Assembly: GCA_001552015.1 (NCBI GenBank)
Contig: CP010514.1
Coordinates: 30,001 to 62,000 of the forward strand
Direction of reading: 5' to 3'
From: Candidatus Nanopusillus acidilobi
Lineage (GTDB): Archaea; Nanobdellota; Nanobdellia; Nanobdellales; Nanobdellaceae
DNA length: 32,000 nt
Below are positions 1 through 32,000 of this stretch, piece after piece. Numbering within the stretch: position 1 is the first letter of the stretch; each line of letters begins with the position of its first letter. A program made the position numbers and the translations under genes. The notes beneath the pieces are model-generated. The model saw nothing but the letters and a program-made list of their open reading frames with translations, did no database searches and was not told where the DNA came from.

Positions 1-360
1 TATAATAATCTTGATATAGAAAATTTTGAATATGAATATACTGTTTGTCCAAGATGTAAAGGTTTAATTAAAAAAGCAAATCTAATTTTACAAATAAGAG
101 GATATAATAAAAATATTGAAGATGAAATATTAAAAATAGCAAAGAAAAATAGAGATATAATAAAAAAGGTAAATGAAATAAATGAAAATGATCTTGATAT
201 ATATTTATATGTAGGAAAAAATAGGATAAAGAGCTATTATAATATATTAAAAAAATATGGGGAAGTAAAATTAAGTAAAAAATTGTTTAGCTATGATAAA
301 AAAAGTGGAAATAAAAAATATATTGTAACAATATTACTAAGGGGTGAAGAAGATACATGA
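1..360 (+). CDS. 3' end of a gene truncated by the window edge; hypothetical protein with a C-x2-C zinc-ribbon-like motif
   Basis: Frame 1 is open from base 1 to TGA 358-360 (...EYTVCPRCKGLIKK...YIVTILLRGEEDT*). It is absent from the ORF track because it has no start codon in the window. Family not recognised. Confidence 0.5.
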   Translation, partial: YNNLDIENFEYEYTVCPRCKGLIKKANLILQIRGYNKNIEDEILKIAKKNRDIIKKVNEINENDLDIYLYVGKNRIKSYYNILKKYGEVKLSKKLFSYDKKSGNKKYIVTILLRGEEDT

Positions 361-536
361 AAAACCTTATAAAAGTTTACATAATAATAAAGGGTATGGA
401 CTGGGAAGACCTAAAAAGGAGGATAAAGGAACTGAGAATGAAAGAAGAGGATGAAGGAGAAGGTTGGGAAGAATATGAAGAAGAGGATTGGGATTTGGAA
501 GAAGATTGGGACGAGGAAGGGGAAGATGAATGGTAA
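357..536 (+). CDS. small (59 aa) protein with an extremely acidic, Trp-rich C-terminal tail
   Basis: Hand translation: MKNLIKVYIIIKGMDWEDLKRRIKELRMKEEDEGEGWEEYEEEDWDLEEDWDEEGEDEW*. The ATG at 357 overlaps the upstream TGA (ATGA). It falls below the ORF-track size cutoff. Codon periodicity and purine-rich acidic coding are evident. Confidence 0.45.
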   Translation: MKNLIKVYIIIKGMDWEDLKRRIKELRMKEEDEGEGWEEYEEEDWDLEEDWDEEGEDEW

Positions 537-568
537 TTTATTAATGTTTAATTTATAATATTTTTTAA

Positions 569-874
569 ATGTCTCTTTTCGAAGAAGAAGGAGTTCCTGT
601 TCCTAAGGATAGGCAAGTTATAGGAATAATTGAGGAGGTTGTTGGTTGGGCACATGCAAGGGTAAGATGTTTTGATGGAAAAACAAGAATATGTAGAGTT
701 CCACAAAATAAGAAAATGCATAAGAATATATGGTTAAAAAAGGGTACATATGTATTAGTAGAACCATGGGAGTTACAATCTGATAAAAAAGGAGATATAT
801 TATATTCATATACAGATTCAGAAGTTGAATGGCTAAAAAAGAAAGGATATTTAAAGATTGAGGAAGAGTTTTAG
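569..874 (+). CDS. eif1A: translation initiation factor aIF-1A
   Basis: 101 aa with the S1/OB-fold aIF-1A pattern VIGIIEEVVGWAHARVRCFDGKTRICRVPQNKKMHKNIWLKKGTYVLVEPWELQSDKKGDILYSY. Confidence 0.9.
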   Translation: MSLFEEEGVPVPKDRQVIGIIEEVVGWAHARVRCFDGKTRICRVPQNKKMHKNIWLKKGTYVLVEPWELQSDKKGDILYSYTDSEVEWLKKKGYLKIEEEF

Positions 875-944
875 GGCCCGTAGTCTAGTGGCAGGACGGT
901 GGGCTCCAGACCCATTGACGGGGGTTCGAATCCCCCCGGGCCCA
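874..944 (+). tRNA. tRNA-Trp (anticodon CCA)
   Basis: Cloverleaf folded by hand. Acceptor GGGCCCG/CGGGCCC; D arm GTCT-AGTGGCA-GGAC; anticodon arm GTGGG-CTCCAGA-CCCAT; T arm GGGGG-TTCGAAT-CCCCC; discriminator A. No intron and no encoded CCA. It is a GC-rich island in AT-rich DNA. Confidence 0.9.
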
Positions 945-983
945 AGACCGACTACTAAAAGATAATATAAAAAGGGTTTTAAA

Positions 984-1172
984 TTAAATATTGTAATTGT
1001 TTGATATATTGCCAAATGTTTGATTTAAAGCATTATTTGATGTATTTGATAAATTTTGTTGAGATGATGAGATTTTCAAAGTTTGAGGGACTACAAAAAT
1101 TATAACTACTACTAAAACAATAAGTCCAATTATTAAAAAAAATACAAAATCTATAGCATCAGATCTTTTCAT
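984..1172 (-). CDS. 62-aa mini pilin-like protein (N-terminal hydrophobic helix plus N/S/T-rich tail)
   Basis: MKRSDAIDFVFFLIIGLIVLVVVIIFVV followed by a tail with the sequons NLS, NTS, NQT and NIS. It has the same length and architecture as the ORF at 8063-8251. Confidence 0.6.
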   Translation of the reverse strand: MKRSDAIDFVFFLIIGLIVLVVVIIFVVPQTLKISSSQQNLSNTSNNALNQTFGNISNNYNI

Positions 1173-1210
1173 ATTTTAATTTATTATATAAAAGATGAAC
1201 TTATAAAAGA

Positions 1211-1576
1211 TTAGGATGGGCACACCAACTCATCACCCATGGTTGTGCAAGTTATAGTTGTAGTCGTAGTTATAATCGTAGACGTAAATTCTCCATTCTC
1301 CCCCACTCCATAAGACGTAGTTGTAGTCGTAGTTGTAATTATAGTTGTAGAATATTGGGATGAGCTAGATCCGCCGTTTACTTGATTTGATATATTATTT
1401 ATTGCTTGACCTGTTTGATTTGTTTGATTCAATGTTGGATTTAATACATTTTGTGTTCCAGTTATTCCCTTAGAAAATGTACCTGTAAAGAATAATACTA
1501 CAACTATTAAGGCAACAAGTGCTATTATCAATATAATAATTGTATTAATTGCTATGGATTGGCCTTTCTTTACCAT
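1211..1576 (-). CDS. class III signal peptide (type IV prepilin-like) protein with poly-Thr tracts
   Basis: The N-terminus MVKKGQSIAINTIIILIIALVALIVVVLFF fits the archaeal prepilin pattern K-G-Q-S followed by a hydrophobic helix. The body is N/Q/T-rich with two TIITTTTT tracts and a C-terminal Cys pair (CTTMGDELVC). Confidence 0.7.
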   Translation of the reverse strand: MVKKGQSIAINTIIILIIALVALIVVVLFFTGTFSKGITGTQNVLNPTLNQTNQTGQAINNISNQVNGGSSSSQYSTTIITTTTTTTSYGVGENGEFTSTIITTTTTITCTTMGDELVCPS

Positions 1577-1628
1577 AAATTTTTATACAATTTCTATATT
1601 TTTAAATTTTTTATAAAAGATTAATTTT

Positions 1629-3509
1629 ATGTGGATATTAAGAGAAAAATTAAAAGATTATGATATAGAATTTTCTGAACCTCCAAAAAATTTAGATTAT
1701 GATATATCTATTAAATTATTCAAAGAAATAAAAAAAGGAAAAGATCCAAATATATTAGTAAATGAAATAATTGAAAAAATAAAAGAATTTGTTTCGGATT
1801 ATAAGTTTTTAAATGGATATTTAAATATTAAATTGAATAAAGAAAAATTATTAGAAAACTATAGAAAATTATTTGATTTTGAAAAAAAGAATATTAGAGT
1901 ATTTTTAGAGCATACATCTGCAAATCCAAATAAAGCATTACATATAGGTCATTTAAGAAATTCAATGATTGGAGATTCTTTATATAGATTGTTTAAAACA
2001 TTAAACTATGATGTAAATGTAATAAATTATATAGATGATACTGGTGTTCAAGTTAGTGATAATATTTTAGGAATATATTATTTAAAAATACCTGAAGAAC
2101 CAAAAGATTTCAATTTAGAGAATGTAATAAAGAATATTAAAGAATTTTTAATAAGAGAAAATTTATATAAGGAAGAATATGAAGAAAAAATTAGGAAAAT
2201 ATTTTTGGAGAGAATGAATATATTGAAAAATTTATATGGATATGAAGTTCCTGAAAAATTTGATCATTATTATGGAGATTTTATATATGTAATAGTTAAT
2301 AAATTATATGAAATAATTCCTGAATTGGAAAAATATAAATATAATATTATAAAGATGATTGAAGAGGGAAATAATGAAGTATATTATTTATCTAAAAGAA
2401 TATCTGATAGAATTTTATTTGAACAATTAAATACATTGTGGAGATTTAATATATATTTTAATTTAATCATTAGAGAATCTGATATATTAAAGTATAAATT
2501 ATTTGATAATGCATTAAAAGTATTGGAAGAAAATAAAATGATAAAAAAGAATGGTACAATTTCTTTAGATTTAACAAGATGGGAGGATATATATAAAGCA
2601 TATTCAAATAAAGAAAAGGTTCTTGTAAGATCAAATGGAACTACTACATATATTGCAAAGGATATTGCATATGCAATGTGGAAACATGGTATAATTAGAT
2701 CAGATATTAAATTTAAAGAATATATAAAACAACCAAATGGAGAATATATATATGAAATAAATAATGAAGGAAAAGAAATTGAACCATGTAAAATTTCAGT
2801 AAATGTAATTGGAATGGAACAAATGCATAATCAATTAATGGTAAAAAGAGTAATTGAAGAAATTGATAAAGATTCAAAATATATATATTATGGATATGGA
2901 TTAGTTAGATTGCATAGAAATACTGCAAAAATATTTGGAATAAATGAGGATATAAAAATGTCTGGAAGAAAGGGATTATATATAAATGTTGATGATTTAT
3001 ATGAGAAATTATATAATATTGCATATGATAAATTTAAGGATAAAGAAAAAGCTGAAAAAGTAGTAAAAAGTTTTATATCATTAGAAATGTTGAAATATGA
3101 TAGAAATACTGCAATATTGTTTGATATTGATAAAATGTTAAATTTGGAAGAAGGGAATGCAATATACTTTTTATATACATATGCAAGAATAAAATCATTA
3201 TTAAATAAAGTTGATAAAATACCTGAAGAGTTTGAAATAAAAGAATTAAATAAATATGAAGAAAAATTAATTATTAATATATTTAAATTTAAGGATGTAA
3301 TCTATGATATTGAAAAATCATTAGAATTAAATCATTTATATAAATATTTAATAGATCTGGTTAGATCATTTAATGAATTTTATCAAAATGTTCCAATATT
3401 AAATTATAAAGATAAATATCCACATAGATTATTCCTAGTATATTTAACGAAAGAAATATTGGATAAAATATTCTATATATTGAAAATTGAACCTGTAGAA
3501 AGTATTTAA
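1629..3509 (+). CDS. argS: arginyl-tRNA synthetase
   Basis: 626 aa. Class I HIGH region EHTSANPNKALHIGHLRN, a later MSGRKG (KMSKS-like) motif, and typical ArgRS N-terminal and anticodon-binding regions. Confidence 0.92.
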   Translation: MWILREKLKDYDIEFSEPPKNLDYDISIKLFKEIKKGKDPNILVNEIIEKIKEFVSDYKFLNGYLNIKLNKEKLLENYRKLFDFEKKNIRVFLEHTSANPNKALHIGHLRNSMIGDSLYRLFKTLNYDVNVINYIDDTGVQVSDNILGIYYLKIPEEPKDFNLENVIKNIKEFLIRENLYKEEYEEKIRKIFLERMNILKNLYGYEVPEKFDHYYGDFIYVIVNKLYEIIPELEKYKYNIIKMIEEGNNEVYYLSKRISDRILFEQLNTLWRFNIYFNLIIRESDILKYKLFDNALKVLEENKMIKKNGTISLDLTRWEDIYKAYSNKEKVLVRSNGTTTYIAKDIAYAMWKHGIIRSDIKFKEYIKQPNGEYIYEINNEGKEIEPCKISVNVIGMEQMHNQLMVKRVIEEIDKDSKYIYYGYGLVRLHRNTAKIFGINEDIKMSGRKGLYINVDDLYEKLYNIAYDKFKDKEKAEKVVKSFISLEMLKYDRNTAILFDIDKMLNLEEGNAIYFLYTYARIKSLLNKVDKIPEEFEIKELNKYEEKLIINIFKFKDVIYDIEKSLELNHLYKYLIDLVRSFNEFYQNVPILNYKDKYPHRLFLVYLTKEILDKIFYILKIEPVESI

Positions 3510-3533
3510 AAATATAATATATATTATCAATTT

Positions 3534-3848
3534 ATGTCAATGATAAGGATTAAAATGTGGGGAACTGATTTAAAAACAATGAATCAATTTACTAATCAAT
3601 TGTTAAAAATAATTGAACAATTGGGTATTGAAAAGAGAGGTCCTGTTAATTTACCAACAAAAATAATTAGAATACCTACTATGAGAACATTGGGAAAGAG
3701 AGGTACAAAAATATATGAAACATATCAAATAAGAATATATAGAAGATTTTTAGATGTTGCAAATGATGAAAGATTTTTCAAAAATTACTTTATAAATATG
3801 CAAATTCCATCAAAAGGATTTAGAATATCATTAAAGATAATAAAATGA
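3534..3848 (+). CDS. rps10: 30S ribosomal protein uS10
   Basis: 104 aa with the uS10 pattern GPVNLPTK...RTLGKRGTKIYETYQIRIYRRFLDV. ATGA overlap with the next gene. Confidence 0.9.
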   Translation: MSMIRIKMWGTDLKTMNQFTNQLLKIIEQLGIEKRGPVNLPTKIIRIPTMRTLGKRGTKIYETYQIRIYRRFLDVANDERFFKNYFINMQIPSKGFRISLKIIK

Positions 3849-4828
3849 GCTATATTTTATTGAGATATAATGGATTATATATATTTGATGATAATTTAGA
3901 AAATTTTAAGAAAATTGATGTTGAATTAAATTTAGAAGATTTAGAAGAAATATATAAAAACAAGTTACCTGAAAAGATAAAAAATTATATAAAGGAAAAT
4001 GATATTTTCATTGGACAAAGATTTGAAGGATATAAATATACAGAAGATACAAGTATAATAAGAAAAACATTGGAAAAAATTGGAGAAGAAAAGATTGATA
4101 ATAAATTATTTATTGATTTATTAAAGGAACAAATATCAGATTCAATAAGTAGGGATGAAATGATAATTCAAGCAATAAGTTTTCTTGATGATTTAAATAA
4201 ATCATTGAATTTATTTATGGAAAGATTTAGGGAATGGTATGGATTATATTTTCCAGAAATTTCACAGGAAATTGAGGATCATGAGAAATTTATAAGAACA
4301 ATTGTAAATTCAAATAGGGAAGAATTAATGAAAAAATATAATATTAATAAAACAATGGGTGGAAAAATATTTGAAAAAGAAGATTTGGAAATAATGAATG
4401 AAATATCATTAAAAATAAAGGAAATTTATGATTTAAGAAAAAATTTGGAAGATTATATTGAAAAATTAATGAAAGAAATTGCTCCAAATTTATCAGAAAT
4501 TGCTACTCCAAAAATTGGTGCAAGATTAATATTATTAGCTGGCGGATTAAAGGAATTATCATTATTACCTTCTTCAACAATACAAGTTTTAGGTGCAGAA
4601 AAAGCATTGTTTTTGCATTTATCTAAAGGTATAAAACCTCCAAAACATGGTGTAATATTTAATCATCCATATTTACAAAAATTACCTCCAAAAAGAAGAG
4701 GAGCAATGGCTAGAACATTAGCATCAAAAATATCTATTGCAGTAAAAGCAGATTTGAATGGAAAGATAATATATCAAAAATTGAAGGAAGAATTGGATAA
4801 AAGATTTAAAGAATTATCTGAAAAATGA
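3845..4828 (+). CDS. nop5: C/D box sRNP core protein Nop5 (Nop56/58)
   Basis: 327 aa. Nop domain APNLSEIATPKIGARLILLAGGLKELSLLPSSTIQVLGAEKALF...KHGVIFNHP...RGAMARTLASKISIAVKAD. Followed by fibrillarin with an ATGA overlap. Confidence 0.9.
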   Translation: MSYILLRYNGLYIFDDNLENFKKIDVELNLEDLEEIYKNKLPEKIKNYIKENDIFIGQRFEGYKYTEDTSIIRKTLEKIGEEKIDNKLFIDLLKEQISDSISRDEMIIQAISFLDDLNKSLNLFMERFREWYGLYFPEISQEIEDHEKFIRTIVNSNREELMKKYNINKTMGGKIFEKEDLEIMNEISLKIKEIYDLRKNLEDYIEKLMKEIAPNLSEIATPKIGARLILLAGGLKELSLLPSSTIQVLGAEKALFLHLSKGIKPPKHGVIFNHPYLQKLPPKRRGAMARTLASKISIAVKADLNGKIIYQKLKEELDKRFKELSEK

Positions 4829-5499
4829 AATTAAAGCCATTAAAAGAGAATAAGAATATATTTATTGATGAAAAAGGTAGATTATATACAAAGAATTTGG
4901 TACCTGGAAAAGTTGTATATGAAGAAAGATTGGTAAAGTATAATAATGAGGAATATAGAGAATGGATTACAAATAGATCAAAATTAGCAGCAGCAATTAA
5001 GAAAAATATTGGAGAAGTACCAATTAATAAAGGTGATAAAATATTGTATTTAGGTATTGCATCAGGTACAACTGCATCACATATTTCTGATATAATTGAT
5101 AAAAATGGATTAATATTTGGTGTAGATATTTCTGCAAGAATATTAAGGGATCTTGTCCCAATATTATATGATAGAAAAAATATTATTGGAATATTGGCGG
5201 ATGCTGACAAACCATGGGAATATTTACATATTGTTACAAAGGTTGATTTAATATATCAAGATGTTGCACAACCACATCAGGTAAAAATATTTATTAAAAA
5301 TATTGAATATTATTTAAAAAATAAGGGATATGGATTTTTAGCAGTAAAAGCAAGATCAATTGATGTATCTAGAGATCCAAAAGAAATATTTAAGGAAGTA
5401 AGAAAGGAATTGGAAGATTATGGATTAAGAATAATAAAAGAAGTAAGATTGGAACCATATCATATTGATCATTCAATGTTTTTAATTCAAAATAAATAA
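4825..5499 (+). CDS. flpA: fibrillarin-like rRNA/tRNA 2'-O-methyltransferase
   Basis: 224 aa. YREWITNRSKLAAAI, SAM-binding ILYLGIASGTTASHISDI, and YQDVAQP. Confidence 0.93.
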   Translation: MKLKPLKENKNIFIDEKGRLYTKNLVPGKVVYEERLVKYNNEEYREWITNRSKLAAAIKKNIGEVPINKGDKILYLGIASGTTASHISDIIDKNGLIFGVDISARILRDLVPILYDRKNIIGILADADKPWEYLHIVTKVDLIYQDVAQPHQVKIFIKNIEYYLKNKGYGFLAVKARSIDVSRDPKEIFKEVRKELEDYGLRIIKEVRLEPYHIDHSMFLIQNK

Positions 5500-5529
5500 T
5501 TTTTAAAGGTTATTATAAATATATAAAAA

Positions 5530-5805
5530 ATGCTGCATGCTATAAGAGAAATTGATAGAAATGGAAGGGAAATATATAAATGTCCATTATGTGGTCATGT
5601 ATTTGTAAATAGCAAGCAATATAGTAGACATTTAATGAAATCCCATTTAAGAAATGTTACAATGAATAAAAGAAAATGGAAGAAATTTATGAAACAATTA
5701 TTATTAATTGATATAAAGGAAAAAAGTAATATTGAATTAACAAATTATGAAAGATACTTAAAGATAAAATCAAAGTTAAATAATATAAAGCTAAATAGTG
5801 AATAA
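5530..5805 (+). CDS. small classical C2H2 zinc-finger protein with a basic tail
   Basis: 91 aa. YKCPLCGHVFVNSKQYSRHLMKSH gives C-x2-C-x12-H-x4-H. It is followed by the K/R-rich stretch NKRKWKKFMK. Confidence 0.6.
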   Translation: MLHAIREIDRNGREIYKCPLCGHVFVNSKQYSRHLMKSHLRNVTMNKRKWKKFMKQLLLIDIKEKSNIELTNYERYLKIKSKLNNIKLNSE

Positions 5806-6330
5806 TTTTGTCTTTTCTTTTCCAGATAGTTCTCTAATTATTCTTTCATAAATTATATTTTGTATATTTTTAATTCCCTTTACTCTTTCTTCAATATCTT
5901 TAAATGATTCAAATGGTTTCTTCTGTCTTTCTTCAATAATTTTTTGAACAGTTACTTTTCCAATATCTGGTAATAATTCCAATGTATGTATTCTAATATT
6001 TAATGGACCAGCTTTATTAAAAAATTCTACAAATTTTTTCTCATTTTTTGCTATTAGATCTCTTATTGCTTTTTCTAAATTTGCTTTTGCAATTTCAGGT
6101 AATTCATCAAAGGATAATCTTTTTAATATAGATCTTACCTTATCCCTTTGTTTATTTCCAATATATAATTCTTCAAATAAATTTACTGTAACACCAGGTT
6201 TTAATGTTAATAATAATAATGTAAAATAATCCCTTCCAACAGTATATACTACTGGCTCCTTTATATTTTTTGTTGGATCTCCGCCTGGCAAATAATATAT
6301 TACAATTGCATACTCTTCTCTTTTATCCAT
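5791..6330 (-). CDS. DUF655/COG1491-type predicted nucleic-acid-binding protein (OB-like N-terminus plus helix-hairpin-helix)
   Basis: 179 aa. EEYAIVIYYLPGGDP at the N-terminus and LELLPDIGKVTVQKIIEER (HhH) toward the C-terminus. It sits directly downstream of the rpo4-like gene with an 8-nt ATGGATAA overlap, as in the conserved archaeal rpoF-DUF655 pair. Confidence 0.7.
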   Translation of the reverse strand: MDKREEYAIVIYYLPGGDPTKNIKEPVVYTVGRDYFTLLLLTLKPGVTVNLFEELYIGNKQRDKVRSILKRLSFDELPEIAKANLEKAIRDLIAKNEKKFVEFFNKAGPLNIRIHTLELLPDIGKVTVQKIIEERQKKPFESFKDIEERVKGIKNIQNIIYERIIRELSGKEKTKLFTI

Positions 6331-6640
6331 ATTTCTTTATTACATTTAATATTTTTTCAATATCTTGTTTGCTTAAAGTATGCGTATATAATACTGCCCT
6401 TAATTCTTCTTCATTTTTTGGTAAAAATTCTAATATTTGTATTTTTACTTCATCTGGTAAATTTATATCTTTTAATTCTTCTAATATTTCTTTTTCTTCA
6501 TTTTCATCTAATTTATATGTATCATTAAGGAATTTTAATGTTCTTTCTTCTACATATAATAAATTTCTCTTTTCTTTATTTTTTTGTAATATATTTTTAA
6601 CATTTGCAGGTGTTATAAGCTTTTTATTCAGTACTTCCAT
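6323..6640 (-). CDS. rpo4: DNA-directed RNA polymerase subunit Rpo4/F
   Basis: 105-aa acidic helical protein. Its size and its position between the eL21 gene and the DUF655 gene match archaeal Rpo4/F. The call rests mainly on context. Confidence 0.65.
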   Translation of the reverse strand: MEVLNKKLITPANVKNILQKNKEKRNLLYVEERTLKFLNDTYKLDENEEKEILEELKDINLPDEVKIQILEFLPKNEEELRAVLYTHTLSKQDIEKILNVIKKYG

Positions 6641-6692
6641 TTATATATCTTTTTAAATATTATTTAAAAATATATCATGAACTTTTAATTTA

Positions 6693-7016
6693 ATGACTGC
6701 AAGAAAGGGGAAGGGTTCTAGAAGAAAAACAAGGGATAAATTATCATTACATATAAGGGAACATGGTAAAATAAAGATAAGGAAAATATTACAAGAATTC
6801 AATATAAATGATAAAGTTGTAATAAAGATTGATCCATCATATAATAAAACAATGCCTCATCCAAAATATCATGGAATGGTTGGAACAATTATAGGAAAAA
6901 GGGGGGAATGTTATGAAGTTTTAGTAAATGATAAAGGAAAAGAAAAAATGATAATTGTTCATCCAGCACATTTAGAAAAATTTAAGGAACAGGTTTCTCC
7001 TGTTCAATCTTCTTAG
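6693..7016 (+). CDS. rpl21e: 50S ribosomal protein eL21
   Basis: 107 aa. GSRRKTRDKL, PKYHGMVGTIIGKRGECYEVLV and KMIIVHPAHL. Confidence 0.9.
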   Translation: MTARKGKGSRRKTRDKLSLHIREHGKIKIRKILQEFNINDKVVIKIDPSYNKTMPHPKYHGMVGTIIGKRGECYEVLVNDKGKEKMIIVHPAHLEKFKEQVSPVQSS

Positions 7017-7539
7017 TTATATTATTTAAAATAATATCCCTTAATTTTATCATATCATCCTTTTTAATTAATGGTAATTCAATTGTTAAACTTACACTTT
7101 TATTTAATAAAAATGTATGAGTATATATTTTTATTGTATATAATTTTCTAATTTTCTCATATAAACTCTGATATATTTCTATATTATTTATATATGAATT
7201 TTCTATTGATCTTATATTTTCATTTTCAATCAATATTAATCTTTTATTTGTAAATATTATATAATAGTTCTTTGCCTTTTCATAATATTTTAATGCAATA
7301 TAATATACAATTGAAGTAATAAAAAATAATAAAAATAAGGATAATATATTTGGGTTATAATATTCTGAAATTAAGAATGTAACAAAATATATAGAAAAAA
7401 TTAAATATAATGGAAATGTATATCTTAATGAATATATTGATGGATTATAATTAATAGTAAATAATGGATCTTCATTTTCCAATTTTATTTTTTCATTTAT
7501 TTTTTCTTTTTCAAATGATAAATAATAATCTCCTTTCAT
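6982..7539 (-). CDS. membrane protein with a bacterial-type PH (YdbS/YdbT, bPH_2-like) domain
   Basis: 185 aa. Two central TM helices followed by YYIIFTNKRLILIENENI, resembling the bPH_2 signature. Convergent 35-nt overlap with rpl21e. Confidence 0.55.
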   Translation of the reverse strand: MKGDYYLSFEKEKINEKIKLENEDPLFTINYNPSIYSLRYTFPLYLIFSIYFVTFLISEYYNPNILSLFLLFFITSIVYYIALKYYEKAKNYYIIFTNKRLILIENENIRSIENSYINNIEIYQSLYEKIRKLYTIKIYTHTFLLNKSVSLTIELPLIKKDDMIKLRDIILNNITKKIEQEKPVP

Positions 7540-7589
7540 TTTTGTTTATTTATTCAAAAATTTATAAATATTGTTTTTTATTTATTTTT

Positions 7590-8030
7590 ATGGATCTAAA
7601 ATTTGATAAAAGGTTATTATTATTAATAATATTCTCAATAATAGGTTTAATTATATATATTTATTTATCATATGTTGTTTTAATAAATAGCTCATTACCA
7701 TTATTTTGTTCTATTAATAATACCCCAATAAATTGTGAAAATGTAATAAGAAGTCCATATTCAAAATTGTTTGGAATACCTTTAGAAATATATGTAATTT
7801 TATATTTCATAATTGATATATTTTTGATATTATTATTGTATAAGAAAATGTTTAAGATAATTTATAATTTATTATATAGATTAATTGGTATTATATTTGT
7901 AATATTTTCATTATATGTAATGTTATTTTTAATTCATTCAATATGTTTATATTGTTCTACAGTGGATGGAATATTGATTATCAATTTTGGGATAATTTTA
8001 TATTATTATAAAAAGAAAGTTTTCGAATAA
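7590..8030 (+). CDS. VKOR-family (vitamin K epoxide reductase-like) membrane disulfide oxidoreductase
   Basis: I moved the start to ATG 7590, because the track start at 7464 overlaps the minus-strand gene. 146 aa with about 4 TM helices. Loop Cys pair CSINNTPINC, the SPYSKLFGIP motif, and CLYC (CXXC) in the last TM region. Confidence 0.75.
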   Translation: MDLKFDKRLLLLIIFSIIGLIIYIYLSYVVLINSSLPLFCSINNTPINCENVIRSPYSKLFGIPLEIYVILYFIIDIFLILLLYKKMFKIIYNLLYRLIGIIFVIFSLYVMLFLIHSICLYCSTVDGILIINFGIILYYYKKKVFE

Positions 8031-8062
8031 AATTTATAATTGATAAGATTTTTTAGATATAT

Positions 8063-8251
8063 ATGAAAAATAGTATAGCAATAGATATGGTAATAATTAT
8101 AGTTATTGCATTAGTTATTTTAGTTTTGGCAGTTTTGTTTGGATATAAAATATTTTTAGGTGGAAATAATACAGCAAATGAGTCAATTAATTTTCTTAAT
8201 AACAGCTTTAATAATATTACAAATCAATCAATTTCAAATATAATAAAATGA
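8063..8251 (+). CDS. 62-aa mini pilin-like protein
   Basis: MKNSIAIDMVIIIVIALVILVLAVLF followed by a tail with the sequons NES, NNS, NIT and NQS. ATGA overlap with the 847-aa gene. Paralogous in architecture to 984-1172. Confidence 0.6.
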   Translation: MKNSIAIDMVIIIVIALVILVLAVLFGYKIFLGGNNTANESINFLNNSFNNITNQSISNIIK

Positions 8252-10791
8252 GGGGGAGTATTTTTGATGATCTTATGCTATTTATAGGATATTATCTTCC
8301 AATATTTATTATAGCTCTTGCAGGAGTTATATTTATTTTAACTTCAATATTTAAATTCTATCATATTAATAATCCATCTCAATATTATATTTCAATAATG
8401 AACCAAAATAGTCAAAACAATCAAAATAGTAATCAGAATACAATAAATTCAACAATTATGGTAAATATATATTATCAGAATGGATTTAATATATATTATG
8501 TTCCATCATTTATTGAAAATCTAAGTAATTGGAGTATATTTTATAATATTACAAATACTTATACTAGTAGTAGTAGTAATTTATCACAAATAAATCCTCC
8601 GAATATAACAAATACTAATTCAACATCATTTGATATAAGTTCATCATATAATGTTGAATTAGAATCTATAATTAATCTATCAAATAATACTTTTGAAGGA
8701 AATAATGTTATATATACGTATAATGAAACTACATATGAATGTAAAATTGTTGGAAATAATGTTTTAGAATATCAGCCAGGTAGTTTTGCATATTTTTGTA
8801 TATTATGTGAACCAGTGTCAGGAAATAGTCCAAGTATACAATATTACTATTTAAGTGAACCTGAATATATAAATATAACTCCAGTAATATCTTTATTAGG
8901 AAATTCTTATCCAAATACTCAATATTATGATTATACAGTAAATAATGTAGAAATAGTTAATGGAACATATTTAGCTATACCTTTATCAAATAGTAATGGA
9001 GGATATTCTATGGAAGATTTCCAAAATATATTAGTTACAATTGGTCCTCCTTTAAGTAATTATATAAATAATACTCCATATGTTGGGGATAATGTAGTAT
9101 TTTTAGTTAATTATGATGGTAAATATTATGCATTACCTTCATGGTATGCTGGTCAAGATAGTGAGGGAAATTATTATTTCTTTATTAATCTATTAAATAT
9201 TCCTTCATTATATAATAGTAATTTTGGTTGTAATATTATATCAATATTTGTTGGATTTAGTAATGAAAGTCTATTACCATATTTAAATGGAACAATTGGT
9301 GGTGATCCTTATGCATTAAATTCATCCAATCCGGCTTCAGCAGTTGAATATGATAATGGATTAAATGTATTTCCAATATATGTTAACTTTTATCCATATA
9401 ATGGAACAAAAGGTGAAAGAATGGAAGAAACATCAGCAGGAGTATGTAATAATGGATATGCATGTTTCGAAAATATTCAATTTAATAATGTATTACCTAC
9501 GTATAATAATATAAGTATTTATGTAAATGGAACAAATATTATTCCACAAATTATAGCAACTGGAGAATTAGAAGGATTAATGATGGATAATGGAACATGG
9601 CAAGGATCATATGCATTAATTACATCAAATGTTTTACAAAAGACTTTTAATCAATTATCTCAATCACAAAATGGATTGGGATTACAAACATTTGCATATT
9701 TTTCTGGAATACCCTGGGAAGATACTCCAGGTACTGTTACAACTCCATATGTTTCAGCTGCTATAGTATTATCATATATTAGTTATAATAATCAATTCCA
9801 AGCTGATACAGTAAATGATTATAATTATAAAGATTCAACAACGAACTGTATACATGGTCTTAGAGGATGTGCTCCTGTAGGAAATCAAAATATAGGAATA
9901 AATGTTGGGGGTGATACATATTTACCACTTAATTTCCCAATATTTATGTATGAATATGCATGGGCATTTGGTGGTCCAGGTCCAGGCTATTCTTCAGGAT
10001 ATTATGTTGGAATATTGCAATATAGTGATACATTAGGATTAGGATATTTCTTAACTACTCAATATACAAATAATCTAAATCCAAGTGGATATTATGATTA
10101 TTATTATTCAGGATCTGGTTGGAGTTGTGGTACAACTTGTTATCTCACTGGTGGTCTAACTGGTTGGAATCTCAATTATTATTTCTTAGAAGATAATAAT
10201 GGAAAGATATACGGACAAAATGGAGGATCAAATTATTTTCCCTTTATGCCACCAGATCAACAAAATAATGATTTTTATTCTCAATATGGTGTATTTTGGC
10301 TGTATAATTGGTTCCAGCCAGAAAATAATAATATGAATATATTCTTCTTAATGAATGGAAACATTTTCAATTATTCTCTTGCTTCAGAACCATATAGTTG
10401 GAATGGGGGAAGTGCGTATGCAATACCACCAAAACCACCTGGAAGAATTTTTTGCTCTGTTGAAGATGATATATGTGAACCTTTATTTGTACAATCATAC
10501 ATAAATGCATATAATACAGCGTTTAATCAATCCTATAATCTTCAAAATGCTTTATATAAATATAGCTATTTTGCTCCTAGTAGTATAAATAATAACACTT
10601 TTATACCTGGAACTTTTGGATATCATGAAGAATATAATATTATTATAAGTCACTTGCAAGATGATTCAAGCGTATATTCAGGAACCCCCTATTTATTTGT
10701 TTCAGCAGGTTCGGGAGGAGGTTCGGGTTTTATGTATCTAAACTGGATAATTGTAACGTATGGAGTTCCTTATGTTATAAGCATATCTTAA
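8248..10791 (+). CDS. large (847 aa) exported, sequon-rich surface protein with an N-terminal hydrophobic anchor/prepilin-like segment
   Basis: MRGSIFDDLMLFIGYYLPIFIIALAGVIFILTSIF, then a Q/N linker. I hand-count 23 N-X-S/T sequons and 12 Cys. This long uninterrupted ORF stands in AT-rich DNA where stop codons are frequent by chance. Confidence 0.75.
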   Translation: MRGSIFDDLMLFIGYYLPIFIIALAGVIFILTSIFKFYHINNPSQYYISIMNQNSQNNQNSNQNTINSTIMVNIYYQNGFNIYYVPSFIENLSNWSIFYNITNTYTSSSSNLSQINPPNITNTNSTSFDISSSYNVELESIINLSNNTFEGNNVIYTYNETTYECKIVGNNVLEYQPGSFAYFCILCEPVSGNSPSIQYYYLSEPEYINITPVISLLGNSYPNTQYYDYTVNNVEIVNGTYLAIPLSNSNGGYSMEDFQNILVTIGPPLSNYINNTPYVGDNVVFLVNYDGKYYALPSWYAGQDSEGNYYFFINLLNIPSLYNSNFGCNIISIFVGFSNESLLPYLNGTIGGDPYALNSSNPASAVEYDNGLNVFPIYVNFYPYNGTKGERMEETSAGVCNNGYACFENIQFNNVLPTYNNISIYVNGTNIIPQIIATGELEGLMMDNGTWQGSYALITSNVLQKTFNQLSQSQNGLGLQTFAYFSGIPWEDTPGTVTTPYVSAAIVLSYISYNNQFQADTVNDYNYKDSTTNCIHGLRGCAPVGNQNIGINVGGDTYLPLNFPIFMYEYAWAFGGPGPGYSSGYYVGILQYSDTLGLGYFLTTQYTNNLNPSGYYDYYYSGSGWSCGTTCYLTGGLTGWNLNYYFLEDNNGKIYGQNGGSNYFPFMPPDQQNNDFYSQYGVFWLYNWFQPENNNMNIFFLMNGNIFNYSLASEPYSWNGGSAYAIPPKPPGRIFCSVEDDICEPLFVQSYINAYNTAFNQSYNLQNALYKYSYFAPSSINNNTFIPGTFGYHEEYNIIISHLQDDSSVYSGTPYLFVSAGSGGGSGFMYLNWIIVTYGVPYVISIS

Positions 10792-10806
10792 AAATATTGC
10801 TAAAAA

Positions 10807-11748
10807 TTAACTGGGTAGATTATATGTTTGATTTGGAACATAAAAATTGTTGAAAGATGAACCAGCAATATTTCCAATTGCTCCGTATGGAATTATTGTT
10901 TTGTTAGGTAGTGCTAGTACATATCCTCCAGCGATATCTATACTGCTATATTGTTGATATAAGTGTGTTTCATAAACCAATGTTCCTGTTACATTTGCCC
11001 AATCATATACTGGTGAGTTTCCTGGTATTACTGCTGCGTATGTTCCTGGTGTATTCATTGCCGCTACGAAGTTGGGTACCCATTTATCATATGTATAGAA
11101 TCCTGCAATGTTCGCTGGGTTTATTTTATTTGCCTCTATTATATAATATGTCTGTCCATTTATTATTGCCTGCTCAACTGGCACCTTACCCTTAATTACA
11201 TATAAATCCTTTAAGGGGTCATATGGTTGATGATTTATTGGATCAGTCTGTCCAACAAATTGATTATTTAGTTGAACTATTTGATTATGATTATTAATTA
11301 TTGTACTTGCATACTGTCCATTCCATATTACGTCATGTAATGTTGTTCCATTGTTTAATATTAAATCACCTACAGGATCTGTTTGTCCATTATAATTTAT
11401 TGTTTGACCGTTTGGTACAAATGCTTCATAACCATTTTGAGATCCTAAATATTGTATATGTTCATTATGTGAAGGTAATGCATGTATTCCAAATAATGCA
11501 AATCCTATAGCAGCAGCAGTAGCAATAACACCAATTGCTATTGATGCATATTTTGCAGCTATACCTCTACGACCACCAAGTCTTCCTTCTAAATATGATC
11601 CTACTGAAAGTGAAGCTCTTGTATAAGGAGATAATGATAATGCATAACCTGCTATTACTGGCCCATATTCTTTTAAATATTCTTTAATTTTTCCAATACT
11701 TTTTATATTTCTCATTAAAATAGTATCTAAAGTCACACGCTCTTGCAT
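10807..11748 (-). CDS. single-pass membrane protein (about 65 aa cytoplasmic N-terminus, Ala-rich TM, extracellular domain), function unknown
   Basis: 313 aa. The TM helix is IAIGVIATAAAIGFALFGI, and a GQTDP motif is repeated in the ectodomain. It is noticeably more GC-rich than its neighbours. It shares an N-terminal module with 13194-14402. Confidence 0.7.
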   Translation of the reverse strand: MQERVTLDTILMRNIKSIGKIKEYLKEYGPVIAGYALSLSPYTRASLSVGSYLEGRLGGRRGIAAKYASIAIGVIATAAAIGFALFGIHALPSHNEHIQYLGSQNGYEAFVPNGQTINYNGQTDPVGDLILNNGTTLHDVIWNGQYASTIINNHNQIVQLNNQFVGQTDPINHQPYDPLKDLYVIKGKVPVEQAIINGQTYYIIEANKINPANIAGFYTYDKWVPNFVAAMNTPGTYAAVIPGNSPVYDWANVTGTLVYETHLYQQYSSIDIAGGYVLALPNKTIIPYGAIGNIAGSSFNNFYVPNQTYNLPS

Positions 11749-11860
11749 ATAATATACTTTTAATAAAGTTTTAAAAAGATAATTATACTTATAATTATCA
11801 AATAAATAAACCTTTTTATAAAAATTTTATAAATATTTTTAATTTCCTAATCTAAAAAAG

Positions 11861-13102
11861 CTAATATAAAATAATAAACACTACAACACCAACTATTATT
11901 AAAATAATAACCCAAATTGGTATTGAACTAAACAAAGATTTATTAGATGTTGTAGTTATACTTGGTATTGAACTATATGAAGATGTATTAGAAGTTGATG
12001 AAGTTGATGTGGTAGGAATATTATTTATATTATTGGTAGTAGTTGTAGTAGATTGACTTATTTGATAAGGTAATGGTGTTATTGCCATATATATTGAACC
12101 TTGTCCATTTGAAATATTATTTAATCCAAACCATGCTAAATAAAGATTATTATTTGAAATTGTTGCTCTTGGAATTATTGTAAATTGAGTTGTATAATTA
12201 ACAATTGATTGTAATTCTGTACCATTCCAATAATATACACTTAATAAACCAGGTCTCCATGCAATTATAACATATCCATTATTCCATGATATTGGAAATG
12301 CACTTTCATATATTGGTAAATTAAATGTCAAATTTTGATTAATTGTTAATACTCCATTATAAAATTGATATAATGAATTACCAACAAAGCCAATATCCGT
12401 TGCACTTACAAATTCAATATTTCCATTATTCATGTTTACTAAAGCATAAGTACCATTTAGAAATTGAACAGCTACAAGACCATTATTTGCACTTAAAATA
12501 CCAGCAATACCTGGAATATTTAAGGATTTAATAACATTACCTGAAAGTGTTAATTCTTCAAGTATTGTATTATTATATGTAAGGGATAATGTAGGTTCAT
12601 AAACTAAATATATATAATTTCCATCACTAGCATAACTCATTGCATCACCGCTTGTTGTTAAATTAATAACAGGTCCCCAAACATTATTATTTAATATTGA
12701 AGCTTGAAGAAGAATTGTTAAATTATTTAAACTATAACTTCCAATTGGCACACCAGCCCATAGCATCATTAATGATCCATTATTTAATTCAACTAATGCT
12801 GGACTAGCTTCTCCCAAATCATTAAAATTTGGTAAAGGTGCATTCATTTCTTCAGTTCCATTAAATACTAAACCATTAATAGTTGCAATTGATGATTTCA
12901 ATTCTGTATAATAAATATAAACAAGACCATTATAACTAGTTATTGAAAACCCATAACCAAATCTAGAATTATTAGTTATTATAATAATTGATGTATTTGT
13001 ATATTGTTGGCCATTTAAATTTGTTTGTGCTATAATTTTTGTACCTAACATTATCAAAGATAATATAAAAATAATAGCTATTGCCTTAAATTTATTTTTC
13101 AT
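11861..13102 (-). CDS. cell-surface protein: Sec-type signal peptide, beta-rich repeat body, Ser/Thr stalk, C-terminal TM anchor
   Basis: 413 aa. N-terminus MKNKFKAIAIIFILSLIMLGTKIIAQ. Recurrent strand-like blocks (YIYYTE, LMMLWAG, YIYLVYEP, LVAVQFLNGTYALV, YVIIAWRPGLLSVYYW, LYLAWFG). A TTTTTNNINNIPTTSTSSTSNTSSYSS stalk, then IWVIILIIVGVVVFIILY at the C-terminus. Confidence 0.75.
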   Translation of the reverse strand: MKNKFKAIAIIFILSLIMLGTKIIAQTNLNGQQYTNTSIIIITNNSRFGYGFSITSYNGLVYIYYTELKSSIATINGLVFNGTEEMNAPLPNFNDLGEASPALVELNNGSLMMLWAGVPIGSYSLNNLTILLQASILNNNVWGPVINLTTSGDAMSYASDGNYIYLVYEPTLSLTYNNTILEELTLSGNVIKSLNIPGIAGILSANNGLVAVQFLNGTYALVNMNNGNIEFVSATDIGFVGNSLYQFYNGVLTINQNLTFNLPIYESAFPISWNNGYVIIAWRPGLLSVYYWNGTELQSIVNYTTQFTIIPRATISNNNLYLAWFGLNNISNGQGSIYMAITPLPYQISQSTTTTTNNINNIPTTSTSSTSNTSSYSSIPSITTTSNKSLFSSIPIWVIILIIVGVVVFIILY

Positions 13103-13193
13103 ATAATTTTCTATTATTATTTATTTTTAAGTATTATGGTTATTGAAAATTTGCTATAAAAAATTAATAAAATCCAAAATTTTTATAAATGAT

Positions 13194-14402
13194 ATGAAAT
13201 CAATAAGCGATAGTGTAATAGAACTTATTATTGTAATTATTATAATAATATTTGTAATATTAGTTTTCTTTAATGTATTAAAAGGTCTTAGTTATGCAGG
13301 TAGACCAGAAGCAAAGTTTGGATATGCATTATCAGGAAGTATAAGTTTTATGGTAAATCCAATAGCACAGGGAATATCCGATGCTTCAACAATTGCAAAT
13401 GATGTATTAATAGGAATTATTGCTGCTACGGCTGTTGCTGGTATAGTTAAAGGAGTTTATGAAAATTATAATGCGAATATAGAATATTTAGAGAGTATAG
13501 GATTTAGTGAAGAAGATATACAGAATATGGATTTGAAAGATCTGTTATTTGAGGATCTTCAGAATGGAGGATCTGCATTAGGTCCTATTGCGAAAGATGT
13601 TATAAATTCATATAGAACAGTATTTTTAAATCCTTTAGGTGGTGGTTTATTATTTGGAACTATTGGTTTAGATTTATCATCTGAATCTTTAAATAATTTA
13701 GCTCATGCATTACAAGGACCAATTTTATATTATTTAGTTCCAGAAGGTTTAGTAGTTGTGAATTTGAGTAATATAGGTGGTTCCCAGATAAATGAAATGC
13801 TTAATGATTTAAATCAATCATATGTAAATAATATAGAACAACAGCAATATTGTAGTAATCCAACATCATCAGCATGTCAAAATTTATATGCAACATATTT
13901 AGTTGCAAAATATTTATTCTATACATATGGAGAAACACTGGGACAAAGTGTAACTATAGCAGGAAATCATAATGAATATGTATTATTATTATTTGACTAT
14001 AATAGTACATATAATGTTACATTAAATGATGTTTTATGTATGCTGGAAATGATGAAATATTATAATTATATTCCATTGGAAGTTATGTATGGAGATAAGG
14101 TAATAGCAAATAGTACTAATAATATCGCCTGTCAGATTTTAAGCAATGTAAATAGTAGTTTAATGTCAGAAAATCCACAAGATTCAAATAATGTATATAA
14201 TAAACTATTAGTAAACTCTTTTGAAGTAAATAACAGCAGTGGTAAACCTTATCTATTAAGTTCAACTAAAAACAACCCTTCACCAAATCAAGTTACAATT
14301 ATTCCAGGTAATCTAACATTACCAAATGGTATAATAATAGAATATACATATGAGGGAGGAAATAGGGTAATTCTATTAACATCAATTTCTGGGGGAAGTT
14401 AG
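13194..14402 (+). CDS. exported/membrane protein with a prepilin-like N-terminus and a GYALS/Ala-rich-helix module, function unknown
   Basis: I set the start at ATG 13194 (MKSISDSVIELIIVIIIIIFVILVFF) rather than the track's TTG at 13143. 402 aa with 4 Cys. The first gene of a tightly packed nine-gene plus-strand array. Confidence 0.7.
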   Translation: MKSISDSVIELIIVIIIIIFVILVFFNVLKGLSYAGRPEAKFGYALSGSISFMVNPIAQGISDASTIANDVLIGIIAATAVAGIVKGVYENYNANIEYLESIGFSEEDIQNMDLKDLLFEDLQNGGSALGPIAKDVINSYRTVFLNPLGGGLLFGTIGLDLSSESLNNLAHALQGPILYYLVPEGLVVVNLSNIGGSQINEMLNDLNQSYVNNIEQQQYCSNPTSSACQNLYATYLVAKYLFYTYGETLGQSVTIAGNHNEYVLLLFDYNSTYNVTLNDVLCMLEMMKYYNYIPLEVMYGDKVIANSTNNIACQILSNVNSSLMSENPQDSNNVYNKLLVNSFEVNNSSGKPYLLSSTKNNPSPNQVTIIPGNLTLPNGIIIEYTYEGGNRVILLTSISGGS

Positions 14403-14432
14403 TTTATAAATTACAAAGTTTTTAGATTTATA

Positions 14433-14579
14433 ATGGAAACTGGAGAACTTTTAAAGATAATCCTAGCATTAATATTTATTGTACTAATATTAATATTTGT
14501 TTTTGTCATATTGGGACCAAAAATAGGGCTAAATATAAATATATTTGCAAACTATCAATTAATAGGAGGAAATGGATAA
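14433..14579 (+). CDS. 48-aa mini pilin-like protein (not in ORF track)
   Basis: Hand translation: METGELLKIILALIFIVLILIFVFVILGPKIGLNINIFANYQLIGGNG*. Its stop overlaps the next start (ATGGATAA). Confidence 0.5.
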   Translation: METGELLKIILALIFIVLILIFVFVILGPKIGLNINIFANYQLIGGNG

Positions 14580-14754
14580 AAGAACTCAATTAGATACATT
14601 TTTAATAGCAATAATATTATTTATAGTTGCTTTAGTATTGTTAGTAATATTTATGTACTTTTATTTCAAAGGTGGAGTAAATTTATTTAATAGTATAAAT
14701 CAAACAAATGGCACAAATGTTGTAAATAGCATAAATAGTAATAACTATGGCTGA
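14572..14754 (+). CDS. 60-aa mini pilin-like protein
   Basis: MDKRTQLDTFLIAIILFIVALVLLVIFMYFYF followed by a tail with the sequons NQT and NGT. It overlaps both neighbours by 8 nt. Confidence 0.6.
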   Translation: MDKRTQLDTFLIAIILFIVALVLLVIFMYFYFKGGVNLFNSINQTNGTNVVNSINSNNYG

Positions 14755-14905
14755 TAATGCAATAAATTTTTTAATATTTTTAATTATTGCACTAGTAATA
14801 ATAATTTTAGCAATATTATTTTATTATTATATAGTAAATAATTCTATGCAGGTAAATGTAACAAGTGTTGGGTATAAAGTATTAAATCAATCTGGATTAG
14901 GATAA
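14747..14905 (+). CDS. 52-aa mini pilin-like protein (not in ORF track)
   Basis: Hand translation: MADNAINFLIFLIIALVIIILAILFYYYIVNNSMQVNVTSVGYKVLNQSGLG*. The start lies inside the previous gene (ATGGCTGA), and the stop is 1 nt before the next ATG. Confidence 0.5.
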   Translation: MADNAINFLIFLIIALVIIILAILFYYYIVNNSMQVNVTSVGYKVLNQSGLG

Positions 14906-14906
14906 T

Positions 14907-15839
14907 ATGAAAGGGGATTCTCTTATTAAAATAATTTTTGATATAATAGTATTAATTGTATTGGTAGTTTTAATATATTATATTATTACGGCACTTATTG
15001 GATTATCTATGGGGAAAGATTTTGAATATATCGGATATTTAAATTCAATTGCTGATGCTATAAATAATAATGCTACTGGACAGATATTTATAGATAATTA
15101 TGATTATAATTATGTTTTTGTATTGACATATAACAATGGATGGTATTTACAATTATATCATTGTTTTCCTCCGAACGTTGTTGTAGGTCTTTTATCTGTT
15201 AAATTAGTATATTGGAATGTTTCTACAACAGATAATGGAAATACTATCATATTTGCACCAGCATTAGCATTTTGTAAATTAATAAAACAAAGATCATTAG
15301 ATAATGTAAATGAAATAAATATAAACATACAAGGATTAAATGATAATGCTGGTTTATTAGCATATTCTGAGAATAGTAATTTAAATGTTTTTGACCTTTT
15401 TATAAATGTAATAATAAATACTGTTAGTAATCTTCAAATACCATCATCAATGGTTCTTACTATAATAAATGATACAAATATAACATGTAATAGTAATAGA
15501 TGTACGTTTATGTCAACAATTAATGAAAATAGTAATACATATGAAGAAAGTGGTAATATATATTGTTCTCCATATTCAAATATGAATTCAAATAGTTTAA
15601 CATATAATCCATCGGTATGTGTTGAATTATCAGGATTTCCACAAAATTCTCAAGTACAGCTTAGTAATTTAGAAGGTGAAATAGTAGATGCTGCTACATT
15701 AGGAAGTCTCTTTCAAGGGGTAGATTTTCCAATATTATTATTAGCAGGTTCTTTACCACCAACAGTAATGTATATAGATGTAAATAGTAATGATGGAACG
15801 GCAGATATTAATATATATATAGGAGAAACTGTTTCATAG
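14907..15839 (+). CDS. 310-aa exported protein with a class III-like N-terminus
   Basis: MKGDSLIKIIFDIIVLIVLVVLIYYII fits K-G-D-S-L-I followed by a helix. 6 Cys. N-rich body, no recognised domain. Confidence 0.7.
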   Translation: MKGDSLIKIIFDIIVLIVLVVLIYYIITALIGLSMGKDFEYIGYLNSIADAINNNATGQIFIDNYDYNYVFVLTYNNGWYLQLYHCFPPNVVVGLLSVKLVYWNVSTTDNGNTIIFAPALAFCKLIKQRSLDNVNEININIQGLNDNAGLLAYSENSNLNVFDLFINVIINTVSNLQIPSSMVLTIINDTNITCNSNRCTFMSTINENSNTYEESGNIYCSPYSNMNSNSLTYNPSVCVELSGFPQNSQVQLSNLEGEIVDAATLGSLFQGVDFPILLLAGSLPPTVMYIDVNSNDGTADINIYIGETVS

Positions 15840-15840
15840 T

Positions 15841-16956
15841 ATGGATGATGAATTATTAGATGCAATAATAGCATCAATATTTTTAATAATTGTATCGTTA
15901 ATAGGAATATATTTTCCATATATTGTTACAAGAATATTTGGTACTCATAATCCTTATTTAATATTAGAAGTTGCTGGTTTTATTACATATTCAACATCAG
16001 AACCTGGAAATATGAGTGCAGCATTTTTAGTAACTAATGGACCAACCTTTTTCTATGAATTTAGGATAATTCCTCCAATACAATCATCCGCTCTGTTTAT
16101 TCCTTTATATAATAATAATGATTTTTTAGTTAGTATTGGAGTATGCTATGTACGTGATTTATGGCAACAACTTGCAGATGATGCACTAAATTCTTTTATA
16201 GCTGAAGGACTTTCATATTTACCAGGATTAAAGAGTTTTGGTTCAACAAAATCTATAATAGAAGTTTTAAATGGCATATCTAAAAACATACCAGCAATTG
16301 CTAAACAAGCATTAATAAATTTTGGCATTGCATATACTTCATATACAGAACAATCTGCATATTTGCAATATTCATATGGAAATCATAATATATGGGGAGA
16401 TATTTTTAATGCATTGCAATCTTCAGTAGGGCCTTCTTTATGGGCTGCTGGAGAAGCTACTATAATGCAAGTTGTAGATATGGTATTAGATGAAACTTTA
16501 CCACCTCCAGCCGATTTTGTAGCTGGTTTTGCATTTAATATGGCATTTTCCTCAGCAATCACTTTAATACAATATTGGCAAGCTACAACAAATCCATATA
16601 CATATTGTTATTATAATCAATTTATAAGTCAAGGTAAAACTTTTTTTGGTCTACTTCCAAATGGTAAATATACAGTATATCAACCATATTTAACATTATC
16701 AATATATTATAATCCAAATTTCACATTTTATAATGGATGTTATGGTAATGATAATGATTATTATTTATGTAATACAAGCTTTACATATATCTATAATTCA
16801 ACTGAAGAATCAGAAGATAATATATTTAAATTAGATTTAGGAAATATAAATAATGAGGGTCAAGAAGAATTTCCAGAGTTTATTGTTATATCAAAGGTTG
16901 GTGTAGAATATGGAGGCCCATATCTAAATATATCAGTATTATCTTCTGAAACATGA
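15841..16956 (+). CDS. 371-aa exported/membrane protein, function unknown
   Basis: MDDELLDAIIASIFLIIVSLIGIYFPYIV at the N-terminus. The central part is less AT-biased (A/G/L-rich). 4 Cys. There is a 1-nt spacer from the upstream gene and an ATGA overlap downstream. Confidence 0.7.
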   Translation: MDDELLDAIIASIFLIIVSLIGIYFPYIVTRIFGTHNPYLILEVAGFITYSTSEPGNMSAAFLVTNGPTFFYEFRIIPPIQSSALFIPLYNNNDFLVSIGVCYVRDLWQQLADDALNSFIAEGLSYLPGLKSFGSTKSIIEVLNGISKNIPAIAKQALINFGIAYTSYTEQSAYLQYSYGNHNIWGDIFNALQSSVGPSLWAAGEATIMQVVDMVLDETLPPPADFVAGFAFNMAFSSAITLIQYWQATTNPYTYCYYNQFISQGKTFFGLLPNGKYTVYQPYLTLSIYYNPNFTFYNGCYGNDNDYYLCNTSFTYIYNSTEESEDNIFKLDLGNINNEGQEEFPEFIVISKVGVEYGGPYLNISVLSSET

Positions 16957-17789
16957 GATCATTATCCTTAAAAGATATAATTGAATATATAGCTGCTGCA
17001 GTTGTTATAATATTTACATTTTTTATTGTAGCAATATTATATGCGTTTTTTAATATTGAATCATATTCAGAATATACTTATCAGCAATTTACTAATAGTT
17101 TATTGATTGATAGATTAAATTATTGTTTATATGAAAATACAGGAAATCCATTATTATTATTTTATGCTCCAAATTTGCAGATTATTAATGAATATAATAA
17201 TACATATCAACAATGTTTCATGAATGTATCTGGAACACTTTATTATTATATTAATCAAACAAATCAATCAGATCAAGTTAACTATACATATCTAAATTTT
17301 TCTTATGATGATTATATATATTTCTTTTTCTATGATATTAACAATATAAATAACTCATATTCTTATGATCCATATAACCTTAGTTTTGAAAATGATATAA
17401 ATGTAAATCCAAATTATGTTGCATATAATATTAATAATGTTAGTTATACATATGATGGAAGTTTAGCATCTTTAGATCAGTTTTTAATCAATTATTTCTA
17501 TAATTATAGTTTATATATATTTAATGAAACAGAAAATGCATATGAAAACTATCAAATTATAAATAATACTGCAATATATTATGCTTATGCAGATGGGGAT
17601 TATTATAATGAAATATATATACAACCAATAGCTTCATATTATATTACTTTACCAGAATATGATAGTGGAGAACCTGTAATAGTATCTTTATATGGAGTAG
17701 GAAATCTTTATATGAATGGAATATATAATGAAACATGTAATACGATTGCCGGAGGCCAAATAAATATATCTTCTTGTCAAATTAATTAA
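16953..17789 (+). CDS. 278-aa exported N/Y-rich protein, function unknown
   Basis: MRSLSLKDIIEYIAAAVVIIFTFFIVAILYAFF at the N-terminus. 4 Cys and many sequons. Confidence 0.7.
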   Translation: MRSLSLKDIIEYIAAAVVIIFTFFIVAILYAFFNIESYSEYTYQQFTNSLLIDRLNYCLYENTGNPLLLFYAPNLQIINEYNNTYQQCFMNVSGTLYYYINQTNQSDQVNYTYLNFSYDDYIYFFFYDINNINNSYSYDPYNLSFENDINVNPNYVAYNINNVSYTYDGSLASLDQFLINYFYNYSLYIFNETENAYENYQIINNTAIYYAYADGDYYNEIYIQPIASYYITLPEYDSGEPVIVSLYGVGNLYMNGIYNETCNTIAGGQINISSCQIN

Positions 17790-17795
17790 AGTACA

Positions 17796-18293
17796 ATGAA
17801 AATACAAATTGGTTTCTTTTTATCATTTATGGTTGCAATATTAATTATTATAGTAGTATTCTTTATATTTATTTTTGGTATATTTTCATATGGAAATCCA
17901 ACACTAAATAATATTGCAGATTTAAATACTGTTGGTATTGAATATAAATCTGCAAATGGTTTTTTAGATTCTTTAATTTACTTTGATAATGTAACTGTTC
18001 CTGTAATAGATATATATGCAGGGTTTTATAATGATACAGAATTGGATAATTATATAATAAATGAATTGGTAAATGATGAATTATATTATTTAAATAATTC
18101 AGCTACAATTTTATCGTTCTATTTAAATAATTATACAGTTATTGGAGTATGCCCAAATAAAGAATATATACCTTATAATGTTTATTTAGATGGTAACTTT
18201 TATACATTCTATGTTTGTCCGCCAACAGTATTATATAATTTTTATGTAAATTACAGTTATAATATATATAGTTCATCTAATCAATTAACTTAA
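17796..18293 (+). CDS. 165-aa exported protein, function unknown
   Basis: MKIQIGFFLSFMVAILIIIVVFFIFIFGIF at the N-terminus. 2 Cys (GVCPNK, YVCPPT). Confidence 0.65.
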   Translation: MKIQIGFFLSFMVAILIIIVVFFIFIFGIFSYGNPTLNNIADLNTVGIEYKSANGFLDSLIYFDNVTVPVIDIYAGFYNDTELDNYIINELVNDELYYLNNSATILSFYLNNYTVIGVCPNKEYIPYNVYLDGNFYTFYVCPPTVLYNFYVNYSYNIYSSSNQLT

Positions 18294-18324
18294 AGTTAAT
18301 AATTTTAAAATTCATTGATTTTAT

Positions 18325-19830
18325 ATGAAAACATCTTTAGCACCATTAGCATTATTAATAGGAGTAATAATTTTAGTTCTCTTTGGTATATATTATTTAA
18401 ATTCTCAGATGGAACTTTCAACTCAATCTTTAAAATATTTAAGTGAAGATTATATTGCATATCAGGGATTTTTATATTTATTATTTGTTTATATTCCATT
18501 TGATATTAGATATAATTTAATAAATAATCTTTTAACAAATATTTTTTACCCTGTTTATAATCAGGGTTATGTATTTGAAAATAGTATTCCATATTATTAT
18601 TATTACTCTTGTGAAATTCCTTTTTTATTTAAATACAATATAAGTAACTCTATAATTTATCCTGTTTATTCTATTGGAAATAATTATTATATAAATTATT
18701 CATTATGTGTTCCAATAATTCCTTTAGATAATTTAAGTGATATAAATAATAATATTTTTTATAGTGTTGCAAATACTGTAGAGAAAAATTTAAACGAAGA
18801 AATTGGAATTTTAAATTTTAAATATGCAAATTTTTCATATCAGGATTTTTATTATGACAGTTCTATTAATAGTTTTGTATTATCAAATCCTCAATATTCT
18901 TTCTTTGTATTAAGCAAATATGAAAGAAATTTATCTTTTCCTCAATTAAATAATCGAATAGATTATTCAGTATACCCATTTTTATTATATTATAATGAAT
19001 TAATTGATTATTTATATAATCAAACATTTCAATTCATATATTATAATTTAACAAATCAATCAGATTATATATATTTATATCAAAATTCGTATTCTAATGA
19101 AACAGTTGGTGATAATTTATACTTAGATTTGTCGTTTAATAATCCCTATTATTATGTTCTGGATTTGTATACATCTCAACCTATACCATCAGAATATCCA
19201 GGCATTACAAATGTAACAATTGTAATACCATGTGAATCTGTTGGACAGATCGTAAATAATCAATGTATTATAAATGATACATATAGTGAATATATGAATG
19301 AATGCTTATATTCAAATATAAATAATATATTGTTAAATTATCAATCATATAATATAAATAAAGAGAATATATTCAATGAATATTGGTATAACATAACTAG
19401 TGTAAATATTAGTAATGAAGAAAATGTAGAAGTTAATAGAAGTTTTGTTGAAAATATATTAGAAAATTATACATATTATACTGACGGATATTATCCAGCT
19501 TTAATACCTGTAGATCTTCAAATAAATTATAGTAATGTTAGTTGTTCTATATATAATGAAACATTACAATTTGGACCATATAAATATTATTCTAATTGTT
19601 CATCAGCACAAGACTATTTATCGAATTTATGTATAATTGAACACACATGCTATGCAGTGAAAGCACACGGATATTCAGGAGTTTATTTTTTTAATGCTAT
19701 ATGTCCTGTTCCAGAAACAAGTATAAATAATCAATTTACATACAATTACTATTTATATGAATTTGTAGAAATAAATAATGAAACAATAAATGATTATTGC
19801 GATAATTTATATTGTTATATAATAGGATAA
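18325..19830 (+). CDS. 501-aa exported Cys-rich N/Y-rich protein, function unknown
   Basis: MKTSLAPLALLIGVIILVLFGIYY at the N-terminus. 12 Cys, clustered in the C-terminal half. The last gene of the array. Confidence 0.7.
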   Translation: MKTSLAPLALLIGVIILVLFGIYYLNSQMELSTQSLKYLSEDYIAYQGFLYLLFVYIPFDIRYNLINNLLTNIFYPVYNQGYVFENSIPYYYYYSCEIPFLFKYNISNSIIYPVYSIGNNYYINYSLCVPIIPLDNLSDINNNIFYSVANTVEKNLNEEIGILNFKYANFSYQDFYYDSSINSFVLSNPQYSFFVLSKYERNLSFPQLNNRIDYSVYPFLLYYNELIDYLYNQTFQFIYYNLTNQSDYIYLYQNSYSNETVGDNLYLDLSFNNPYYYVLDLYTSQPIPSEYPGITNVTIVIPCESVGQIVNNQCIINDTYSEYMNECLYSNINNILLNYQSYNINKENIFNEYWYNITSVNISNEENVEVNRSFVENILENYTYYTDGYYPALIPVDLQINYSNVSCSIYNETLQFGPYKYYSNCSSAQDYLSNLCIIEHTCYAVKAHGYSGVYFFNAICPVPETSINNQFTYNYYLYEFVEINNETINDYCDNLYCYIIG

Positions 19831-20403
19831 AAGATTTTTATAAAATATATCTATCCTTTTTCTTACATTCTTTAATTTTTCATTTGCTTCTTTTACTAAA
19901 TTATAAAAATATTCTTTGCTTACTAATAATTTTCTATTTTTTGATACAATTGTTTCAATTTTTTCATTTCCAACAATTTCAACCATTACTCTTTTATCGT
20001 TTATTAAAAATATTCCAGAATGTTTAAATCCTGATTTTCTTGCAATATTTAATAATTCATATGCTTTTTCTATATTTTTTGAAGATACATGCAAAATAAA
20101 TGGTTCTTGTTTAAAGTATATTTTTTCATCATAATTTTTATATACTTCTAACAATTTATTCCATATATAATAGAAATTTACATAATAATGTGATTTAAAT
20201 AAAAATTCTGCATCGAATTTTTTTCCACTTTTTGGTATTTTTAATAAAATTATCCTGCCCGCACATGAAGATGTTGTAAAAAAGAAATCTAATGAATTAA
20301 TAAGATCTAAGATATGGTATATTGGTTGATCTGCTAAATATTTTTCCTTAGCTTCTTCAAGTTTTTTCATATGATATATTTTTAATTTATTAAATTCATC
20401 CAT
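19807..20403 (-). CDS. taw3: tRNA wyosine-derivative methyltransferase Taw3/TYW3 family
   Basis: 198 aa with the family motif LINSLDFFFTTSSCAGRI. Confidence 0.75.
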   Translation of the reverse strand: MDEFNKLKIYHMKKLEEAKEKYLADQPIYHILDLINSLDFFFTTSSCAGRIILLKIPKSGKKFDAEFLFKSHYYVNFYYIWNKLLEVYKNYDEKIYFKQEPFILHVSSKNIEKAYELLNIARKSGFKHSGIFLINDKRVMVEIVGNEKIETIVSKNRKLLVSKEYFYNLVKEANEKLKNVRKRIDIFYKNLLSYYITI

Positions 20404-20408
20404 ATATT

Positions 20409-20882
20409 ATGGATAAAGAAAAGATAATATTAAATATATTATTCCTAGCATTTTCTATACCAGTAATTTATCTAATATATTATTCATATTCAACATATTT
20501 TAGTGGAAATAAGATGGTAAATCCTGAAAATATATATAATTTATACATATCAAACTTTACTGTAAGTGGAGATTATTTTTCTTTTAATGTAAATAATCCA
20601 AACAATTATTCTGTTGAAATATATTTTTCATATTTAGGATTAAGAAATTCATATCAAACATCATCAATAATTACTTCTGGAAATTTTTTACAAAATATAT
20701 ATATAATACAACCAGGTAATCATATTACATTACAATATAATTTTGAATTGGATGAACAAACAAGATTGACAATTATTCAATGGGAAAAACTTGGTGGAAT
20801 TTTATATTTAACATTATATTATTCATCTGTAGGAAATAATTCTGTTAATGGAATAATAAATTATCAAATAGAAAAAAGCTAG
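20409..20882 (+). CDS. 157-aa N-terminally anchored membrane protein, function unknown
   Basis: MDKEKIILNILFLAFSIPVIYLIYY, then a beta-rich ectodomain. Its TAG stop shares the palindrome CTAG with the convergent dnaG stop. Confidence 0.55.
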   Translation: MDKEKIILNILFLAFSIPVIYLIYYSYSTYFSGNKMVNPENIYNLYISNFTVSGDYFSFNVNNPNNYSVEIYFSYLGLRNSYQTSSIITSGNFLQNIYIIQPGNHITLQYNFELDEQTRLTIIQWEKLGGILYLTLYYSSVGNNSVNGIINYQIEKS

Positions 20883-22066
20883 ACTTTATCAAGATCGCTT
20901 ATTGTAAATATCTTTACTTTATTGCTACTCTTTTGTATACTATCTATACATAATATATATTTTATACTTGTACTTTTTTCTATTTCTTCTAATAATTCTC
21001 TTGTTAATATTCCGTCCATTACTATATATGCTAGATTATTATGTTTCAATATTGTTTCATCCAATTTATCTACAGGTACTTTATTTAATATATTGAAGTT
21101 TTCATCCAATAATAAAGCCTGATCAGTTTTAAATATATCATTCATATATGGTTTTAATTTTTGTAATATTGGATCTTTTATTCTTTTTTCACTCCTAATA
21201 TTTTTTATGTCCTCAATATTTCCTTCTAATTTTTCATAATATGCCCTAATTTGATCAAATGATATCTTATTCTTTAATGCCTTTAATATTTCTTTTCCAG
21301 ATAATTCTTCAACTTCTCTTCCAGGTTCTGGTTTTGCTACAAAATCAATATCAACACCACTTAGCATGCATTCTTTTACTAATAAGTCTCCACCTCTATC
21401 TCCATCAAAGAATGTTGTTACAATTTTTTTCTTTGATAAATCAACTATTGTTTTTGGAACATTTAATCCATTCAATGCTATTACATTTGTAATTCCATAT
21501 CTTAATAGATTTAATACATCTGCTCTTCCTTCTACTAATATTATTTCTTCAGATTTATCTATATCGGGTCCTGCAGGTAATTTTTCAGGTCCATATTCAA
21601 TTAATGTTTTCATATTATGCGAATATTCTAAATATAATAGTAATTCTTTTGGATCTGGTAATTCTTCATTTATTAATTTTCCTAATAATTCTCTAGCTCT
21701 TTCCAATATTTGTTGTACTTTTGTTTTTCTTATATCTTCTATTTTTTGTACTTTTATTGTTGCATGTGTTGGTCCTATCCTTGTTACAGTTTCTAATGTT
21801 GCTGCAATTAATGCAGTTTCAAATCTATTTAAACTTGTTGGTATCCTAATTTCTCCAATTGTTTTATCATTTTCTACCTTAAGATCTACATCTATTCTTC
21901 CAACTTTTCCAGATCTTTGTAATTCTCTTAAATCCATTTCTGATCCTAATAGTCCCTCTGTTTGCCCAAATATTGCTCCTATTACATCTGGTTTCTCAAC
22001 TACTCCATCAATATATACTGATGCATGTATCATATACTTTATGTAAGGTGGTGAAGTCTTTGCCAT
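20879..22066 (-). CDS. dnaG: archaeal DnaG (TOPRIM primase-like, exosome-associated)
   Basis: 395 aa. N-terminus YIDGVVEKPDVIGAIFGQTEGLLG. TOPRIM motifs IILVEGRADVLNLL and FFDGDRGGDLL. Confidence 0.9.
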   Translation of the reverse strand: MAKTSPPYIKYMIHASVYIDGVVEKPDVIGAIFGQTEGLLGSEMDLRELQRSGKVGRIDVDLKVENDKTIGEIRIPTSLNRFETALIAATLETVTRIGPTHATIKVQKIEDIRKTKVQQILERARELLGKLINEELPDPKELLLYLEYSHNMKTLIEYGPEKLPAGPDIDKSEEIILVEGRADVLNLLRYGITNVIALNGLNVPKTIVDLSKKKIVTTFFDGDRGGDLLVKECMLSGVDIDFVAKPEPGREVEELSGKEILKALKNKISFDQIRAYYEKLEGNIEDIKNIRSEKRIKDPILQKLKPYMNDIFKTDQALLLDENFNILNKVPVDKLDETILKHNNLAYIVMDGILTRELLEEIEKSTSIKYILCIDSIQKSSNKVKIFTISDLDKV

Positions 22067-22162
22067 TATTAAATATTTTTAGGAAAGGTATTTAACTATT
22101 GAAATTTTTATACCTCCAGGTGGTATAATAATACTATAAAAAATGAAATCAAAATTTATTAT

Positions 22163-23281
22163 ATGACCTCATCAGAAAAAATAACAATAAGTGTTCTAAA
22201 AGCTGATATAGGAAGTTTAGTTGGAAATTCAACAATTCCAGAAATATTTGAAGAAACAGCTTCAGATATATTAGATAAATATAAGGGGGAAAAAATATTT
22301 GATTATTTTGTATCTCATGTTGGGGATGATTTAAATTTAATAATATTGCATAATAAAGGGGAAAATAATAGGGAAATACATCAAATTGCATTTGAAATAT
22401 TTAAGAAAAATTCTGAAATTGCAAAAGAAATGAATTTATATGGTGCAGGTGGTGATTTATTAAAAAATGAATTTACAGGTTCATTAATTGGAATGGGACC
22501 TGGAGTTGCAGAAATGGAATTTACATTAAGATCTTCAGAATCAATAATTGTATTTGCTGCAGATAAAACAGAATCTGGAGCATTTAATTATCCTTTATTC
22601 CAAATGTTTGCAAATCCATTTAATACACCAGGTTTGGTAATTGATCCTGATATGAGACCTGGATTTAGATTTGAAGTATGGGATCTATATAATCATAAAA
22701 GAATATATTTGAATTCTCCAGAAGAAATTTATGATTTATTATTATTAATTGGAACATCTGAAAGATTTGCTATAAAAAGGGTATATCCAAGATCTGATAA
22801 ATATCCAAAGGATGAACCTGTTGCAGTTTCTTCTACAGAAAGATTATATGAAGAGGCTGGAAGATATGCTGGAAAAGATGATCCAGTAATGATTGTAAGA
22901 GCTCAAAAAGGATTTCCAGCTGTTGGAGAAATATTAGAAGCATTTTCATTTCCATATATGGTAAATGGATGGATGAGGGGATCATATTGGGGTCCTTTAT
23001 TACCTGTAAGTTTAAAAAATGCGAGAGCAACAAGATTTGATGGTCCTCCAAGGGTAATTGCATTGGGATTTCAAGTAAAAAAAGATAAATTATATGGACC
23101 AGAAGATATGTTTGATGATCCAGCATTTGATTATACAAGAAATAAAGCATTAGAAATTGCAGATTACATAAGAAGACATGGTCCATTTGAACCACATAGG
23201 GTATCCTATGAAGATCTATTAACAACTACAGTAAACCCCATATTAGATAAACTAATTCAAAGATTTGAGGATATAAAGTAA
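22163..23281 (+). CDS. fbp: bifunctional fructose-1,6-bisphosphate aldolase/phosphatase (class V FBPase)
   Basis: 372 aa with near full-length family blocks: ISVLKADIGS, HVGDD, GMGPGVAEME, FANPFNTPGLVIDP, GKDDPVMIVR, GWMRGS, ATRFDGPPR and RRHGPFEPHR. Confidence 0.93.
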   Translation: MTSSEKITISVLKADIGSLVGNSTIPEIFEETASDILDKYKGEKIFDYFVSHVGDDLNLIILHNKGENNREIHQIAFEIFKKNSEIAKEMNLYGAGGDLLKNEFTGSLIGMGPGVAEMEFTLRSSESIIVFAADKTESGAFNYPLFQMFANPFNTPGLVIDPDMRPGFRFEVWDLYNHKRIYLNSPEEIYDLLLLIGTSERFAIKRVYPRSDKYPKDEPVAVSSTERLYEEAGRYAGKDDPVMIVRAQKGFPAVGEILEAFSFPYMVNGWMRGSYWGPLLPVSLKNARATRFDGPPRVIALGFQVKKDKLYGPEDMFDDPAFDYTRNKALEIADYIRRHGPFEPHRVSYEDLLTTTVNPILDKLIQRFEDIK

Positions 23282-23323
23282 GGAAGGTATTATTTTTAAA
23301 TATATTTTTTTTAACAATAATAA

Positions 23324-23632
23324 ATGGGTCTTGAATATATATATGCAGTATGGTTATTGCATGAAGCTAAAAAAGAAATAAATGCAGATAATATAAAGAA
23401 GGTATTAACATCAGTAGGAATAGAACCAAATGATGCAATGATAAATGCTGTATTAGCAAGCTTACAGGGAGTTGATTTGGATAAAATAAAGGAAGAATCA
23501 TTATCATTTGCTCCAGCACAGCCTACTCCACAGCAAACAGAGCAAAAGAAAGAAGAAAAACAAGAAAATAAGGCAGAAGAAAAGAAAGAAGAGCAAGCAT
23601 TAGAAGGTTTATCATCGTTGTTTGGTTTCTAA
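23324..23632 (+). CDS. rpl12e: 50S ribosomal stalk protein P1 (L12e)
   Basis: 102 aa. EYIYAVWLLHEAKKEINADNIKKVL, a K/E-rich hinge, and the C-terminal LEGLSSLFGF. Confidence 0.9.
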   Translation: MGLEYIYAVWLLHEAKKEINADNIKKVLTSVGIEPNDAMINAVLASLQGVDLDKIKEESLSFAPAQPTPQQTEQKKEEKQENKAEEKKEEQALEGLSSLFGF

Positions 23633-23667
23633 AATTTATAAATTTTTATATATAATTTTATTTTAAG

Positions 23668-24528
23668 GTGACTGATTCAGATAAGATTTATAGGGGCATT
23701 ATCTTGGCAAAAAAGGAATTGATTAAGTTGGGAGAGGAGAAGGAAAATTTATATTCTAGAAAGAAAGCATTATATAAGGAAAGAAAGGAATTACTGGAAA
23801 AATTGAAAGAATTGAGAAGTAAGAAAGAAGAATATAGTAAAGTATTGGATAATTTAATGGAAGAAAGACAAAAAACATTAGAAAAGTTAGAAGAATTAAA
23901 GAAAAAATTGGATGAGATAAAACAAGCAAGAAAAGATATATTTAAGAATAAAGATATTGCAAAAGATATAGGTAAATATAAAAAAGAGTTGGAAACATTA
24001 GAGTATGTTTTACAGACTGAAGTTTTATCATATTCCCAAGAAAAGAAAATTTGGAACAGAATAAAATATTTAAGAAAACTTTTAGGTAAATATGAAGAAA
24101 TATCTTCTGTTTTACAAGAAATTGATAAATTAAAAGAAGAATATAATGCTTATAGATCTAAATTATCAATAATAGGTCAAAATATTAGAAAAAATATCGA
24201 TGAAAGAAAGGTTATAAAAGAACAAATAAAACAAATAAAGGAGAGATTAACACAGATAATGGATGAATATAATAAACTTAAAGAACAAATAAAACAAATA
24301 AAAGATAGAATAAGAGAGCTTGAAGATAAATTAAATGAAGATTTACAAAGATATATAAGTCAGAGATTACAAAAACAAACAATTGAAATATCAGATGAGG
24401 AAAAGAATAAAATAATTGAAGAATATTCAAAGATACAACAAAAAATTATGAATGGTTCTGAGCTATCAATGGATGAAATATTAGTAATGCAAAAATATGA
24501 ATTATTAAAGAAAAGGGGTGCAATCTAA
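23668..24528 (+). CDS. all-coiled-coil protein (archaeal COG1340-like)
   Basis: 286 aa with a GTG start. K/E/L-rich heptad-like sequence throughout and no catalytic motif. Its 3' end overlaps alaS by 11 nt. Confidence 0.7.
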   Translation: MTDSDKIYRGIILAKKELIKLGEEKENLYSRKKALYKERKELLEKLKELRSKKEEYSKVLDNLMEERQKTLEKLEELKKKLDEIKQARKDIFKNKDIAKDIGKYKKELETLEYVLQTEVLSYSQEKKIWNRIKYLRKLLGKYEEISSVLQEIDKLKEEYNAYRSKLSIIGQNIRKNIDERKVIKEQIKQIKERLTQIMDEYNKLKEQIKQIKDRIRELEDKLNEDLQRYISQRLQKQTIEISDEEKNKIIEEYSKIQQKIMNGSELSMDEILVMQKYELLKKRGAI

Positions 24529-27124
24529 TTATGAAAAATTATATCCAAAAAGATCTTTAGAAAGTCTGGGTTTATTTAGAAAAAAATGTAAAATTTGTGG
24601 GAGATATTTTTGGACTTCTGATAAAAATAGAGAAATATGTGGAGATCATGAAAATTATGGTTTTATAAATAATCCTGTTGGAAAAAAATTGGAATATAAA
24701 GAAGTATGGGAAAGCTTTTCAAAATATTTAAATAAAAGGGGATATGCAATAATAAATAGATATCCTGTTGTAGCAAGATGGAGAGATGATATAGATTTTG
24801 TAATTGCATCAATTGCAGATTTTCAGCCATGGGTTGTGGAAGGATATACAGAGCCTCCTTCAAAAAAATTAACTGTTCCTCAATTTTGTTTAAGATTTAA
24901 TGATGTAAGAAATGTTGGATTGACTGGAAGACATTATACTGGTTTTGTAATGATTGGACAACATGCATTTGTAAGACCTGAAGAATATGATATGAATCAA
25001 TATTTCTTAGATCTATATTATTGGTTTGAAGATAATAATTTTCCAATGAATGAATTTATATTTCATGAAGATAAATGGGAAGGTGGAGGAAATGGTGGTA
25101 CATCAATTGAATTCTTTATAAGGGGATTAGAAGTTGCAAACCAGGTATATATGCAATATAAAATTATTAATAATGAATGGATAGAATTGGATAAATTAAA
25201 AGTTTTAGATATGGGAATGGGACAAGAAAGGGTTTCATGGATTACAAATGGTACAAGTACATCATATGATAATGTATTTCCAAAAACAATAAAATTCTTA
25301 TTAGATAATATAAAATATGAAATTGATTTAGATTTATTATCAAAAATTTCAATGTATTCTTCATTATTTGATTTTGAAAAAAATGATATAAAATCTTTTG
25401 AAGAATTTTTAAAGGAAAAAGGAATTGATCCAAAGAATAATATTGAAATAATGAGGGCAATATATTCAATTTCAGATCATATTAGATCATTATATATTGC
25501 AATATCTGATGGAGCATTACCTTCAAATATTGGTGGAAATTATAATTTAAGATTGATTGCAAGAAGGATGTTTTATTTTATTGATAAATATTTTGAAATA
25601 AATGATATAGAAGATTTTTTGAGAAAATTATTAATAAAAATTTCTGAAGATTGGTATGAAGAAAAATTAAAGGGAAATATAAATGAAATTGTTGATATAT
25701 TAAAATATGAATATGAGAAATATTTAGAAGTAAAGAAAAATGCCCAAAAAATTTTAAATAATTTAAAAAATATTGATACAAAGAAAATATTTGAATTATA
25801 TACATCATATGGAATTTCTTTAGAAATTATAGAAGATATAAATCCAAATATAAAAATAAATAGAGAAGAATTAAATAAATTAATTGAAGAACATAAAGAA
25901 AAATCTAAAAAAGTAAAAAAGGAAGAAAAATTAAATTTAAAATTAAATTATCCAGAAACATATAAACCATTTTATGAATCATGGAAAAAATATTATGATA
26001 TTGGAAAATTAATAGGAATAGAAAATGAATATTTAATATTTGATAGAACTGTATTTTATCCAACAAAAGGTGGTCAGGTAAATGATACTGGATATATATT
26101 TAATTTAGATGAAATAAAAAATTATTCAAAGGAAATTTTGAATAATTATGATTTCCCATATTATGTAAAAGAAATATTAAAAGATTATTTAAATGGTAAT
26201 AAAATTGAAGGATTTGAAAATTATTTTGCAAAAGTTATCGATGTAATTGAATATGAAAAAATAATATTACATAAAATAGATAGAAAAATTAATTGGGATA
26301 GAAATTCAAATGTTTTACAAATTATTGATAAAGATAGAAGATATAGAATATCAAGGCATCATACTGCAACACATCTATTAACATCTGTATTAAGAAAAAT
26401 ATATGGAAATCATATATGGCAGGCTGGAGCCGAAAAAAACGAATATGAAGGAAAATTGGATGTTACTCACTATAAGGTACCTTCATATAATGAAATAAAA
26501 TTAATTGAAAGAGAATTAAATAAAATAATATTGGAAGGAAGGAAAATAAATAAATTTTATTTATTAAGAAATGAGGCTGAAGAAAAATATGGATTTACAA
26601 TATATCAGGGAGGATTCATACCAGAAACAAAATTAAGAATTGTTGAAATAGAAAATACAGATGTTGAAGCATGTTCTGGAACCCATTTAGATAATACATT
26701 AGAAATTGGATTAGTAAAAATAAAAAGTGTAGAAAAAATTGCAGATGGATTAATAAGGTTTAGATTTGTTGCTGGTGATAGGGTTATAGAAGAATTTGAA
26801 GATTATGAGGAAAAAATTTTGGATATAAAAAATAAGTATAATATTGACATAAATAATTTAAATAATTATATTGAGAAAATAAGTAAAGAAAGGGATGAAT
26901 ATAATAAAAAATTAAATATAATATTGGAAGAATATATTAAAAACAATATAAAGGATGGAAAATTATATTTAGAAACTAATTTATATGTTTCAGATATAAT
27001 AAAATATATTTTAAAGTATAAAGATTTAATAAATGATATTAATTTAAAGTGTAAAGATGGAATAATTAATTTAAAAGAAGGGGAAAAGAAAGTTGATAAA
27101 TTTTATATAAAGAAAGTAAATTAA
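24518..27124 (+). CDS. alaS: alanyl-tRNA synthetase (single contiguous gene)
   Basis: 868 aa. GTG start, with no in-frame ATG near the N-terminus. Class II core (VPQFCLRFNDVRNVGLTGRHYTGFVMIGQHAF, GGGNGGTSIEF). Editing-domain SRHHTATHLL (HxxxH) and CSGTH. Confidence 0.93.
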   Translation: MQSNYEKLYPKRSLESLGLFRKKCKICGRYFWTSDKNREICGDHENYGFINNPVGKKLEYKEVWESFSKYLNKRGYAIINRYPVVARWRDDIDFVIASIADFQPWVVEGYTEPPSKKLTVPQFCLRFNDVRNVGLTGRHYTGFVMIGQHAFVRPEEYDMNQYFLDLYYWFEDNNFPMNEFIFHEDKWEGGGNGGTSIEFFIRGLEVANQVYMQYKIINNEWIELDKLKVLDMGMGQERVSWITNGTSTSYDNVFPKTIKFLLDNIKYEIDLDLLSKISMYSSLFDFEKNDIKSFEEFLKEKGIDPKNNIEIMRAIYSISDHIRSLYIAISDGALPSNIGGNYNLRLIARRMFYFIDKYFEINDIEDFLRKLLIKISEDWYEEKLKGNINEIVDILKYEYEKYLEVKKNAQKILNNLKNIDTKKIFELYTSYGISLEIIEDINPNIKINREELNKLIEEHKEKSKKVKKEEKLNLKLNYPETYKPFYESWKKYYDIGKLIGIENEYLIFDRTVFYPTKGGQVNDTGYIFNLDEIKNYSKEILNNYDFPYYVKEILKDYLNGNKIEGFENYFAKVIDVIEYEKIILHKIDRKINWDRNSNVLQIIDKDRRYRISRHHTATHLLTSVLRKIYGNHIWQAGAEKNEYEGKLDVTHYKVPSYNEIKLIERELNKIILEGRKINKFYLLRNEAEEKYGFTIYQGGFIPETKLRIVEIENTDVEACSGTHLDNTLEIGLVKIKSVEKIADGLIRFRFVAGDRVIEEFEDYEEKILDIKNKYNIDINNLNNYIEKISKERDEYNKKLNIILEEYIKNNIKDGKLYLETNLYVSDIIKYILKYKDLINDINLKCKDGIINLKEGEKKVDKFYIKKVN

Positions 27125-27133
27125 TTTTTATAA

Positions 27134-27217
27134 GCGGCGGTGCCCGAGAGGTCAAAGGGGGTCGGTTTAGGTCCGATTGGATAAGATCCGCCAGGGGTTC
27201 AAATCCCCTCCGCCGCA
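27134..27217 (+). tRNA. tRNA-Leu (anticodon TAG), type II with long variable arm
   Basis: Acceptor GCGGCGG/CCGCCGC; anticodon arm GTCGG-TTTAGGT-CCGAT; variable arm GGAT-AAG-ATCC; T arm AGGGG-TTCAAAT-CCCCT; discriminator A. Confidence 0.9.
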
Positions 27218-27226
27218 TTAAAAATT

Positions 27227-27862
27227 TTACATATATATATCAAGTATTTTAATCTCTTTAGGGGTTATTTTAGATTTTTTGCAAACGTTTTCTCCATTAA
27301 TAATAATATACCAACCAATTATTTTCATTCCGGTTTTTTCTATAATTTTTGGATTTATGATATTATATTTAATAAAAGCAATTATATCATCTAATTTAGC
27401 TTTTTTTAGATTTATAATATAAGATCTTGGCTTTATATCTTTATTAAAAGTATCAGTTCCACAGAAACCTATAACATTCATCTCTTTTAGTTTATCTTTT
27501 TCTCCATAAATTGTTATATCTGATGTAATAATTAAGTTATTTAAATGTACATAGAGTGGTATCTCTCTTGTATATCCTATAGCTAAAGAAAAGTTACCAT
27601 CAAGCGGGATGGGATGACTATATGTTCCATATGGTGGGGTAGGTATTATGATTACTTCAGGATAATTTATATCTTTTCCTTCTTTATTTTTATATATTTC
27701 TAATATTTTCATAATATCCCTTTTTGTTTTAAAAGTATAAAATTTAGATTCATCATAAAATTTAGAGTCATCAGGAAATGACTGTGCATATATTTTATAT
27801 GAGCTTATGCCTTCTCTTTCTATTTTGTAAACTCTTGTATTAAGTAATAAATCTTCTAGCAT
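27227..27862 (-). CDS. 211-aa hypothetical cytoplasmic protein lying between two tRNA genes
   Basis: Uninterrupted ORF with no TM segment and no family I recognise. It contains a tandem DDSKFY/DESKFY duplication. Confidence 0.6.
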   Translation of the reverse strand: MLEDLLLNTRVYKIEREGISSYKIYAQSFPDDSKFYDESKFYTFKTKRDIMKILEIYKNKEGKDINYPEVIIIPTPPYGTYSHPIPLDGNFSLAIGYTREIPLYVHLNNLIITSDITIYGEKDKLKEMNVIGFCGTDTFNKDIKPRSYIINLKKAKLDDIIAFIKYNIINPKIIEKTGMKIIGWYIIINGENVCKKSKITPKEIKILDIYM

Positions 27863-27891
27863 ATATTATCATATAGTAATAAAAATTTATA

Positions 27892-27966
27892 TGGACCCGC
27901 GGGGATTCGAACCCCGGACCTCTCGGACCGCAACCGAGAATTCTGTCCATGCTGAACTACGGGTCC
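27892..27966 (-). tRNA. tRNA-Arg (anticodon GCG)
   Basis: The reverse complement folds as: acceptor GGACCCG/CGGGTCC; D arm GTTC...GAAT; anticodon arm CTCGG-TTGCGGT-CCGAG; T arm CGGGG-TTCGAAT-CCCCG; discriminator A. Confidence 0.9.
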
Positions 27967-27974
27967 TATATATA

Positions 27975-28460
27975 TTATATCTTTGGTAGTATTAAATTTC
28001 CAAATTTTTCATATTTATTCAATTTAAAGAATAAACCGGCTAAATAGGATAAATATGCATCATAAATATCTTTATATTTAAATACATTTGAAAAATATTG
28101 ATATTTCAATTTTAATATTTTTTCTACAGCTCTTGGAAATGTTTCATATACTTCTATATTCTTATTAATTTCTATTATTTTACTTTTTAATAAATTAGCC
28201 CTTTCATATAGTAATTTCATTGATTTTAAAGATAATGGTAATGGTTTAAATCCATATTTATATAATAATTTTTCTTCTATTCTATATGGATATTCATAGC
28301 TTAAAGGAGCATCAATAAATATATATTTGAATTTTTCGTTTTCTATTAAATTTAATATTTCTTCATTTTTATTTAATGTTCCAAAGGTTGGTTTTTTATT
28401 AAAGTAAAAATATCCAGTTCTATTATTTTCCTTTGCAGATAGATCTAAACCAAGTATCAT
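27975..28460 (-). CDS. RNase H-fold predicted nuclease (DUF429/COG2410-like)
   Basis: 161 aa. MILGLDLSAKENNRTG, a central FIDAPLS, and C-terminal ETFPRAVEKIL and DAYLSYLAG, in the order typical of DUF429 proteins. ATGA overlap with trmY. Confidence 0.5.
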   Translation of the reverse strand: MILGLDLSAKENNRTGYFYFNKKPTFGTLNKNEEILNLIENEKFKYIFIDAPLSYEYPYRIEEKLLYKYGFKPLPLSLKSMKLLYERANLLKSKIIEINKNIEVYETFPRAVEKILKLKYQYFSNVFKYKDIYDAYLSYLAGLFFKLNKYEKFGNLILPKI

Positions 28461-29080
28461 TCCCTATAAACAAATTTATATGAAGTATCATATATATCCT
28501 TTTCAAAATTCATTTTATCTAAATAATAATTTAATATTACAATAACTTGTGATGAAAAATAATTAATATCCCCTAAAGAAATTTTTATTACATCATTTTC
28601 TATTTTTTTCTTTATATCTTTTGGTATTCCTAAGAAATCTCCAATAATAAATACTGGATTTTCAATTTTTATATTTTCAATAAATTTTTCATCCTTATCT
28701 AATAAATATATATTCTTTCCATTATTTTTATATTCATTTAATAAATCGAAGAAATCAATTTTATCAACATATATACCTGGAAATGGATTTTTAATATTCT
28801 TTTTATTATATTTTTTTAATGATATTGATAATAATGTAGATATATCCTTTTTTGACCATGGAGTATTTATATTAGATTCTATTCTTATTAATCTAGGAGG
28901 AACAGGCTTTCCATTTAAATATAGATCAAATCTAATATTTTTTCTTAATCCATTTGATACAAAAAAGGCATGTATAATTGAATTAATTGCAATATCTAAT
29001 CTTCCAGAATAATATATATTTTTAAAATTTCCGTCGGTTCTTATTGTATTTGAATAAAAAATAAATGTTCTCATAATCAA
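28457..29080 (-). CDS. trmY: tRNA (pseudouridine54-N1)-methyltransferase TrmY (DUF358 SPOUT)
   Basis: 207 aa. GRLDIAINSI, FPGIYV and ENPVFIIGDFLGIP parallel the Methanocaldococcus TrmY blocks GRLDLLCR, TPGIYV and ENPVFIIGDHIGI, which I recall from memory. Confidence 0.8.
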   Translation of the reverse strand: MIMRTFIFYSNTIRTDGNFKNIYYSGRLDIAINSIIHAFFVSNGLRKNIRFDLYLNGKPVPPRLIRIESNINTPWSKKDISTLLSISLKKYNKKNIKNPFPGIYVDKIDFFDLLNEYKNNGKNIYLLDKDEKFIENIKIENPVFIIGDFLGIPKDIKKKIENDVIKISLGDINYFSSQVIVILNYYLDKMNFEKDIYDTSYKFVYRE

Positions 29081-29126
29081 ATATTTAAATAAAATCTTAT
29101 AAAAAATGAGATAATAATAAAATCAT

Positions 29127-31412
29127 ATGAAAAAACTAAAATTATTTGCATTATTGATCTTAATATTTAATTTTTTTAATATATATTCGCAAAATTATTC
29201 ACCAACATTATTTAATATTCCAATAAATTCAATAAATGTAAATCAATTAAATCTGTATAATTTAGGACAAGGGTCTTATGGTTATTTTTATATTTTATAT
29301 TCTTCATATTATTTTTATTACCCAATAAATTCATCAAATCAATATTTAAATATATATTTTAATTCAACAATTCCTTTAAATTTTTATTTAATGAATCAAC
29401 AAAATTTTCAAAGTTTTCAAAATGGTGGGAATTTTAGTTCAATTTATCAAGAATATACAAATTATATAGAACAAAGTATATTTTTACCTTCAGGAAATTA
29501 TTATATAGTAATTTACAACAATAATACTCAAAATGCATATTATTATCTTATATATAGTTTAACAAATCAAAGTGAAAATAATATTTATTCCCCAATAGGA
29601 ATTTCTGATTATGGTATATATATTAGTAATGGAAATATTTATGGATACAATATTACAACAAATGAAGTTATTGGAGAAGTTTATTTAAATAATTTTAGTT
29701 CATATGTTGATCCTTTATGTTCTAATAATTTTATAGGTGAAAATTCTGGTTCTATACAATTAAATGCTATTTTAGAATTAAGTAATGGTCAATATTATTG
29801 GTTACAAAATGTTTTATTAATAAATAATACTGGTGGATATTATGAATTTGCTGATAATTTATGGAATTTTACTTCTTTAAATTCTTATTTATTAGGAAAT
29901 TTAATTAGAGGTAATGGAATAATAAGTAATTATGATAATGAATATTTTTATGTATATGAAACAAATAACTTTGTTCTGCAATATCCATTAAATGTATACT
30001 TAATAATTAATGTTACTCAAAATAATTCTTATCCAGAAATTCAATTTGGATATAGTTTTGATGGACAAAATATATATTGGTATGATAATGTTACATTATT
30101 AATTCCATCAAATGGTAATATAATTATTTCTCCATATTTTACAGGTTCTAATAATATAGAAGATTTAGAATTTGTTATCGGAGGACCTGGATACGGAACC
30201 TGTATAGATATAAACAATATTAGTGGATATTTAGGTTTATATTATTTATATAATAATCAATATCTTACTCCGGATCCATCAATATTTAATTTTGGTTTTA
30301 ATACACAAGAATCTTCTTCAAATATTTATGAAAATATAATATCTCAAGGATTTGTAAATTTATTTACAGGTTATTTTTATCCAGAATATTTGGGAAGTAC
30401 AAATACTTTAAATTATAATATATCAGTTTATTATTCTTACAATAATTCATATATAAATTATCAATATCCATTTGGAACAATTTTTAATATAAATATTCCG
30501 GTATATATTTATCAAAACAATACATTATATTTATTAAATAATTTAACAATAAATGGGGAAAATTATAATATTAATTATTCTCAACAGTATGTTAATATAA
30601 GTTTGCTTGTAAATAATAATTATAATATTTCTACAAGCTATATTGAATATTATTTGGTTACTATAAATGATAGTATTGGAATAAATTTCGCAATTTCTGG
30701 AAATTATTTAAATGAAACATATTATAATAATATATATTCCCTTTATGCAAATAATATATTGAATATTTACTTAAATCAAACATATAATTTTGGAAATTAT
30801 CAGTATTATTGTCCAAATAATATAACATTAAATATAAATAATTCAGAAAGTATAAATCTATCCAATTATTGTTATTTGCAATATCAACTAAATATATCTT
30901 TTCCATTCAATTATACAATAAATAATAATACTTATTCTGGAAATAATAGTTTTTATATAAATGCAAATAGTAATATAACTATATTAATAAATTCAATTAA
31001 TTATATAAATAATCAGGAAAGATTGTATTGCAGTCAAAACAATATAACTTTAAATATAAATTCTCCAAAAAATATTAATTTAATCAATTACTGTATATAT
31101 CAATATTTAGTAAATATTAATACACAATTTTTAGTAAATATTTCTATAAATAATTCTGTAAATACTTATGGAAACACTTCTATCTTTTTAAATGATGGAA
31201 CTTTAATAAATATTTTGCCTTCAAAACATATTTATCCAGGATTCTTTTATAATACAATTTATTATGAAAATGGATATAATTATGTTGTAAATCAACCACT
31301 AAATATTGTTATACAGTTTAATAAAGAAATTCAGTATAATTATTTAAATATTGGATTATTGATTGGAGGAATAATTGGAATAATAGTGATAATATTATAT
31401 ATTTTATACTAA
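29127..31412 (+). CDS. thermopsin-family (peptidase A5) surface protein with C-terminal repeat domains and a TM anchor
   Basis: 761 aa. Signal peptide MKKLKLFALLILIFNFFNIYSQ. The blocks SPIGISDYG, ITTNEVIG, SGSIQLNAILELSNGQYYWLQNV, FADNLWNFT, IGGPGYGTCIDINNISGYLGLYY and FNFGFNT parallel Sulfolobus thermopsin as I recall it. The C-terminus is LLIGGIIGIIVIILYILY. Confidence 0.75.
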   Translation: MKKLKLFALLILIFNFFNIYSQNYSPTLFNIPINSINVNQLNLYNLGQGSYGYFYILYSSYYFYYPINSSNQYLNIYFNSTIPLNFYLMNQQNFQSFQNGGNFSSIYQEYTNYIEQSIFLPSGNYYIVIYNNNTQNAYYYLIYSLTNQSENNIYSPIGISDYGIYISNGNIYGYNITTNEVIGEVYLNNFSSYVDPLCSNNFIGENSGSIQLNAILELSNGQYYWLQNVLLINNTGGYYEFADNLWNFTSLNSYLLGNLIRGNGIISNYDNEYFYVYETNNFVLQYPLNVYLIINVTQNNSYPEIQFGYSFDGQNIYWYDNVTLLIPSNGNIIISPYFTGSNNIEDLEFVIGGPGYGTCIDINNISGYLGLYYLYNNQYLTPDPSIFNFGFNTQESSSNIYENIISQGFVNLFTGYFYPEYLGSTNTLNYNISVYYSYNNSYINYQYPFGTIFNINIPVYIYQNNTLYLLNNLTINGENYNINYSQQYVNISLLVNNNYNISTSYIEYYLVTINDSIGINFAISGNYLNETYYNNIYSLYANNILNIYLNQTYNFGNYQYYCPNNITLNINNSESINLSNYCYLQYQLNISFPFNYTINNNTYSGNNSFYINANSNITILINSINYINNQERLYCSQNNITLNINSPKNINLINYCIYQYLVNINTQFLVNISINNSVNTYGNTSIFLNDGTLINILPSKHIYPGFFYNTIYYENGYNYVVNQPLNIVIQFNKEIQYNYLNIGLLIGGIIGIIVIILYILY
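30804..31241 (+). repeat. two tandem ~73-aa (219-nt) domain repeats, each with a Cys pair, inside the thermopsin-like gene
   Basis: YYCPNNITLNINNSESINLSNYCYLQYQLNISF... compared with LYCSQNNITLNINSPKNINLINYCIYQYLVNINTQF.... The first Cys codons are at 30810 and 31029, exactly 219 nt apart. Confidence 0.6.
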
Positions 31413-31486
31413 TGGGACCGCCGGGATTTGAACCCGGGACCACCGGTACCCCAAACCGACATCCTTCCAGGCTGGACTACGGTCCC
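31413..31486 (-). tRNA. tRNA-Pro (anticodon GGG)
   Basis: The reverse complement folds as: acceptor GGGACCG/CGGTCCC; D arm GTCC...GGAT; anticodon arm TCGGT-TTGGGGT-ACCGG; T arm CCGGG-TTCAAAT-CCCGG; discriminator A. It abuts the thermopsin-like stop codon. Confidence 0.9.
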
Positions 31487-31506
31487 AGATAAAAATATAT
31501 GAAAAA

Positions 31507-31974
31507 TTAAAATATATAAGGAATAAATCTAAAAGTTTCTTTCATATATTCTTCATATTCCTTTCCAAACTTTTCTAACATATATTTTTCTTCTGGAATT
31601 ACTTCTCCAAAATATATCATTAATGATACAATAAAAGCTCCTAATATTCCTAATAGACTATATGTTACAAAGCCAAGTCCAAAGAATATTATTATTTCTC
31701 CGAAATATCCAGGATGTCTTATATATTTGTATATACCATTTTTAATTATTTTTTGATCTTCAACAGTTCCAATAGATGGTAAATAATATTTTCCAAGGGT
31801 TGCTTCAGCAATACCTTGTAATGCTAATCCAATTATAAATAATGAAAATCCAATAATATAACCTAAATTGTAATTAAATAGCGAAAAATTATAATAGTAA
31901 TCTATTGATGCTAATATAACTATAAATGTCATTCCAAATAGTACATATAATATAAAACCTACTAAAGAATACAA
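31507..31974 (-). CDS. ICMT/PEMT-type integral membrane methyltransferase
   Basis: 155 aa, multi-TM. IRHPGYFGEIIIFFGLG and the C-terminal EEKYMLEKFGKEYEEY are typical of the isoprenylcysteine carboxyl methyltransferase family. Confidence 0.7.
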   Translation of the reverse strand: MYSLVGFILYVLFGMTFIVILASIDYYYNFSLFNYNLGYIIGFSLFIIGLALQGIAEATLGKYYLPSIGTVEDQKIIKNGIYKYIRHPGYFGEIIIFFGLGFVTYSLLGILGAFIVSLMIYFGEVIPEEKYMLEKFGKEYEEYMKETFRFIPYIF

Positions 31975-32000
31975 TTTTAATTCTATTATTTTTTCTTTTT

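Follow-up and report, generated by a model that had tools for sequence, protein, structure and literature searches.

What do thirteen consecutive genes for exported proteins build at the surface of Candidatus Nanopusillus acidilobi? They occupy positions 8063-19830 of the window, i.e., the whole stretch of 32,000 nucleotides analysed here, and ORF calls and hydropathy predict every product (48-847 aa) to be exported or membrane-anchored. In 11 of the 13 (g1, g2, and g5-g13), a head of 2-10 residues is followed by a hydrophobic helix. A first-pass annotation had described these 13 extracytoplasmic proteins, 11 with a pilin-like N-terminus, and hydropathy and composition agree with it; its coordinates, sizes, and gene couplings were reproduced in the ORF check, and its view of the organism as a host-dependent archaeon is supported. 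The cluster is read here as a set of minor pilins and adhesins, resembling those of type IV filaments, by which the cell would contact its crenarchaeal host, a tentative reading that falls somewhat short of an even chance.

Gene content and conservation of the locus

The unit extends further than the limits first drawn, and its best reading comprises the operons g1-g2, g3, g4, and g5-g13, with g0a, a VKOR gene, and g14 as satellites. The g0a gene (1211-1576, reverse strand) is a stand-alone canonical class-III pilin-like gene; its Thr-rich product of 121 aa begins with MVKKG/QSIAINT (slashes mark the head/helix boundary), and its helix resembles that of g1 (SIAIN versus SIAID). First called a satellite, it marks, as judged from related gene layouts, the left-hand limit of the ancestral cluster: g5 is directly abutted in Nanoclepta, L021, and L022 by two to three small pilin-like genes and the ArgRS gene. 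The VKOR-family membrane oxidoreductase (7590-8030, forward strand; Pfam PF07884, E = 1.1e-19) lies 32 nt upstream of g1, and Nanobsidianus, L010, and YN1 have a homologue in the corresponding place. It probably introduces the disulfide bonds into those exported proteins that contain Cys.

On the forward strand, g1 (8063-8251) encodes a 62-aa mini protein, MKN/SIAID, made of the helix and a 35-aa tail with five sequons, and is a paralogue of g8. It overlaps by 4 nt (ATGA at 8248) with g2 (8248-10791, forward), a candidate adhesin of 847 aa starting with MRG/SIFDD. The next two genes, both on the reverse strand, depart from the N-terminal helix pattern and are clearly not pilin-like. The very fast-evolving g3 (10807-11748), convergent to g2, encodes a 313-aa bitopic protein with ~69 residues before an internal TM segment (70-88) and an ectodomain after it, whereas g4 (11861-13102), found only in Nanopusillus/Nanobsidianus, encodes a surface glycoprotein of 413 aa that has a signal of the Sec type, a stalk rich in S/T, and a TM anchor at its C-terminus.

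The main operon, entirely on the forward strand, opens with g5 (13194-14402; 402 aa, MKS/ISDSV), for which the ATG at 13194 is a more likely start than the TTG at 13143 chosen earlier. Its boundary reads KKG/, KRA/, or RKA/ in other lineages, and in its product the helix is followed by a conserved motif, SY[AS]GR..KF.YA.S, while a second hydrophobic segment lies at 67-85. Three mini proteins follow: g6 (14433-14579; 48 aa), 62-93% identical across lineages, with an acidic head (METGELL) lacking any basic residue before the helix; g7 (14572-14754; 60 aa), with the boundary MDKRT/QLD here and HKG/QIS in Nanobdella, and a conserved FYFKGG tail; and g8 (14747-14905; 52 aa, MADNAINFLIF). The g7 gene is overlapped on both sides by 8 nt (14572 and 14747), and is fused in frame to g8 in Nanoclepta, L021, and L022. 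Single nucleotides at 14906 and 15840 separate g8 from g9 and g9 from g10. The product of g9 (14907-15839; 310 aa, MKG/DSLIK) has an invariant acidic residue within its helix (IIFDII or FIFELI), and that of g10 (15841-16956; 371 aa), with the acidic head MDDELLDA/IIAS, four invariant Cys. After a second ATGA overlap of 4 nt at 16953 come g11 (16953-17789; 278 aa, MRS/LSLKDIIEY), the pilin-sized g12 (17796-18293; 165 aa, MKI/QIGFFLS, the QIGFFLS motif with Q as first residue being kept in 11/14 orthologues), and the Tyr/Cys-rich g13 (18325-19830; 501 aa, 20 sequons, MKT/SLAP here and RKRG/SLAP in YN1). Only TYW3, on the opposite strand, separates g13 from g14 (20409-20882, forward), which encodes a 157-aa N-terminally anchored protein, is syntenic in every lineage, and is the best conserved member (57-62% to YN1 and Nanobdella). 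Pfam also identifies an exported thermopsin-domain protein in the neighbourhood, at 29127-31412.

Gene order and content are kept across at least eight deep nanoarchaeal lineages, i.e., Nanopusillus/Nanobsidianus, YN1, Nanobdella, two Nanopusillaceae MAG lineages, Nanoclepta, and two more distant uncultured lineages, even where proteins are down to ~30% identity, and the cluster always adjoins TYW3-g14-DnaG-FBPase-AlaRS. Such conservation makes it a gene cluster beyond chance, best read as specific to thermophilic Nanoarchaeota, and a vertically inherited core rather than the "island" of the initial description. Within the genus, the large cluster proteins are only 60-84% identical, compared with 92-98% for flanking housekeeping genes; the pace of ectodomain evolution is far above that of the flanks. 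An unexpected finding is the independent transfer of the g2-g3 module, both genes together, into at least three host-lineage genomes; the recurring part there is the C-terminal ~500 aa domain of g2. Fast ectodomain change and host capture of g2-g3 are best read as a signature of host interaction.

Movement of g2-g3 between genomes, together with many small TM proteins, as in archaeal viruses, and a slightly higher G+C at 9-12 kb (0.29-0.31 versus ~0.16-0.25 in the flanks), might suggest an integrated virus, plasmid, or other mobile island carrying membrane-protein genes. The G+C rise, however, fits the Lys-poor make-up of exported proteins, and neither a significant PHROGs match (E ≤ 0.001) for any of the 13 proteins, nor an IMG/VR relative or BFVD fold match for g2, was found. 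The same chromosomal place between housekeeping genes in every lineage and the lack of integrase, replication, or capsid genes effectively refute this reading, which we regard as highly improbable.

Composition and folds of the exported proteins

The 13 cluster proteins differ markedly from 12 housekeeping proteins of the same window in N-X-S/T sequons (2.83 versus 0.34 per 100 aa), Lys (1.9% versus 12.1%), and Cys (1.15% versus 0.29%). None has a significant match in Pfam or NCBIfam; pilin, archaellin, and class-III models remain silent (Pfam; NCBIfam even at E ≤ 10), ordinary S-layer, solute-binding, and protease families are not matched in Pfam, NCBIfam, or PHROGs, and the PDB returns no match. 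Sequon counts and profile searches thus agree with the first-pass annotation that the bodies are rich in N-glycosylation sequons and of no recognised family. AlphaFold models of g10 and g2 (pLDDT 65 and 55) display N-terminal helices of 30-37 residues followed by beta-rich bodies, but the two models, of low to moderate confidence, match no solved pilin or other fold. In g10, the helix precedes a beta sheet with a ~145-aa helical insertion; in g2, it precedes an N/Q-rich stretch (pLDDT <50, no assigned secondary structure) and an all-beta multidomain body. No sequence match was found for g10 either, and its relatives amount to only 20 representative clusters among 1.84 billion.

The ectodomains are mutually unrelated (hhalign probability ≤1.5%), and the part common to the subunits is the N-terminal module only, as in minor-pilin sets. 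Unrelated ectodomains would also suit a loose set of envelope or pseudoperiplasmic glycoproteins (S-layer accessory, nutrient capture, protease-like) forming no single structure, with genes kept together for co-regulation, glycosylation, or disulfide formation. The VKOR and thermopsin-domain proteins are further exported proteins nearby, and surface glycoproteins are plentiful in nanoarchaeal genomes (bioRxiv 10.1101/2023.10.27.564410). Yet the 4-8 nt overlaps and 1-nt spacers indicate stoichiometric co-translation, order and content persist at ~30% protein identity, and four proteins of 44-62 aa have almost no ectodomain and make sense only within a complex; with S-layer, solute-binding, and protease homology also missing from the profile searches, a loose set appears unlikely. 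The best reading is that the cluster encodes one multi-subunit, N-glycosylated, disulfide-bonded cell-surface apparatus.

N-terminal signals and the assembly machinery

Each of the 11 helix-bearing proteins has one strong N-terminal hydrophobic segment within its first ~35 residues (Kyte-Doolittle 19-mer mean 2.7-3.9). Taking one observation per family and deep lineage, and the last basic residue before the helix, 49/55 boundaries read [KR] then G/A/S/T/N, versus a background of 25-37%, the sites being assigned by eye and the orthologues not fully independent. A canonical G/A follows the basic residue in 19/55 cases (e.g., KKG/V, HKG/Q, RKRG/S, KRA/V, MMRG/I), nearly every family shows KG, KA, or RG in at least one lineage, and one lineage has a HEKKA/I site after a leader of 19 residues. 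The g11 boundary is [KR][SAG] in 13/14 orthologues, with an invariant Asp at the predicted mature position +5, and an Asp at +5 also occurs in g1 and g2 in several lineages. Conservation is higher over the N-terminal 32 residues than over the bodies in g2, g9 (43-53% versus 24-29% identity for the rest), g10 (first 56 residues nearly invariant, 35% identity overall), g11, and g13. Comparison of orthologues supports, at the sequence level, N-termini that behave like class III (prepilin-type) signals. The term "prepilin-like" stands as regards the basic and small residues before the helix, but not as regards pilin HMMs or the strict FlaFind-type regular expression, which almost only g10 matches. 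The strict [KR]-G-x-[S/L/I] pattern, first assigned to g9 and the 1211-1576 gene only, also fits g2 (MRG/SIF).

Any N-in signal anchor likewise has a basic residue and then a TM helix. The main rival reading, less than likely but to be taken seriously, is an unprocessed membrane-anchored extracellular complex, in which the N-terminal segments are never cleaved and the conserved helices pack together within the membrane. With no type IV machine involved, the proteins would line the cytoplasmic membrane on its outer side as a lattice or collar, such as the portal or the stacked "cone" of the attachment organelle of nanoarchaea; single-TM proteins forming the virus-associated pyramids of Sulfolobus offer a conceptual parallel. 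Characterised archaeal prepilin peptidases are mainly known to accept G/A at -1, whereas this residue is often S, T, or N in the cluster, and Ile in Nanopusillus g12. The acidic heads of g6 and g10, both free of basic residues, the lack of pilin HMM or fold matches, and the membrane-component look of g3 (bitopic) and g5 (second hydrophobic segment) point the same way. A plain anchor, however, leaves unexplained the strong preference for small residues directly after basic ones, with repeated G/A/S/T interchange, the canonical KG/Q-type sites, and the 19-residue leader ending in KKA/, while prepilin-type handling is favoured by the Asp that g11 invariably has at +5 and by the canonical pilin genes that ancestrally adjoined the cluster.

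No ATPase, platform (TadC/FlaJ), or peptidase gene is found in the cluster or window, nor beside the cluster in any of the eight deep lineages, which extends the earlier observation of a cluster without assembly machinery to related loci. Nothing therefore ties the cluster to a type IV machine by association, as an unprocessed complex would have it. The first-pass annotation held that a genome devoid of type IV machinery would speak against a filament; the close relative Nst1 is reported to possess five VirB11-type ATPases (three clade-2, one archaellum, and one clade-4), and for one nanoarchaeal ATPase clade the cognate pilins are reported as unidentified (PMC4858521). Four FlaJ/TadC homologues were described by Jarett et al. 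(PMC6142677).

Known systems and a proposed role in host contact

The bacterial fimU-pilVWXY1E and T2SS pseudopilin (GspG-K) operons consist solely of pilin-like subunits and one very large tip protein, their assembly ATPase, platform, and peptidase being encoded elsewhere. The cluster likewise combines pilin-like subunits with a very large protein, and has an acidic residue near mature +5 in g11, g1, and g2. It differs by the absence of homology and of the bacterial G(-1)/F(+1)/E(+5) signature, by 11 helix-bearing members rather than 4-5, and by an archaeal envelope without outer membrane. The Sulfolobus bindosome (Bas), found in the lineage hosting these nanoarchaea, uses prepilin-type signals without a long pilus, and associates the small pilin-like BasABC with large sugar-binding proteins having class III signals. 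The cluster shares the combination of small pilin-like and large surface proteins, but no solute-binding domains were detected (Pfam, NCBIfam) and no BasE/BasF-like genes adjoin it.

Archaeal type IV pilus loci (e.g., Methanococcus Epd; Makarova, Koonin & Albers 2016, PMC4858521) also encode several co-transcribed proteins, from very small to >800 aa, having only an N-terminal class-III-like helix in common, with multiple minor pilins, a large adhesin, and exposed parts bearing conserved cysteines and heavy glycosylation. Their pilin sets can lie away from the genes of ATPase/TadC pairs, which may serve them in trans (PMC4858521). In contrast, no cluster member matches the pilin arCOG-type, Pfam, or NCBIfam models tested, leaders are of only 2-5 residues with S, T, or N frequent at -1, the head is acidic in two members, linked machinery is missing from every lineage, and the bodies, at the confidence reached by the models, display no Ig-like pilin fold that could be recognised.

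The attachment organelle of Nanobdellota (cone, portal, and 7-8 nm tube or filament) was imaged by cryo-ET in Nanobdella aerobiophila, YN1, and YN4, its protein composition being explicitly unknown (PMC11104419, PMC11420986; 2026 preprint). Both imaged species with genomes examined, Nanobdella aerobiophila and YN1, have the cluster in synteny. It encodes many subunits that are membrane-proximal and prone to repetitive assembly, and possibly a filament; it may be part of the organelle. Other proposed candidates are thermopsin-, lectin-, and pectin-lyase-like proteins (bioRxiv 10.1101/2023.10.27.564410). The ultrasmall, obligately episymbiotic Saccharibacteria are reported to bind their host by type IV pilus systems, a functional analogy, albeit bacterial and with recognisable pilins and machinery (PMC11623550).

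In the favoured minor-pilin/adhesin reading, most subunits would start with very short signals of the class III type, M-[KR]-[G/A/S/T/N] then a ~22-residue helix, insert with their N-terminus in the cytoplasm, and be trimmed by the cell's prepilin/preflagellin peptidase. An ATPase/TadC pair encoded elsewhere would assemble them via the conserved N-terminal helices into a type-IV-filament-like structure, either a pseudopilus or a tip/minor-pilin complex. The mini proteins (g1, g6, g7, and g8; 48-62 aa) would supply its helical core, the six unrelated large ectodomains (g2, g9-g13) its exposed, fast-evolving surface, and g2 with its partner g3 the host-binding module, the whole apparatus serving contact with the crenarchaeal host. 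This cluster of exported, sugar-coated proteins with pilin-like front ends was undescribed before, and is a strong candidate for the machinery by which these parasitic hot-spring cells latch onto their host.

Gene content and setting of the surface-protein locus

The window, with a G+C content of ~24%, derives from a Nanopusillus-like nanoarchaeon, an ectosymbiont of acidic hot springs. The g10 protein (15841-16956, +) shares 93% identity with a Candidatus Nanopusillus acidilobi MAG protein and 75% with Nst1_044 of Nanobsidianus stetteri (Nst1). Genes for ArgRS, S10, Nop56, fibrillarin, L21e, TYW3, DnaG, a class V FBPase and AlaRS flank the cluster g1-g13 (8063-19830). The coordinates, sizes and gene junctions reported in the first-pass annotation were all correct when the ORFs were rechecked in the window, and the extracytoplasmic nature that it assigned to all 13 products is borne out by hydropathy and composition. 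Eleven proteins (g1, g2, g5-g13) possess a single strong hydrophobic segment inside their first ~35 residues; in g3 the TM is internal (residues 70-88), and g4 combines a Sec-like signal with an anchor at the C-terminus. Compared with 12 housekeeping proteins of the window, the 13 cluster proteins are enriched 8-fold in N-X-S/T sequons (2.83 vs 0.34 per 100 aa) and 4-fold in Cys, and depleted 6-fold in Lys (1.9% vs 12.1%), a bias that constitutes an extracellular signature.

The impression that these proteins match no recognised family also stands. When all cluster proteins and selected orthologues were scanned with Pfam, NCBIfam and PHROGs, nothing significant was returned, and PDB sequence profiles gave no match for g10 and g2; the homology to S-layer, solute-binding or protease families that would have spoken against a filament was therefore not seen in these four resources. 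Hidden paralogy among the ectodomains was sought by all-against-all hhalign of their alignments, and none was found. For the second hydrophobic segment of g5 (13194-14402, +), at residues ~57-96 in the Nanobdella orthologue, NCBIfam gave a weak and probably compositional match (E = 0.095) to a family of mycoplasma ICEs named "pilin-like conjugal transfer protein". The cluster is undescribed and its protein families are all new, while its organising principle is already known.

The term "island", used initially for the cluster, does not hold: it is a core locus, constant in gene content, order and chromosomal position across lineages. The same genes occur in the same order and position in Nanobdella aerobiophila (g10 = MJ1_0047, g2 = MJ1_0040), in the cultured nanoarchaeon YN1 (g2 = YN1_3820), in seven Nanopusillus/Nanobsidianus genomes and in two more Nanopusillaceae MAG lineages. 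An exhaustive HMMER search of 1.84 billion representative proteins with the g10 profile retrieves only 20 clusters, of which all named ones are nanoarchaeal, Nanoclepta minutus among them; the same search yields no N. equitans homologue. A provirus or mobile island is set aside on account of this synteny and of the fixed position in all lineages, and mobile-element relatives are found neither in PHROGs, nor in IMG/VR (g2 query), nor in BFVD (g2 model), making a mobile origin extremely improbable. Identities of the flanking housekeeping proteins reach 92-98% within the genus and 69-85% to YN1 and Nanobdella, vs 60-84% and 28-46%, respectively, for the large cluster proteins. Gene order is frozen, and the surface proteins are fast-evolving. 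That the locus is a loose collection of envelope proteins seems unlikely.

In Nanoclepta (L015) and in two more distant uncultured lineages (L021, L022), the layout runs from ArgRS through two to three small pilin-like genes to g5, g6, g7-g8 and g9-g13, followed by TYW3, g14, DnaG, FBPase and AlaRS. This layout is probably ancestral. It identifies the stand-alone canonical pilin beside ArgRS (1211-1576, -; MVKKG↓QSIA) as an old border of the cluster, to which g2-g3, plus g4 in Nanopusillus, are later additions. A block extending from S10, Nop56 and fibrillarin to L21e and a PH-domain gene now separates the ArgRS/pilin border from the remaining cluster (1211-7539), and comparison with the three Nanoclepta-type loci suggests that a rearrangement in the Nanopusillus/Nanobdella/YN1 lineage moved it there.

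Several neighbours are also membrane or exported proteins. A VKOR-family (vitamin K epoxide reductase-like) membrane protein (7590-8030, +; Pfam E = 1.1e-19) is encoded 32 nt upstream of g1. The mechanical ORF call begins at 7464 and overlaps the adjacent PH-domain gene, making the Met at 7590 the probable true start. Nanobsidianus, YN1 and a further related locus (L010) have a homologue in this position, and Nanobdella does not; the enzyme is probably used to form disulfide bonds in the exported proteins that contain Cys. The g14 product (20409-20882, +), an N-terminally anchored protein of 157 aa without family assignment, lies between TYW3 and DnaG in every lineage examined and shares 57-62% identity with its YN1 and Nanobdella counterparts, clearly above the large cluster proteins. 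Further downstream (29127-31412, +) is the gene for a 761-aa surface protein that is clearly thermopsin-like (thermopsin domain, Pfam E = 2.8e-53). It has a Sec signal and, at the C-terminus, a TM anchor, with 36 sequons and an Asn content of 19%. For Nanobdella, a role in breaking down the host S-layer has been proposed for such proteins (bioRxiv 10.1101/2023.10.27.564410).

Prepilin-like N-termini, predicted folds and assembly machinery

The cluster can be read as a set of type-IV-filament-like minor pilins and mini-pilins with an adhesin, assembled in trans and dedicated to host contact, a reading that we regard as the best supported and as credible, if somewhat short of probable. From the window sequences alone the prepilin case is weak, and it becomes considerably stronger once orthologues are added. 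Across lineages, the junction between polar head and helix reads K-S, KKG, KRA or RKA in g5; R/K-T, KRS or HKG↓Q in g7; K/R-G, K-S, K-N, R-T or KRA in g9; R-S, R-A, K-G, MMRG or KKG in g11; K-T, RKRG, R-S, K-S or R-A in g13; and R-G, K-S or K-T in g2 (8248-10791, +). One small gene of a distant lineage displays a classical 19-residue leader ending in KKA↓ISLP. G, A, S, T or N follows the basic residue before the helix in 49 of 55 cases (background 25-37%) and the canonical G or A in 19, these cases being one per family and deep lineage, partly independent only, and assigned by eye because the automatic -1 rule is confounded by Lys/Arg inside the helices; a strict FlaFind-type expression matches essentially only g10 (D-A↓IIAS).

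Other N-terminal features agree with the prepilin reading. An Asp at predicted mature position +5 occurs in every lineage in g11 (LSLKD, ISISD) and in several lineages in g1 and g2, and g9 keeps an acidic residue within its helix. The first 32 residues of g2, g9, g10, g11 and g13 are more conserved than the bodies. Since the ectodomains are mutually unrelated, the element shared by the cluster proteins is the N-terminal module, and in having only this module in common they resemble minor-pilin sets. The main rival to processed pilins is an unprocessed membrane-anchored complex, for example the cone itself (see the last section), which we hold to be a serious possibility of distinctly less than even likelihood. 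Several results speak against the prepilin reading: the heads of g6 and g10 are acidic and lack a basic residue, Nanopusillus g12 has Ile at -1, the strict FlaFind-type expression is rarely matched, and no pilin, archaellin or class-III-signal family model was matched (Pfam E up to 1, NCBIfam up to 10) by the window proteins and the orthologues with canonical KKG/HKG sites.

In the three Nanoclepta-type loci, g7 and g8 form a single in-frame ORF of 109-118 aa (L015 8849-9178, L021 8953-9297, L022 8927-9283), with a basic stretch before the second helix that ends RG↓D, RS↓S or RA↓D. This stretch may be an internal prepilin-type site or precede a non-ATG internal start; alternatively, the product may be a two-TM protein, a topology at odds with the sequons in both tails.

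AlphaFold2 models were compared with the architecture expected of pilins, a protruding N-terminal helix on a globular, usually beta-sandwich, head. The g10 model (10-sequence alignment; pLDDT 65, pTM 0.64) shows a helix at residues 3-33, a second helix, and a beta sheet broken by a ~145-residue helical bundle and followed by further beta strands. In the g2 model (32 sequences; pLDDT 55, pTM 0.64), a helix at residues 4-40 is followed by a stretch with pLDDT <50 and no assigned secondary structure, then by an all-beta multidomain body. Foldseek searches of both models against the PDB, and of g2 against BFVD, returned nothing meaningful (TM <= 0.17) and, in the PDB, no pilin of any quality. The predicted helix and beta-rich body are compatible with a pilin-like architecture, but match no solved pilin in the PDB. 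A GspK-like pilin fold with an alpha-insertion was considered for g10 and dropped, as Foldseek gave it no support; for g2, a tachylectin/beta-propeller hint (E = 0.028) found no support in the model.

As noted at first pass, the cluster lacks its own machinery: no ATPase, platform or peptidase is encoded in the window or beside the cluster in any lineage, and a PilB/FlaI-type ATPase and a PilC/TadC/FlaJ platform are likewise absent from all related loci examined. A filament would be hard to sustain with no type IV machinery anywhere in the genome, and the literature places ATPases and FlaJ/TadC proteins in relatives' genomes. Nst1 is listed with five VirB11-type ATPases, three of clade 2, one of the archaellum and one of clade 4 (Makarova et al. 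2016, Table S3; PMC4858521), and nanoarchaeal type IV ATPases without assigned pilins were already noted there. Four FlaJ/TadC homologues were reported by Jarett et al. 2018, as were two type IV pilus systems and an archaellum (PMC6142677). Archaellum proteins are expressed in N. acidilobi (PMC4935971), which implies a prepilin-type peptidase in these genomes (PMC4935971, PMC4858521). With ATPases and platforms encoded in relatives' genomes, the cluster suggests itself as a candidate for the pilins still missing.

Copies of g2-g3 in host-lineage genomes

Host-lineage genomes contain further copies of the g2-g3 segment (window 8248-11748), namely of the C-terminal ~500 residues of g2 and of the convergent g3 (10807-11748, -). 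The closed 2.76-Mb chromosome of Sulfurisphaera ohwakuensis YN1HA, the host of YN1 (AP031374.1), harbors a g2-g3 insert (L016 10016-12343) with 93% nucleotide identity to YN1 over 552 bp. A Stygiolobus sp. contig carries a near-whole g2 with one frameshift, plus g3 (L017 5641-9153), and a ~60% G+C Thermoprotei MAG the C-terminal part of g2 plus g3 (L018 841-3095). Copies of the g2 domain are also found at a second Stygiolobus locus (L020 6001-7131) and in an Acidianus MAG (L019 6001-6993). All three inserts measured are low-G+C islands: 0.26-0.31 vs 0.33-0.42 in the flanks for YN1HA, 0.22-0.33 vs 0.36-0.45 for the first Stygiolobus contig, and 0.28-0.34 vs 0.50-0.63 for the Thermoprotei MAG. 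The flanks of both Stygiolobus loci and of the Acidianus copy include genes for aldehyde/xanthine dehydrogenase (MoCo-binding), glutamate synthase and acyl-CoA dehydrogenase, which are typical of Sulfolobales and not of nanoarchaea. The copies found in MAGs could be chimeric assemblies. In YN1HA, a thermopsin gene (L016 5351-7567) lies ~2.4 kb from the insert.

In an identity matrix of four host copies, the nearest relatives are YN1 (73%), a Nanopusillaceae MAG (66%) and the Nanopusillus clade (72-74%), hence three different nanoarchaeal lineages and at least three independent symbiont-to-host transfers. The host copies keep long ORFs although they are AT-rich, and two of the three best-studied ones lack the N-terminal anchor. 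No g1, g4 or g5 sequence lies beside them, and no g10 match is named for a host lineage. Within searches that used g2 and g10 only, and where ascertainment bias is possible, g2-g3 stands out as the module most closely bound up with the host. No report of the insertion was found in the YN1 paper. This repeated capture by Sulfolobales/Thermoprotei provides direct evidence, at the genome level, that DNA flows from symbiont to host, and the pair is likely a focus of host-symbiont conflict. A 459-aa protein (P0139) of 'Candidatus Nanopusillus massiliensis' (607.5 kb contig) carries the g2 C-terminal domain at 35% identity, extending its range beyond hot-spring lineages.

The attachment organelle and host contact

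Nanobdella aerobiophila, YN1 and YN4 have been imaged by cryo-ET, which shows repeating units stacked into a cone on the nanoarchaeal membrane, a portal, and a 7-8 nm tube or filament that extends into the host; all three papers call the organelle proteins unknown (PMC11104419, PMC11420986, 2026 preprint). Both imaged species with genomes examined, Nanobdella aerobiophila and YN1, possess the cluster, which is a co-occurrence only. It is not described in the Nanobdella surface-protein survey (bioRxiv 10.1101/2023.10.27.564410), and no mention was found in the literature of the locus tags MJ1_0040, MJ1_0046-MJ1_0048, MJ1_0050 and Nst1_044, within or next to the cluster.

A tentative proposal is that the cluster holds the long-sought genes of the attachment organelle. 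In its fuller form, equally speculative, the locus would be the structural core of a type IV-driven organelle: the portal and the 7-8 nm filament or tube entering the host would consist of mini-proteins and pilin-like subunits, and orphan type IV ATPase/TadC pairs would power assembly. The g2-g3 pair would act as the module recognising the host, and hosts would repeatedly domesticate its fragments as interference or decoy factors, like captured viral envelope genes.

The locus bears on the means by which ultrasmall DPANN/Nanobdellota archaea take hold of their hosts and feed on them, and provides a short, conserved candidate list: MJ1_0040 (g2), MJ1_0047 (g10) and the intervening and surrounding genes in Nanobdella, YN1_3820 (g2) and downstream genes in YN1, and Nst1_036 (g2), Nst1_044 (g10) and their cluster neighbours in Nst1. 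As these species are cultivated, the list is directly testable. The cluster would also supply the "missing pilins" of the orphan nanoarchaeal type IV ATPases (PMC4858521).

Follow-up and report, generated by a model that had tools for sequence, protein, structure and literature searches.

The window analyzed here, a 32-kb stretch of the Candidatus Nanopusillus acidilobi genome, harbors an operon of nine genes for cell-surface proteins that is present in Nanopusillus, Nanobsidianus, Nanobdella, and their relatives (table 1). All nine proteins share a very short polar start followed by a hydrophobic helix of about 20 residues. Three small genes of this operon, named m48, m60, and m52 after the lengths of their products in amino acids, are arranged as the original prediction had proposed: the three plus-strand ORFs were confirmed in their extent and in their occupation of frames 0, 1, and 2, consecutive genes share 8-nt start/stop overlaps (ATGGATAA at 14572-14579 and ATGGCTGA at 14747-14754), and a spacing of 1 nt separates the m52 stop, which ends at 14905, from the d310 start at 14907.

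Table 1. Genes and sequence features of the nine-gene operon and of the paralogous microproteins in the 32-kb window.
Feature	Position	Strand	Description
s62b	984..1172	-	62-aa paralog; N-terminus MKRS|DAIDF; adjoins p121
p121	1211-1576	-	N-terminus MVKKG|QSIAIN
s62a	8063..8251	+	62-aa paralog MKNSIAID...; 4-nt overlap (ATGA) with the 847-aa gene 8248-10791
up419	13194..14402	+	First cluster gene; 402 aa from ATG 13194; N-terminus MKS|ISDSVIE
Intergenic gap	14403..14432	+	30 nt; TATA-like box TTTATAAA at 14403-14410
m48	14433..14579	+	48-aa single-helix microprotein; acidic N-terminus METGELL; without prepilin-type site
GGAGG	14565..14569	+	Shine-Dalgarno-like motif; 2 nt before the m60 ATG
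m60	14572..14754	+	60-aa single-helix microprotein; basic leader MDKRT|Q
m52	14747..14905	+	52-aa single-helix microprotein; N-terminus MADNAINFLIFLIIA
d310	14907..15839	+	310 aa; N-terminus MKG|DSLIKIIFDII; invariant acidic residue within the helix
d371	15841..16956	+	371 aa; acidic N-terminus MDDELLDAIIASIF; four invariant Cys
d278	16953..17789	+	278 aa; N-terminus M[RK][SG]|LSLKDIIEY; prepilin-like; Asp at +5
d165	17796..18293	+	165 aa; N-terminus MKIQIG|FFLS
d501	18325..19830	+	501 aa; last cluster gene; N-terminal helix; 20 sequons; 12 Cys

The window holds 60 ATG-initiated ORFs of at least 48 aa, compared with 16.6 ± 4.3 in first-order Markov simulations of its 32 kb, and a same-strand tiled triplet occurred in 0 of 300 simulated 32-kb sequences of the same kind. 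The reading of the trio as chance ORFs was rejected, and so was a viral or mobile origin, as housekeeping genes flank the locus in conserved synteny in every genome. By the evidence of their sequences, m48, m60, and m52 are genuine, translationally coupled genes. The TATA-like box in the gap preceding m48 has its center about 26 nt ahead of the m48 start codon; the gap is near-invariant in nine Nanopusillus/Nanobsidianus species, where it reads TTTATAAATT[AG]CAAAGTTTTTAGATTTATA although synonymous sites vary, and in distant lineages a box of the TTATAAA/TTTTAAA type stands at the same distance. Taking the usual archaeal TATA-to-start spacing as a guide to promoter function, this gap is probably an internal promoter, from which a leaderless transcript would start at m48. 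The GGAGG motif, encoded by the last m48 codons (GGNG) and present in the Nanopusillus/Nanobsidianus lineages only, is a putative ribosome-binding site for m60.

All relatives that were fetched, about 16 lineages including Nanobsidianus, Nanobdella aerobiophila (MJ1_0043-0045), and strain YN1, have the trio in the same place within the operon; the sample consisted of 13 species-level genome loci and two to three more distant metagenomic lineages, with the trio intact. The counterparts of m60 are Nst1_041, MJ1_0044, and YN1_3860. Between the window and distant lineages, amino acid identity amounted to 52-61% for m48, 53-70% for m60, and 61-75% for m52, as against 24-40% for the flanking large genes. 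Likewise, dN/dS across the species-level loci, which were retrieved through d371, was 0.25 for m48, 0.20 for m60, and 0.26 for m52 compared with 0.52-0.64 for the neighbors, and the m48 differences were distributed over the three codon positions as 237/16/224, with second positions strongly depleted. The strain-level dN/dS of m60 was set aside as circular because the respective loci had been retrieved by exact identity to m60. The overlaps themselves vary by lineage (-8/-8, -8/-11, -11/-4, and -14/-4), yet coupling persists. The reading-frame conservation on which the original prediction depended was borne out: frames, lengths, and start/stop overlaps are kept, with low dN/dS, across a divergence of roughly genus to family level. 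In one clade, m60 and m52 are fused in frame into a two-helix hairpin of about 112 aa, inside whose linker the basic KRS|D-type site persists (the bar marks the boundary between positions -1 and +1), and this fusion implies a functional link between the two proteins. Together, the comparative data identify the trio as syntenic, under purifying selection, and the best-conserved part of the nine-gene operon. The published N. acidilobi annotation misses two of the three genes, which serves as a warning for annotation, as they are absent from it though the trio comprises the best-conserved genes of the locus.

Each microprotein contains one strongly hydrophobic 19-residue window (Kyte-Doolittle 3.4-3.9) starting at residues 8-10, and a hydrophobic helix of about 20 residues directly following a very short N-terminal segment was found in m48, m60, and m52 alike; each trio product is, by prediction, a single-pass membrane microprotein. 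The proposed design of one helix plus a polar tail was sustained for every product, except that the m48 tail is only weakly polar and carries no sequon. The N-X-S/T sequons expected in two of the tails are indeed there, with counts of 0 in m48, 2 in m60, and 3 in m52. The m60 tail exhibits the conserved motif FYF[KH]GG.NLF.S, and its sequon N-G-[TS] is kept in 13 genome loci, with N-I-S at this place in the more distant locus L023; the m52 tail combines conserved N-[VLA]-T and N-x-[ST] sequons with a GY..LN motif. In both tails, the sequons are retained even where residues differ. The m48 protein is intact in 15 of 15 lineages with a length of 42-48 aa and has the tail motif GP[KN][ILV]G[LWY]N. 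Four of ten m48 orthologs produced a weak, sub-threshold match to Pfam DUF7554 (best E 8e-5). Among the Pfam and NCBIfam matches of the microproteins and their neighbors, the one to this family of unknown function was the sole recurrent match, and it stayed below the gathering score. An exhaustive profile search with m60 found relatives in 8 representative clusters among 1.84 billion, and because all 8 belong to the clade that carries the operon, there are no distant annotated m60 relatives to lean on.

Several of the larger operon proteins bear classic archaeal prepilin (class III) leaders. The upstream ORF described at 419 aa has its true start at the conserved ATG 13194 and not at TTG 13143; the orthologs of the resulting up419 protein begin with MKKG|IS, MKKG|VS, MKRA|VS, or MRKKG|Q, the prepilin-type dipeptide [KRDE][GAS] occurs in 14 of 15 lineages, and no Pfam match was obtained for up419. 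In d310, the [KRDE][GAS] site occurs in 10 of 15 lineages. A lookup of the exact 310-aa d310 protein returned no record. This gene is the fastest evolving of the operon, with dN/dS of 1.06 among strains and 0.64 among species. Fast evolution characterizes the large operon subunits in general, in keeping with what proteins in contact with the host would show. For d371, the AF2 model was of moderate quality (pLDDT 73, pTM 0.67) and not pilin-like, and a comparison of this model with the PDB yielded no fold match (best E 0.07, TM 0.2 or less); the predicted fold would accordingly be novel. The d165 model was unusable (pLDDT 46). In the proteome published for N. acidilobi (Supplementary Data 1, PMC4935971), none of the operon proteins was detected, a weak form of evidence because small, hydrophobic, and glycosylated proteins are hard to detect.

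The same design had been reported to recur at 62 aa in two further places of the window. Both paralogs, s62a and s62b, were recovered; s62b lies on the minus strand, and the overlap of s62a with its neighbor is 4 nt. The pair formed by s62a and the 847-aa gene is conserved in Nst1, Nanobdella, and L028. A prepilin-type leader could be recognized by eye in p121 and s62b, of which a strict regular expression flagged s62b only. When the microproteins were aligned by hhalign with the small class-III-like paralog family (leaders MVKKG|Q and MKRS|D; s62a was included in this alignment, A9), m52 matched in register from the leader with a probability of 93.8% and m60 matched leader to leader with 88.7%, scores that are inflated by composition on transmembrane helices.

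The archaeal prepilin rule comprises G, A, or S at -1, a charged residue at -2, and a site located before the hydrophobic domain (PMC4371748). As to the prepilin-like processing that the original prediction had considered, 0 of the 3 window proteins fit this published rule, their N-termini reading K-R-T|Q in m60, M-A|D in m52, and E-T-G|E in m48. Across lineages, the picture is graded: m60 conforms in 5 of 14 (KRS|D, KRS|Q, KRS|E, and HKG|Q, with L021 judged by eye), the window copy and those of eight close species (K-[KR]-T|Q) failing because of the T at -1; m52 conforms in 9 of 14 (MEA|D, MKS|D, and MRRS|E), the window M-A|D being without a charged residue at -2; and m48 conforms in 0 of 15, with acidic N-termini of the forms ME.GELL, MNELL, and MD.NTLL. 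The curated models sought included Pfam Pilin_N, Class_IIIsignal, and Arch_flagellin and the TIGR archaeal flagellin N-terminal domain. Among the matches listed for the microproteins with E values of up to 10, none was to a pilin, archaellin, or class-III model of Pfam or NCBIfam, nor was any such family listed at E up to 0.01 for 26 operon and paralog proteins from four lineages; the permissive Pfam and NCBIfam scans, which also covered the neighbors of the microproteins, returned composition-driven, sub-threshold matches only. The m60 profile, the m52 profile, and the fused protein gave no match to PDB sequences. Neither the 32-kb window nor the loci extended by +/-10 kb contain a gene for a PilB/ArlI-like ATPase, a PilC/TadC-like protein, or a prepilin peptidase; the literature reports ATPase, platform, and peptidase genes elsewhere in these genomes, and two type IV pilus systems plus an archaellum have been reported for Nanoarchaeota (PMC6142677).

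On the strength of gene order and conservation, the trio is the conserved core of a nine-gene cell-surface operon. We tentatively propose that m60 and m52 are "headless" type-IV-pilin-like subunits of a surface assembly with m48 as an uncleaved partner, an interpretation to which we give slightly less than an even chance. Both m60 and m52 would span the membrane with an inner N-terminus and an outer C-terminus; their leaders of 2-6 residues may be clipped by the prepilin/prearchaellin peptidase of the cell, and their short tails would be N-glycosylated outside the cell. Their helices would pack with the pilin-like N-terminal helices of the large, fast-evolving glycoproteins (up419, d310, d278, and others), thereby forming or priming a surface assembly that resembles a type IV filament or a pseudopilus. 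Being without a prepilin-type site, m48 would more likely remain in the membrane as the uncleaved partner. Here, we infer cleavage, glycosylation, filament assembly, and the partner ATPase alike.

The failure of the window copies, and of m48 in all lineages, to follow the prepilin rule, the lack of matches between pilin profiles and any of the microproteins, and the absence of an ATPase or platform gene nearby also accord with another arrangement, in which the microproteins, uncleaved and bitopic, serve as scaffold, anchor, or chaperone within a non-filamentous surface complex of glycoproteins from the same operon, holding or positioning the large N-terminally anchored proteins without peptidase, assembly ATPase, or fiber. 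We regard it as a real possibility, albeit one on the doubtful side. The d371 predicted fold, which is not pilin-like, points the same way, as does the far higher conservation of the microproteins relative to the ectodomains, which is expected of a membrane core binding conserved helices. The fused m60-m52 protein cannot place both sequon tails outside and hence fits poorly with a simple scheme of two independent pilins; its two-helix form is more readily reconciled with an integral membrane subunit than with a pilin that can be extracted. Uncleaved anchors would, however, leave unexplained the canonical prepilin-like leaders on up419, d310, and d278 (MKKG|IS, MKRA|VS, and MRS|LSLKD), the prepilin-like leaders of m60 and m52 orthologs (KRS|D, KG|Q, and MKS|D), the retention of the KRS|D-type site within the fusion linker, and the in-register similarity to small paralogs bearing KKG|Q leaders.

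The hairpin formed by the fusion bears as well on whether the microproteins could be conjugation-type (VirB2/TraA/CedA1-like) tube subunits, perhaps of the intercellular filament or tube of 6.6-8 nm that cryo-ET has revealed. Tubes of 6.6-8.2 nm do run from symbiont to host (PMC11420986; PMC11104419; bioRxiv 2026.06.04.730037), and the paralog s62b gives weak TraA-pilin matches (E 0.03-0.05). These matches are nevertheless sub-threshold, no other TraA/VirB2-type family was among the weak Pfam, NCBIfam, and PDB matches listed, none of the TraA or TrbC/VirB2-type was among those listed for the fused m60-m52 protein, most lineages have separate single-helix proteins, and a VirB4/CedB-type gene was found in none of the loci, all of which make tube subunits a very improbable identity. 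Still more remote is the view that the trio represents upstream or leader ORFs tuning the 310-aa gene by translation, or that the region is an untranslated leader. The location immediately 5' of d310, the 8-nt overlaps characteristic of coupling, the two ORFs without annotation in the published N. acidilobi genome, and the trio's non-detection in the N. acidilobi proteome would all be compatible with it, but the amino acid sequences including the tails are 52-75% conserved versus 24-40% for the neighbors, dN/dS lies at 0.20-0.26 with second codon positions depleted of changes, tail motifs and sequons are conserved, paralogs exist elsewhere in the genome, and one clade has an in-frame fusion. 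Both versions are effectively refuted by these comparative data (purifying selection on the peptides, sequons, paralogs, and fusion).

The original prediction had named Geobacter PilA-N, at 61 aa mature, as the shortest known pilin, which is wrong, as the Methanococcus maripaludis pilins MMP1685, MMP0528, MMP0903, and MMP1283 (EpdD) measure 54-63 aa after processing and carry N-glycosylation sequons, and MMP1685 (EpdE), the major pilin of this organism, is a demonstrated glycoprotein (PMC3875500). Because glycosylated mini-pilins of 54-63 residues are known in Methanococcus, short length alone is not novel. The EppA-dependent mini-pilins of Methanococcus resemble the trio in several respects, having precursors of 67-76 aa that consist essentially of one hydrophobic helix and a short sequon-bearing tail, occurring as several different small pilin-like genes per genome, and being encoded away from the assembly ATPase gene (PMC3875500; PMC4371748). 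They differ in their strict K-G|Q leader, Glu at +5, and DUF361 domain, which the window proteins are without. The EppA-type combination of Gly at -1, Gln at +1, and Glu at +5 (PMC3875500) does not occur in the trio, m60 reading T|QLDTF and m52 and m48 lacking all three residues, and among the m60 orthologs that of Nanobdella alone reads HKG|Q. Furthermore, m48, with 42-48 aa and no leader, is shorter than any Methanococcus mini-pilin, and the trio differs from the mini-pilins in that three unrelated microproteins are tiled within an operon of large subunits.

In functional terms, the proposed headless-pilin assembly would find its closest parallels in the initiation complexes of minor pilins and in the small pilin-like components of the system that assembles the Sulfolobus bindosome. 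Bacterial minor-pilin and pseudopilin operons such as fimU-pilVWXY1E and gspGHIJK, whose products probably assemble by helix packing into a complex for initiation or at the tip, likewise consist of consecutive coupled genes with prepilin-like N-terminal helices and large adhesin-like members; their subunits differ in that all have a globular head and Gly at -1, most also Glu at +5, and the operons lie in or close to loci with PilB/PilC/PilD homologs. Neither the Pfam and NCBIfam scans nor the d371 structure search revealed a sequence or fold relationship to bacterial minor pilins or pseudopilins. In the Sulfolobus bindosome system, the small pilin-like BasABC act with BasEF, and the bas genes adjoin ATPase and membrane-platform genes. 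The likeness lies in small class-III-signal proteins helping large class-III-signal surface proteins to assemble, the outcome not being a long pilus, whereas the operon studied here has nine proteins and no ATPase, and no homology was detected. Bindosome subunits are processed by PibD (PMC4371748). No match to the Flp family was among the weak Pfam matches listed for the trio at E up to 10. The Flp/Tad (type IVc) pilins are bacterial, helix-only proteins of about 45-60 mature residues, shorter still than the M. maripaludis mini-pilins, and are cleaved by TadV at G|xxxxEY; their small helix-only format resembles that of the trio, from which the TadV motif is absent.

The attachment organelle of these symbionts, in which a 6.6-8 nm intercellular filament or tube bridges the cytoplasm of symbiont and host, also has a cone and a portal. 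Outside the clade to which the cultivated bearers of this organelle belong, the operon was not found; among these bearers, Nanobdella and YN1 contributed loci to the comparison, and the related strain YN4 shows the organelle as well. The genomes of the Nanobdellales, which are obligate ectosymbionts, measure about 0.6-0.77 Mb, and the retention of nine syntenic surface genes in genomes of this size implies an important function. That the operon with its trio core encodes structural or assembly components of the Nanobdellales attachment organelle, or else the pilins long missing for an orphan type IV pilus ATPase of nanoarchaea, is an unlikely proposal as it stands; the operon nonetheless offers a concrete, conserved candidate set for the builders of the attachment organelle or surface filament and for the pilins of that ATPase. 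The microproteins are its most constrained members, and the set is testable in four existing co-cultures. If they are pilins that undergo processing, m48 and m52 would rank with the shortest archaeal filament subunits known; otherwise, the microproteins would define a new family of membrane microproteins organizing a surface complex.

The mini-ORFs m48, m60 and m52 lie where the original prediction placed them on the + strand, overlapping by ATGGATAA (m48/m60) and ATGGCTGA (m60/m52), with 1 nt between the m52 stop and the 310-aa gene d310, and no ORF of at least 40 aa was found on the opposite strand of this region. Simulating the window 300 times with a first-order Markov model never produced three same-strand ATG-ORFs of at least 48 aa tiled in this way. 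An exact look-up of m60 returned six strain-level contigs, in which 48-, 60- and 52-aa genes are called in an identical arrangement; because this set is biased by m60 identity, species-level loci were fetched independently through homologs of the 371-aa neighbor, d371. All three ORFs were open, with order and neighbors unchanged, in 13 species-level genomes (several Nanopusillus/Nanobsidianus species, two Nanopusillaceae MAGs, Nanobdella aerobiophila MJ1, and strain YN1), and the trio was also present in a more distant metagenomic lineage, L023. Lengths range across lineages from 42 to 48 (m48), 56 to 64 (m60), and 49 to 62 aa (m52). Nanopusillus/Nanobsidianus show overlaps of -8/-8 or -8/-11, and other lineages have -11 or -14, then -4 (ATGA); translational coupling is maintained though the detail of the overlaps varies. 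Among nine species, dN/dS was 0.25, 0.20, and 0.26 for m48, m60, and m52 versus 0.54, 0.64, and 0.52 for the large neighbors; changes at second codon positions of the microproteins were strongly depleted (m48 differences by codon position, 237/16/224). The conservation and dN/dS checks proposed with the original prediction are thereby in favor of the three ORFs being genes. The conserved open frames, the low dN/dS, and an in-frame fusion of two of the genes rule out chance ORFs, and these comparative data likewise exclude an untranslated leader of the 310-aa gene or a purely regulatory one. We hold with high confidence that the three are genuine microprotein genes, translationally coupled and under strong constraint. 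The operon whose conserved core they make up encodes surface proteins and is known solely from this nanoarchaeal clade.

Nanopusillus-type nanoarchaea are obligate ectosymbionts of Sulfolobales- or Acidilobus-type hosts, and the window is AT-rich and archaeal (G+C about 19-31%), encoding fibrillarin, Nop5, class V FBPase, thermopsin, and several tRNAs. Homologs of the encoded proteins are assigned to Candidatus Nanopusillus acidilobi (93% identity) and Nanobsidianus stetteri, which marks the genome as a Nanopusillus-type one. The trio belongs to a nine-gene same-strand cluster whose synteny is kept in all genomes compared. All nine products begin with a very short polar segment followed by one hydrophobic helix, the large ones carry many sequons and cysteines, and none matched Pfam or NCBIfam. 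The mechanical ORF for up419, the 419-aa upstream gene, begins at TTG 13143; the ATG equivalent to 13194 (MKSISD...) is the start in all relatives and replaces it. In the published N. acidilobi annotation, the up419 and d310 orthologs (Nps_00225 and Nps_00235) flank a single gene, Nps_00230 (= Nst1_041), and m48 and m52 are therefore missing from it; both are annotated in Nst1, MJ1, YN1, and metagenome gene calls. No product of the operon turned up in the published N. acidilobi proteome, and no description of this operon was found in the cited literature.

Features of the operon and related loci (a slash in a motif marks the candidate cleavage site; identity, window protein versus the four most distant genomes; rule, lineages conforming to the archaeal prepilin rule)
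Feature	Position	Strand	Length	Identity	Rule	Remarks
Cluster (up419, m48, m60, m52, d310, d371, d278, d165, d501)	13194-19830	+				nine genes
up419		+		35-40%	14 of 15	MKKG/IS, MKRA/VS, MRKKG/Q; window MKS/IS
Spacer up419-m48	14403-14432		30 nt			
TATA-like box	14403-14410					TTTATAAA
m48	14433-14579	+	48 aa	52-61%	0 of 15	acidic N-terminus, site absent
m48 tail YQLIGGNG	14556-14579					
m60	14572-14754	+	60 aa	53-70%	5 of 14	KRS/D, KRS/Q, HKG/Q; window K-R-T/Q deviates at -1
m52	14747-14905	+	52 aa	61-75%	9 of 14	MEA/D, MKS/D, MRRS/E; window M-A/D deviates
d310	14907-15839	+	310 aa	24-31%	10 of 15	MKG/D
d371	15841-16956	+	371 aa	31-40%	1 of 14	acidic N-terminus, site absent
d278		+				prepilin-like M[RK][SG]/LSLKD, Asp at +5
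s62a	8063-8251		62 aa			
b847	8248-10791		847 aa			12 Cys, 23 sequons
VKOR, s62a, b847 region	7464-10791					
s62b	984-1172	-	62 aa			
s62b and p121	984-1576	-				
p121 ortholog and sibling	L023:6360-6750		64 and 67 aa			overlapping
m60-m52 fusions	L028:5544-5888; L026:1466-1804; L030:506-847		~112-114 aa			two helices, in frame
tRNA-Leu(TAG)	27134-27217		84 nt			
Acidic ORF	357-536		59 aa			

The gap between up419 and m48 is nearly invariant among nine species, its conservation exceeding that of the flanking coding sequence. It opens with a TATA-like box whose center lies about 26 nt ahead of the m48 start codon and which distant lineages keep at equal distance. Judged against the usual archaeal TATA-to-start spacing, this suggests that the spacer may act as an internal promoter giving a leaderless m48 mRNA. 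The C-terminal extension of m48 is confined to Nanopusillus and Nanobsidianus; there, its final codons (GGNG) supply a GGAGG that stands 2 nt ahead of the m60 start codon, so that a protein tail and a putative ribosome-binding site share nucleotides.

The original prediction took the trio for helix-only pilins. Each product does contain a single helix, very hydrophobic and beginning at residues 8-10, and two of the tails carry sequons as claimed (0, 2, and 3 in m48, m60, and m52). The archaeal prepilin rule asks for G/A/S at -1 and a charged residue at -2, ahead of the hydrophobic domain (PMC4371748); prepilin-type sites occur in some lineages, but the trio of the window itself departs from the rule, and neither the microproteins nor the operon proteins matched pilin or archaellin profiles. 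PDB sequences likewise gave no match, and no ATPase, platform, or peptidase genes were found nearby in the window or related loci. These negatives speak against a pilin system, as do the lack of operon proteins in the N. acidilobi proteome and the d371 model with no known fold. Profile-profile comparison with the small paralog family (including MVKKG/Q and MKRS/D proteins) gave probabilities of 93.8% for m52, 88.7% for m60, and 50% for m48, and such scores are inflated by composition for hydrophobic helices; m52 and m60 align with this family in register from the leader onward. Sequons persist despite residue changes (N-G-[TS] in m60; N-x-T and N-x-[ST] in m52), which argues for extracellular, glycosylated tails of these two proteins. 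A helix-only pilin would not be new, given the glycosylated mini-pilins established in Methanococcus maripaludis (major pilin MMP1685, 74 aa, 62 aa mature; MMP0528, MMP0903, and MMP1283, 54-63 aa mature), whose genes lie far from the ATPase gene (PMC3875500). Like the trio, these are small helix-only proteins, and the comparator chosen originally as the shortest pilin, Geobacter PilA-N (61 aa mature), was the wrong one.

We tentatively consider m60 and m52 to be headless pilin-like subunits and m48 an uncleaved membrane partner, a reading with close to an even chance of being right. The helices of m60 and m52 would join those of the large subunits, which are prepilin-like, in an assembly resembling minor-pilin or bindosome-type ones. 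Its main rival, somewhat doubtful yet a serious possibility, is that the microproteins stay uncleaved and serve as the membrane scaffold of a surface complex that is not a filament. Bearing on both is a more distant clade, found by exhaustive profile search, in which m60-like and m52-like units are fused in one ORF that keeps its operon position and translates under the standard code; for two of the lineages, the called genes run past a TGA at the 3' end. The linker keeps a basic RRMKRS/D or SKSKRS/D site before the second helix, and both halves carry an N-x-S/T sequon. With its KRS/D-type site and a sequon in both tails, the fusion fits neither model: an uncleaved protein with two helices is topologically unable to place both of its tails on the outside.

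Two type IV pilus systems and an archaellum are reported for Nanoarchaeota, as is high non-synonymous diversity of "hypothetical external" proteins with one N-terminal helix (PMC6142677). The dN/dS of d310, the operon's fastest gene (~1.06 among strains, 0.64 among species), fits that diversity; its N-terminal helix has an invariant Asp/Glu (IIF[DE]II). In cultivated relatives, an attachment organelle made up of a cone, a portal, and a filament or tube of 6.6-8 nm has been described, as has a 15-nm appendage (PMC11104419; PMC11420986; bioRxiv 2026.06.04.730037). The moderate-confidence AlphaFold model of d371 (pLDDT 73) runs from an N-terminal helix through a long helical bundle to a C-terminal beta-sandwich; it has no known fold, the PDB yielded nothing of significant structural similarity, and four Cys of the protein are invariant. 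No usable model was obtained for d165.

The window holds further small genes of this kind, in arrangements likewise conserved in related loci. The first, s62a, is coupled to the 847-aa gene b847, directly downstream of a homolog of the disulfide-forming VKOR; this gene order is kept in Nanobsidianus. The second, s62b, exists at the predicted position but on the minus strand, and adjoins p121, which has an N-terminus MVKKG/QSIAIN... and a long poly-Thr tail; the two make up another pair of small genes with prepilin-like products. The L023 ortholog of p121 and its sibling (MKKKS/ISLSLE and MVRVKKS/VSLTME) resemble classical archaeal mini-pilins more closely than m48, m60, and m52 do. Elsewhere, the tRNA-Leu(TAG) was called by ARAGORN and is absent from the Rfam gathering-threshold scan list, and in the 59-aa ORF the C-terminal half is rich in Trp and extremely acidic (EEDEGEGWEEYEEEDWDLEEDWDEEGEDEW).
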